DNA from: Pecten maximus
Lineage: Eukaryota
NCBI RefSeq assembly: GCF_902652985.1
Contig: NC_047022.1
Coordinates: 18,724,001 to 18,788,000, forward strand
DNA length: 64,000 nucleotides
Direction: 5' to 3'
Each line of letters begins with the position of its first letter. Within the stretch, counting starts at the first letter, position 1. The notes beneath the pieces were generated by a model. It was not told the origin of the DNA. It was given only the letters and a program-made list of their open reading frames with translations, and did no database searches. The translations under genes and the position numbers were made by a program. Positions 1 through 64,000 of this stretch are shown here, one piece after another.

Positions 1-1292
1 GTGAATATCACAAATTGATAGCATTCGTTATTCCTGGTATCAAAACTGTCCCAAATATCATTAATATAATGATATTATTGAACGTTTATATTTCTGTTTA
101 CTTCTTAACTTAATAAAAGTAAATAAAAAGTCAATAGCATCAACATATCATTGAACATTTATATTACTGTTAATTACTAAACTTAAAACAAATGTCCATA
201 GCATCAAGATGTTAAATCTAGCTCAGGTGTTAGGCAGGTTAGAAAATATTATGTAAAATTTAAACATATTTGTATGTGAATTAGATAACTTGAATTTCAT
301 TACACATACATTGAAGTTCTGTTGTAGTCTTTAAAATGAGTGGGCGGGGACCTAATTATTCCGATAGATAAACCAATACAGTAAAACATGAACGTTGGAC
401 TTAATTGATTATGTAAGTATATATTGATAAACATATATATCTTGTTTTTTTCCTTTTTATTTTGTAGGACTGGAGAAAGTACCACTTCGCAATGAGTATC
501 GCGCTAGCAACGATTCCAACCATGATTTTGTGAAAAAAAATCGCCTTTGAATAAATGAAATGGGGCGATGCATCCACTGCATGTACGATGACTTCGTAAG
601 CAGTATGTGACAGAGTAGCGTGTTTACCTATTTGACAACGGAATTCATTACATTCCGGCCCAGCCGTTAATTGACCTACCTGTAGAATTTTCTCAATGAA
701 CACATATTTTCTACGATGGCTTGTCATTCTTGGAATTCGTTATACACCTAGAAATCAAAAGAAATATATAACAATTATTTATGATATGAAACGTCAACTG
801 AAATGATTTATTATGAAAAAGAGTAAAATGATCAAAAGGTAAATACGTAATTCATATTCGATTGTCGACGTAGAAGATCGTGATTGCATCAAATACTATC
901 TGTTATAATCAACAACGTTTGTATGAATGGCGATATGTTGTAAAGGCACAGCACTATGTTCACTGATATCACAATCAAGAGCCAGACTGATGTAGTAAAA
1001 GATAGAAGGATACGATGACTTATTTGTCCTTAAAAGACTCATATTGCTGTTATACATGCAGGGAATGATTATTGACACATCAATGACATTTAATCAATAC
1101 ACGGGGTAAGTTTACCCAGCATTCAATTGTTAAAGAGGCACTGAGTATTGGATTATATGTATGCTTTATCAAGAGGATATGGAGGTATGTTAGGGATGTG
1201 TACGTGACAACACATTGTGATTATAGACGAACTAGAGCTTGATGATTGGAACATTAAATTCGAAAATAATATTTCCGAAACCTTTCACTACA

Positions 1293-4200
1293 ATGGAATT
1301 AGATGACAACTCAGTAGAACCACAGGATGTAGATATAGAGACGATGTCATCGCCGGAAGTGGAAACTCCTGCTGGAACACCTTCCCCGGAAGTTAGATCG
1401 AGAAAGGAAAACAGAAAGACAAGCACATCTTCCATCACAAGTAATTCTTCTGGAAAGTCAAAGACTAGACTTAACAAAATATCTCGGTTAGGGCGTCGTA
1501 CGGAACTAAAAACGGCCCTGGGAACGGGAGAGGAAGAGGAAGTGGGAAAAGGATGGCGTAGCCTTAGGAATGCAGTCAAGGTCACAAACGCCGTAGCGAC
1601 CAAGAAAAAAACAACTGTAACACGGGAAGATTCATTTCTAAAAAAATTCTCAACACGCCAGCCGTACAGGAATGAATCGAACTGCAACCATGTTGAGAAT
1701 CCCACTGAAAATGTTAGTAAACATGAGGCAAAGGAAAAGCATAGGACAGTGTTCCGAATGGACGGAAATCTTATGTTGTATTGGACCGGGGTGGTCACCG
1801 TTGCCGTAATGTATAATCTATGGACATGCATTGCACGAGAAGCATTCCGAGAGATACACGAAAACCACCTGTTTGTGTGGATTACCTGTGATGTCCTGTG
1901 TGATATTGTGTATGTTTTAGACATCATATGCCAATTTCGAACTGGTTACTTGGATCAAGGCCTTATGGTGTTTGATTCTGTGAAACTTGCCAAAAATTAT
2001 ATATCCACAAAATACTTCTATTTGGATCTTGCCTGTTTATTTCCATTGGATTTCCTACAGTTCATCATTGGCATACATCCAATGGTTCGTTTTCCGAGAT
2101 TTATAAAACTGTATAGGACTTTCCGATTTTTATATATGCTGGAATCACGGACAGCATATCCGAATTTCTTTCGAGTTGCAAATCTGACACATATCCTTTT
2201 CCTAGGATCTCACTGGTTTGCCGCTTTCTATTACCTTATATCGGAAGCAGAGGATTTTAAAGGTGACTGGTCGTACCCTAAACCAGTAGGAGAATTTTCA
2301 TCCGTGACCCGGAAGTATTTGGCTTCACTATTCTGGTCGACCTTGACCTTAACTACTATAGGTGACCTTCCGCCTCCAGAAACGAATTGGGAGTAAGTAC
2401 ATATTTCTTTTCATTAAAAACTTAATAATATATGCTATTTAGTTTAGGGTAACTAGTTTACTAACACATTTTAGTTACGGTAAAGGGTACCATCAACATA
2501 TTATTATCACGAAAATTCTTTTGTTTGACTGGTTTTTAGCTTTTGTGGATTCACAATATCAGCAGTGAAAAAAAACTATTTCCGAGTTCAATCCCTAAGA
2601 ATATTATGTTAATGTCCATTTTGGTATACTAAGACATGTAACATGCAAAGCCAGATGTGATTATATAGTATTATGCAAAATATATCGTATTTTGGTGGTA
2701 CCCGTTACATTTAATATCAAAAACATACAGAAAAACTTCATTTTTGTATCAGGAACTGTTTTGTTAATAGGTCTGAATTTGTTATGTCTACTGGTGACTC
2801 TCTTGATTTAAACCGATGCACTCATGGCCACAATTTTTGCGATTTCCATTTTTACCAATAATTCATTTTTGTTGCTTGCAATTACCTTTAATACCAGCAG
2901 TACATCAAATTTGAGCGATACTATGTTTGATTTGTTTATACGAATCTTACATAATCATATGCAGATCCTATACGGTGAGCTTGTAAGATATTAAACAAGC
3001 TTCGATTACTGATAAGATGAGTGGGAAACAACACATTAGAATTGAATTACATTGTAGAAGTAAGTTGAAATGATTAAAAAAGAGTAATGATGATGATAAT
3101 AATAATAATAATAAAAAAAACCAAATCAAAACTTCTTTTCTAGCCATACTGACTGGGAATGCAAAACACACATTTGCAGTATACTCAGATCATCTAGTCT
3201 CATACATACATTGTTGTGCAAAGAACAAGATTAGGTTACATTTTGTATATTTGCGTACTGAATTAAAGGCCTGTGTCCGAAATTTAACAGAAAGGCGCAA
3301 TGATGAATCAGCGCCTCAAAAGTATCCGCTCTATAGATAACGATAGATAGAAACTACAATTAACACCGTCATAAATAAGCGCAATTGCCAGATATTCCTG
3401 CCCGTAAAGCACTTAAATAAAATCACCTCTAATATGTGTACGTTTGCAGTATAAACAGGGATGGCATAGAAAGTGTCACACAGATATCACGGCTAGGTCT
3501 TTGTGTTACAGTGCTCGCCTTTCCTATTCTGCGTAAGTATCCATTATCGAATACTCTTCGTTGTTTGCCTCTGTTAAAGAACAACGTTTCCAGCATGACC
3601 CGGTTAGCTGTTTGTGTAAATAACGCTTCATTGGTTAATTGGATTTGTTTATTTTATGTTGATTTGCACCTTTTAATTTATTTTATTTTGTTTATTGTGA
3701 TAAACGGCTTTGCACTATTGTTTATTTACTTTCATTATGTGGCTTGAATGTTGATTTGAATGATTTTGAGGAAATTGCTACAAATTGTGTTGGTATGAGT
3801 GTATCAACAATCTAAATATTTAACACGACTTCTTGCACATGAATTTGAAAACAAAAATATCCTGAATGCTCTTGAATGAATATTTTTCATTTCCGTTTAA
3901 TGTAACAATTATTTCAATTTTTTTTTAGAAAAAATTGTTACAAAGAAGATGTATTTTAAACAGCATAGATAAAAGGGGTCTACTTTTCTCAAAATAATTA
4001 TATTGCAAGTCTTTATTCTACCAAGAAAATTGATTTCCTTGAAAGTCACCTTTATGGTACCAGGATTATATATGGAAAGATCAATGAATAATTGAACTAT
4101 GTGATCATCTATTTTGTAAGTTTGGTCAATTCCATTTGTAGTATAAAAATTATACTATGTAATATATTGACAGAAATTAACTGAATCGCCTCCATGTTTT

Positions 4201-7200
4201 CTTGCATTTGTTGCTATCTATGTTACTTCAAAATAATCCAATCATAATACAATGCAATGATATAAATTTGGATTAGCAATAATAATTAACTGATTATTTG
4301 TTTTGTTACAACAATAACAATATTAGATGTATTTAAGAGAATTGTTCCCTTTCAGGTATGTCTTCGTAATCGTGAGCTATCTAATTGGTGTTTTCATCTT
4401 CGCCACAATTGTTGGTAAGTAAATAGATTTCATAGCATCATTGTTTGATATGCTTTGTTGTAATTACTCTGAAAGAAAAAGAATGGGCACTGTTGGTGTA
4501 ATTGCTTAAGTCTGATTCTAACTATATGTAAACAACGCATTATTTGACCTTTACTGTACGGCTAAAGACACATTTACGCATCATGTTTGGCTGAAATTCT
4601 ATATGCTTAAATAGTGGACTCCGGTTTTGAGTAATCCAATGTTGGTCATATCGACAACCGATAGCTTGGCCGCCATCCGAACGTGTTATTCACGTACAAA
4701 TAATCACGAAGCATTTGAATTCGTGATTGACTCTATTTGCGTATTAGCGCGAAAATAAATCCCACGCGAAATATAGTGATTTACAGTAGTGCAAAAATAA
4801 ATACCCTGGATACTGCAAAATACTGACAAGGCGGTGATACCATGAATTTGATACCCGCAATCTAGTTCCGAACGGAATGTCTAGTTATGTATTGTTGACA
4901 ATTACATAGAATTTTCTTATTCTACAAATATAGTATAGATGAAGTATTATTACACAATTAAACGCAATCATCACATGAAAATATACTATATTTTTATACA
5001 CAACACACAATAATTACATGCACAGTCGATACAAAATCATTTTGTGAAGGGGAATTCCGTTGGTGTGCTGTAAATAATGCATGTTAAAATGCCATTGAAC
5101 TATTTAGTTCATAATATTACACATTCCTCCTACGCGGCAAAATACGCTCCACATACGTTAGTGAACTTTTCATAACCCTGAGAAAACTAAATGCTAAGCA
5201 CTCGTCAGTCTTTCGTTAGACGTTTTATTGTTTTTGTAATGAACTCGCTGTGTTTATTTTATATTGATTTTAAAAATCCTATTGGTTTGATTTAATAGCT
5301 TTCCCCGGAGGAGATTGTTATTTGTGTAACTTTTGTTAAAAAAAAGCTATTTTCATCTTACTTTCAAAGAATACAGGCTGTCGTCATGTCACTTTTAAAT
5401 TAGTCGTATTTACACGTGCCTTAAGACTGGTTATATCAACGTTATTGAAACATGACTGACATGTATTAGACTTCTAATAAATCAATTAAAGAAAAAACGA
5501 ATAAAGGGATACCACAGTTACAAAATTAGCAACTCGCAAATATGTGGTGAAGATATTAACCGCATCCAATGGCTCAGTGTCCTATAGTAAACATATGAGC
5601 TAATAAGGTTGATGACAAGACTAAACAGGACAATCAAAATTAAGTTTGAAATAATGTTATCAATTTCTTTGTTATATAGTCTTATTGTGTCAATAAGAAA
5701 ATTTAGTTTTTGATGAAGGTGTCTTCGGACGGTTTTATATGACTTTGTATATGTTTAATTACCCTCATTCACATTTACTCAATATCATAATAAATTATAG
5801 GATAGGAATACTGAATATATTGTTCTTTTTGCCATTTCCAGGACAAGTTGGAAATGTGATAACAAACCGCAATGCTAGTAGACAGGAATTCGAGAGACTT
5901 TTGGTAAGGTCAAAGGAGAAATTCATTAAATGTATATAAGCAAACCATAAATAAATGCATGTAGAATTCCGAAATGATTTAATCGTAAGTAGTGTCACGA
6001 ATGGAAACTTACTCTGTTGTTTAATGGTAGAAATATACGAAATATAAATTGTTCAATAAAATGACAACGTTTTAAACAAGTCTATATCATTTTTTGTTAA
6101 GGATGGTGCAAAACTTTATATGAGGATGCACAATGTACCTCCACAGCTACAGAAACGTGTACAAAGATGGTACGATTACGTGTGGAAGCGGTAAGTTATT
6201 TGTAGAGGTCTGTAAACAACAAAAACCTGTACAGAAATTGTACGACTACTGGATTTATGGGAAAGATAGGTCTGTAAACAACAAAAAACAACAGAAATGG
6301 TACGACTTCTGTACTTATGGGAAAGATAGGTATGTAAACAACAAAAAACAACAGGTATGGTACGACTACTGTACTTACTGAGGGGAAAGCTAAGTATGTA
6401 AACAACAAAAACAACAAAAATGGTACGACTACTGTACTTCTGGGAAAGATAGGTCTGTAAACAACAAAAACCTGTACAGAAATGGTACGACTACTTTACT
6501 TCTGGGAAAGATAGGTATGTAAACAACAAAAAACAACAGGTATGGTACGACTACTGTACTTACTGAGGGGAAAGCTAAGTCTGTAAACAACAAAAAACAA
6601 CAGAAATGGTACGACTACTGAACTGAGGGGAAAGCTAAGTCTGAAAACAACAAAAAACAACAAAAATGGTACGACTACTGTACTGAGGGGGAAAGCTAAG
6701 TCTGTAAACAACAAAAAACAATAGAAATGGTGCGACTACTGTACTTCTGGGAAAGATAGGTCTGTAAACAGCAACAAACAACAAAACTGGTACGACTACT
6801 TTACTTCTGGGAAAGATAGGTATGTAATCAACAAAAAACAACAAATGGTACGACTACTGTACTGAGGGGAAAGCTAAGTCTGTAAACAACAAAAAACAAT
6901 AGAAATGGTTCGACTACTGTACTTCTGGGAAAGTTAAATATGTAAATAACAAACACCTGTATAGAGATGGTACGACTACTCCACTTATGGAATAGATAAA
7001 TATGTAAACAACAAACAATTTACACCGAAAAGGTAAGACTACTGAAAACACATTATTCACAAAACAGAACACTAATCATAACTAGTACGCTACTGTTAAT
7101 GTATTATTGTAAAAGCAATTCTGAATTCACAATGAGTAATATGACATGTAGTTTTGCTATTATTTAACTATTACGTCCTTTCGGCAGTAGAATGCTATGC

Positions 7201-10200
7201 CATGTAGCAAGTTTGAACTCAAATGAGTAATATGACATGTAGCAAGTCTGAATTATGTTCTCAATGAGTTATATGACATGTAGTAAGTTTGAACTCTGTT
7301 ATCAGTGAGTGATATAACATGTAGTAATTTTGAACTCTGTGAGTAATATGACATGTTGTAAGTTTAGATTTTGATGTCATGGAGTGACATGCCATGCTGT
7401 TATTATATTTCGTGATACGGTTTTGTGAAAATCTGATCATACGAATTAATGAATATAACATTAGCCTATACCTAAAATCTCGCGTTATAATAAAACATGT
7501 TCTTTTCTGCTACAGAGGCCGGATGAAAGGTTCAGACATCAACTCTCTGGGCATGTTGCCCGACAAGTTTAAAACTGAGCTAGCAATTCATGTCAATCTT
7601 GAAACACTGAAAAAGGTAAGTACCAAATTCAAACTGTGCCAGATGTTAGCACACCAAACACCAACTGTTTAACATTACAATCTCATTTAGCATTTAAAAA
7701 AAGGATTAAGTTGAGATCAATTAGAATGTTCGATAAATTAAGTCATCAAATATATAATCAAGTAAAAATCTTGAAATACCATCAGTCAAATTAACAAAAT
7801 ATTAAGCTTGCCAATTGCGCTCAGACCCTAGTCAAACCTCATGGGATGTTGATAAGCAAGAGCAAAACTATTGAATAAACCCTAAATTATTTATTAGCTC
7901 GTAACCAGCTTATCTATTCACATAGAAATAAATTTACAATTTCATTCTTATGATGATTCTCACGGACTTCGTATACAAATTCCTTTAACAAAATATTTAA
8001 ATGCCGATTCTTCAATTCAGTAAATTACTGTTTTGTATAAGAATATGTCAACAGGCAATTACCAACACAAGCCCTAAAGATATTAAGCATAAATTGATGA
8101 TTAAATCATGGGGTCCTCGATCTCATCGAGCAACATCAATGTAAAACGGAGCCACCGCATACCTTTGAAAAAAAAAAATTGATTGCTTTCCCGAATGAAA
8201 TGTTTTTAATTGTAATGTTGTGAATCTATTGACTAAAATGGAATTCAAACTTAACCAAGCTATCTAAAAAGCACTACGGAAGCCAAGAATCGAATATAAT
8301 AGTGATAGTGTGGGTGCCACCTAGAGGCACTTGGTACAGTCGAGGTATTCCCCCGACTATGTTTAAGCAGTGCAGAGGCACAATTTCTTCACGTGAAATT
8401 CACATGAATTCGTTTCACATGAAATTCACATTAATTTGTTTCACATGAAATTCACGTGCAATTTACGTGAAATTCACATTCACATGTATATTTAGGTAAA
8501 ATTTTTAATGTAAAATTCATGTGAAATTCACGTGAAAAATTGATTGATTCATGTGAATTTCGCTTTTTCGCCATTTTCACGTGTAATTCACGGGAAAAGT
8601 TTGATGTTAACTTCATGTATAAGAATTTGCCCTGTGTAGAATGAGGCCGCTAAGAAGTTAAAATGAAATTTCAAATGTCAACATTTGCTCAGTGGATTCC
8701 TGGTGTTCCTTTATAATATTTGTTTATTCTGCTCCGGTAAAAATATCCTACAACGGAAGATTTCTTGAGTTGCGTTTTTTTAAAATTAAGTTACATAATC
8801 GTTTCATCCAGGTAACAATTTTCCAAGAGTGCCAGCCGGAGTTTCTACATGACCTTGTTTTGAAAATGAGAGCGTACATTTTTACACCTGGAGATTTGAT
8901 ATGTCGACGAGGAGAAGTGGCAAGGGAAATGTTCATCATAGCTGACGGGCTTGTTGAGATTATTAGGTATTTGTTTATTTAGTTTGATTACCATCAAAAC
9001 GCATAACGACTAAAAAAATATTGCTTTGCAGAAAGACAATATGTGTTTATGTTTGTCAAGATATGTCATGCAAAGAAAGACAACTTTAACAAGAATACCG
9101 AGAAGAAAAATATGTAAAAATAAATATGGCAAAAAACATCAGTATCTTTAATATATATACACATATTTTATTCATGCAACAACATTTTCTGAAGCATACA
9201 GATGTAACAACCTTTAAGTGATAAATTAGGTAAACAAACTGTAGTGCGTTAAAGTGATATAAGACAGATATCATTCTATACTCTGAAGCGTACTGTTACA
9301 GTATATTATATCTTAAGTAAATGTTTTCAGGAATCCTTTTGTATTCTTAACAATGATTTATAGTTAACGGGGGTCGGGGAGGAGTTGGGGAAGGGAGGGG
9401 TTGGGGGTTGGGGTTAGGGGTGGGGTTGGGGGTGCGGGTTGGGGGTGGGTCATTATAAACGTCCATATATCTGAGTATTCGAGGTAAGTAAGTATAAATT
9501 CTATATAGTTTTAACTGCCGGAACTTAATTTCCCTTTGAGTTAATCAGTGTTCGAACTAGCGCGGTTTGAATGTATATATTTTCTGTCTTTTTTTCGAGA
9601 ACGTTTAGAGAAAACACACAAAAAAATAATAATTCTACAATGTTTTTGTATACTGCGCCAATGATATTAAAAGATACCATTTTCAGTTTCAGATGTGACT
9701 CATACAGCTGTTTTTATCCTTTTAGAGAGCATTTCAGAAAAATCAAACTGCAGTGTTTCTTGTATTTTTTTAGTAATATAAAGGATAAAATTATGCTATT
9801 TTCTGAAACAAACAGGTGTTTCTTTCCCGTAGTGAGCGGTCAAAATAAGCTGTAGTGAGTGTTTTTTTTAATTATGAAAAATTGATTTAATAATAAATAC
9901 TATTGTATATACTGAATCGTTCACTGACTGTTTCATATTTTTACGTTAAAGCGAAACTGGCACTGTGCTGACCCAAATGGGAACCGGAGATTTTTTCGGA
10001 GAGATTGGGATTCTTAATCTTGACGCTGGCATAAACAGGTGACGTTTATATGTATTTGGATGATAAGATATTTGCTATATTACTTGAATCATCAAAAATA
10101 AAATGTCAGAACTAGAATTTATTATCATTTTTCAAATGTGAACTCATTCGTTTTATATCCTTAGTAAATATCAACGAATAGAAACATAAATTTAAGATTT

Positions 10201-13200
10201 TTGTGCTGATTTGGTGTTTGACGTCATGACAATAAGAACCTATGAAACAGTGAATAAATGTTACAGAAGGGGAACAAACAGCATCGGTCTGTAACATACG
10301 CATTTCAATATTCGTTTTCGAAAATGGGGACATTGAAATCACAATTGGCCTGAATTATCTGAATATTTGCACTTAACGAAAATTGAAGATAAAGGACACA
10401 AATTTTTAATATAATGAACGCAGAAAATTCCCTACCTTCTTTATCACTTCATTATCATTAAACGTTGCTTATCATTTAATATTATTCATTAATTTACAGG
10501 CGAACGGCCGATGTAAAATCTGTCGGTTATTCGGAACTGTTCGGGCTATCTCGGGAGGATGTGTTAGAGGCTCTTAAGGATCATCCTGAGGCTGAGGTAG
10601 GTGTTAGTATGTGTTTCACCCTTGAACAAATGTTATATCAAATTTAAATACCTTTAGCCAGATTTTATATCAAATTTAAATACCTTTAACCAGATTTTAT
10701 AATCACATTCGTTATATCTATACTCAAGTTACGCATGTTGTTTTAGTTATTTTCTATCTCATAGAAATCAATCAAAATAACTTGAAGTAAATACGAAAAT
10801 ATTACTACAAATTTGCAAGAACAGAGAATGTAGTTATTTTTAGGATATCATTTCTCGTGCGTATGAATAAAAGAATATGAATCTGCAGACTATTTTAGTG
10901 GAATACGGAAGAAAAAGATTGCTATTTTCTGCCAAAGACAATCCAAGCAATGGAAATGTTAGTACGGGCATTGATAGACCAATCAAGCAAACTGTCAGGT
11001 ATAAAAAGTAGGTCACGAGTTTTGTGTGAAACACTGTCGTAGGCTTAGAGATATATTTCTAGCTATAGATCACCGGAAATTGTTTTTTTCAATAACAGGA
11101 AGTGAGACTACCGCCATAGCAGAAATCAATTTGTGGACCTATGAACGTCTTATAGACTTTTTAATGCAATATGATTCGTCATTTAAACTTTTCAGTTGTC
11201 GGATATTTTTCAATTGTTCTGATTTAAAGTAATAAAAAAAAAAAATAAAAATATGGTCACTATCTCATTTTCTTAAAAAATCTCATAATTCTTGAAAACA
11301 ATTGTCTGCTATGGCTAAGAATTACTTTGAAAGGAAGTATAGATCCTCATTGTAGAATGCCTACTAATTATAATCCACTTATTGTTCAGTCATCTACTGA
11401 TAATTCTGCCTTTGTAATTATTCCCTGAATACTAATTAGATGTAGTGAAGAGTTCATTCCACAGTTATATAATGCAAATTGCTAAGACATAAGACAAGGA
11501 ACATTATTCTTAATTCTACCATGTTTGCTATGCAACGCCAGTTTTGATTGGTTTAAAACCATGTATTATTTTCCAATAATACACGCTCGTGCCAATAACA
11601 CACGCTCGTGAGTCACGGCTGTTACAATGTTATGTATCTAATATTCACCCAGTAAGAATACGGTTACTATAGCCGAGTGGGCTAATGGGTTAGTCTTTGC
11701 TCATTTTTTTTATCACGACGCGAGTTCAAATCCTACGAAGGCCGCTTTTTTTTTCACCCCCCCCCATCAATCAATCAATGCCATATGATAGATGTTCTTG
11801 ATTGTAGTACTGTAGTGCCTGTAAAGAAATGTATATTTATCAACAAAAGAATGCAATACTCAAGAAATAAATTACAATTTTTGCCAGGGGTTTCTTTGCC
11901 GTTTTTCTATTAGAAAGAGGTAGATCTCAGAACTAAACAGTACATGGTAGAATAGAAATAATCAGCTTTGACTCGTGTATTGTTGCAGGATATACAACTC
12001 GGACTTGGATATTTTGAAATTTTAACTAATTGCAAGGCCTGCGGCCTTCGTTATTAATCTAATTGCAAAATATCCTTGTCCTCGTTGTATATCCTGCAAC
12101 AATACACGAATCATCGTTAATTATTCCTTAACTATACAATGTTTAACAACATCTAACGTAAATGCTATATAGTTTATGGAATCATTTGGTATTTAAGATA
12201 TTTAAGAATTGATCATTTTTTTTTATATCTACTGGACCCCGTCCCTCAGACCCCTGGGGGGTGGGTGTGGGGGTGGGGGTAAATTACTTGGGTTTTAGTC
12301 CTATAACTTGTCAGCATTGTATTATCAAATTTCAACATTCAATGGTTCAAGATTTTTTTTTTGTGTTTTGTAACAATAACGTGTTTGCGCATATTGAAAA
12401 AGAATAATAAATAATGATAAGTTATGCATACATCACAAACATATAAATGAATTTCAATGACAGGTACTCGATTGTGGTGACCCGCTTTTAATTAATATTA
12501 AACTAATCCTCTTGTGATATTCCAAAAACATAATCATAGAAACACTGATGTTTGTTATTGCTTTACAGCAAATTATCAGATGTTATGGACAAAGACGATT
12601 AAAGGAAATAGAAAAGCATCGCAAACAGACAAAGCAATCATCTACTGTTAACTCGTTACCCTCTGGACATCTATGGTCTCCTAATTCCCCATGCAAAGGA
12701 CTTCGGGCAATTATTACCGCCTCTCAAAAAGCATCGCCAAACAAGCAAGGAGGCTTGCCAGGAATTCGAATTTCTAACTTTGATGAAGAAAATGAAAATA
12801 AGTTGAATGGTAAATCTAAAATGGTTAATGGCGTAAAACGATGGATTGGTAAACGGGGCAGACGAAATAATGATAAAAGACAGCACAGAATTCACCAAAC
12901 AAGCTTGGTTCATCCTGTCGATACCACACTATCTAGTCCATCGTACTTTGACTCAGATCTATCATCTAATATTAGAGGCAATCCGAATGGAACTTTAGTT
13001 TGTGAAGCTATTGAGGATAGTTCGGAAGGAACAACACGTGAATCAAAGAGTCAAAATGTGAAAAAAGAATGTGGTAACCAAACTCAGTGTTTTGGTACGG
13101 TTGAACGACTTTCAACCTCAAAAAGTGCAACATCAAATGATTCGAATAAAAGGCGGAATTCATTTGAAAATAATACTGTAGAAACATTGGCAAGTAATGA

Positions 13201-16200
13201 TGACTGTGGAATGTGCTCAAGAAATAATTCAAAGAAAAAACAGACAGGAGACAATACGTCTTCAGCGAATGTGAATAACACAGAATTAATTTCACCTGTT
13301 CCAAATACTAATACCCAAAACCTTCTTATGCAAAGGAATCCCACATCACTACCATCCGTTTCCATGCCAACTAACAGTCACGAGAGTTGTGCTGACACAG
13401 TTACTAACCCTAGCAGTGAAAATCCTTCCAGGTATATTAAGGGACCTTTTGCCGTAGCGATACTATTATGTGTTTGTGATGTTTTATTGTGTTTGTTTTG
13501 AAGTTTTAAAATACATCTACCGAATACATAATGAAGTTAATTTGATTAATATAATAGATATGCTCAAATGATTATTCAACGAAAATTCTTTTATTTGCTT
13601 TGGTGAATGAAATTGAATATTAAAAGATCCATCTTTAATAGTTTGAAATAGTTTTAAAACAATAACTCATTCTATATATCATTCTTTGTCTAGATAGTCG
13701 TGCTTTCATTTTGTGCAATATACATGTAATATGATATTACAAGTTGATACCCGACTCCTTTGAATTCAATACTAGCAAAACAATATACCCTAATGTATAT
13801 GTTTTAGATGTGGTAGATAGTACATACCGTTTTTTCAACAAGTGCTTGCAATTATACTTCCTCATTCTGTCTTTTTATTAATTTATGGACCAACTTTGGT
13901 CTAGTGTTAGGATGCTGGGCTAAGTGGCCGAAGGCTCGCAAGCTCGAATTCCGGCATAAGCACTGTGTTGTAATCTTGTAAAGATATCTCAATTCTTTGA
14001 TTTTCGTTCGACTCGTCCGTAGCTGAGTACTTCGTAGGTCAGTGTATGAAGTGTCATACTCCACAGGGAGTTGCGAAAGGTATCGGGAGGTTGCTGAAGG
14101 CCCGGTAGCCAGTGATACTAATCTAAACGTTTTTGGACTGCATGCTTGTCTTACCTTGCTTGTTGGGTTTATCGGCCCGTGAACAGCCAGAGTCATTTTT
14201 AGACGGGCATCCTTGTAGTAATTGGTAACTACCATCACTGAACAACATACCGGAGGTCCGTCACATGCAATCCAAAGCAATTTAGGGTAAAGTGTCTTGC
14301 CCTAGGACGCAACCATGACAGCACAGACCGGTCCGTTCGTTTTGAGCGTTGAACCACACACCTCGAATCTTCACCCGAGATTACGTGGCCAATTGAGCTA
14401 TCACATTATGCCATATTCATCAAAATACCAACGTCCTTAATCCAAAATTAGATGTTCAATATTTTAGATATTTATCAAATCTAGTGTTCAGTTGCAACTA
14501 TTGGTTTCGGATATACACTTAAACATCGTTACAAGCTTTTTCCATTACATAGATCTTTGAAGCAAGTATCATTTTTCGTATGAGTGAGCCACGTTAGTAA
14601 CATATGAAATGGGAACGAATGTGTGATTCTGTTCATCACTTATAATCGGTATTCGTTGAAGAGGACATAATGTTTCTTGGTTCAAATTGAGTTCAAGTCA
14701 TTAAAACAATACTACCCTGGAAACAAATCCATTTCTGTAAAATGTCATGAGCTTGTAGTCATGTATTGTTATACAATGGATACCACGACTAGTAAATCCA
14801 ACTGAATGTAACAACCTGATCAAGGCAACCGCTATATGATTATAAAAATGTCACATTCAGAATTTTTTTTCGTACATGATAATAAGTCATTTATCTTGTC
14901 AAAATTAAGGAAAATTATTTGGTTAAATCGATTAATCTTTATTCATATCATTGAAACATTTTAAAAGTCAATACATATATATCTGTAATTTAAGAATGGA
15001 TGCAAACTAATCTTACAATCATACCGCATTTGACCAAGTAAACGCACCTTCCCCTAGAAGCGCATTTTACATTTTGTTTCATTAGAAGAGGCTGCGCGAG
15101 CTTACGTTAAGCCCGGTGCAAAGTTTTCTTAGCTCACTAATTTGTCAAAAAAAGAAAATGTTCAATTTTTAAAATAAAAACTTTTCCGAAAAAAACTCAC
15201 TCAAAATTTTGCAGGAAATTTTTCAAATGGTTTTATTCAGCACACATAATTTCTGTTTTTGCTAACACGAGATGTATTGATAACGTCGAATGCGGTAGAT
15301 TCCATTTCCATTATTTTTAATGAATGGTTACCTATTCTCTTATTCAAGTGGAATATACCAACCACCATATCGAAATTACATCCGGGTCCTCCAAGGCACA
15401 TCAAAATGGCCAGAGTCCTTCACTTTACCGGACAGAATTACAGAGTAAGTAAAAAACATAAATACATCTTAATCTTGTCACTGTGGAAATCATTTGGTGA
15501 CGTCATGATTAAAATGACGTCACGATATTGTTTATGTAGTTACGACAATGTACCTTACAAACTTATTGCTTTATAGAGCAGAAAATAATTGAACTTCATT
15601 CGAGAGTATGTTTCGAATGGCATACAAATATGATATATAATTTCTGTTCATGAAAAATTGAATTTGTTGAATGCATTTGCTTAAATGATCAATATCTTCA
15701 ATAAAAATTCAATTCAACAAGAATACGAATGCTAGATCCCCTCGGATTAATTATGTTAGAAGTAACGTTTTCAGTGTATTGACTGGTTATGAATTGTTGC
15801 AGTATTGAAGAAGAACATACACCCTGTGTTTCGCCCCGGATTTGCAGTCGCAGAACGTCCGTGGGATCTGCATTGCACGACAGTCATGGCACGTGTTGTT
15901 GTTACAAATTACGTCATCATCTTTATGATATGGAAAATAAATTGGTGCGTTGGTAATTGTATAATATAACTAAGTAAACATGTACAAAATTCAACATAAC
16001 ATTATTTCAAACATATAATTATGTTTCCAATATCAATTTTAAAGGCAGGTTACATTTCTTCTGTTAAATTATTGTAGATGGGACAATAATGTTGTTATTC
16101 TAAGGGGACCGATGACTTGCATCCAAATTACCTTTTCAAACTTACTTTCTTAGAATTTGGTTTACGTAAAGACACTATATCTGATTTTGACAAGCTTACA

Positions 16201-17730
16201 TTGCCTTAAGTAACATCCCGCTCACCTGGGACACACAAATAGTGACTAAGAATAATGTAGGTCACTTTATCAGTACTTTGTGGGAATATGGATATTTGAC
16301 ACCATATGGTGTCTATAACTAACATCATATCTTCACTTCTCTTCACATTTTTGTGTTTTATACAATCCTGTTACCTCCATTGTCAGATTACTGTAGATGC
16401 ATTTCTGTTTGTCTTTTACATCGGTCGACTCGCACGTCGATCCTTTTTTCTGTATCTGTTTCCCGTTGGAAGTACAGAACCTTAGTTAGATGTATAAATT
16501 ATTTTGGTATGCAAAATGACAGTTATCATTTTTATATATAGATGGATATTCAGTATAGATGAATATTCAGTATAGATGAATATTCAGTATAGGTGAATAT
16601 CAAGTATAGATTGATATTCAGTTTAGAGGAATATTCAGTATAAATGAATATTCAGTATAAATGAATAGTCAGTATAAATGAATAGTCAGTATAGATGAAT
16701 ATTCAGTATAGATTGATATTCAGTTTAGAGGAATACTCAGTATAGATGAATGTCAAGTTTGATTAATATTCTGTATAGATAAATATTAAGTTTGATGAAT
16801 ATTCAGCATAGATGGATACTCAGTATTATGTCAAATATGTGTTGATATGGTTTGTATGGTGTTTGTTGAATTTGGGAAGATTTTGCGGTTTAGACCATTT
16901 CAAGCGACAACTAGACAGTGTATAATATACAAACTTTGTTTCTGCTGGTGTCTCTTTGTGTTCGAAAACGGGTTCTTATTATGATACTATGCACTGTATT
17001 TTATTGTAGGGAAACATGGAAGAAGTTTATAAACACAGCCTTAAAATGCTAAGTGCAATTTCTGAGCAACAGATTCTAATGATGGAGGAAATAAGTAAAG
17101 CTAAATCAACACTTGGCGAGGTAAGCAAGTGTTAAACACAAACCAATTCAGGATATGACAAAGTAAAGGTTCATTTTAGAAACACATTCTGAAGGCCGCT
17201 TACAGAAAACTTTATTGAGCATTGAATTTTGTCCATCTTGAACAAATTACGGATGCACGGAAATCAGATCGCTAAAAGGTATGCAATTTAATCTTTTAAG
17301 GTGATTATGTTTAAAAAAACAAGGAAAGATATTTGATATTTTTTAGATAAATGATGCAAAATTTGTGGGAAATTTGCTTAACACTTAGAGGTTGTTTTCA
17401 ATTTTTCGATCCAAACGGGGTGGTCATTTTTACTATTTGTTCGTTTAAGGAAACCAACAAACACGGTGATTTTATGTGACTTTCTGTCAGCCTTGACAAA
17501 GAGTTTCCAATACTTAGTCTTACTTTACCATACATCGGTCTTGGGTTTAGTCCCATGCGGAGATATTGAAATAACACGTTTTGCATACTTTTGAGACTAA
17601 ATATCAATAGAAAAATAAGCTTTGTCGTCTCTGGTTCTTTCTTGCAGAACAACACAGTTGATATTTTTCTTCTTTCTTCCAGGACTCCAGAGATGACAGC
17701 GAACAAGACCTTGAAATTACGCGGTTATAG
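1293..17730 (+). CDS. Cngl: Cyclic nucleotide-gated cation channel, invertebrate Cngl (CNG-like) subfamily; 12 coding exons per isoform, about 970 aa with exon 9b or 719 aa with exon 9a
   Basis: Exons with GT-AG ends and consistent phase: 1293-2392 (alternative ATG 1242), 4356-4414, 5842-5903, 6102-6190, 7516-7615, 8812-8966, 9952-10038, 10500-10596, then 10889-10998 or 12569-13431, then 15803-15944, 17010-17120, 17683-17730 (TAG). Motifs: pore TLTLTTIGDLPPP, S6 LIGVFIFATIVGQVGNVITNRNA, C-linker, CNBD VTIFQECQPEFLHDLVLKM...FFGEIGILNL...RRTADVKSVGYSELF, and a C-terminal coiled coil. The core closely resembles Drosophila Cngl as I recall it. The last three exons are less certain than the core. 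Confidence 0.93.
6207..7045 (+). repeat. Intronic minisatellite, ~59-63 bp unit, ~14 copies, resembling the 3' end of CNG exon 4
   Basis: Recurring aaatggtacgactactgtact...gggaaagataggtctgtaaacaacaaaaaac, starting just after the exon 4 donor. Confidence 0.9.
7125..7395 (+). repeat. Short degenerate tandem repeats (gagtaatatgacatgtagyaagtttgaactc)
   Basis: About 6 imperfect copies visible. Confidence 0.65.
8372..8638. mobile_element. Palindromic MITE-like element rich in ttcacgtgaa/ttcacatgaa motifs
   Basis: Imperfect terminal inverted repeats (gcagaggcacaatttcttcacgtgaa ... ttcatgtataagaatttgccctgtgta) and many internal palindromic 10-mers. Confidence 0.6.
9369..9449 (+). repeat. G-rich tract with G-quadruplex potential
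   Basis: More than 10 runs of G3-G5 with 1-7 nt spacers, inside CNG intron 6. Confidence 0.7.
10889..10998 (+). CDS. Alternative (mutually exclusive) exon 9a of the CNG channel, encoding the CNBD C-helix TILVEYGRKRLLFS...
   Basis: ctgcag acceptor at 10883-10888 and ag|gtataa donor at 10999; 110 bp, open, phase 0 to phase 2, the same phases as exon 9b (12569-13431), whose start QIIRCYGQRRLKEI is homologous. Confidence 0.72.
11957..12131. mobile_element. Hairpin MITE (TTAA-ended, Kolobok/piggyBac-like)
   Basis: tcgtgtattgttgcaggatatacaac ... gttgtatatcctgcaacaatacacga inverted arms; right end attccttaa. Confidence 0.65.
14155..14402 (-). mobile_element. tRNA-derived CORE-type SINE
   Basis: Reverse complement aligns to the 34851-35150 copy, including gggcaagacactttaccc (CORE-like) and the tail ctggctgttcac...aaaccca. 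Confidence 0.75.
16538..16826 (+). repeat. 17-bp minisatellite (tatagatgaatattcag), ~17 copies
   Basis: Direct reading; lies in the CNG intron between 15944 and 17010. Confidence 0.9.
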
Positions 17731-19907
17731 ACTTCGTCTCTTCATAGTCTATCGGTAAAATTTCTTTACTTTTCATTCGTATTTCTTGGTTTTCTATGTA
17801 TTTTTATATCAAATGATCATATTTCGAAGGTCTGTCAAAAGAACGTACTATGAACATTTCAAACATGGTCGTTGGTAGGTAGTTTGAATGAAATAATCGT
17901 ATAGTTTTTTTTTTTTTAATTTGGAAACATTTATTTGAAAAAATGTTATATTGTTGCAACTACCGTGTTAATATCAATATGGTTTTCCGTTATGTATATA
18001 AGGGAACAACCAACCAATTGAAAAAATGTTATGTATGTTATGAAGTTACAAAATAGATATGTAGCCTGATAGGTAGCTATCTATAAGAATTGTTGATATA
18101 AATTTCGTAAGGCCGATTGAATTTGTTTTCAAAAGTTCAGGTCATAATAATAACAGGTAAACATTTCAGATTTTTGAGAATTTTTACTGCGAAAATCACC
18201 CATTTTCAAAATTGCTGTTTTTATTAAGTGTTATATGAGACTCAACACTTTTGTTACAAACGATAATTGCCATATTGAATTCAAGAATTTTAATGATATA
18301 CTCCAAAACGTTAACACTAAAGTCTACAGAAAAACAATTGGTTGGTTGTTTCCTTTAAGGCTTTTGTATTCGATATCTTTATATATATTTATGGACAAAT
18401 GTTCAGCTAAAGATAACAGATGGTAGGTCGTTTCTATTCCTCAGGATTCCAGCAACATTGTCTATGGCAAACCAGCCTGTGTTACATCGAATAACCTAGA
18501 GGATGGACGAATTAAAAAGGGAGTTGACAAGTTGTGATTTCGGATGTTGACGCCGATTCTCTTTGATTCAATATTGAATGTCGGTGATGTTGAATTTCAA
18601 TATGGCTAACATGGTTGTCAGAGATCCTGTTTAAATCATGGTTTGATTGCCACGAGGACAAATGTAAGCACATACCTGGAAATAAGCAGGAACTTTGAAA
18701 TGTCCGTAGGATATCGACTCAAACCTCTATACAAAATCAGATATTCGTATATCGAAGAGAACTTATTTCGCTCAAGCACTTGTTTTATTAACAATTTTGC
18801 TGTTTTGTTACTTTAATAAAATTTAATGAAATCGTAATGAATCGTTTTTGCTGAGTTCTTATTTGAAAGCGAAACCAAAGCATAAAAGAGATCATGCGAT
18901 CAGGACATCATTATTTTTCCAAACCTTTCTTCAATGTTTCAATTTGAAAAAAAAAAAAAAAAAAACAAAACGCTTTGATCCATTTATTAAGATGTGCCGT
19001 AGATTAACACACCTAGTCGCATCTACTATAGTGAAGTAACATGTTTCTGACTCAAACCAGTATCTCTGTAAAAAATCACAAGTCAGTAATTAAAACAACT
19101 TTTTTTCTGATAATATACATGTTGCCCCTGTGCTACAACATTTGTTTGCATTTTCATATCAAAACTCGGGCTGGTAAACATGTTTTGCAACACTATATAC
19201 ATTGTGACAGTGTCATAAGCGAAAGCGACAGACAGTGAAGTATGTAATGTTAGATATATTGGTTTTATCCGAATTGAAGCGTAAAGTTTGGAAAGAAGTT
19301 TGTATGATATGTTTATCAAAGACAGGCGAGGGGCAGAAGGGACTTGAAAGAAAAATACAGTTATAATAGTGTTTTTATCATGACATTGGGATCGGATACT
19401 TCAAAATTAAAAAAAAGAATGTAAATCAGAAGGTGTGAAAACATTCTAATGATCTCAAAAATTAGCATTTTAAAAATAACACCATCAATTGTCATTTTTA
19501 TTACACCTTTAAACAAACGTTAAAAACACAAAGAGGAGTGAAACAGGAAACTCCACAGAAAGTGCATAGTAAATGGAAAACCGAAAGAAAAATACCTGGT
19601 GATGCCAACAAACACAAAAACAAAAACAAAACAAATGTCATGAATCAAATCATGCAACCTTTGTTGCAGTGGTAGCCTATGATAAATATTGTGTTATGGA
19701 AGAATACAGGTTGTACCGTACCATGGAAATAACAATGAAATACAACACATAATTTGACATGTCCTTTTTCACAAAATATGGGAGTTACCTCCCCTTTAAA
19801 TTTCATCACTGTACCAGGTCCTTTTCCTGGTATAGCTCCACATGCTCCTCAACTACATCTAATACATGTACCATCGCTCACAGGGAGATAACTCTTACAA
19901 ACAGTAC

Positions 19908-21530
19908 TCAAATGTAAGTCTAACTTTCGATTGGAAATCTTTTTCTCGGGAGACAGCATTATTTTTCAATGTTCTATATATGAGTATCGTTTCAACGAAT
20001 CGTTTACAAAACAAACAAAAAGCCATCGATCATGCAAGGTGCCATCGGCAGAGGAAACATAAATTGACAAATGTTAAAGTCGCTGTCAGTTTGATAGTTA
20101 CTTAAATTATTGTGTTAGCTGTGAAGCTATGTCCGAGACGAGGACCTCAACTACGTCCAAATTGGATGACTAAAATACGGAATTTACTATAGGCAAACCA
20201 TGGAAATGATATAGCATGTCAATCTACATACTCTAAATAAATGAATCATTTGATAGACGAGTCTTTTAAGGAGCAGATTTTAGATTTGATTAAAAAGTTT
20301 TTTGAGTTCCTCAAAACCCGCAATACATCAATGACATTTCATTTATAAACAGTACTTCCATACGACTTTGTTAATACGGTTAGAATTGGTAGAAAGAAGT
20401 TAGGTTTGAAGGCATTTTCTGGAGTCAGCAATAAACATGGTTTCTAGGTTCTGAGAATCCAATATAAAAGAGTAAGGATCACATCCTCATCTTATCATTA
20501 GCAGAAATATTGAAATATTGCAATACTGAAACTTGTATCATATTAACACGTCATAGGGTTTGCAAACCTAGCTCCTTTTGTAAAGAGGAGATTTAATAGC
20601 GTGTGCAGTTGGCTACGATACGGCAGGTAATAGTCCAGATCTATTTATAGTCCAATGGTGTATTGAAAGCCAAAGTGATCTAGAACACATACTGTTCAAG
20701 TTGCGAAAAAAATACTGACGTTTTTCTGCAGTTTTTAATCTGAGTTGGATTCTTGACTGGTGACATAAGGAAAAATATTCGTAAAGAATGCTATTCGTTT
20801 TACAACTTGAGAAGAAACGGTATCCTTACTATATACTGATAATGATATGACCTACAGTATTGTGAACTCAGTGCCCACATAATAACTGTGACGAGGATAA
20901 GGTGACACTGTTACAAACTTTATCGCCTCTGTGATGGCCGGGCAAGTGGATTTTTTTACGATAAACTGGGCATCGCGATCCCCGTTAATAAAATTAATGT
21001 TATGCGATTATGTAGGACTTTGATAGGCCTCCCTTAAAAACAATTCCATTGCTTTGAAATTTCTTCAAATGTATTAACCTGTATTGATAACCTTTGGAGA
21101 TAACTCGACAAAACAGATGGACAATGGTAGACGTCACCGTTAGTTTTGCGGTAACTATCTTGTGTGTCCTCTTCTGTTATGTAATCATTTTGGACTTTGA
21201 TATGCCTCCATTAAAGACCATTCCATTGCGTTTGAAATGATAACTTTCTTCATGCATTTTAACCTGTATTGATAACCTTTGGTGATAACTCGACAAAACA
21301 GATGAACAATGGTTAACTTCACCGTCACTGTCGGTATTGTGATAACTGTCTTGCGTGTGTTTGTCGTTTGTTTTGACAAACGTAAGAAGAGGATTCTTTT
21401 GAGTGACCCCGACTACATCCAATAGCAGATGACCCACATACAGGGTAAATTACAGACCATCTAGGCCAGGGTACAGTCGTCTCAAAATGGTGGACTACAG
21501 ACTCTACAGGACACGGTACAGTCACAGAAC
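19908..21530 (+). repeat. Segmental duplication, copy A (paralogous to 25772-27420)
   Basis: Co-linear high similarity starting at tcaaatgtaagtctaactttcgat in both copies; offset ~5.86 kb. Confidence 0.92.
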
Positions 21531-23200
21531 GGTGAAGTACAGACCCTACAGGTCACGGTACAGCTACAGAACGGTGAACTACATACCCTACATACCACGG
21601 TACAGTTACAGAACGGTGGACTACAGACCCTACAGGCCACGGTACAGTCACAGAACGGTGAACTACAGACCCTACATACCACGGTACAGTCACAGAACGG
21701 TGAACTACAGACCCTACAGGTCACGGAAGAGTCACAGAACGGTGAACTACAGACCCTACAGACCACGGTACAGTCACAGAACGGTGACCTACAGACCCTA
21801 CAGACCACGGTACAGTCACAGAACGGTGGACTACAGACCCTACAGGCCACGGTACAGTTACAGAATGGTGAACTACAGACCCTACAGGTCACGGTACAGT
21901 CACAGAACGGTGAACTACAGACCCTACAGGCCACGGTACAGTCACAGAACGGTGAACTACAGACCCTACAGGTCACGGTACAGTCACAGAATGGTGAAAT
22001 ACAGACCCTACAGGTCACGGTACAGTCACAGAACGGTGAACTACAGACCATACAGGTCACGGTACAGTCACAGAACGGTGAATAACAGACCCTACAGGTC
22101 ACGGTAAGTCACAGAACGGTGAATTACAGACCCTACATACCACGGTACAGTCACAGAACTGTGAACTACAGACCCTACAGGACACGGTACAGTTACAGAA
22201 CGGTGAATTACAGACCCTACAGGCCATGGTACAGTCACAGAACGGTGAACTACAGACCCTACAGGTCACGGAAGAGTCACAGAACGGTGACCTACAGACC
22301 CTACAGACCACGGTACAGTCACAGAACGGTAGACTACAGACCCTACAGGCCACGGTACAGTTACAGAATGGTGAATTACAGACCCTACAGGTCACGGTAC
22401 AGTCACAGAACGGTGAACTACAGACCCTACAGGCCACGGTACAGTCACAGAACGGTGAACTACAGACCCTACAGGTCACGGTACAGTCACAGAATGGTGA
22501 ACTACAGACCCTACAGGTCACGGTACAGTCACAGAACGGTGAACTACATACCATACAGGTCACGGTACAGTCACAGAACGGTGAATAACAGACCCTACAG
22601 GTCACGGTAAGTCACAGAACGGTGAATTACAGACCCTACATACCACGGTACAGTCACAGAACTGTGAACTACAGACCCTACAGGACACGGTACAGTTACA
22701 GAACGGTGAATTACAGACCCTACAGGCCACGGTACAGTCACAGAACGATGAACTACAGACCCTACAGGTCACGGTACAATCATAGAACGGTGAACTACAG
22801 ACCCTACAGACCATGGTACAGTCACAGAACGGTGATCTACAGACCCTACAGACCATGGTACAGTCACAGAACGGTGAACTACAGACCACACAGGTCTCGG
22901 TACAGTCACAGAACGGTGAACTACAGACCATACAGGTCACGGTACAGTCACAGAACGGTGAACTACAGACCCTACAGGCCACGGTACAGTTACAGAATGG
23001 TGAAGTACAGACCCTACAGGTCACGGAACAGTCACAGAACGGTGTACTACAGACCCTACATACCATGGTACAGTCACAGAACGGTGAAGTACAGACCCTA
23101 CAGGTCACGGAACAGTCACAGAACGGTGTACTACAGACCCTATAGGTCACGGAACAGTCACAGAACGGTGTACTACAGACCCGAACAGGCCACGGTACAA
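21309..23200 (+). pseudogene. Decayed exon-1 copy of the short-chain-collagen-C4-like gene running into a 42-bp minisatellite (~41 units, ELQTLQVTVQSQNG)
   Basis: Translates MVNFTVTVGIVITVLRVFVVCFDKRKKRILLSDPDYIQ*QMTHIQGKLQTI*ARVQ... with TAG at 21423 and 21462; homologous to 23438-23626; the array stays in frame until TAA at 22083. Confidence 0.85.
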
Positions 23201-23437
23201 TCGTAATTTAATTTCTGCTATCTCCTTCGTGCTTGAAAAGCTATCTGTAAATACGGTTATATCCAACAAAATTTCGGCCACATAAAACCATACCCCCATT
23301 GATTGCATAGATTGCCAAAACACCAGGTTATGCTAATCTTTCCACCATTTATGTTCTGACGTTTGAACCTTCATAGATAACATTTTATTCGGTGTTCACT
23401 GACCATTCATTCGGTGATAAACCTAGGAAGCAGTATT

Positions 23438-25542
23438 ATGGTGAACGTAGCAATCACTGTCAGTTTAGCAGTAGTGTCCCTGTGTACGCTATTCTGTTGT
23501 GGCAGTTGTAATGGCAGTCGTAACAAGAGGATCCTCATGAGTGACCCCGACTACGTCCAACAACAGATGACCCACCTACAGAGTGAACTACAGACCCTTC
23601 AGGCGACGGTACAATTACAGAACGGAAAAATTTCTTCATTGGAACAACAACTCTCCCAGGCGAATCAAAGTAAAAACATGTAGTTATACTATTTAGGTAT
23701 TAGTTTAGTTTTTACACATTCTGTTGGAAACTTTCATAAAGTTGACTTATACTGACATGTAGTTCTCAGTGTTTGCAGATCAGGAAATTTTCTCGTTTAC
23801 GAGATAAATATAACTCTGATAAGGCGTATCAAGATTTGATAAAAGATGGCACACCTTCGCAGCCTTACGATATCCACCACTGTCCCTTGTAGACTGATTG
23901 TTATATAACATCCTAGCAGACATACCATGGACACATCATGGCTTTTCGAAATATATTAATGAATCAGACAGATTTTCATTTGTATTTATAATAGTGCAGA
24001 TATGTCTTTTCATCAAACAATTTACACAAATGAAGTCATGAACGATTGAAATATAGGTCTGCACGATAAAGAAAGTAGGCCAAAAACTGTAAACAATCTG
24101 CCCGATATTCAACCTAAAATGGGCAAGTTGATCTCTGGCGTTTGCGCATTGCTGATGCATACTGCAACCACAGTTACATTTAACGAAATGTGGATCCCCC
24201 TTTTGTCATATATGTTATCAACCTTTCACCGTAAAGCATTTTATCATCGATTGCTCTGATTTCAAACAGACTCATGACACCCTCTTTTACGTTATATTTA
24301 TGGAATGCCTGTCCGATACAATTTTTGTATCGCCTATATTTGCTTATTTACTTTGAATAGAAATATATCATCTAATAGTACATTTGTATGTGTTTTGAAA
24401 TCATTTGATTTCAGTGATTTTTAGATTATTTACCTTTTAAACGTTTTAGTCAGACTTTCATTTCTTCCATTTAAATGACTCAAACTGTCGATGGGCCGTG
24501 AAACACTACATTTCAATGCAATACAATCATCCCAACTATATTATATGTCAATCAAACTTAAGACTCAGCCTACGGAATTACGTGATTCGATTATGACAGC
24601 ATATTTATTTACATTTATGTAGGCTTTTTCGGCCAATTTGAGCATTGCAATTCTTATTGGAAATTGGAGAATTTCGAAAATCAATTGAGAGCATGTACCT
24701 ATAGCATATTCGAAGTTACAACAATATCAGTGACGTTTCATTTTCTGTGTATTTCTCATATTATATTTCCCTTTATATCTCGACTGCAGACCGAGGAGGA
24801 GTCACCTTTGTCCGCTGGGGTAGGACCGACTGTCCAGCTAATTTGACAGAACTCGTGTATTCCGGTATGAGAAACCAAACATATATTCCCATCATTTCCC
24901 TCATAAAATTCACAATAATTAGTCCTCATTTTTATTAGGACTTATTCATGCTTCCAAATCAATTTCTCTTCCTTGTTTTTTTCAAATTAAGTCGCTGAAT
25001 GACAAGTTGTAATTTTAACCGGAATGAAAGAATATCAATGTTGTGTTGATAAAGGTTACACAGGAGGGTCCTGGTGGGATCACCCCGGAGCGGCAGCAGA
25101 CTATGTCTGTTTACCACGGGACTCAGTTTGGGGGCCATACAAAGATTTGCCAAATGATGACTACTCAGGAAGAATGTACGGGACTGAATACGAATCCGAC
25201 AACCCGGCATCACCATTCGGGCTAAAATCACAAAACGAAGAAGCTCCATGTGCGGTCTGTAGATCTACATCCTTTGTTTCGTCTGTGATGATACCGGCGA
25301 GGACGGAATGCTACAGCGGCTGGATGAAGGCGTACAGCGGGTCACTGGCGTCGGGATACTATAATCACAAAGCAGCCTCCCAGTATGTTTGTGTAGACGA
25401 ACATGCACAGCCTTTAGACGGAGGAGCCGATTCCAATGATGATGGAAAGTTGCTTTTCGCAGTTAAGGCGAAATGTGGCTCACTTCGATGTCCTCCGTAT
25501 GAAGAGGATAAATACCTTTCGTGTGTTGTCTGTATGAAATAA
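23438..25542 (+). CDS. Secreted short-chain collagen C4-like protein (signal peptide, short coiled coil, Cys-rich C-terminal domain), ~264 aa
   Basis: Exons 23438-23669, 24790-24864, 25055-25542, both introns phase 1. Motifs GGVTFVRWGRTDCP, LVYSGYTGGSWW, YVCLP, MYGTEYE, PCAVC, MIPARTECYSGW, CGSLRCPPY, CVVCMK*. AATAAA about 50 bp after the stop. No Gly-X-Y repeats. Confidence 0.92.
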
Positions 25543-25771
25543 GTTATACTATTAAATGTTTCCTAAAATATTCTGCTGTATGTATGCTTTAAATAAAGTT
25601 TGTAATAGGAGTGTCCACAAAAGATATGAAAATACATATATCAACATTGTGGTATAGAAACGTTATCGTTTAACCTAGTAATAATAATAAACATACTAGC
25701 TTTTACAGCTATGGTGCATTCGGCTTTTATGTTTCATGTTATTTTCATAGATCGGATAATTAAAGCAAACA

Positions 25772-27920
25772 TCAAATGTAAGTCTAACTTTCGATCGGAA
25801 ATCTTTTTCTCGGGAGACAGCATTTTATCAGTGTCTCATATCCCATTAGACTAGTGAGTATCGTTTCAACGAATCGTTTAAAAAACAAACAAAAAGCCAT
25901 CGATCGTGTAAGGTGCCATCGGCAGAGGAAACATAAATTGACAAATGTTAAAGTCGCTGTCAGCTTGGTAGTTACTTAACTTACTGTGTTAGCTGTGAAG
26001 CTATGTCCGAGACGAGGACCTCAACTACGTCCGAACTGGATGACTAACATACGGGATTTACAATAGGCAAACAACGGAAATTATATAGAATGTCAATCTA
26101 CATACTTTAAATAATTTGATAGACGAGAATTATAAGGAGCAGATTTCAAATTTGATAAAGCTTTTTTGATTTCCTAAAAATCCGCAATACATTAATTATA
26201 TTTCTGTTGTAAACAGTACTTCAATACGATTTGGTTAATACGGTTAGAATTGCTAGAAAGAAGTTAGGTTTTAAGACATTTTCTGGAGTCAGCAATACAC
26301 ATGGTTTCAAGGTTCTGAGAATCCAATATAAAAGAGTAAGGATCACATCCTCATCTTATCATTAGCAGAAATATTGAAATATTGCAATACCGAAACTTGT
26401 ATCATATAAACACGTCTTAGGGTTTGCAAACCTAGCTCCTTTTGCAAAGAGGAGATCTAATAGCGTATGCAGTCGGTCACGATACGCCAGGCAATAGTCT
26501 AGATCTATATATAGTCCAATGGTGTATTGAAAGCCAAAGTCATCTAAACCATATACTGTTTAAGTTGCGGAAAAAAATACTGACTTTTTTCTGCAGTTTT
26601 TTAATCTGAGTTTGATTCTTGACTGGTGACATAAGGAAAAATGTTCGTAAAATGCTATCCGTTTTACAACTTAAAATAGATAAACTTTTCGAGAAATCAA
26701 CAAAACCCAGTGTTTATTTTCTTAAGATCAAGGTAAATGAGAAGAAAACGGTATTCTTACTACATATGGATTATGATATGCCTACAGTATTGTGAACTCA
26801 GTGCCCACAGAATAACTGTGACGAGGATAAGGTGACACTGTTACAAACTTTATCGCCACTATATATGATGGCCGGAACATGTGGAACGTTTACAATGAAA
26901 CTAGGCATCGTGATCCCCCTTAAAAAATTGAATGTGTTAAAAAAAAATTCCATTGCGTTTGAAATTAATTATTTCTTCAGGTGTTTTAACCAGTATTGAA
27001 AACGTTTAGTGATAACTCAAAACAAAACAGGTGGACAATGATAGACGTCACCGTCAGTTTTGCGGTAACTATTTTGTGTGTCCTGTTTTGTTATGTAATC
27101 ATTTTGGACTTTGATAGGTCTCCCTTAAGGTCCATTCCATTGCGTTTGAAATGATAACTTTCTTCATGCATTTTAACCTGTATTGATAACCTTGGTGATA
27201 ACTCGACAAAACAGATGAACAATGGTGAACTTCACCGTCACTGTCGGTATTGTGATAACTGTCTTGTGTGCGTTTGTCGTTTGTCTTGACAAACATAAGA
27301 AGAGGATTATTTTGAGTGACCCCGACTACGTCCAATAGCAGATGACCCACATACAGGGTAAATTACAGACCATCTAGGCCAGGGTACAGTCTCAAAATGG
27401 TGGACTACAGACCCTACAGGTCACGGTAAAGTCTAAGAACGATGAACTACAGACCCTACAGGTCACGGTACAGTTACAGACGGTGAACTACAGACCCTAC
27501 AGGTCACGGTACAGTTACAGAACGGTGTACTACAGACCCTACAGGCCACGGTACAGTTACAGAACGGTGAACTACAGACCCTACAGGTCACGGTACAGTT
27601 ACAGACGGTGAACTACAGACCCTACAGGCCACGGTACAGTTAGAGAACGGTGAACTACAGACCCTACAGGTCACGATGCAGCCACAGAATGGTAAACTAT
27701 ACAGACCCTACAGGTCACGGAACAGTCACAGAACAGTGTACTACAGACCCTACAGGTCACGTTACAGTTAGAGAACGGTGAACAACTACAGACCCTACAG
27801 GTCACGGTACAGTCACAGAACGGTGAACTACAGACCCTACAGGTCACGGAACAGTCACATAACAGTGTACTACAGACCCTACAGGCCATGGTACAGTCAC
27901 AGAATGGTGAACTACAGACC
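25772..27920 (+). pseudogene. Segmental duplication copy B, with a decayed exon-1 copy (ATG 27222) and a ~12-unit 42-bp array (27397-27920)
   Basis: Same two TAG stops (27336, 27375) as copy A; the array ends abruptly at 27920. Confidence 0.85.
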
Positions 27921-28006
27921 AGTAAAAGATTAAAGCACTAGTCTGCAGATATTAGATCTCTCACTTCAACAACATGCTTTTACAACACAAACACACACCT
28001 CTTAGA

Positions 28007-28623
28007 ACAAGAGGTCCATGGGCCTTAACGGTCACCTGAGATTTGAAATATTTCAGTTAACTTAATTGACCCTTTTTGGCCCCGCCCACCAGCCCTAGGG
28101 GTCATTCAGGACCAACATGTGTATACCATCAAACTGCAATCACAAGCTGATAATGTTAACCAAGTTAGAATGAATTCCAATAGAAATCAAACAAATTATT
28201 GTCAAAAACGTTCTATGAAAACTATAGTAAAGTTTACCCCCTCCCCAGGGGCAAACGTGAGATCCCAGGGTCATGAAATTCACAATTTTGGTAAAGCACC
28301 TTAAGACCTTTCCATTTACATGTATGAAGAGTGTTTGATTCAACCATATCTGAGAGTAGAGAAGAAGATTTTTGAAGTTTTAGTCAATTTGACACTTTTT
28401 AGCCCCGCCCCTCAGGCCCCTGGGGTGGGGACCATATAATTCACACTTTTGGTTGACCTTTAGCCATAGAAGCTTACTGCCAAATTTCATTGAATTTGGT
28501 TTAGGGGTTTTGGAGAAGAAGTCGAAAATGTAAATTGTTTACGGACGGACGACGCACGACGCACGACGACGGACAAAAGGCGATTAGAATAGGTCACTTG
28601 AGACTTTGTCTCTGGTGACCTAA
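28007..28623 (+). mobile_element. Non-autonomous Helentron/HINE-type element
   Basis: 5' aacaagaggtccatgggccttaacggtcacctgag, internal repeats, (gacg)n microsatellite, and 3' hairpin aggtcacttgagac...gtctctggtgacct. Confidence 0.75.
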
Positions 28624-29033
28624 TAATTGGTTAAGTAATTTACATTCAAACAAAATATGACATTTGTACATTGTAACAAATTCAAAAGAAAGCTGAATAC
28701 ATAAATAACATCTTACTATTAAATAATTGTTTAAAATACATTATCACAATGTGTGTTCAGTCCTTCACTCAGACAAATACTGCTTTGCTAAAATCACACA
28801 CACCATAAGTTAAGTTAGTAAATTTAAATCCATCTAAATTAAACTTGAAATGAATGATAGCAACAAAATTAAACATAAAATCTTAAAATATTAATACCAT
28901 TTTTAAAAATACATTTTTCTTTCTTTCAATTCATAATCACAATGTATCACTATCACAGGTTCTGATAAATAAGATATCTACATAAGTCATTTCATGATAT
29001 CAAGGAGTGGAGAAATTCTTTGTCACAGGTAGT

Positions 29034-29610
29034 CTAACAAGCACTGGCTTTGTTTAGGGCAAATCCACAAATCCATTTCCTGGTGACTGCTGGGAGTACT
29101 GCCTCAAACATCTCTGACGAACATTTCAGTTTAACATTCAGTAGCCGGTTTAATGGGGTCTGGTGAGCTGTCTTAATTAACTTTACCTGAGAGAAGACTT
29201 TCTCAACTTCAGCTGTACTAAGTGAAATAACACAGGCCTTGGCATAAAGTGAGGAAATGTTTGGAAACAGTGCCTTCAGTCCCAAGTCATTCTGTCCGTG
29301 AAAAAGTTTGAGGCATGCCAGCATGTTACAGTAATTTTCTCTCTCAGTATTGAAGTTAAGGAAATATGTCCATTCTACTACTAAGGACTCCTCCTCATGG
29401 CTGTAGTGGTTTGCTAGATCTTCCATCTCCGACACTCCATAAAAGCAACCAGCAGACTCGATGGATGATATGTCCAGAATGGCAAGGTTGTCCATCTCCT
29501 CAGTGTCCTGGAAACGGTTCTCAATGTTGTTGATGAGAGTTGAGATGAATTGCTCCCTGGCCTGTTTACTGAAACTTTCCCTGGTCTTGGTGTCGGGAGT
29601 ATCCACTCCA
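29034..29610 (-). mobile_element. hAT transposase remnant (C-terminal dimerisation region, ZNF862-like)
   Basis: LINNIENRF...EW...LFPNISSLYAKACVISLSTAEVEKVFSQVKLIKT matches the hAT dimerisation consensus; 5' truncated. Confidence 0.8.
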
Positions 29611-29690
29611 CAATCCCGTAAAATTTCTAATTTCCAGATTAAGGCCAGGGCGCTGCGCCCTGTTAACCCGACCTAGCTGGAACACAGTCT

Positions 29691-30140
29691 GTCTTATAAA
29701 TGTAAGGGAATCTTCAATATTTGTTATTGTAACTTCGTACGGTACTGTCCTATGAATGAAAGGGAGTCTTCATTATTTGTTATTGTAACGTCGTACGATA
29801 CTGTCTTATAAATAAAAGGGAGTCTTCATTATTTGTTATTGTAACGTCGTACGATACTGTCTTATGAATGAAAGGGAGTCTTCATTATTTGTTATTGTAA
29901 CGTCGTACGGTACTGTCTTATGAATGAAAGGGAGTCTTCATTATTTGTTATTGTATCGTCGTACGGTACTGTCTTATGAATGAAAGGGAGTCTTCATTAT
30001 TTGTTATTATATCGTCGTACGATACTGTCTTATGAATGAAAGGGAGTCTTCATTATTTGTTATTGTAACGTCGTACGATACTGTCTTATGAATGAAAGGG
30101 AGTCTTCATTATTTGTTATTTTATCGTCGTATGATACTGT
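29691..30140 (+). repeat. 56-bp minisatellite, 8 copies
   Basis: Unit gtcttatgaatgaaagggagtcttcattatttgttattgtaacgtcgtacgatact. Confidence 0.92.
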
Positions 30141-30171
30141 AATTTTTCCATTAAGTTCATCGTTTGTTTAA

Positions 30172-31064
30172 AGCCACATACTCCCGAACAACCTAACATT
30201 CTAGCTGCATACGTGTATTAATGGCAATCCAAGATGTTCATTCACGCTCTCCCAACATTAAAATGACCACTGGCCTGGACGCTTGTCCGGGGTAGTCCTC
30301 GATACATCAGTGTATCAAAATAACTCGCCGCATTTATATTATAGCAAGATTTGTCACCGAGCCGAGAACGAGGCTATAACAACGTGCACTGCACATAAAC
30401 TACACACATGGCCGTTGTTTACATATCGAGCATACGTGAACTTTGCCAAATAATGCTTTCATTTAAACATACAAATGTATTAACAGAATATTCGCGTAAT
30501 ACTCAAGTAACTGAACAAAATAAACAAACATCGTTTACATTTAAATACTTAATTTTAAAATGTAGCAATATGCATACAACAAAACATCGATAAAATCTTA
30601 GATCGGTGAAGTTGACAATGTTCAAAAGCTAACCAGCAATCCAATCGACGTCCGGAAAAATCGGAATTCGAGTCTATTCCTTATTCTTCTCTCGTTAAGT
30701 GCCAACGAATCATTTCCTTTCCTAAGGAAATACTCGGGTTTTGCCGATTCCTCACACTTTTGTGTCTTTTTTTCCGCAGAATCTGTCTGCGTTTTCGCAG
30801 TTCCGCGCTTGCAGCGTTCCGCCATTTTGTATGGACTGTTAAACCCACGTGCACCTTTGCATTGCATTGTGGGACTAATTTTCAGAGAAACTTGGTCCGG
30901 CAGCCACAGTTATTACTTTTGGGAATTCCCCGTATACTTTCATAAATACACATTTTCTTTCAGTTTCTGATTCATGATAATCTGTTAGGTATATATCAAG
31001 TCCGAAAACTGTAAAAAGTTCAAAATGTAAACATTGATATATGTTTCTTCGTGAGTATGTGGCT
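30172..31064. mobile_element. Non-autonomous Kolobok-like DNA transposon
   Basis: TIRs ttaa|AGCCACATACTCcCGAA ... TTCGtGAGTATGTGGCT|taaa; short degenerate basic ORF remnant at 30622-30867 (-). Confidence 0.7.
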
Positions 31065-32553
31065 TAAATACCTTTTGTCAAATCAACTGAATTTAGATAT
31101 CACTCCGTCAACTGTTGATATATTTCGGTTTTTTTTTCTGGACGACTATCTCTAATACGTTTGATTTGAGTTGTACCTGCAATGATATACACGTAGTCAT
31201 TCACAACAGTAGCTTAAATTTTCAGCGAGCAATTAGACAAACTAATGTATATGTAAATATATCCTAATGTTTTGATATTACAACTGTGTGGTAAAAAGAT
31301 TTTCTTGATATAACGATAGCAATTATTCGTTTTTTTTCAACAAAGTAAAGAGGTTAAATTCAAAACATTTTTGCATTTTTTATCAGTTAATATCTTTTTG
31401 TAACTGGTCTAAAACACGAGGGCAAATACGAAGAAAATAGATTTGCGTAACGACCCTTACAGGTGCAGGGAGAATAGGATCAGGTGTTTCGGAAGACTAA
31501 GCGTCTTCTACTTCATCAAAGACACCTCCCATGCAAGTCATTGTTAAAAGACAAAGGAACTTAAATATAGGACTTCTTTATAGCAAACGGAATGAAATTA
31601 CAAGAAACTGGTGAATTGTCTTGAACACCTCGCCAGACTGTGAGCAGAACTAGAGTGGAAATATGGAATAGTCTGATAGACGACCAAGTACTGTTCCCTG
31701 ACAACATTGAGAACGGAACCATGATCCATATCCGTTTTGTTTTCAATGTTGAAAACTGACTCTCCATGTTCCATACCATGCCCTTATCGAGATCATTCAA
31801 AATAAAATTTAAAATATTCTTATTATGAAACAGGACTCCATGAAAACCCCCAATGCCATCCAACACTATAAGTATACATGTGTTACTGTTAAACATGAAG
31901 AGATATATTGTAAATATTACATAAATCTCAAGTTTTTGCTGAAATATTTCAAAATAATTTTCAAATAAGTTTATTTCCTACAAAACAAATAAAGTAATCA
32001 TTTAGATATTTCTTTTGTGCATCTAAACATTATGAAGTGGCATATTATGGTCGGCGGGAAACACGGAGACTTCGATAAGTTCGTAGTCACGGAAGTTTTC
32101 TCCGTTTTCGTTGATTATTCTGTAAGGGCCCTTTTCTCAGCCGCTGGCTCAAATGTAGATTTTATTAAGATTGGCACAGGACATTATCTTACTTTTGGGT
32201 TATCAATCGGAAATGGTTGAGATTCCAACCCTATAACTATACTGCCGATGGGTTACCCAAATCTACTACATGAATCTGACAAAATCATACTAATAACTTA
32301 TAATGTGAAAAGATGGGTTACTAGAATTGACTGGGATACTGAAAATACATCGTTGGAAAGTGGAAACCCACGGTTGTTTGCACTACGCTACGCTGGAAAT
32401 ATGGAAATGTGTGAATAATATTCGGAATATATTTTCAACGTTGGACATTGAAACGACAACAATTTTATTGAGTCACCATTTATGCAAAATCTATTACCCT
32501 TACCCAAAGGATGTTTCCGACAAAATTCCGATATTTCAATATTTCAATATTTC

Positions 32554-33033
32554 ATCGTCAGATTTTGCTTTGCTTTTTGTTTATTTTGACAACACAGTGT
32601 TAGCCCGTAGCCGCCTTGGCACTTTTCGAGCTTTGCTACATACCATTTGATAAATCCTGACAGCCTGATGAAGCACAGGTGGCCCACTGAGATAATGGAT
32701 GCACCATTCAATTCGTCTATTTTGACTGCACGTATTGTTTTCCTGGGGTCGACAATCAAGGTTGCCCAACCTTTCATTCTTTGAATCCGGTTATATGCAT
32801 GTCTCCACCCCTTAACCTTTGTACCTTATGGTTTTACCCACACATAACACCTATATAAGCTTACAAGGTCAAGTGGGCTGTCTTGAGCAATAGACCACCT
32901 GTGCTTTATCAGACAGTCGGAAATTATCAAATAGTATGTTAATTACCAGAGCAAAGCTCGAAAAGTGCCAAGGCGGTTATGGGCCAACACTGCGTTGGCA
33001 AAATAAACAAAAAGCAAAGCAAAATCTAACCAT
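32554..33033. mobile_element. Foldback/MITE-like element with ~135-bp inverted arms
   Basis: 32558-32690 is the imperfect reverse complement of 32888-33030. Confidence 0.75.
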
Positions 33034-34151
33034 AAAATCGGTCCGACACCGGGCAAAAAACAACTGCATATGCGGTTTTTCGACCACGTTTTTCTGGAAA
33101 ATTTGGACAAACATCGATTGCTTATGTGTATATTGTCCAGGCGTATATGTGCCGTCGTATGAAAGTAAGTCCTGGTCGTTTTACTATCTTTCGTAGACTT
33201 CGATTCTGGCATGCTATTGGCCTTATGTCATGCCTCTGGGGCTCTCAGCTCTTGAAAAACTTTAAAGAAAATTTAAACAAATTTGATTCCCTCTCTCAAA
33301 CTTGAAAGTAGGCCAAGACCATTCAATATCATTAACAGTGGTATCTTGTTCATGAAAGATTTTAACATATTTGACCCTTGTGACCTTAAAAGTAGGCTAA
33401 GGTCAATCCTTTGAACAAAGGTAGCTCTTTATGCCAGCATGCTTTATGCTCAATTTTATGACCCCATGTCTCTTATTAACAAGATATCATTACAAGAGAA
33501 ATTGAAGATTGTAACACATTTAACCGCTGTGACCTTAATGAACTTAATAGCAATAATCCAAGCCAGGCCCAATGTTTTAGACTGTTTTATTGCGAGCAAA
33601 AAAGAAAAAAAAAGAAAAGAAAAGAAGAACAGACGTGAGGTGTGCTTATAGAGGCAAACAGGCAGCCTCCAGGTGTACAAATTATGTTGAATGAGGCATA
33701 TAACCATCATCATAATTATACAATAAACAATTTATTCATCATTTCACTGCATTCTTCATCTACACAAGTTGCCAAATGGGAATGTAAAGTAATAACATTA
33801 TTTAATGACATTCTCCAGGTAATTTTGATTTTCTGTTCTATAGATATGGTACAGGTGTCTATTGGTTAGTAAAAACAGGCTTTTTAAAAGATTTTGATGC
33901 ATTTGACTTTGATGTAGGTTAGTTTGCGACACTTCCTGACACCATATATTCAGAATTTTACAGCAAATATTTAGTTGCTTTATTAAAGTTCCCTATATCA
34001 TATAGGAATAAAGAAGGTGTAATACAGATAATTTGCCAGGCTATGAAATTTACCACACTCAGTACCCTGTTAAAAGTGTCAAACATTTTGTCATCAATAT
34101 TGATCCTAGATTGAGTATCAGAAATTTCAGCTGTTTCCTGCACTACATCAT

Positions 34152-37100
34152 CTACCTTTTCTTTCCACCATAAACAACTTGATATAGTTTACATCTAACA
34201 TCACCCAGTTCATCGGGCGACTCCTCCCCTGAATCCTCCATATCTCCAGGTACTGGTGGATGCACAGACATTCCAACATCTCCTAATTTTAATTTATTTC
34301 TATAAATTTCAATTTTCTCAGTCACTTGTGAAAAAAAATCAGCTTTTTTGTCTTCAGATTTTAGAGACTCTGGCAATCCACTGGACAGATGCTTGTAATT
34401 AACAGCTAACCATGATGCCAAGATAGCCGTTAGATTGACCTTCATGTGCAAGTCACTCTTGGTTGATTTAAGAAATGGAATACGAGAGCTTTTAAGAAGA
34501 ACATCATGTTCCGAATCATAGAAGTAAATTACTATACCAGTACCTGCCACTCCAAAACACGGCAATAGAAAATGTTCATTCAATGGATGAATCTGTTTTT
34601 GAAGAAAAGAAAAAACCACAGTCTGAGCAATGAGTTGGTCACTATTTTCCAAACTACATGTAGAAGATTTCAATTTCATTCCTCCTAGAATTTCAGGATT
34701 TTCTTCATCATCTTCGATACTGCTAATTCCTATGTCTTGGTTGACAATGATATTCAACTGCCCATGCCATACTTCTTCATTACCTGTAAAACAAAAACAT
34801 GCAGTTATACATTAAAATCAGTATATCTCTCTTCCTACATTCCTTTAAAGGGGCCACGATAGCTCAGTCAGTTAGAGCGCTGGCCACCTAGCCTCAGGTG
34901 AAGATCCGAGGTGCATGGGTTCGAAGCTTCTGACCCTTGTTGCTTTGTGTTTCTTGGGAAGCTGCGAAACAGGCCGATCTGTGCTGTCGTGTACTTGGGC
35001 AAGATACTTTAGCCTAATTGCGCTGGATGACATTTGAAGGGCCTCTCGCATGTTGTTTTAGTGAGGTAGTCACCAACTACTACAAGGAGATCCTGCCTCA
35101 AAATCACCCTGGCTGTTCACAGGGCAATAAACCCAGCAAACAAACAAGCAAAATTTATTGTAAGGCACTTAAGTACCTGATAATTTTTCCTTTATTTTTT
35201 TTTTTGCTTCAGTCCAAGTAGTGTTTCCATATATTTTCACTTTATTACTGTCAGTGATGAAAATTGAAAATGATTGTAAATATAATAGAAGTAATATATA
35301 AATACACAACCAATATGATAAGAGTGTGGCGTTTCGATGACTACACTGTCACCTTTGTACTAGCACTGACATATATGTAGTGTCTGAGGGGGTAATAGAC
35401 TTTTTTTTTTTTATTCAAATTTTTTCCACATAATCACATACATCTATACATCGCATATGTAATTTGATATATTATTATTCACATTACAACTTACTATTCA
35501 ATGACAATTCTAAATAGATTATTTAAATTTTCCTTATATTCCTAATAAGAATGTACAGTACATTACACATGTAAAAATGAAAGGACATGTATTTTTGTTA
35601 CCTCATGAAACATGGTAAAATTTTAAAACAGAAACTGTGTAGTTTACAAACCCATTGGTTTAGCAATAGATAAAAATTAAGTAATTTACCAGCCAGCTAA
35701 TTTGTTATCTTTATATTTTACCTTTTCCCTTTTACTGACCTTATCTTTATAATCCTAATATACATGTACAAGTACAACATATGTAAAATATGGATATGTA
35801 CCTGTTGTTACCTCATGAAACATGGTAAAATTATAAACAGAAACTGTGTAGTTTACAAACCCATTGGTTTGACAATAAACAAATATTTGCGTAATTTGCC
35901 AACCAGCTAATTATTTGTTAAACTTAAAAGTTGATTAATAAAAATCCATTTATATTTTACCTTTACTGAACTTTTCTTTACATTCATAATAAGAATGTAC
36001 AGTATATTACACATGTAAAATATGAACATGTATCTGCTAATTGTTACCTCACGAAAACATGGTAAAACTGTAAACAGAAACTGTGTAGTTAACAAACTCC
36101 TTGGTTTGCCAAAAGTACAAAAATTGTGTAATTTACCATCCAGTTAACTTAAAAGTTGATTAATAAAAATCCATTTATATTTTACCTTTTCTTGTTTTTT
36201 ATGATGATATGTATATAATCCCATATCTTCTATTTTATTGTAATGGTTGATGTATTTTTTGCTTTCAGAAAATATTGGAGTTGTGTTTTCCAATTTACAC
36301 AAATATATATAGTATCTCATAAGCAGCAATAGAAAGTTTATTTCATAATTATGTTTTATGTCTGTCACACCAAAAAGAAAGGTCATTGGATGTCTAGGTA
36401 AAGTTATTTGGCATTTGTTTTCCAACATTTCCATAAACAAAAGCCAGAAAGTTTTAACAACACTACATTCCCAAAATAAATGAAGAATAGTTTCTCTTCC
36501 AATTGTGCAGAAGGTACATCTTTCAGTTTCTGAAAGTTTACATTTCATCAACTTAGTGTTGGTATACAATATCCTGTGTACTAGTTTATAATGAAAGTTA
36601 ATAAGTTTAGTATCATCAGTTACCTCCCTTGGTAGAAGATAAAGTAATTCCCAAGTTTCCTCACTGATGTCAGTACATGTATTTAATATTTCTTGCCACT
36701 TTCTTTGGCTATTAATTGGTTTTTCAGAAAGAGGTCTGATCATAATATGATAAAAATATTTAGTGACTTTATCGTGTGTATTCAAATAATTAATCAAAGA
36801 CTTATATGGAATTATAGGTATATCTACAATACCATTACTATTCCGTAGAATGTCCTTCCAGTTTCTTGGTATGGCATTAATAACACCAAAGTATTCTATA
36901 AAGTTTACATTTATACTGTATTTATGAGAAAAGTTTCATAGGACATAAATTGATTGTTTTCTAATAAATCTGAGACAAAAAATATATCTTTTTTACACCA
37001 GTGTTCATAGAGAAAAAAATCTATTGCCTCTTTTAATATAGTTATTGAGAAAAATAGGTTGTGATATTATTTCTTCGGGGGTTGTGGGGGATACATGTTC

Positions 37101-40100
37101 TTGTATAGAGGCCCAAGATAGGTAATAGACTTAATATACTGTTATGGATGTTTCACCTCTATCATGATCCTATTACAAGATGGTATGATGTACTGTAGTC
37201 GAATTGGCTATGCTTTGTTTAACACTTGGTCATAAATGTGCAAGAGTCTGTGGATAATTTGTGAACAAACTAAAGAGTTTAAAAGTTATCAAATAAACAA
37301 AAACGTGCAAAGCAATAATAATCCATTTCTCAATTTAATCAAATCATAGAAAAACAAAATTTATTTAATTTGAGGAATGATGCTACATTACAGCCATGTA
37401 ACCTCTGGTGAAGATCGGAGTTACATGGTTCGCCACTCCCTACAAGTGTTAGTTTGAGGCTTCTGACCAAATTTGGACTAAAAGCTGTCATTCATACAGA
37501 AAAATAAGGATATAAAATGATTTCATAAATTTCCCCTCTTAGACCCCATCCCTCAGATTCCTGGGGGATTAGATCCTTCGTTTATACGCTTTATTAAACC
37601 GTGCTAAAAACAGTAGTTTCTGACTACATATAGCAACTTTTGCAAAAAGTCGATAGACAACAGACGGATGATGGACAAAAGACAGGTGAATGGCAACAAA
37701 TGGGTTATAGCGCTATAGACAACAAACAGGTTACAGACACCTGGTGAATGATAGAAGGGTGACTGACTTGATGACTAACAACAGATGAGTGACAGACAAA
37801 AGACGGATGACAGACAACAGATGGATGACAGACAACATATTGATGACAGACAACAGATGAATGACAGACAACAGACAGATGACAGCCAAGAGATGGATGA
37901 TAGACAACAGATGGATGAGATCCTTCATTTATACGCTTTATTAAACCGTGCTAAAAACAGTAGTTTCTGACTACATATAGCAACTTTTGCAAAACGTCGA
38001 TAGACAACAGACGGATGATGGACAAAAGACAGGTGAATGGCAACAAATGGGTTATAGCGCTATAGACAACAAACAGGTTACAGACACCTGGTGAATGATA
38101 GAAGGGTGACTGACTTGATGACTAACAACAGATGAGTGATAGACAATAGACGAATGACAGACAATAGACAGATGACAGACAACACATGGATGACAGACAA
38201 CAGACGGATGACAGACAACATATGGATGACAGACAACAGACAGATGACAGACAACAGATGGATGACAGACAACAGATGGATGAGAGACAACAGATGGATG
38301 ACAGACAACAGATGGATGAGAGACAACAGATGGATGACAGACAACAGACGGATGACAGACAACAGACGGATGACAGACAACAGATTGATGACAGACAACA
38401 GATGGATGACAGACAACAGTCAGATGACAGCCAAGAGATGGATGACAGACAATAGACGGATGAGTGACAACAGACAGATGACATACAACAGATGGATGAC
38501 AGACAACAGACGGATGGCAGACAACAGATAGATGAGAGACAACAAATGGATGACAGACAACAGACAGATGAGAGAAAACAGACGGATGACAGACAAACAA
38601 CAGACAGATGAGAGACAACAGACAGATGACAGAGAACAGGCAGATGACAGATGACAGACAACAGGTGGATGACAGACAACAGACGGATGACAGACAACAG
38701 GCGGATGACAGACAACAGGCGGATGATAGATGACAAACAAGAGAAAGATGACAGCCAAGAGATTGATGACAGATGGGTGATGGATGGCATAGAAGCTCAC
38801 GAGATGTTTGACTAAACACCGGATGAAAACCAAGAAGACTACCATTTTGTTTGGGGGTAATAAATATGTCTCATCATAATTACATCCTATATGGGAAAGG
38901 ATCAGGCACAAAATACATGAATGATTTGCAGCTGAACGTTGTTAATTAAGTCATTGTGTATACTAATGTAGTGTTGCAGCACAGTACACTTTTGATTGGA
39001 AGTGTTGTTCTGATTAATCACTGGTAAGTTGTTCAAACTCTGATTATGACTGATCAATAATAATTTCCTTTGATAATCTTGCCATTATTAAGATTTACAG
39101 CAGACTTGAAAAGTAATTAAATGAACAAAAGTACCGATAAATATACATCAAAATACTGACAAATATGCATCAAAATATTGATAACAGTACATCAAAATAT
39201 TAATAAATATACCTCAAAATACTGATAAATATGCATCACAATACTGATAAACATCATCAAAATACTGATAAATCTACATCAAAATACTGATAAACATCAT
39301 CAAAATACTGATATATATACATCAAAATATTGATATACAACAAAATATTGATGAATATACATCAAAATATTGATAACCATTCTAAAACAGAGCTAGATTC
39401 CTTTAAACATATCCAACACATTTTTCACATTCTGATGAACTTGTAGATGTTTCAAGTTCTGTTCATGATCAATCAATAGTTCAATCAATCATCGAAAGTT
39501 TGAGAAATTGTAATGATCTATCATAACTATTAAAGTGATTAGGCCTAAGAAATAGCTTTGTTACCCGTAAGCTGACCCTCCCTATTTTGAACATAATTAT
39601 GTAAAAAGCATTTTTTCGGAAAAAGCATTTACTGGAGGCACAAGTGCATGCAGTCCTTGAACTGTGTAAAAAGTTTTAAGAAAATCCATTGAAAACAAAG
39701 CAAATGCATAGCCGGACAAGCTAGTAACCATTTTTTACATAAAGGGGCATAACTCTGTAAAAAGGTTTTTTTTCGGAAGAAACCGTTACTGGAGACACAA
39801 CCTCATGCCATCTTTCAACTCTGTATAAAGTTTCAAGAAAATCCATCAAAAATTAAGTGAATGCATAGCCGGACAAAATTATGACACATTTTGTATGAAA
39901 AAGGGGCATAACTCTGTTAAAAAGGGCTAAATCGCAAAATCACTGCAGGGGACACAAGTTCATATGGTCTTCTAACTATATACCAAATTTGAAATCCATA
40001 AAGAAATGAACGAATGCATAGCCGGACAAATTTTGTGACAGACGGACGGACGGACGGACGGACAAGGTGATTCCAGTATACCCCCCTAACTTCGTTGCGA

Positions 40101-42431
40101 GGGGTATAAAAAAATTACAATAAAATAAAAAGTATTTCCGCCCTACCTACCCCTTTTTTTTGGGCGGAAACACAGCTTTTTTTCTTTTTAGCCTAACTAT
40201 CAATTAGATTACAAGATTATTCAATGAATTTCACATTTAAACCAATCAAATACTTACCTATACTAGTATCTCCGAATACACCAGACATAGCACAGTCTGG
40301 AGAACAAGGACATTTAGTTCTTCCTTTCATCTTTTTCCCAATGGCATGCTTGTCAATGACGTATCTTGATGATGGTGCCAATTTTCCAATCAAGTGATTT
40401 GCCAGCACAATGGAAAGATCTGCCTTATCATATTGTTCCAAATTCAGCAGAGCAGCTTGTGTTTCTGAAAATATGAAAGGTGTAAAAACACTAAGCTCTC
40501 AATCAATACACACAATAATTATATATAACTACTGAATTTATGTATCAATTTCAAATTAGAGTGAGTATGACATTGCCAGGAAATAATAAACGGATTATCT
40601 CAAAAGTTGACACAAGAGATTTCTACACCACAAAAACTTCAAAACATAATTTTTACTCAAGTTTCAATGAAACTTGCAACTTTAATTCTTGCAATGATAG
40701 ATTATGATAAATTGAACATTACAGAGCCTTACCATGGAAATAAAATGTTACAAGACATTATTGTGGTTTTTCTATTAATTGTGTCGTTTTCCTGTTGTAA
40801 CACAGCACAACATGCCTTCTGACTACAAATAATAAGTATCACTGCTCACGATAACTCTTACAAGCTGTACTCAAATGTACACTTGTACAATTTTTTTTTT
40901 AGGTCTGACATTAGATTGGAAACCTTTTTCCATGGGAAATAGCATTATATTAGTGTTTCATATCCTATTGAATTCTAATTCATTTCTAACATATTCTTGT
41001 TTACATGATAAAATTTTATTCATTTAACAACAAACATGAAAAAATCACTAAACATTTCACATTTGCTAGCCCAGATAACGGTCTCGGTTTTTGGGATTCT
41101 GAGTAACATACATATAAAATAATGTATGACATCAGTAAACAACCAAAACACTTTAAATTAAGTATTCATATTATACGTTCTCAAATCTTATATAATTATA
41201 AAAAATCAGGATAATCGATGTATATATATGTATTCTCAGAATCCAAAAACCGAGCTCCTGTGGCCCACTTTTTCTAGACAGAAGCCTGCGAGGCACTGAT
41301 CGGAAACAGAAGCATAAATGTAGGCCTAATTGTGCATTCTAAAATTGGATGTGAAATGAAATTAGACAGAATATATTTAACCGATTTTAATGGCATAATG
41401 AATGGTAAGTTCATTTTTGCAATGATTAATTTTGGTTTGAACAGTTCATATTTTTGTGAGATTTTTTAGAATCTTAAATTCCTCTTTTTTGTAAGTGGTA
41501 AAAAAACAAGAAATTATTTAAAGAAAAATAACAAGACGATATACATGTGGCATGTTTCAATTTTAAATAGTGTACATAGTCATAGTGATATGGTCGCCTT
41601 CTAGCTTCGCGCTAGAGGGAATTTTCCTTTAGCTCAGTCGGTAGAGCAGCGGACCAGTAAGCCGAGGATGGCTGGTTCGATCGAGTGAAGGCGCACACTA
41701 TACTCTTTCCTAGTGTGGCAGGTATTAATTGTAAAGTGTACATAGTGATATGGTCGCCTTCTACCTTCGCGCTAGAGGGCATTAGCCATTTCCCTTTAGA
41801 TCAGTCAGACCAGTAAGCCGAGGGTCGCTGTTACGATCCCCGGTGGAGGCCCACTACTCTCTTTCCTCAAATTCCTGTTAGATACAAAATGCAAATGCAC
41901 TCCTAGTCCTAGCAGCGATAACGTAGCTCTGTACGACGGACGGACAATTTCTGACAGATGGTCGTCGTCGTAACGACATTACCGGAGAGCAATGTAGGCA
42001 GGGTATGAATATTCGTTGTATCCTACATATGTAGTCCTACATGTACAAGTGTACTTACCTTCGTCAACAAGGTAGTGCAACAATTTACTGAGGAGGAATC
42101 TTTCAGGAATGCTTTCAGGAAGTTCCCCTTCTTCCAAAAACTTTGACATCATGCTAAGACCAGTCACGAAAACAGACCCAAACATTTTCTTTTTTACCGG
42201 TTTCACACAACAGTATGCATCAGAAAATGAAACGCCGCCATTCGCATCAGCTGCGTTGCAGTTAAAAAATCGAAGTGAATTCAAATCAGGACCCCGATAA
42301 ATATCACACAGATCATGTAAATGTAATGCAATCTGCTTCTTTATGTTTCCCGGGAAGTCTCTAAATATCGGGTCAAGATTATCTGTACAATGTTTCTTGG
42401 CTGGTACAGTAGCATCTTGGTAGGCCGACAT
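34152..42431 (-). CDS. Uncharacterised ~403-aa protein with a probable restriction-endonuclease (PD-(D/E)XK)-like C-terminal domain
   Basis: Exons 42431-42059, 40464-40258, 34783-34152, joined by phase-1 introns with gtaagt donors, open throughout (alternative ATG 42536). Contains KCPCSPDC...FGDTSIG|NEEVWHGQLNII...QLIAQTVVFSFLQ...LLPCFGVAGTGIVIYFYDSEHDVLL. The gene model is well supported; the fold call is inference. Confidence 0.85.
34851..35150 (+). mobile_element. tRNA-derived CORE-type SINE
   Basis: A-box gatagctcagtcagttagagc, B-box ggttcgaagc, CORE-like ttgggcaagatacttta, (caaa)n tail. Confidence 0.8.
35401..37120 (-). mobile_element. 5'-truncated L1/Tx1-clade LINE with poly(A) tail and target-site duplication
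   Basis: ORF 36797-36144 encodes zf-RVT-like FHYKLVHRILYTN...CTFC...ETILHLFWEC; T12 tract at 35401; GGTAATAGAC(TT) at both 35391 and 37121. Confidence 0.9.
37571..38800 (+). repeat. ~348-bp tandem duplication followed by an 18-bp minisatellite (gatgacagacaacagayg)
   Basis: 37571-37918 recurs from 37919; the array at ~38120-38780 ends at gatggcatagaagctcac, a HINE-like 3' end. Confidence 0.85.
39130..39377 (+). repeat. ~21-22-bp minisatellite (catcaaaatactgataaatata)
   Basis: About 11 imperfect copies. Confidence 0.85.
39590..40112 (+). mobile_element. HINE/Helentron-type element with ~160-bp internal repeats, nested in a small TIR element (~39539-40196)
   Basis: Three tgcatagccggacaa units, (ggac)n, and the 3' hairpin tatacccccc...gaggggtata followed by an A-run; flanks ttaggcctaagaaatagc and gctttttttcttttta-gcctaa. 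Confidence 0.7.
41082..41255. mobile_element. Small MITE
   Basis: ctcggtttttgggattctgag ... ctcagaatccaaaaaccgag inverted repeat. Confidence 0.6.
41570..41870 (+). mobile_element. Two tandem tRNA-derived SINE heads
   Basis: catagtgatatggtcgccttcta... occurs twice; tagctcagtcggtagagc A-box and ggttcgatc B-box; no intact cloverleaf. Confidence 0.65.
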
Positions 42432-42473
42432 GTTTATCTTCACAGTGGCGCATGCGTTATCACCGGAAATGGG

Positions 42474-42492
42474 GAAATCGAAAGTGAAAGTA
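42474..42492. promoter_or_regulatory. IRF-binding/ISRE-like element, next to ETS-like (ccggaaat 42463) and NRF1-like (gcgcatgcg 42448) sites
   Basis: GAAATCGAAAGTGAAAGTA, three GAAA cores at 6-bp spacing, 43-61 bp upstream of ATG 42431 of the minus-strand gene. Confidence 0.7.
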
Positions 42493-42667
42493 GATCGGGA
42501 TAACAAGCATATGGGATCAGAAGCACATGGCACCATTGCAGACGGAATAAGTGTTTGACTCTTTCATTGACATAAAAACATACAACACTCAATATCAACT
42601 CAATATAAGGTAAACGGGATAAGAGAAAATAATCACTCAACCCAAGGGAATGAGATAGGGGGAGGTA

Positions 42668-45551
42668 CAGTTGGGAGCAAACTAAACTTGGTACCAAGTG
42701 CACTTCGTAGTGCACACGTAGTGAACAACGTAGTGCACTAGACTAAACATCGTAGTGCACTTGAGTTCACTACCATGTTAACTCCAGTGCACTACAATGT
42801 TAACTCCAGTGCACTACGATGTTAACTCCAGTGCACTACAATGTTAACCCAAGTGCACTATGATGTGCACTTCAGTTCTTGGGTAAATGTTGCTATGAGC
42901 TATATGATTTGATGTGTTGTATACAATTGTATTATGTGTGCAAGTCAAGTTTTGAAGGTATAGCTACCCATGTTCGTGTATGTAGCACAATTAAACCTTC
43001 GGACTCCGTACTAATTTAGACTTGCTGACAGAGAGATTTCTTATTTAGACTTAAATATAATATATTTTGTCAAAATGTCAGTCTTAACGTATAATGGCCA
43101 GAGGAATTCAATCCATGCCAGATGCAGGAAATGTGTGTTTTTAATAATATTTAAGTTCCATCTTCAGACATTCTAGTGGTTTGATTTTATATTTATTTCA
43201 TGTTTGTAAATGATGTATTAAGGAAACCTGACTACAGGTACATTCATCTTGTCAATTATTAACTTACATATTATGAGAGGATACCTATAGATAGGTAAGG
43301 TTTCGGTATAATGCCTGCTATAAATGGACCCCCTTGGAGTTAATTGGGGAAACCGGCCTGATCAGGTGTGACCCACACCACACAAGGTAATTAATATGTA
43401 ACAAGTATGAATGACAGTGGTCTAGGGGCCCCAAGGGCACTGGACAGGTATCAGTCTCTTGCAGTTAAGATTTTATTAGGATTTAGTGGCACTATATAAT
43501 TCATTGTGTGTGAAAATATGTAGCTTCCCCTCAACTTATGTTAGTTATTTGTTTTATATTGAATAAGCAAACAAATTTATATATTTTCCTGAAAGCTTCA
43601 CATACAATGTTATAATTATAGCTACTGTATATTCATGATATATAGATGATTAATTGATTAGGGAGTATACCTATAATTATGTATACATATTAAGTAATCT
43701 CCATTGAAAGCCATTAATTACTTGTTTGCTATTAGATAAACAAACAAATTAATTTATTTTCCTGAAAGCTTCACATACAATGTTATAATTATAGTTATAT
43801 TCATGAAATATAAATTATTAATTAATTAAGGAGTACCTAATCAAATATATATAAGTAATCACCATTGAAAGCCATGTTTGTTATAAAATGAGAAATCATT
43901 TTAGATTTCATCCATATACTAATTAGCAATACTGCATTTTGATTGTCATTTAAATAATGAAACTGAAAATTCAGTGAAAACAAAAACAATTTTGTTCACT
44001 GCAGATACAAAATATGAAACAATTGACCAAGCACTGTTTACAATTGTATACTGTTCACAGAACTGTATTAAGTTGAGTTGCGTTACATAATTATGAAAAC
44101 AGTTCAAACTGATCAACAAGTTAATCTCCCTATGGCTTCTCGGTTGTACCTTGTTGTGCCCATCTCCCCGACCAAAAAAAAAGTCAAAGTGAATATTCCT
44201 ACTTTAAATGTAAGTATTAATAAATTTGCATTCTTATTGATCAATATACGACACCCAGCCGATAGGTCCTTGGAATAAATTGAACTTGAACTTGTTTACC
44301 GGGTAAGACATTCTGAACTGCGATACAGGTAAAGTATTTTCTGGGTCAGGTGAGACTACAGGTGTGAGAGTAGAACAATAGGGGATAATTACAGGTAAGG
44401 TCTAACCAACAGATCAATGTTCACACCTTGGTCTTGTATGGTCATACCTGAGTGACCACCAGGTAAATTCCATGTAAAAGTGGTCAGTCAAATGCAACAT
44501 TTTGTAATCGGTGGCCTTGTAATCAATCATTTCAGCAAAATAATAATGATAAGTAATTAACCTCCTTATAGACATTGGAAAAACATTTCATTTTTTTATA
44601 ATCTTTTAAATATAATAATGTTATAAGTAATGAAAAAAGTAATCAAATTATAAACATATTTGTTTTACCTATTATTTTTAAGATCTAGTCGATGCAGACA
44701 TTTGGTCTAGCATGACTGTAACTATATTTTTTGTCACTTGGATTTGACCCATACTCTAATACACACAGCTTGGTGACACTTATCAAAACGACAGGTAAAC
44801 TCGCAAGTTTTTGTTTGGATTTTAAAAACCTTTATAATATTATCTCGAAAGTCTTATTATAAAATTATATAAACTTGCAAACCAGTATTTTTATTTCTCA
44901 ATAATAATCAATAATCTTAACGGGGAAACTAATTTATACACTAATTAGGTACATACGATAAAAATTAGATAGGGGACTGATTATATATAATTACATGAGT
45001 GTTTAGGGGAGGTGTAAGCCATGCCTGACTAGTACAGTACCTGTACAGGTAAACCCTTAATTAAGCTTAATGCATGGATGTAATGGGTAGAATTAATGGT
45101 GGAATTAATGTAATATGATACCTGTATTTTGTCAGTTTTTGTGTATATTCTATTAACCAATACGTGACATGCATTATACTTATATACATGTAATAAACAT
45201 ATCTGAAATAAAAGTAAAATGTACACACCATCATGAACACACACAATATACATGGACTAGTCCCTGTATATATATTTATTAAATTTTGTTTAAATGAAAC
45301 ATTTATATGTTCAAGAGATTATGCATTGTATATCAAGTAGTTTGTATATATTGACTCTAGTGCACTACGATGTGAACTCAAGTGCACTACGATGTTCACT
45401 CCAGTGCACTACGATGTTAACTCCAGTGCACTACGATGTGAACTCAAGTGCACTATGATGTTAACTCAGGTGCACTACGATGTTAACTGGAGTTAACTTT
45501 TCTAGTGCACTGAAGTGCACTAGACTACCAAGTTTAGTTTGCTCCCAACTG
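42668..45551. mobile_element. 2.9-kb non-autonomous TIR DNA transposon with TA target duplication (Tc1/mariner-like ends)
   Basis: TA|CAGTTGGGAGCAAACTAAACTTGGTA ... TACCAAGTTTAGTTTGCTCCCAACTG|TA (26-bp perfect TIR); 22-bp subterminal repeats gtgcactacgatgttaactcca at both ends; no transposase ORF seen. Confidence 0.9.
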
Positions 45552-46051
45552 TACAAAAAAGTGTAATAAGATTCCTACTTGGCAAGCCTTGTGTTTGACA
45601 ACTTAAGAATCTTCTCCCTCGAGATCCCCCTGTTCACTCCCAATGGGATGAAAGCTTGTACTAGTGACACGGGAACACAGATAAATCGTTATATGAACCT
45701 TGCCTTTCAGTATATACAGTATATACAATGCATACACACGAATTGTCAATTATTGCAACCAACCTAACAAATACAGTATGTAAGTCTCTGTACATTTACG
45801 GATACTAGTATCACATTCGACATAAACTAATTTAATTTATAATGCAAACCTTTCCTGAAGGGAGTATGCTTATCTGCCAGTCTACATTCTTCCGCCAGAA
45901 TAAGAAAGTCCTAAAATATACCACTCTGTATTAATAAACGACTGTTAATTTTCCAATCTACAAAAATAGCCAACATCTTTTATTTGATATTAAGCTCAAA
46001 TCCTGCCATAACCATTAGCATGGAGGCATGGCTCGAGTAATTGACACACCT

Positions 46052-46118
46052 ATTATAATTTGGTGGGGAGTTTATGTGCCATAGGCTATGGCACATAAAC
46101 TCCCCACCAAATTATAAT
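46052..46118. repeat. Perfect 33-bp-arm palindrome with 1-nt spacer
   Basis: attataatttggtggggagtttatgtgccatag-g-ctatggcacataaactccccaccaaattataat. Confidence 0.95.
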
Positions 46119-46999
46119 GACAGAAAAAGAAAAGAAAAAAAAGATGATGAAGAAGAAGGAGCAAGGTGTCTTCATTGCACTAAAACCAGACCACACATTA
46201 GCGAAGAGATGAAGGAAATATGATCACCATACGACAAATGAGAAATTATGTGGGCCAAGATTGGCATCATTGAGAATAAAGTCATTTGCTCCTGCACAAT
46301 CCCCAAACTAACTTCAAATAAAATAAGTCAACCATATGGCTGTAAACAACAACCCCGCCTGACTATCGATAGAGATTGAAACTTTCCTGGTTGGCACTAA
46401 GAGACCAAATCTCTTAAATAAATGTCTTCGTGAAAGACTGATCACGATATTGGAGACCTTAATTCTTAAGTCTTTGACTGTTCAGCAGCAATCATCGTTT
46501 ATCATACAGTGAGACTAAAACCGAATGATACTCAAAACAGCAGTATCTATGTACATTCGTCCTTTTAAAACATGTCAGTGACACTAAGGGCCTAAAGTGT
46601 TGATACCTAGAAGGCAAACGAAGAAACTACACAAAAAAAAAAAAAAAAAAGATGGCGAGGTGCAAGCCACATAATTCAATACATTTAATAATTTTCAATA
46701 AAATCTTAAAAGAACTTCATGCTTACGCTCTGAACCATGCTTATTTGTTAGAGTTTAACAGCCCATCGACATGCTAGAGTCATTTATGGCCAAACAAATG
46801 GTATTATTATATTTTATTTGAGTTTAAAGTCAGAAAAAAAATATTCATTTTTAAAAGCATTCGTATTGTATATTCAGATCATTAAGATAAAAAAAGTGGG
46901 TTAGAATAGTAAAAAAAAAAAAAAACCCAAAAACTCAACCAAATAGATTATGTGAACTTTGTAATATCTAAACAACGTCAAAGAGAGTAAGGTAAAAGG

Positions 47000-47745
47000 A
47001 CACCAAAGTATATAGAATAGATCGATGTCTTTAAAATAGCTAAATAGAGTTTTTGAATCCACGGAAATGAAAAGAGTTATCACGAATGTGATTTAAATCG
47101 GAACATTCTATTGTAAAATGCTCCATTGTGGTTGAGTGTCACATCATTAACATATTGGTGGATCTTCTCGGTTTGAAAGGAACGTATGAGTAGGATATGT
47201 ATCCCTCTCTGCGTCTTTCCGACTAGGAATTGATGTTTTAAGTTTCGGTTGCACTTTCAAATGATTGCCTTTTTAATGCTGTGTTCATCGATATGCTCGA
47301 GGGCCAAACAGAGTCCTTTTCTTCAACATCTTTTAAGCCATCAGTGTAGGTTATGATCAGAAAAAAACTGCAATCTACTCCAGAAAGGAGGATTTGTGTT
47401 CTTCGGGTAAACCACTCGTTAATATCGGGTGTTTCAACAAGCCACGGTGGCACATTAGATACGGTGTACTCGGCTATATTGTCTAAACTTATGTTAAGTT
47501 CCTGTAGAAAGTTTGAGATTTTTCTGCCAATATTTGTAAGAGTGTTTGGTGTTGAGTGAATATGTTTTGGTATTGCGGAATGATAACCAGATTGAAAGCC
47601 GGGATTTTTGGTTTTGACTTCAATTGAGCAGCGTACTGTAGAGCTAGTTTTTCCTTCGGTCATTTAATGATGACTCATTTGCCTCTACATAAAGGCTCTG
47701 CACTGGTGTTGTTCGAAAAGCACCAAATGCTAGGCGTACAAATGT
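47000..47745 (-). mobile_element. Degenerate RNase H-containing LINE fragment (I/Nimb group)
   Basis: RLAFGAFRTTPVQSLYVEANE, VPPWL and YTDG motifs spread across broken frames. Confidence 0.7.
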
Positions 47746-48044
47746 AGTCCTTGGTTTTGGATAAGACCAAACATCTGCATGTAGGAATTGCGTGTCGATT
47801 CCATACATAGCGCACCGTGCAACTATTCCAGTCAATGAAATAGTGTTATGTTCTCTCTCATTACATTCATCCGAACATAAAATAATTAAATTCAAATGAA
47901 TAACAAACCATAATGGGATTACAGCTCGTTGCTCATTTATTCACATAAAACAACAATGCCAACACCCTCTTACACAGAACAAACACAATCTTATAACCCT
48001 GCTAACCAGATTCCCCTGTGTTTCTTTGCCAGTCCTCCCGACGG

Positions 48045-48975
48045 CGATTAAAAGGCTATATTGTTGCTTCGTTGATTTTAAACGTGCTTTTGACTACATA
48101 GATATATATAAGTTATGGTGTAAGTTATCTCAACTTGTTTTCAGAAGAAAATTACTTAAAACAATAAAATCAATGTACATGTATAGTCAGGTGAAATCAT
48201 GTGTCACCTTAATGGGAGATGTACTGATGTTTTTGTTAATAACATGGGCCTAGCCCAAGGCGAAATTATGTCGCCAATTATGTTTTCCTTATGCGTAAAG
48301 GATTTTGAAAATTATTTTATCGAATCTGAAGCGAAAGATTACCAGTTTGGAGAGTTAAGACTTTTTCTAATGATGTATGCTGATGATTTGGTCTAGCTTG
48401 CTGAATCTGCGAGTGACTTATATGTTGGATAAACTTGGAAACTATTCCCAAACATGGAGCATAACTGTAAATGTAGAAAAAACAAAAGAGTTGTTTTTAG
48501 AAAAAGTGGCAAATTACATAAAGATGATAAGTGGTTTTATAATGGTGAGCAGCTCCAAGTCGTAAACCAGTTTACATATTTGGGAGTTGTTTTCAGATTC
48601 CACAGTAAGTTTAATCCACTACAAAAACAGCTATCTGATCAAGGGTGAATAGCTGTATTTGCACTGTTTTCAAAATGTAATTCTATGCAATTGAACTATG
48701 TTACACCTGTTTGATCCATATTTGAAATGTATTCTATGCTATGCATCTGAAGTATGGGATGCCTGCAATGCTAATGCCATTGAACAGATACAACTTGAAT
48801 TTTGTAAAAGGATATTACATGTTAAAAAATCAACATGCACTATTTATTTTGAACTGGGTAGATTTCCAATTGTATATACCCAGCAATATAATTTGATTAA
48901 GTATTGGGTTAAGCTATCAAACACCAAGAACTGTATTCTCAAAGCTGCATACGAGGAACTAATGCGTGCTGTTCT
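48045..48975 (+). mobile_element. Frameshifted LINE reverse transcriptase fragment (RTE-X/CR1-like)
   Basis: CFVDFKRAFD, GLAQGEIMSP, MYADD, VNVEKTK, FTYLGV and YFELGRFP in successive frames. Confidence 0.85.
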
Positions 48976-50597
48976 TATCACTCGATTTCTTAGCTGGGCA
49001 GCTATAACTTACAATAAACCTTACTAGTGGAATGTACGAGAGGCATTGTAAGGGTGAAGATATAGTACCTTAATATACAATATACACATTGTATGAATAC
49101 TAGGAAACAAAATTGCAAAATATATGTGAATAAGTCTGAATATAGAATATTAATTAACATAATTGCATAATATCTGTTTTGTCAATCTATGACTCATTAG
49201 CGATGCTAGGGATGGATACTATATATTGGTTTAGTAGGTTTTAAAGACCTTTAGTACACTCCTCGGTTGTCACCACCCTAGTTCACATTTGGAGGATGTG
49301 GCTTAATTCGGATCTGACCTAAGTTTGCATGACGGATGTCCTTCTTGAAATCCTGGTTTCAATGTTTGATTGATTTTGAGTTATAATTATGGTTTCGTTG
49401 GTATCTCATGTTTTATTCTTAAAACTTTTTCATTCCTCCGGCATTAACACATTCTTTACTAGTTATTTCACCAATATATATAGATAACAACTCCATCACT
49501 AACAATGCCTTGTAGCGTTGACTATAAACAGGAATCACTCTAGGGTAAGGCTTAAGGATCTTCACCCATGTTTTGTGCTGGATATATCATTCATTGAAAT
49601 TCTCATAATGTGCTTTACTATAAAAGAAAATCCCATTCACTTTCTTCAACAAATACCAACAGATGCTTTTAGATTCAATATACTCCATCAAGGTTCAGTG
49701 ATATTTTACAATTTACCTCAATATCTGCGGTTGAACTATGTTACCTAAAAACAGGCTTCTTGCTATGTTCTCACAGGGTCTAATAAGAGCAATTTTGATG
49801 ATTGAAATGCCTCCCTATATGCCATATTTGTTTGATATTATTCACAAACGTCATTTGCATTTATGCTTTCATAAAGTCAAAGCCGGTCAAAAAATGTTCC
49901 CACTACCTGCTGTATACACTTGTGAGCTTTACGACATGGCTATTTTGTGCAATATACGTGATCCACATTAACATAATCCTGTAGTTTACACATGTTTTGC
50001 CGAAATTTACAGGCAGCTTAACAAATGACATGTCAACAGCAAGACTCATGGTTAGTCATAATACAATAGACTCAGTTACGTCTGTTTAATTGGACCAGAA
50101 TAGTGATTTATAGGCTTGTGAAATATCACTGGATTTTCTATTTACACGAACCTTAAATTTGAAACCTTAATTTTGTGTGTATAAATATATTTATATGAGA
50201 AATTGTGCCTGAGATTTGTACAAATGTGAACAAGTAAACTAATAGGTGGTAGCAATCATATACTTGCTGGTAGTTAAAACATCGCAACTTGTTTGGTCTC
50301 ATATAGTATATATATGTTATACGCTTATTAGAATATGATACCATCTCGAAAAATATGAAAGGAATATAGAATTCTCTGACATTCATTTTTTATCTGATAA
50401 ACCGCAATCATCGAGTAGTATTAGCCTCTTCGTTTTACAATCTTTTGAACTGGGGAAAGTGAATTTGCGACGCTCAATATGATACATGTATACATTTATT
50501 GTATGTGTTTATTTGTTTGTACGTTGTAATATGTAAAGTATTTCCAATTTTGAACCATAGTAATAGATACACTGCTAATTTTACATAACTATTCTCC

Positions 50598-50622
50598 GAA
50601 AATGAAATCGAAAGTGAAAGTA
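50598..50622. promoter_or_regulatory. IRF-binding/ISRE-like element upstream of the DED gene
   Basis: GAAAATGAAATCGAAAGTGAAAGTA, four GAAA cores at 6-bp spacing, ~420 bp upstream of a consensus AAG|GTGAGT donor (51044) that probably ends a non-coding first exon. Confidence 0.65.
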
Positions 50623-52659
50623 AACATCTATCTCTATCAACCAAAATTAGATAGCTCTACCACAACTCTACTATTCCTCATTTCAGGACAAGGCGTGCAA
50701 TGTGATCTTGAGTAGATTTAGATGTCGACTCGTTTTTCAAAAAAAATAAAAATCAGACTAAGGAAAACACAATGTATACGTACTTCCTGCAGATACATGT
50801 ATATGAGCATGCGTACAACAAACATTCCACATTCCAAGGCGCGATATTAATTCCGGTTATAAATTGAAGCGATTGCAAATACCAATTTATGATATATATA
50901 CATATATATATATAAGTACGGTTATATATATATGTATATATATCCTAAATTTGTCTTTGGAATGAATTTTATTTGGGGGGAAAGAAAATTATATTCAAGA
51001 CGTCAAGCTTAGCGAAGTGTTTTAAACGTATCTGGATAACAAGGTGAGTAAACTGAACATGCTGGCGTGATCAGTAACGTAGTTCAGTATTAAGTATTTA
51101 TTTTTTCTCTATGAAACGTGAATATACGTAAAAGGAATATAAGCAGAAGAGAACCATGTTAACATGTTTTGAATTTACGTATTGTATTAAGATATCTTCT
51201 ATAAAAAATACCATTGAACCACGACGGCCTCGCCAGTGTTACACAATCACTGTGTGAATCATGGTAGAAAATATCTCAAAACAAAGGGTTTTTGTTTGGT
51301 TGAAATATCAACATGGTTCTACCGCCCTATTTGAATATATGTATTGTTACCAGCGAAGTTTAAAGAATTAAGAAATATTCAGTGAAAATACAAAACAAAA
51401 GCTATTTTCAGATTAAAAAAAATAACACTTTAACAGCCAAACATAAAATCAACACGGAATAGAAATGACTGTATGCAATTGACCAATCAGAAACGTGGAT
51501 ACAAAAGCAAACTGATCTTATCTGTAGTGAGAATTTTTAAACACACTCGTGACATATAGATGTTTATAAAGAACACGACCCTTTGGGGCAGAGGGTTAGT
51601 GGGTTAGTACAATCCAGCTCAAGGAATTGTCTGTTAATTTGGATGAATTAATCAACATATTTGCTATTTTACTACTCGTATAGCCTTAGGATAATATTCA
51701 AGATTTTGCTATAAAACATTGAATGCATACATGTGGTAACGAAGTAAAGGTCAATACAGAAATCGTATTAAAATACATGTGTCATCAAGATTCTTTATCC
51801 CATAAAGACGCGATTTTTGTGCAAATGCACGTAACTTCACTTGCATTCAATTTAGATATGATTTAGAGTGAATATTGCTATGATAATGCCAATCTATCAT
51901 GAGAGAAAAATGTCGATTTCTTTAACCCCATCATTTAATTTTTTTTATACAATACATGTATAAACTGTCAGTTATATATCCAGAATACCATACCCTAACC
52001 ATATTTCTACTGTGTGATTGTAGTCCTCAAAATATGTATCTGAAATGCTTAACATGTCGAAAAGACGTAGGAAGAGTGCCAATTTGGGCTATTCCGTGGT
52101 CCCTCATGCAGTCATCATCATCATCTCTTTTATTCCTCAAATTAAAGATATATATAAAAGATTACAATAATATCTGAAAAAAATAATAGTGTTTGGCATT
52201 TTCTGCTTAAGAAATTGATTTATCAAGTATTTTAAAAGTTCAGTTGACAAAATGTCAAAAACTGAAAAGGGAGTCACCGTGACCTAGTTTTAGGTATCTT
52301 TTGATATCAAATGTTTTAGAAAAAATGACCGGAAATTTGCATTTTGAAAATAACTTTGTGTGTACAACAGGGGAATATTGAAACCCTGATCCTTCTTTAG
52401 CAGAAATTGTTTAAAATATCCTCTATACTTTAACATTGAATGTGTATGATTTTTAACAATAGCATTTTCAAATTTAATACCTCCCCCACAATGTTAACAT
52501 ACCATGTGTAGCTGACCTTTAAATATCATTGAGTGGCACCCCTTTTTATAATCCTAAATCTTATTTTTTTGCATGATTAAGATAAACAAGCCCGCTGAAC
52601 CGAAATATAGTCACCATAAATATCAACTCGTTGAACTTATATTTTGAGACTCTATTATT

Positions 52660-52952
52660 ACTTCAATGTCTCCGCTAAGGATTGAACCCAGGACCCCTGA
52701 CATACTTGTCTTATACATAACCGATCGAGCTAAAGAGAAGTTGTCCCTAGTCGAGCAGTATAATGCGGCTACTATTTACCAGGGTTAAACTATCAAAAAT
52801 AGAGATAAAATATTCAATTTTGATATTATAAACATTTTATTTATCTACTCTAACTAGCCCTCCAACTCTGGGTTGCAAGTTCGTAACCTACGTGGGACAG
52901 TTGCCAGGTACTGACCGTAGGCCGGTGGTTTTTCTCCGGATACTTCGGCTTT
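52660..52952. mobile_element. SINE fragments (minus-strand tRNA head 52660-52790; plus-strand V-domain-like piece 52860-52952)
   Basis: gattgaaccc...accgatcgagcta (reverse B and A boxes); ggtttttctccggatacttcggcttt. Confidence 0.55.
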
Positions 52953-53154
52953 CATTTAATTTTAATTTAATTTATCTACTCTAACGACAAAATTCATGGG
53001 TGAACTTGGGTTGTGTGGATCTTGATTTATATTGATCCAAACACGGAAATTACATAAAATAAAATTAACATGTTTAGTCCTTGTATGTAATCAGTCAAAA
53101 TCTGATATTTTTATTAGTTCATCAACCTTATGCCAGTATCTTAACTACCGAAAA

Positions 53155-54418
53155 CATACGCAGTTACGAAATTACTTCTATCTCAAGCCTATTCAGCAAA
53201 TGATAGCCACGTCATGAAAAACTTGAATGCAACTAGAGTAGTTCGGGGACGTAATGCTTCTTTGGGTGGTTAACAGTTACATTTGCACAAGTTGTAATTG
53301 CAATGATTTTTCGGCGATGTTTATAGAATATCTTATTACAATAAAAAAAAACAGCTTCTGATAGGAATTTTGTTTATTTGTAAAGTTAGGACGCAGTTCA
53401 AATTTACAAACTTTAAATATATCAATAGGTAAACATTATGTTTCATATATCAAAATGTGACCACAGGTTAAGTCCAATAACTAATTATGGTAAAGTAGGA
53501 AATTGTTTACTTGAAATAATTAGCATCATCAATATGAATCATAATTGAATATAAAACACTTTAAACGGGAAAATATAATTGCGATAATTGTAATGAAGAT
53601 GTGATATTCATCGGTATACCAAGCGTGAGATATCATACTTTGTAAGCCAGGAAAAAAGTATTTTCTTCCTAGCAATAAACAAAATTGTACACTGTAATTT
53701 CATATATCATGCTAGCGCTGAATTTTTCGGTGAGTTGACTTCTAACTCCATGTCTCGGAGACAGATCTTTTTCGAATTTCGATAGGCCATGTATATATAT
53801 CAACTTGGATTAATTTAAGATTTTAAAAGCATTTTGGCTAGTTTTTACAGTTTATTTAGAGGCCAAAACATGTCATATTCAAATATCAATTTTGTATTAA
53901 AGGATATCTCATCAAACCCTCGAAAAATTCGGAACTAGTAATTGATGACCCAACTGCATTTTTTTTTCATAAATAGAAGTAATGTATTTTTAGAGCATTA
54001 GACTCTAACGAGTTCATATTTCTTGCGCACTCCAGCCCAAAAGCTAGTGAACTGGAGTCCATATTTTTGTACACTATAGTACACTAGACTACAGCGTTTA
54101 GTTTGCTTCCAACTGTACCTTAACTCGCGCTTATGTCTATATACAAAGCTACTACATATTAGCTGTATGCAAAGACCGAAATTCGTATTCGAGAAGACAG
54201 AGGTACCCAGTGAATTGCGAAAGACTGGCAATGCGGCAGTTCTCCGTAAAGAGTCGATACTCCTGGTATTATTTTAACTTTAGCTCTGCACCATGTTAAT
54301 ATATCATGGCGAAATCGAAGGGAGAATTATAACCAGATATCTAAAATATATATTTACAGGTGAAAAAATCCAAACGCCTACCACAATATCGCAAATAGAA
54401 GCAACATCGAAACTTATG
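53155..54418 (+). repeat. 1.26-kb duplicate of 58945-~60193, flanked by a 62-bp direct repeat
   Basis: Co-linear with DED-gene intron 4 and the start of exon 5; identical 62-mers at 53093-53154 and 54419-54480. Confidence 0.92.
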
Positions 54419-54676
54419 AGTCAAAATCTGATATTTTTATTAGTTCATCAACCTTATGCCAGTATCTTAACTACCGAAAATGAATGACAAGCATTCCAAA
54501 TTCATTTCTTGTTTAGCCCTATGCAGTTTTTGGGAAGCGTTAACCATATATTCGGAAGCTTGTTGTCTACCGCAGCCAATGCTGCAACGTATTATGTACA
54601 ATACTTCGTGAGATGTATCATTTTAAATGACATATAAAACCCATGTTTAATATATTTTAATCCGTACAGCCTGACG

Positions 54677-57600
54677 ATGCCTAAAGACAAAACACACACG
54701 TCAACAAAAATGAGAGCCGTGCCATATGAAAAAGTGCCCCGTAAGGAATCAACATCAAATGGAGCAAGCTCTTATCAAGCCCGGACAGAAGTGAAGTCGA
54801 TTGAGCAGAACTATCAGCATGTTCAAGGTTTTAATATCACTTTAAAATAGCTCTTAGTCGTATCAATCTTATACTGTATAGTTTTGGTACATTTCATAGG
54901 TATTAAAGTTCAACCATGCCTTGTAATCTTTCTGTTGTAAACACTTCTATACATTTCGTAACTCATATAAACTGTCTCTATGTATTTATTTCCGCGCAAT
55001 ACTAAATGACCGCGAATAAAGTGAAATTATAACCTCCGCGAGTATTATCGATTTTACAGACAGATATTTGCCAGTTAAAAACGTCTCCATCGTTATGAAG
55101 GAAATGCAGTTACGTGACTAATAATCCGGACCAGGAATTCAGGAATGCAAAAAAAAAATTTTTTTTTTTTTTTTTTTTTTGTAAATGTATCCGGCACTGG
55201 AAATAATCAAATTAGCCATTCAAACTCTTTGATTATTTTTTGTATTAAAAAAAATATTATTGTAATATGCTAAAAGAATTTAAATAGACCCTATATATAT
55301 ATTAATGAAAATAAAAGAAACTGAATTAAATTGATAAAAATAAACATTGTACTACATATGTAGAAATGGGGATATTTTTATATATTGTCCATTATTATAA
55401 GCATTTTATTTCATTAAGTGAATAGTGATTTTTCTTTTTTTTTTTCTCTTTCGCTTTCCTCAAGAGGTCTCTTACAGATTTGATTATATTCATAATCTTA
55501 ATTGATGACTGAGGTAATTCCTTTTCATATATGTACTAATACTTGTAGCTGATAGATTACTTATTTATTTGTAACTGAGCAAGATCAGGTTACTTTATCA
55601 CGAGTTAACATATGATGAAGCACTCCATATTTGACTTTACCTTAGTGGGATCATGTTATGAAATGACCACTTTGCTACCAGGTATTTTTTTTTATACTTT
55701 ATGCAAAACATACTGTCTTAAAACACCGTTACATGTTAAATTTAAGATGTTTCCTCTTTCTTCTAGTATGGTGATACTAGGGACCAAAAGTGTGGAAGCC
55801 CAGGGGAAAAATTAGAAAAATGCAAATTGAACCAAAACACGTTTTCAAATATAAAAAGGGAGGCGTTGTACCTTATAGTTTAGATTGGGCTAGGATAGAT
55901 TGGTGTGTTCAGAACACGCTTTGTTCAATTGAAAATACGTGATGTGTTTTGCTCAGGGTTAGCTTTGCGTTTGAAATATATCGAATAGTCTCTATAAGCA
56001 ACAAATAGAGTTATTTTTCGACCTGTAGATCTAGTTCAGCTCTGGATGACGAAAGGGGTAAATGTCAAAAATTATTTTGAGTATTTAAGAAAAGTGCTGA
56101 CGATTTCGTTAACTATTATTAGTATCGGCGAGTGTTATTTTGCGATTTTTGTTTCGCCGATGAAAGGTTCTGAAAATAAGACGGTCTCACAAATAAGCCT
56201 TACTCGCCTTACAGGATACATGACTTCGAAAATAAGACGGCCTTGAAAATAGGTCTGCTTCGAAAATAAGCCTTTGATTCTTTACCAATAAAAAGAAAAT
56301 AAGCCGCGGCTTATTATCGAGATTTTAGGGTATATATCCAGATCCAGGATGATGTCTTATTCGTTATTTTCTTTTAAACAATTTCAGAATCCAACATGGA
56401 CGACGACTTAGTCATATCGACCGAGTGGAAATTGAATGTACTATTAGACAAAATTTCTCAGTCCCTTAAGGAGGAGGACTTACCAAGAATGAAATTTTAC
56501 TGCAGAGGTGAGACAAAACAAAAACATGATTAATTTCTATAGATTTACATAGATATATGTGTCAATATATATATCACCAAAACCTGGCACGTCCTTAAAT
56601 GACCCTGGCTATTAATAGGACGTTAAACAAAAACAAACAAACAAACAAAGTATCAAAAGTACAAAAGAAGATAGATCAATTATGTTAATCAATTTAAATT
56701 GTTGTCTATAAATGTTGTGGAACATATTCATTAGATGTATATAAAAGACATTATCGGTTAACTTACGTTTCTTTCATTTTTTTAATCAATAGCACATACA
56801 CTAATATTTGCTCCTTAAGTTCTTTTTCTTAGCAGGAAATGATGAATGACGATGGATTACGTAACGCATGTATACATATAACCATGCTTTCAATTGAAGC
56901 CGGAACTATTGGACGAAAAGCATTGAGCGAAGCAGTGAATCCACTCATGTTCTTCCAGTTGCTGATGGATAACGAGTTTTTAAATTGCAACAATCTTCTA
57001 CACTTGCAAGCAATGATTTGGCATATCGGCAGGAAAGATCTATACAAAGATATGGTAGCATTTGCGAGAGAGTGTCGTCGACAGCCATTGTATTTTTTCA
57101 CACCCAAGATAAAGCCAGGTATTGTATGCAATTTTTAATTTGCGTAGTCGGTCCGGATTTGGTAGTTATATACGACACAAAAAGCGTATCGGCGTCGTTG
57201 TGTACAAATAACTGAAGTTGGCGATAAAGTTCGAATCTTGAGTATTGCTGCAATGTTGAAATAGCAGTGGCGTGAATAAACAACGCCGCGAAAATAACTA
57301 GGTATACAGAATGTTTTTCTGTTTCAATTAATTCTAGTGCACGAAAATAACGTAATCTACAAAAGACGAGGGAGGATATCAAAACACATTGGTGAATGCA
57401 CCTTTAGTTCGCAAGTTTATTAATACAAAATTATGGCACATCTTTCAAAGAATCTCATTAATGTTTCAGTCAATGGGTACAAACACGTGAAATTCCATAT
57501 CGGAGGGTCAGAAACAAACAGGCGAGAAGTAGAAAATCTGAGAGGCGTTGTAGCAGAGCTACTTTGCGTACAACACGAAGATGTGATGCTGGTTGGCTTT

Positions 57601-60600
57601 GAACCTTCAAACAGCATCATCATTACCTTTATGGTACCTGAAGAAGCGATTGAAACGTTGTATGACTTAGAACCAGAAGACAGGAGTGTGCTTAAATCCA
57701 TGAAAGTTGATTACATATTTCAAGATGAACAAGAGATACCCTTAATTGGTACGTATGATTATGATATAATTAATATAAATTTATAACTTTAGCTTCATAA
57801 GAACAATGCAGCAAAGAAAAGAAAAAAAAGAAGGAAAGAATAATTATTGTAACATAGATCAAATTCAAAATGCCAAAAGATATTGAACCCTTGAATAATC
57901 AGAACATACATGTATAGGGTAAACCTGGACAGGTTTTCTTGCAGTTTTGATCAAACTAAACTCTGTATCTTTGTTAAAAGGCAGTGTACTAGACTAAACA
58001 TTGTAGTGCACTACGGTGTTAACTTCAGTGCACCACGGTGTTAACTACAGTGCACTACGATGTTGTTCATTTCAGTACACATTCATGGTGTTATGAGATT
58101 ACTAATCCGAGTGAAGATTTGTATCATACAAGGTTACCCAAATCCATATAAATGTAAGAATAATAAAATGTGACCATTATATGGACAATACACATTATAC
58201 TTTGTGTAAATAAATACAAGCATTTTTTAATTCTGTTTAAAAAGAAGCTGATTTTATACATCTGTACCCATATATATTACACATATATTAATTTCTTTCA
58301 ATTCATCTAATTATTGTGGTTATGGTAAATACTCTTTACATATCTACTGCAGTTATCTGTAATATGAATGTGTCTGCGATGGTATTTTGATAAAATGTTC
58401 TGAATAACAAAGTCTCCTTTAGGAATGTAATGACAGAAGCATTTATAATATGGTTTACAGTCGGCGATCAGTGGCTAGTTGTTCAAAAGGTGATTAGTTT
58501 AAAGATTTTTTTAGTGAAAATGTCATTTCTCCTTTACTTCAAATCATATGTGAGTGTATCATTCAAATCAAAATCAGCATGTAAGAAGAGACTGGTAGGT
58601 GTTATATTTAAAAAAAAGTTTTACCAGAAACCATTTTATCAGGATTTTCAGGATTTTAATATTGTTGGTTAACTATGATTAGCCTAGCTAATCACCATTG
58701 GAACAACTGGGCGCAGACAAAAATACTTAACAATTGATATATTAATAAGTGAATTCGTTTATAGGCCTGGTGTGTATATTTCATTTTATCATTGTAACAT
58801 AAACACAACTCTATATTGAAGTAGAGGACTGAATAGCATAATAATAAGATATATGTCTGCTATTGAAGGCTATATTATTTTATTGACAAATTTCAGCAAC
58901 TGAAATTTTAACTCATCTAATTGGAATATTTTCTACAAATTATACATACGCAGTTACGAAATTACTTCTATCTCAAGCCTATTCAGCAGATGATAGCCAC
59001 GTCATGAAAAGCTTGAATGCAACTAGGGTAGTTCGGGGACGTAATGCTTCCTTGGGTGGTTAACAGTTACGTTTGCACAAGCTGTAATTGTAATGATTTT
59101 TCGGCGATGTTTATAGAATATCTTATTACAATAAAAAACCGCTTCTGATATGAATATTATTTATTTGTAAAGTTAGGACGCAGTTCAAATTTACAAACTT
59201 TAAATATATCAATAGGTAAACATTATGTTTCATATATTAAAATGTGACCATAGGTAAATTCCAATAACTAATTATGGTAAATCAGGAAATGGTTTACTTG
59301 AAATAATTATCATTATCAATATGAATCATAATTGAAAAAAAAAAAACACTTTAAAAGGGTAATGAAGATGTGATATTCATCGGTAAGCGTCAGATATCAT
59401 ACTTTGTAAGCCAGGAAAAAAAGTATTTTCTTCCTAGCAATAAACAATATTTTACACTGTAATTTCATACATCATGCTAGCGCTGAATATATTGGTGAGT
59501 TGACCTCTAACTCCATGTCTCAGAGACCGAACTTTTCCGAATTTCGATAGGCCATGTATATCAACATGGATTATTTTAAGATTTGAAAGTATTTTGACTA
59601 GTTTATACAGTTTATTTAGAGGCCAAAATATGTCATATTCAAATATCAATTTGGTATAAAGGATATCTCATCAATGCCTTGAAAAATTCGGAACTAGTGA
59701 TTGATGACCAAACTGCAATTGTTTTTTAATAATTAGAAGTAATGTATTTTTACAGCATTAGACTCTAACTGGAGTTCATATGTCTTGCGCACTCCAGCCC
59801 ACAAGCTAGTGAACTGGAGTTCATATTTCTTGTACACTATAGTACACTAGACTACAACGTTTAGTTTGCTCCCAACTGTACCTTAACTCGCGTTTTCTTA
59901 AAAAAAATGTCTATTTAAAAAGCTGCTACATATTAGATGTATGCAAAGATCGAAATTCGTATTCGAGAAGACAGAGTTACCCAGTGAATTGCGAAAGACT
60001 GGCAATGCGGAAGTTCTCCGTAAAGAGTCGATACTTTTGGGATTATTTTCACTTTAGCTCTTCACCATGTTAATATATCATGGCAAAATCGAAGGAACAA
60101 TTATAACCAGATATTTAAAATATATATTTACAGGTGAAAAAATGCAAAAGCCTACCACAATATCGCAAATAGAAGCAACATCGAAACTTTTGAGAGATCG
60201 AGATCAGTTGACTTCCAAGTTAGGGAAACTGCAATCTTTACTTCAGAAAAGAAATGAGGAGTTACGTCAGGCAAAAGTGAATGAAAAACTTTTGCAACAG
60301 AGTAGGGACCAAGCTTTCATTGCTTTTATGACTCTCCTGAACAACCATCGACCGACTACGACGGCTATCGATTCTCTTGTTAACAAGAGTGGCATGGTAT
60401 ACTTCCGACATAGCCTTCAAACGTTTAGGTCGAAATTTCCAGACGAAATGGATGCCATTGAAACATTATTAGAAGCAAAGGAGCTACTTGCTTGCAAGGC
60501 TGAAAGAGATGCATGGAGGCAACATACTGAATCTATACGACTTTTGAATCAACTTGAGACAAATTCATTAAGGATTCAACACACAATGGCCATCACCAAG

Positions 60601-62302
60601 CTTCAAGGTATAAGCTACAATCAGAAACCACCAGTACTGTATCCCAATGGACATGTAACCACACAGAACAGAACCATTCAAGTTGATGTAGCAATGGTGA
60701 CAGAACAGGTTCAGACAGGAGACTTACCAAAAGACATGCAAATTGAACCAGCCAAAAAAGTATTTAACTCAAAAGGTAATTTTATTTTTCTGTCTTTACA
60801 ATTTTAACTATCAATGCCATTATAATAACTATTAAAGTATATGGAACTTAACGATGTACATCATAAAAATAAATGCACATACAAGTGAAGCCTTGGATAA
60901 GAAAGGAGATATCGATTCATGATGATAACACGAGAGAGATATCTCATTAACAAAAAACATTCCGTGTACGTTCAGAATGAGGATTTGCCTTGATTTGAGT
61001 ATAACCCGGTTATATCATTTCTGAAATAATTATAGGGAGACCTATGATTACAATAGGGACATTTTGGAACTATTACACAATAAAATAATCAATAAATCGG
61101 TAATTTGATGTGTCCAACTTAAAAACATGTTCGTATTGTGAGGAACCACAACATAAAACATCTCCATTGTTATGTTGTTTATACCTTGCGTCGTAAACTT
61201 TTGACAATGACAGTAAACTGGTTGATATTTGCTCTATAAGTACATTTACAAAACATAATTTTATATACAATAGTTTCATTTCTAACAAATATGTAACAAG
61301 TGATAGTCGAAACAACGAGCATTATACACGTCCAACTTTATATCTTATATATATGTGATTTTTTAATGAATTTTCATTTCATATGAGATTCCATGAAACG
61401 ACGTGTCTTGAAAGTTATTTTTGCGAGTCTTAGCGAGCTGAAATTACAACCTGAGACGAGATTTACTACGCTATTGGCATATATTTACTGTATAATAGGC
61501 CGATTGTGCGCTGAAATGTCTTTTTATTTATTTTAGTCATTAGAGCTTTTGAAGACATATCCAATATGCTGAATCTTGCACAAAAGAAGAGCCTACTCAG
61601 ACAGTCGGGGATAAGCGAGTCGGACGAACATAAATATTTGAAGAACAATGGGCAGTTCATGCAACACTTGTATCGTGCGAAACCAGCCGAACAAGTGATA
61701 GATGAATGTAAGTTAATTATTACTGTTGATTTCTGTATATATCAGTATTCCCTGAGAAAACACTACATTAGTACTTTTGTTTTATATAAATTCGGGTATA
61801 TATCCATTTTATATGAATAAAGAGTCAATAAATTATAATTATCAATCTATTAACAATCGCAAAATATAGTTATTTAAATATTTCTGTAGAAATAATTCGG
61901 GGTAATATTCATATAATCATTAAAGTCGAAAGGAAAAATTTAACTTGTATATCACGATAGGTCTTGTTCGTTTCGGTTCCTTTTCGGTGAGTATCTGTCC
62001 TTCGTCGTACGAAAAGTATTTGAGCCCGAGCATAAATATGTATTCGAGTACGACCCAGCTCTCAATGAGGTTGAAGGATAAATGATAAACATTTTCCTTT
62101 GATGAACAATTCCCTTTTAGTTCAGTTTTTTGTGATTTTCTTTTACTGTAAATGTTTCCATCTTTTGTTTTTCATGACATCAGTGGAATTTGCTCTGAAA
62201 ACGTGTCGTCAATTGGACGATAAGAAGCTAGACGAAGGAGTCTACAAGGTTGTGATGAGTGTTGTCAAATATCGCGACGAGCAATGTGCCATGTTACAGT
62301 GA
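54677..62302 (+). CDS. Death effector domain (DED) protein with TRADD-N-like domain, coiled coil and C-terminal death-fold-like region, ~566 aa
   Basis: Exons 54677-54827, 56388-56507, 56900-57118, 57470-57748, 60134-60775, 61537-61707, 62184-62302, all introns phase 1, total 1701 nt open. DED-like LLDKISQSLKEEDLPRMKFYC...FFQLLMDNEFLNCNNLLHLQAMIWHIGRKDL (RxDL motif). The first coding exon has a weaker donor (gtttta). Confidence 0.85.
57982..59878. mobile_element. Decayed relative of the 42668-45551 TIR element in DED-gene intron 4
   Basis: Subterminal gtgcactacg repeats at 57982-58080 and right TIR gtttagtttgctcccaactg|ta at 59859-59880; left TIR missing. Confidence 0.65.
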
Positions 62303-63029
62303 AAAAACGCTACCTGTATAGTCGTCGCGTAGATACTCTTCAGAGGAACAACTATCGAAACCTGGCCTATAGACAATGAATAAATAAATCTAACATTAGG
62401 AAGTATCGGTACATGTAACAGAAATTCAATCATCATCATTCGAGTAAAAGTCATTCATATGGAGGTCTGGAATATTCAAGATCAGGAATTTTAAAAACGA
62501 CAGATCTTAACAGAACATGATAACCTTATCATTTTCATATTAACGGCGCCAATGTAACTATAGAATATCATAGAGGATTTCTTATGATAATATGTTATAC
62601 GTTTAGAGAGGTTTGGGTAAGAGTTTGAACTCATACTAGAGTTCTCAATGGATTTGTCTCGGGATACAATACATGATAACAAAACTGATTATAACACTAT
62701 AATGTAGAACTAACTAATCTATATCAGCTACCGATCATATTTTGGGTGATGTATAACATTTCGTTATTTCCGATCGTCTCATTTTTTTTCGCTCCACTAA
62801 ACAGCGTATTTTCCTGGCAATCACATCCAAAACCAAAGGAACGAAAGCTTTCTATTTTTCCTCTGTAGTCAACACTGAAATCGTGATGATAAATCATTCA
62901 ATATCAAATCACCGTAAAAAGGGGAAAGCAAGGATGTTACTATCCAGAAATGGAAAACGATTGGGAAATTGGAATCATCACGTTTATCATACAGCTTAGT
63001 CGTAAGCTGTTCCTAATGTTTACGTTGTA

Positions 63030-63530
63030 AATAAAGATCGAGGCGATACCCTAAGTATGAAGTTCCAGTGACAAGCTGTGTAGGAGATAGAAACCTTATT
63101 TTGGTGTTGTCCAAAAGGTCAGAATGAGAAACTTTTGATATATGACACACTGCCTCATTAAGGTAAACCCATATACTGAGTATGAAGTTCCATTGTCAAG
63201 TAGTGTAGGAGATAAACGTCAAGACAAAATGTTTGATGTTAGCCTTACGTCAAAATGTAGGTCAGAGTGACCTTATTTTGACCCACGACTCACACCTTAC
63301 CTAAGAGAACCCATGTCCAATGTATGAAGTGGCCAAGGCAAGTAGTACATGTAGGAGATACAGCCAGGACATGTTTTCCTTTGATGTACAGGTCAAAGGT
63401 CAACTGTGGTCACAGTGACCTAATTTTGACACGACACAGCGCCTCACTTCGGTAAATCCATGACCCCAAGTATGAAGTGCAAGTGTCAAGAAGGTCAAAG
63501 GTCAAAATGCAGAGTGACATAATTTTGAGG
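63030..63530. repeat. Degenerate ~120-150-bp tandem repeats (aggtcaaaggtca / gtatgaagt), HINE-internal-repeat-like
   Basis: Four imperfect copies of agtatgaagt...gtaggagata...aggtcagagtgac. Confidence 0.55.
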
Positions 63531-64000
63531 CGTGTTTATTATCTACTTATGTTAATAATGAGTTATTTAGACACAGGGTAATGAATTGAGATTTGTATTT
63601 TGTAATATTAGTAAAGCTTTTGATAGGGTATGGTGGCCGCCAATTTAAATAAGAACCATATGGTACCAATGGAAACAACTGTCATCATTTAAAGACAATC
63701 TTTCTGAAAGAAAACAAAAAGTATTCACTAAGGTCACTATTCAAGTTTTAATAAATGTAAATTGATACACCAAAACGATTTTTTTTACATTGTGTTCCTT
63801 GATTGAATGTGGTTCTGTACATGTCACGCCAGCATCTGCCTTTGGCCCACGAATGCCGAAGGATTCATGTTTTTTTTCTCCAAATACTATATAGATTACT
63901 CTAACTGTATCTTATTAGTACTGGACCATCAATGACCTTGACTCTGTATGGTACACGTGGAGTAATCATGTGTTCTGCACATCAACATTTGTATATCAAA

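What the first reader, a model, noticed from the sequence alone, without database searches (positions are those of the whole stretch)
42448..51050. Identical 19-bp ISRE at the 5' ends of two divergent genes: candidate IRF-controlled nuclease-fold plus death-domain immune module
Seen: GAAATCGAAAGTGAAAGTA occurs at 42474-42492 and 50604-50622 with unrelated flanks, so this is not a duplicated block or a shared TE. One copy is ~50 bp upstream of the REase-like gene (-), beside ETS- and NRF1-like sites. The other precedes the probable first exon of the DED gene (+). The 8 kb between them is mostly TE debris. Established: tandem GAAANN repeats, and GAAAGTGAAAGT in particular, are the IRF1/2 binding consensus, and bivalves have IRFs and an interferon-like antiviral response. 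Inference: these two uncharacterised genes are co-induced effectors, a nuclease-fold protein and a DED/death-fold adaptor, an arrangement reminiscent of nuclease-plus-cell-death defence systems.
Basis: partly seen in the sequence, partly recalled or inferred. Interest (0 to 1): 0.85.

Follow-up and report, generated by a model that had tools for sequence, protein, structure and literature searches.

The report
Shared interferon-type promoter motif, two scallop genes
Two neighbouring, back-to-back scallop genes (an uncharacterised mollusc-only protein and a death-effector-domain adaptor) each carry the same 19-base interferon-response-type DNA motif just upstream of their starts, which makes them good but unproven candidates for infection-induced genes; the proposed "nuclease" identity and functional pairing are not supported.

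Summary
GAAATCGAAAGTGAAAGTA occurs exactly at 42474-42492 and 50604-50622. Both copies lie in single-copy DNA with unrelated flanks. The 918-Mb genome (most likely Pecten maximus) has only five copies.

Copy 1 lies 43-61 bp upstream of the ATG of a minus-strand gene (gene A). Copy 2 lies at least 210 bp upstream of a non-coding first exon. RNA contigs splice that exon to the DED/TRADD-N gene (gene B), so both copies are promoter-proximal.

Indirect support for an IRF/ISRE-type element:
- The closest gene A paralogue has two GAAATCGAAAGTAG boxes in an otherwise unalignable promoter.
- GAAANNGAAAGTAG is about 4-fold over-represented genome-wide.
- Similar boxes precede a TLDc gene pair and, in imperfect form, the viperin gene.
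- The genome encodes at least four IRFs.

No induction or binding data could be obtained.

Gene A shows no restriction-endonuclease signal by sequence, profile or predicted fold. Gene B is a known bivalve type of DED-TRADD-N adaptor. The A-B adjacency is not repeated elsewhere in the genome, so a "nuclease plus death-domain module" is unsupported.

The scan has noted similar ISRE-type promoters on other DNA of this genome (s1-791996, s1-792220).

Verdict: a new member of a known kind, of moderate interest.

The parts
42474..42492 (+). ISRE-type element 1. It has three phased GAAANN units (GAAATC GAAAGT GAAAGT A) and reads in reverse relative to gene A.
   Evidence: It lies in single-copy DNA, 43-61 bp upstream of the gene A ATG.
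42448..42470 (.). NRF1-like GCGCATGCG (42448-42456) and ETS-like CCGGAAAT (42463-42470), between element 1 and the ATG of gene A.
   Evidence: Read directly from the sequence. These are consensus resemblances only.
42059..42431 (-). Gene A exon 1. ATG at 42431, donor GT at 42058-42057, phase 1.
   Evidence: ORF and donor. The N-terminus aligns with paralogues P0001 and P0005. RNA runs hold part of this exon.
40258..40464 (-). Gene A exon 2 (207 nt, phase 1 to 1). It is inferred by homology and is optional in a paralogue's isoform.
   Evidence: Alignment with P0003, P0004 and P0010. Splice sites. No RNA evidence was obtained.
34152..34783 (-). Gene A last exon. It holds the conserved C-terminal domain of a mollusc-only family. 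The total model is about 403 aa.
   Evidence: There are 16 homologues, all mollusc or unnamed, with no Pfam domain.
42665..45554 (.). Transposon-like element with perfect 29-nt terminal inverted repeats and 22-bp subterminal repeats. It starts 173 bp upstream of element 1.
   Evidence: I8, D1. The terminal sequence is repeated many times in the genome.
47241..49024 (.). Probable retroelement debris in mixed orientation.
   Evidence: ORFs. There is a weak RVT_1 hit for 47900-48250 (E 0.0026, below the Pfam cut-off); the other four ORFs tested had no family hit.
50598..50622 (+). ISRE-type element 2. It has four phased units (GAAAAT GAAATC GAAAGT GAAAGT A). The 19-mer is 50604-50622. It reads forward relative to gene B.
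   Evidence: It lies in single-copy DNA.
50832..51043 (+). Gene B exon 1, non-coding. The 5' limit given is the furthest RNA contig end, so the true start may lie further upstream.
   Evidence: The X1 contig covers 50832-51043, X3 covers 50949-51043 and X2 covers 50979-51043. All are spliced GT..AG to 54670. No contig covers 50550-50749.
54670..54827 (+). Gene B exon 2, with the ATG at 54677.
56388..57118 (+). Gene B exons 3 (56388-56507) and 4 (56900-57118), which together encode the death effector domain.
   Evidence: The DED profile positions 2-31 and 27-81 fall on the two exons. In the full protein P0017 the DED scores 43.9 bits, above the 35.9 cut-off.
57470..57750 (+). Gene B exon 5, a TRADD-N-like domain. 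The 3' end is approximate.
   Evidence: It scores 20.6 bits against a cut-off of 22.5. 104 homologues were found; all seven long ones scanned carry an N-terminal DED, six above the Pfam cut-off.
60115..62302 (+). Gene B exons 6-8 (about 60115-60774, 61536-61721 and 62100-62302). They encode a coiled-coil-rich C-terminal part with no recognised domain.
   Evidence: tblastn of P0017. Pfam gave nothing significant.

Best explanation
The two identical 19-mers are genuine IRF-type (ISRE / IRF-E) promoter elements. Each is a run of three or four phased GAAANN units, the form that IRF DNA-binding domains recognise. One lies in the proximal promoter of each of two divergently transcribed genes.

Gene A encodes a member of a mollusc-only family of unknown fold. 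Gene B encodes a DED-TRADD-N adaptor of the kind that is expanded in bivalves.

The most likely mechanism is that one or more of the scallop's IRFs bind these boxes and raise transcription of both genes after viral nucleic-acid sensing (RLR/cGAS-STING to TBK1 to IRF, as described in oysters).

What is shown: the motif, its uniqueness, its promoter-proximal position, the gene models, and the expression of both genes.

What is inferred: IRF binding, inducibility and co-regulation.

Nothing indicates that the two proteins act together.
For: - The motif is exact and its flanks are unrelated.
- Both copies lie in single-copy DNA.
- There are 5 copies in 918 Mb against 0 for the control. Two of them lie 8.1 kb apart (P about 1.8e-4).
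- Gene B: exon 1 is supported by RNA and spliced to the coding exons. The motif lies at least 210 bp upstream of the furthest contig end, and nothing is transcribed over the motif in 4 runs.
- Gene A: the motif lies 43-61 bp before the ATG. Three upstream ATGs at 42536-42510 argue for a start site close to the motif (inference).
- The closest paralogue, L007 (59% aa identity), has two GAAATCGAAAGTAG boxes at -74 and -141, each followed by a CCAAT box. Its promoter does not otherwise align with that of gene A.
- L009 has GAAACCGAAAGC at -77, and L013 has GAAACTGAAACT at -305.
- 3 of 17 paralogues have a strict box within 400 bp upstream, against a background of 0.038 per kb (P 0.002).
- Genome-wide counts: GAAANNGAAAGTGAAAGT 63 against 15 for the reversed control, and GAAANNGAAAGTAG 1154 against 283, mostly with a C before the second GAAA.
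- The same GAAANCGAAAGTAG boxes occur twice before a putative non-coding exon (consensus GT donor; no RNA evidence) upstream of two TLDc genes.
- A phased GAAACT-AAAACC-GAAAGC-AAAACT run lies about 115-140 bp before the viperin ATG.
- At least four IRF DNA-binding-domain genes are in the genome.
- Oyster IRF2 and IRF8 activate human ISRE and IFN-beta reporters (PMC5557890). The GAAA-contacting residues are conserved in an oyster IRF1-like gene (PMC7819612).
Against: - There is no expression data under immune challenge and no binding data.
- The start site of gene A was not mapped.
- Part of the genome-wide excess of (GAAAGT)n-type strings comes from coding low-complexity exons such as Glu-Ser or Lys-Val runs. 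One of the five exact 19-mers lies inside a cadherin-like exon, so such strings also arise without regulatory function.
- The TLDc genes used as a positive control are stand-alone TLDc proteins, not IFI44.
- The viperin box is imperfect.
- The four paralogues of gene B and 13 of the 16 other gene A paralogues show no comparable box in the sequence available.
- Cross-species conservation could not be tested.
Confidence: 0.55

Rival explanations
1. The boxes are real protein-binding sites but belong to a different or non-inducible regulator. One candidate is a PRDM1/Blimp-1-type repressor, whose consensus AGTGAAAGT is contained in the 19-mer (own knowledge). Another is a constitutive IRF1/2-type factor that sets basal expression. 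In either case the genes would not be infection-induced effectors.
For: The 19-mer contains AGTGAAAGT. Both genes are present in ordinary transcriptome runs that are not known to be immune-challenged. IRF1 is proposed to have constitutive roles in invertebrates (PMC7819612). The genome-wide preferred form GAAANCGAAAGTAG differs from the vertebrate ISRE.
Against: Boxes of the same form precede viperin, a classic antiviral gene, and TLDc genes. Oyster IRFs activate ISRE reporters (PMC5557890). The presence of a PRDM1 homologue was not tested.
Confidence: 0.2
2. The two 19-mers are a coincidence of low-complexity sequence and have no regulatory role. GAAAGT-type hexamer runs arise easily by slippage, and two happen to lie near gene starts.
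For: Hexamer runs of this type also occur in coding exons, and one exact 19-mer is in a cadherin-like exon. Given two strict triple boxes, identity at the variable positions is not very improbable: 7 of 63 have the TC spacer. The chance that two of 63 such sites lie within 8.1 kb is only about 0.035. The first-stage scan looked at very many windows.
Against: Both lie at promoter-proximal positions of expressed genes. The reversed control has 0 copies. The motif recurs in the closest paralogue's promoter, which otherwise does not align. There is a 4-fold genome-wide excess of the extended form, despite a CpG in most variants listed.
Confidence: 0.2
3. The exact 19-bp identity reflects short-patch copying (gene conversion or template switching) between the two nearby promoters, rather than independent selection for the same sequence. 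This says nothing by itself about function.
For: Identity extends over the non-consensus positions (the TC spacer and the final A), and the sites are only 8.1 kb apart on the same strand.
Against: Identity stops abruptly at both ends with no flanking similarity. The same TC-spacer form occurs twice in the promoter of paralogue L007 on another chromosome, which suggests a preferred site sequence instead.
Confidence: 0.05

Closest known systems
Vertebrate ISRE / IRF-E (PRDI-type (AAGTGA)n elements of the IFN-beta and ISG promoters)
   Same: Both consist of tandem phased GAAANN units containing the AANNGAAA IRF core. GAAAGTGAAAGT matches the classical IRF1/2 site. Both are promoter-proximal and occur in either orientation.
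   Different: There is no interferon/ISGF3 system of the vertebrate type in bivalves. The locally preferred form is GAAANCGAAAGTAG, not GGAAANNGAAACT. Binding and inducibility are untested here.
Oyster RLR/cGAS-STING-TBK1-IRF pathway with ISRE-responsive IRF2/IRF8 (PMC5557890, PMC8218723)
   Same: This is a bivalve, the genome holds at least four IRF genes, and the element is of the type that oyster IRFs activate in reporter assays.
   Different: Those studies used human reporter elements. The papers read here name no native bivalve ISRE upstream of genes like these two.
DED-TRADD-N lineage-specific expansions of marine invertebrates (DEDD2/NCOA6 clades; Kaur et al. 2021, PMC8195603)
   Same: [quoted passage not shown] It has local paralogues on the same chromosome.
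   Different: The TRADD-N match is just below Pfam's cut-off. The C-terminal part has no recognisable effector domain. Promoter control of such genes has not been described.
PD-(D/E)xK restriction-endonuclease-like fold
   Same: Only a small alpha-beta-beta-beta-alpha core is predicted. This arrangement is shared by many folds.
   Different: There is no sequence or profile hit, and no structural match above noise (one REase at Z 3.6, rank 27). No lysine is conserved. Gene A itself has N and K at the two positions that are acidic in most of the family.

Membership tests
ISRE / IRF-E cis-regulatory element | Two or more phased GAAANN units containing the AANNGAAA core | tested here: met
   There are three units at 42474-42492 and four at 50598-50622.
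ISRE / IRF-E cis-regulatory element | Position in the proximal promoter of a transcribed gene | tested here: met
   Gene B: the motif lies at least 210 bp upstream of the RNA-supported exon 1. Gene A: the motif lies 43-61 bp upstream of the ATG of an expressed exon, but the start site itself was not mapped.
ISRE / IRF-E cis-regulatory element | The cognate IRF transcription factors are present in the organism | tested here: met
   PF00605 matches above the cut-off at four loci: C11:19.0 Mb, C17:14.19 Mb, C1:31.83 Mb and C1:31.86 Mb.
ISRE / IRF-E cis-regulatory element | Bound by an IRF protein | not testable with these tools
   This needs EMSA, DAP-seq or ChIP.
ISRE / IRF-E cis-regulatory element | Confers induction by virus, dsRNA or an interferon-like signal | not testable with these tools
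ISRE / IRF-E cis-regulatory element | The same element recurs at promoters of recognised antiviral genes of the species | tested here: inconclusive
   Viperin has an imperfect phased run about 115-140 bp before its ATG. Two TLDc genes have two GAAANCGAAAGTAG boxes, but they are stand-alone TLDc proteins, not IFI44.
PD-(D/E)xK restriction-endonuclease-like proteins (gene A) | Sequence or profile similarity to a known REase-fold family | tested here: not met
   There is no significant Pfam, PADLOC or PDB-sequence-profile match. The Atlas gave only a 0.78 lead to HSDR_N, which is in the chance range.
PD-(D/E)xK restriction-endonuclease-like proteins (gene A) | Structural match of the alpha-beta-beta-beta-alpha-beta core to REases | tested here: inconclusive
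   The models are of low confidence (pLDDT 50.5 and 59.7). The best VIA Z scores are 6.2 (SRP14) and 4.9. One REase appears at Z 3.6. Foldseek found nothing at E <= 0.001.
PD-(D/E)xK restriction-endonuclease-like proteins (gene A) | Conserved catalytic D ... (D/E)xK | tested here: not met
   The invariant residues are Q49, V56, F59, P74, Y88, D89, D93, L95, S98, W124, N128, G135, F149 and Y160. No conserved lysine follows an acidic residue. Gene A has N in 'LDII' and K in 'LLES'.
DED-TRADD-N adaptors (gene B) | Death effector domain | tested here: met
   P0017 is 98% identical over the TRADD-N exon and maps exon by exon to the window. It scores 43.9 bits against a cut-off of 35.9. The two exon halves match profile positions 2-31 and 27-81.
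DED-TRADD-N adaptors (gene B) | TRADD-N domain after the DED | tested here: inconclusive
   PF13820 scores 20.6 bits against a cut-off of 22.5. 104 homologues were found, and all seven long ones scanned carry an N-terminal DED (six above the cut-off).
Conserved two-gene defence module (gene A family next to gene B family) | Recurrent adjacency of the two families | tested here: not met
   The 17 gene A-type exon-1 loci lie on 12 contigs. Gene B paralogues lie only at C8:16.01, 16.02, 18.95 and 18.98 Mb. Only this locus, plus a degenerate gene A copy at C8:18800186, combines them.
Classical bidirectional promoter | The start sites of the divergent genes lie less than about 1 kb apart | tested here: not met
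   About 8.4 kb separates the ATG of gene A (42431) from the 5' limit of gene B exon 1 (50832). At least 2.9 kb of this is an inserted transposon.

The most novel reading that the evidence does not exclude
The two genes are an IRF-driven, co-induced pair. In this reading, a mollusc-only protein family of unknown (possibly new) fold acts together with a DED-TRADD-N adaptor in antiviral cell-death signalling. In addition, GAAANCGAAAGTAG would be the scallop's own ISRE variant, so that about 1,100 genomic sites would outline an interferon-independent 'interferome' of a bivalve.
Probability: 0.1. Interest if true: 0.7.

Novelty: new member of a known kind. Interest (0 to 1): 0.4.

Why it matters
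Bivalves mount an interferon-like antiviral response, but few native cis-elements and target genes are defined. If these boxes are functional, they would add two lineage-specific genes to the IRF regulon: a mollusc-only family and a DED-TRADD-N adaptor. The extended motif GAAANCGAAAGTAG could then be used to predict infection-responsive genes across the scallop genome. The result also corrects the record on two points: gene A shows no evidence of being a nuclease, and there is no evidence for a conserved two-gene module.

Tried and rejected
- **Orthologous promoters.** None of the collections offered holds mollusc genomes, so the motif could not be footprinted across species.
- **IFI44 as positive control.** This failed. 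The TLDc array on C1 encodes stand-alone TLDc proteins of about 190 aa.
- **REase hypothesis for gene A.** Pfam, PADLOC, a PDB sequence profile, the Atlas, two AlphaFold models, two VIA-wide searches and one Foldseek search gave nothing above noise. Several weak SH2-domain rows (Z 3.3-4.6) are only a lead.
- **Transposon origin of the motif.** Rejected.
- **Recurrent A-B adjacency.** Rejected.
- **Joined spliced proteins.** Exons were searched one by one, and the database protein P0017 stood in for gene B.
Full report
**Observation.** The 19-mer GAAATCGAAAGTGAAAGTA occurs exactly twice in the window, at 42474-42492 and 50604-50622. Both copies are on the + strand, and there is no further match at up to three mismatches. 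The flanks are unrelated: ungapped identity is at chance, and local alignment scores of the 150-bp flanks equal those of shuffled sequence. A DNA search of the whole assembly found 50380-50830 only once. It found 42432 to about 42662 only once as well, with a dispersed repeat starting at about 42663. The motif is therefore neither a duplicated block nor carried by a transposon.

The assembly has 918,306,378 bases in 3,983 contigs. Protein hits name Pecten maximus. It holds five exact copies of the 19-mer against none for the reversed control, all with different flanks. One of the five lies inside a cadherin-like coding exon, where it reads TFTFDF on the other strand. The chance that two of five random genomic sites fall within 8.13 kb is about 1.8e-4. 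Copy 2 is in fact four phased hexamers (GAAAAT GAAATC GAAAGT GAAAGT, 50598-50622).

**Gene A (minus strand).**
- Exon 1 runs from the ATG at 42431 to 42059, with a consensus donor.
- Exon 2 (40464-40258) is inferred from homologues.
- The last exon is 34783-34152.
- The model is about 403 aa.

Motif 1 therefore lies 43-61 bp upstream of the ATG. Public RNA runs hold part of exon 1, but its 5' end could not be mapped. Three upstream ATGs at 42536-42510 would be included in any transcript that starts further upstream. This suggests, by inference only, a start site close to the motif.

The protein belongs to a family found only in molluscs, with no Pfam domain.

**Is gene A a nuclease?** I found no support.
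- Pfam, PADLOC and a profile search of all PDB sequences gave nothing significant.
- An AlphaFold model of the full-length relative P0004 was poor (pLDDT 50.5). A model of the window's own last exon was slightly better (59.7), with a confident alpha-beta-beta-beta-alpha core.
- Exhaustive structure comparison gave a best Z of 6.2 (SRP14) and 4.9. A single restriction enzyme appeared at Z 3.6 among many unrelated rows. Foldseek found nothing at E <= 0.001.
- The invariant residues of the family (Q, D, D, S, W, N and others) include no (D/E)xK. Gene A itself has N and K where most members have D ('LDII') and E ('LLES').

**Gene B (plus strand).** Contigs of three RNA data sets cover 50832-51043 (X1), 50949-51043 (X3) and 50979-51043 (X2). 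They splice GT..AG to 54670-54827, which contains the ATG at 54677, and then to 56388-56507. No contig covers 50550-50749 in any of the four runs. Motif 2 lies at least 210 bp upstream of the furthest observed 5' end.

A database protein, P0017 (566 aa), is 98% identical over the TRADD-N exon and maps exon by exon to 54677-62299. Its DED passes Pfam's threshold (43.9 bits). The TRADD-N match is just below threshold. DED plus TRADD-N plus a variable tail is the architecture described for lineage-specific expansions in bivalves and other marine invertebrates (PMC8195603).

**Does the motif behave like a regulatory element?**
1. *Paralogues of gene A.* The genome has 17 exon-1 paralogues. The closest, L007 (59% aa identity, on another chromosome), carries two GAAATCGAAAGTAG boxes at -74 and -141 from its ATG. 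Each is followed by a CCAAT box, and the promoter otherwise does not align with that of gene A. L009 has GAAACCGAAAGC at -77, and L013 has GAAACTGAAACT at -305. Three of 17 loci have a strict box (GAAANNGAAA[GC][TC]) in the 400 bp before the match. The pooled background is 0.038 per kb, giving a binomial P of 0.002 with the discovery locus included.
2. *Genome-wide counts.* GAAANNGAAAGTGAAAGT occurs 63 times against 15 for the reversed control. GAAATCGAAAGT occurs 231 times against 104. GAAANNGAAAGTAG occurs 1,154 times against 283. In the places listed, a C before the second GAAA (AC, CC or GC spacers) is the commonest form, so those boxes contain a CpG.
3. *Other genes.* Two genes of a TLDc array on C1 share a promoter with two GAAANCGAAAGTAG boxes. 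These lie just before what looks like a non-coding first exon with a consensus donor (no RNA evidence was obtained for it), and they have the same orientation as in gene A. The viperin gene (C11:2824882) has a phased run GAAACT-AAAACC-GAAAGC-AAAACT about 115-140 bp before its ATG.
4. *Trans factors.* The genome has at least four IRF DNA-binding-domain genes. Oyster IRF2 and IRF8 activate human ISRE and IFN-beta reporters (PMC5557890). The residues that contact GAAA are conserved in an oyster IRF1-like gene (PMC7819612).

**Caveats.**
- Several of the 63 triple-hexamer sites are coding low-complexity exons, such as Glu-Ser or Lys-Val runs. The excess over the control is therefore not all regulatory.
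- The TLDc genes are stand-alone TLDc proteins, not IFI44.
- The viperin run is imperfect.
- Most gene A paralogues, and (as far as the listed sites show) the four gene B paralogues, lack such boxes.
- Nothing here shows binding or induction.
- The sequence AGTGAAAGT would also fit a PRDM1/Blimp-1-type repressor (own knowledge).

**Is it a module?** The two promoters are about 8.4 kb apart. The spacer contains a 2.9-kb element with perfect 29-nt terminal inverted repeats (42665-45554) and a weak, sub-threshold reverse-transcriptase-like fragment, so this is not a classical bidirectional promoter. Gene B paralogues lie only on the same chromosome (16.01, 16.02, 18.95 and 18.98 Mb). Gene A paralogues are scattered over twelve contigs. 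Apart from a degenerate gene A copy at C8:18800186, the two families are not neighbours elsewhere. I see no evidence for a conserved nuclease-plus-death-domain system.

**Comparison and verdict.** The elements work like vertebrate ISRE/IRF-E sites and meet the sequence and position criteria. The functional criteria (binding and inducibility) could not be tested. Gene B is a member of a described bivalve expansion. Gene A is an uncharacterised mollusc-only protein, and the nuclease label should be dropped.

Earlier notes of this scan report similar ISRE-type promoters on other DNA of the same genome. I used them only as leads. One of their claims, that the motifs precede IFI44-like genes, was only partly borne out.

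This is a new member of a known kind: a credible, testable pair of candidate IRF targets. Confidence in the regulatory reading is about 0.55, and interest is moderate.

Noticed in passing
window 52853-52953: A short stretch in intron 1 of gene B attracts hundreds of RNA contigs at very high depth in all four runs. The loose ends resemble a tRNA-derived SINE, so this is probably a highly expressed dispersed repeat.
   Followed up: no
window 54284-54484 versus 60058-60260: A fragment that duplicates the start of gene B exon 6, together with upstream intron sequence (54080-54300 resembles 59843-60070), lies in intron 1. An RNA contig therefore seems to 'go back' when laid on the window.
   Followed up: partly
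window 37700-38950: A long minisatellite in the large intron of gene A gives open frames of up to 272 aa in several phases (SVVCHP... repeats). It is not coding.
   Followed up: no
window 42665-45554: A transposon-like element with perfect 29-nt terminal inverted repeats and arrays of 22-bp subterminal repeats. Its termini are present at many genomic sites.
   Followed up: partly
window 36147-36935 (-): A retrotransposon tail with a zf-RVT domain (33.5 bits) lies inside the large intron of gene A.
   Followed up: partly
window 18865-18876 and 55443-55458: These are the only other strict or triple ISRE-like strings in the 64 kb: GAAAGCGAAACC in an AT-rich stretch, and TTTCTCTTTCGCTTTC in intron 2 of gene B.
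   Followed up: no
G000:C8:18800186-18800497 (about 12 kb beyond the window's end): A degenerate gene A paralogue (30% identity, two stop codons) lies downstream of gene B. The local order is therefore A, B, then a decayed A copy.
   Followed up: no
L003 532-813 (-), near the 19-mer copy at G000:C8:45224802: An ORF carries a 2A-like 'IEPNPGP' peptide motif of the kind seen at the start of some non-LTR retrotransposon ORFs.
   Followed up: no
G000:C1:54321354-54337323, G000:C3:32046816-32067389 and G000:C17:5489687-5496498: These are regularly spaced clusters of ISRE-type boxes: five GAAACCGAAAGTAG within 16 kb, three GAAATCGAAAGT 10.3 kb apart, and three (GAAAGT)3 3.4 kb apart. They probably mark tandem gene arrays with such promoters.
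   Followed up: no
window 34152-34783 (gene A last exon): Weak structural rows to SH2 domains (Spt6, STAP-1, RasGAP, Grb2, Syk and others; Z 3.3-4.6), together with an N-terminal 'VWHG' motif. This is a lead only and is below any meaningful threshold.
   Followed up: partly
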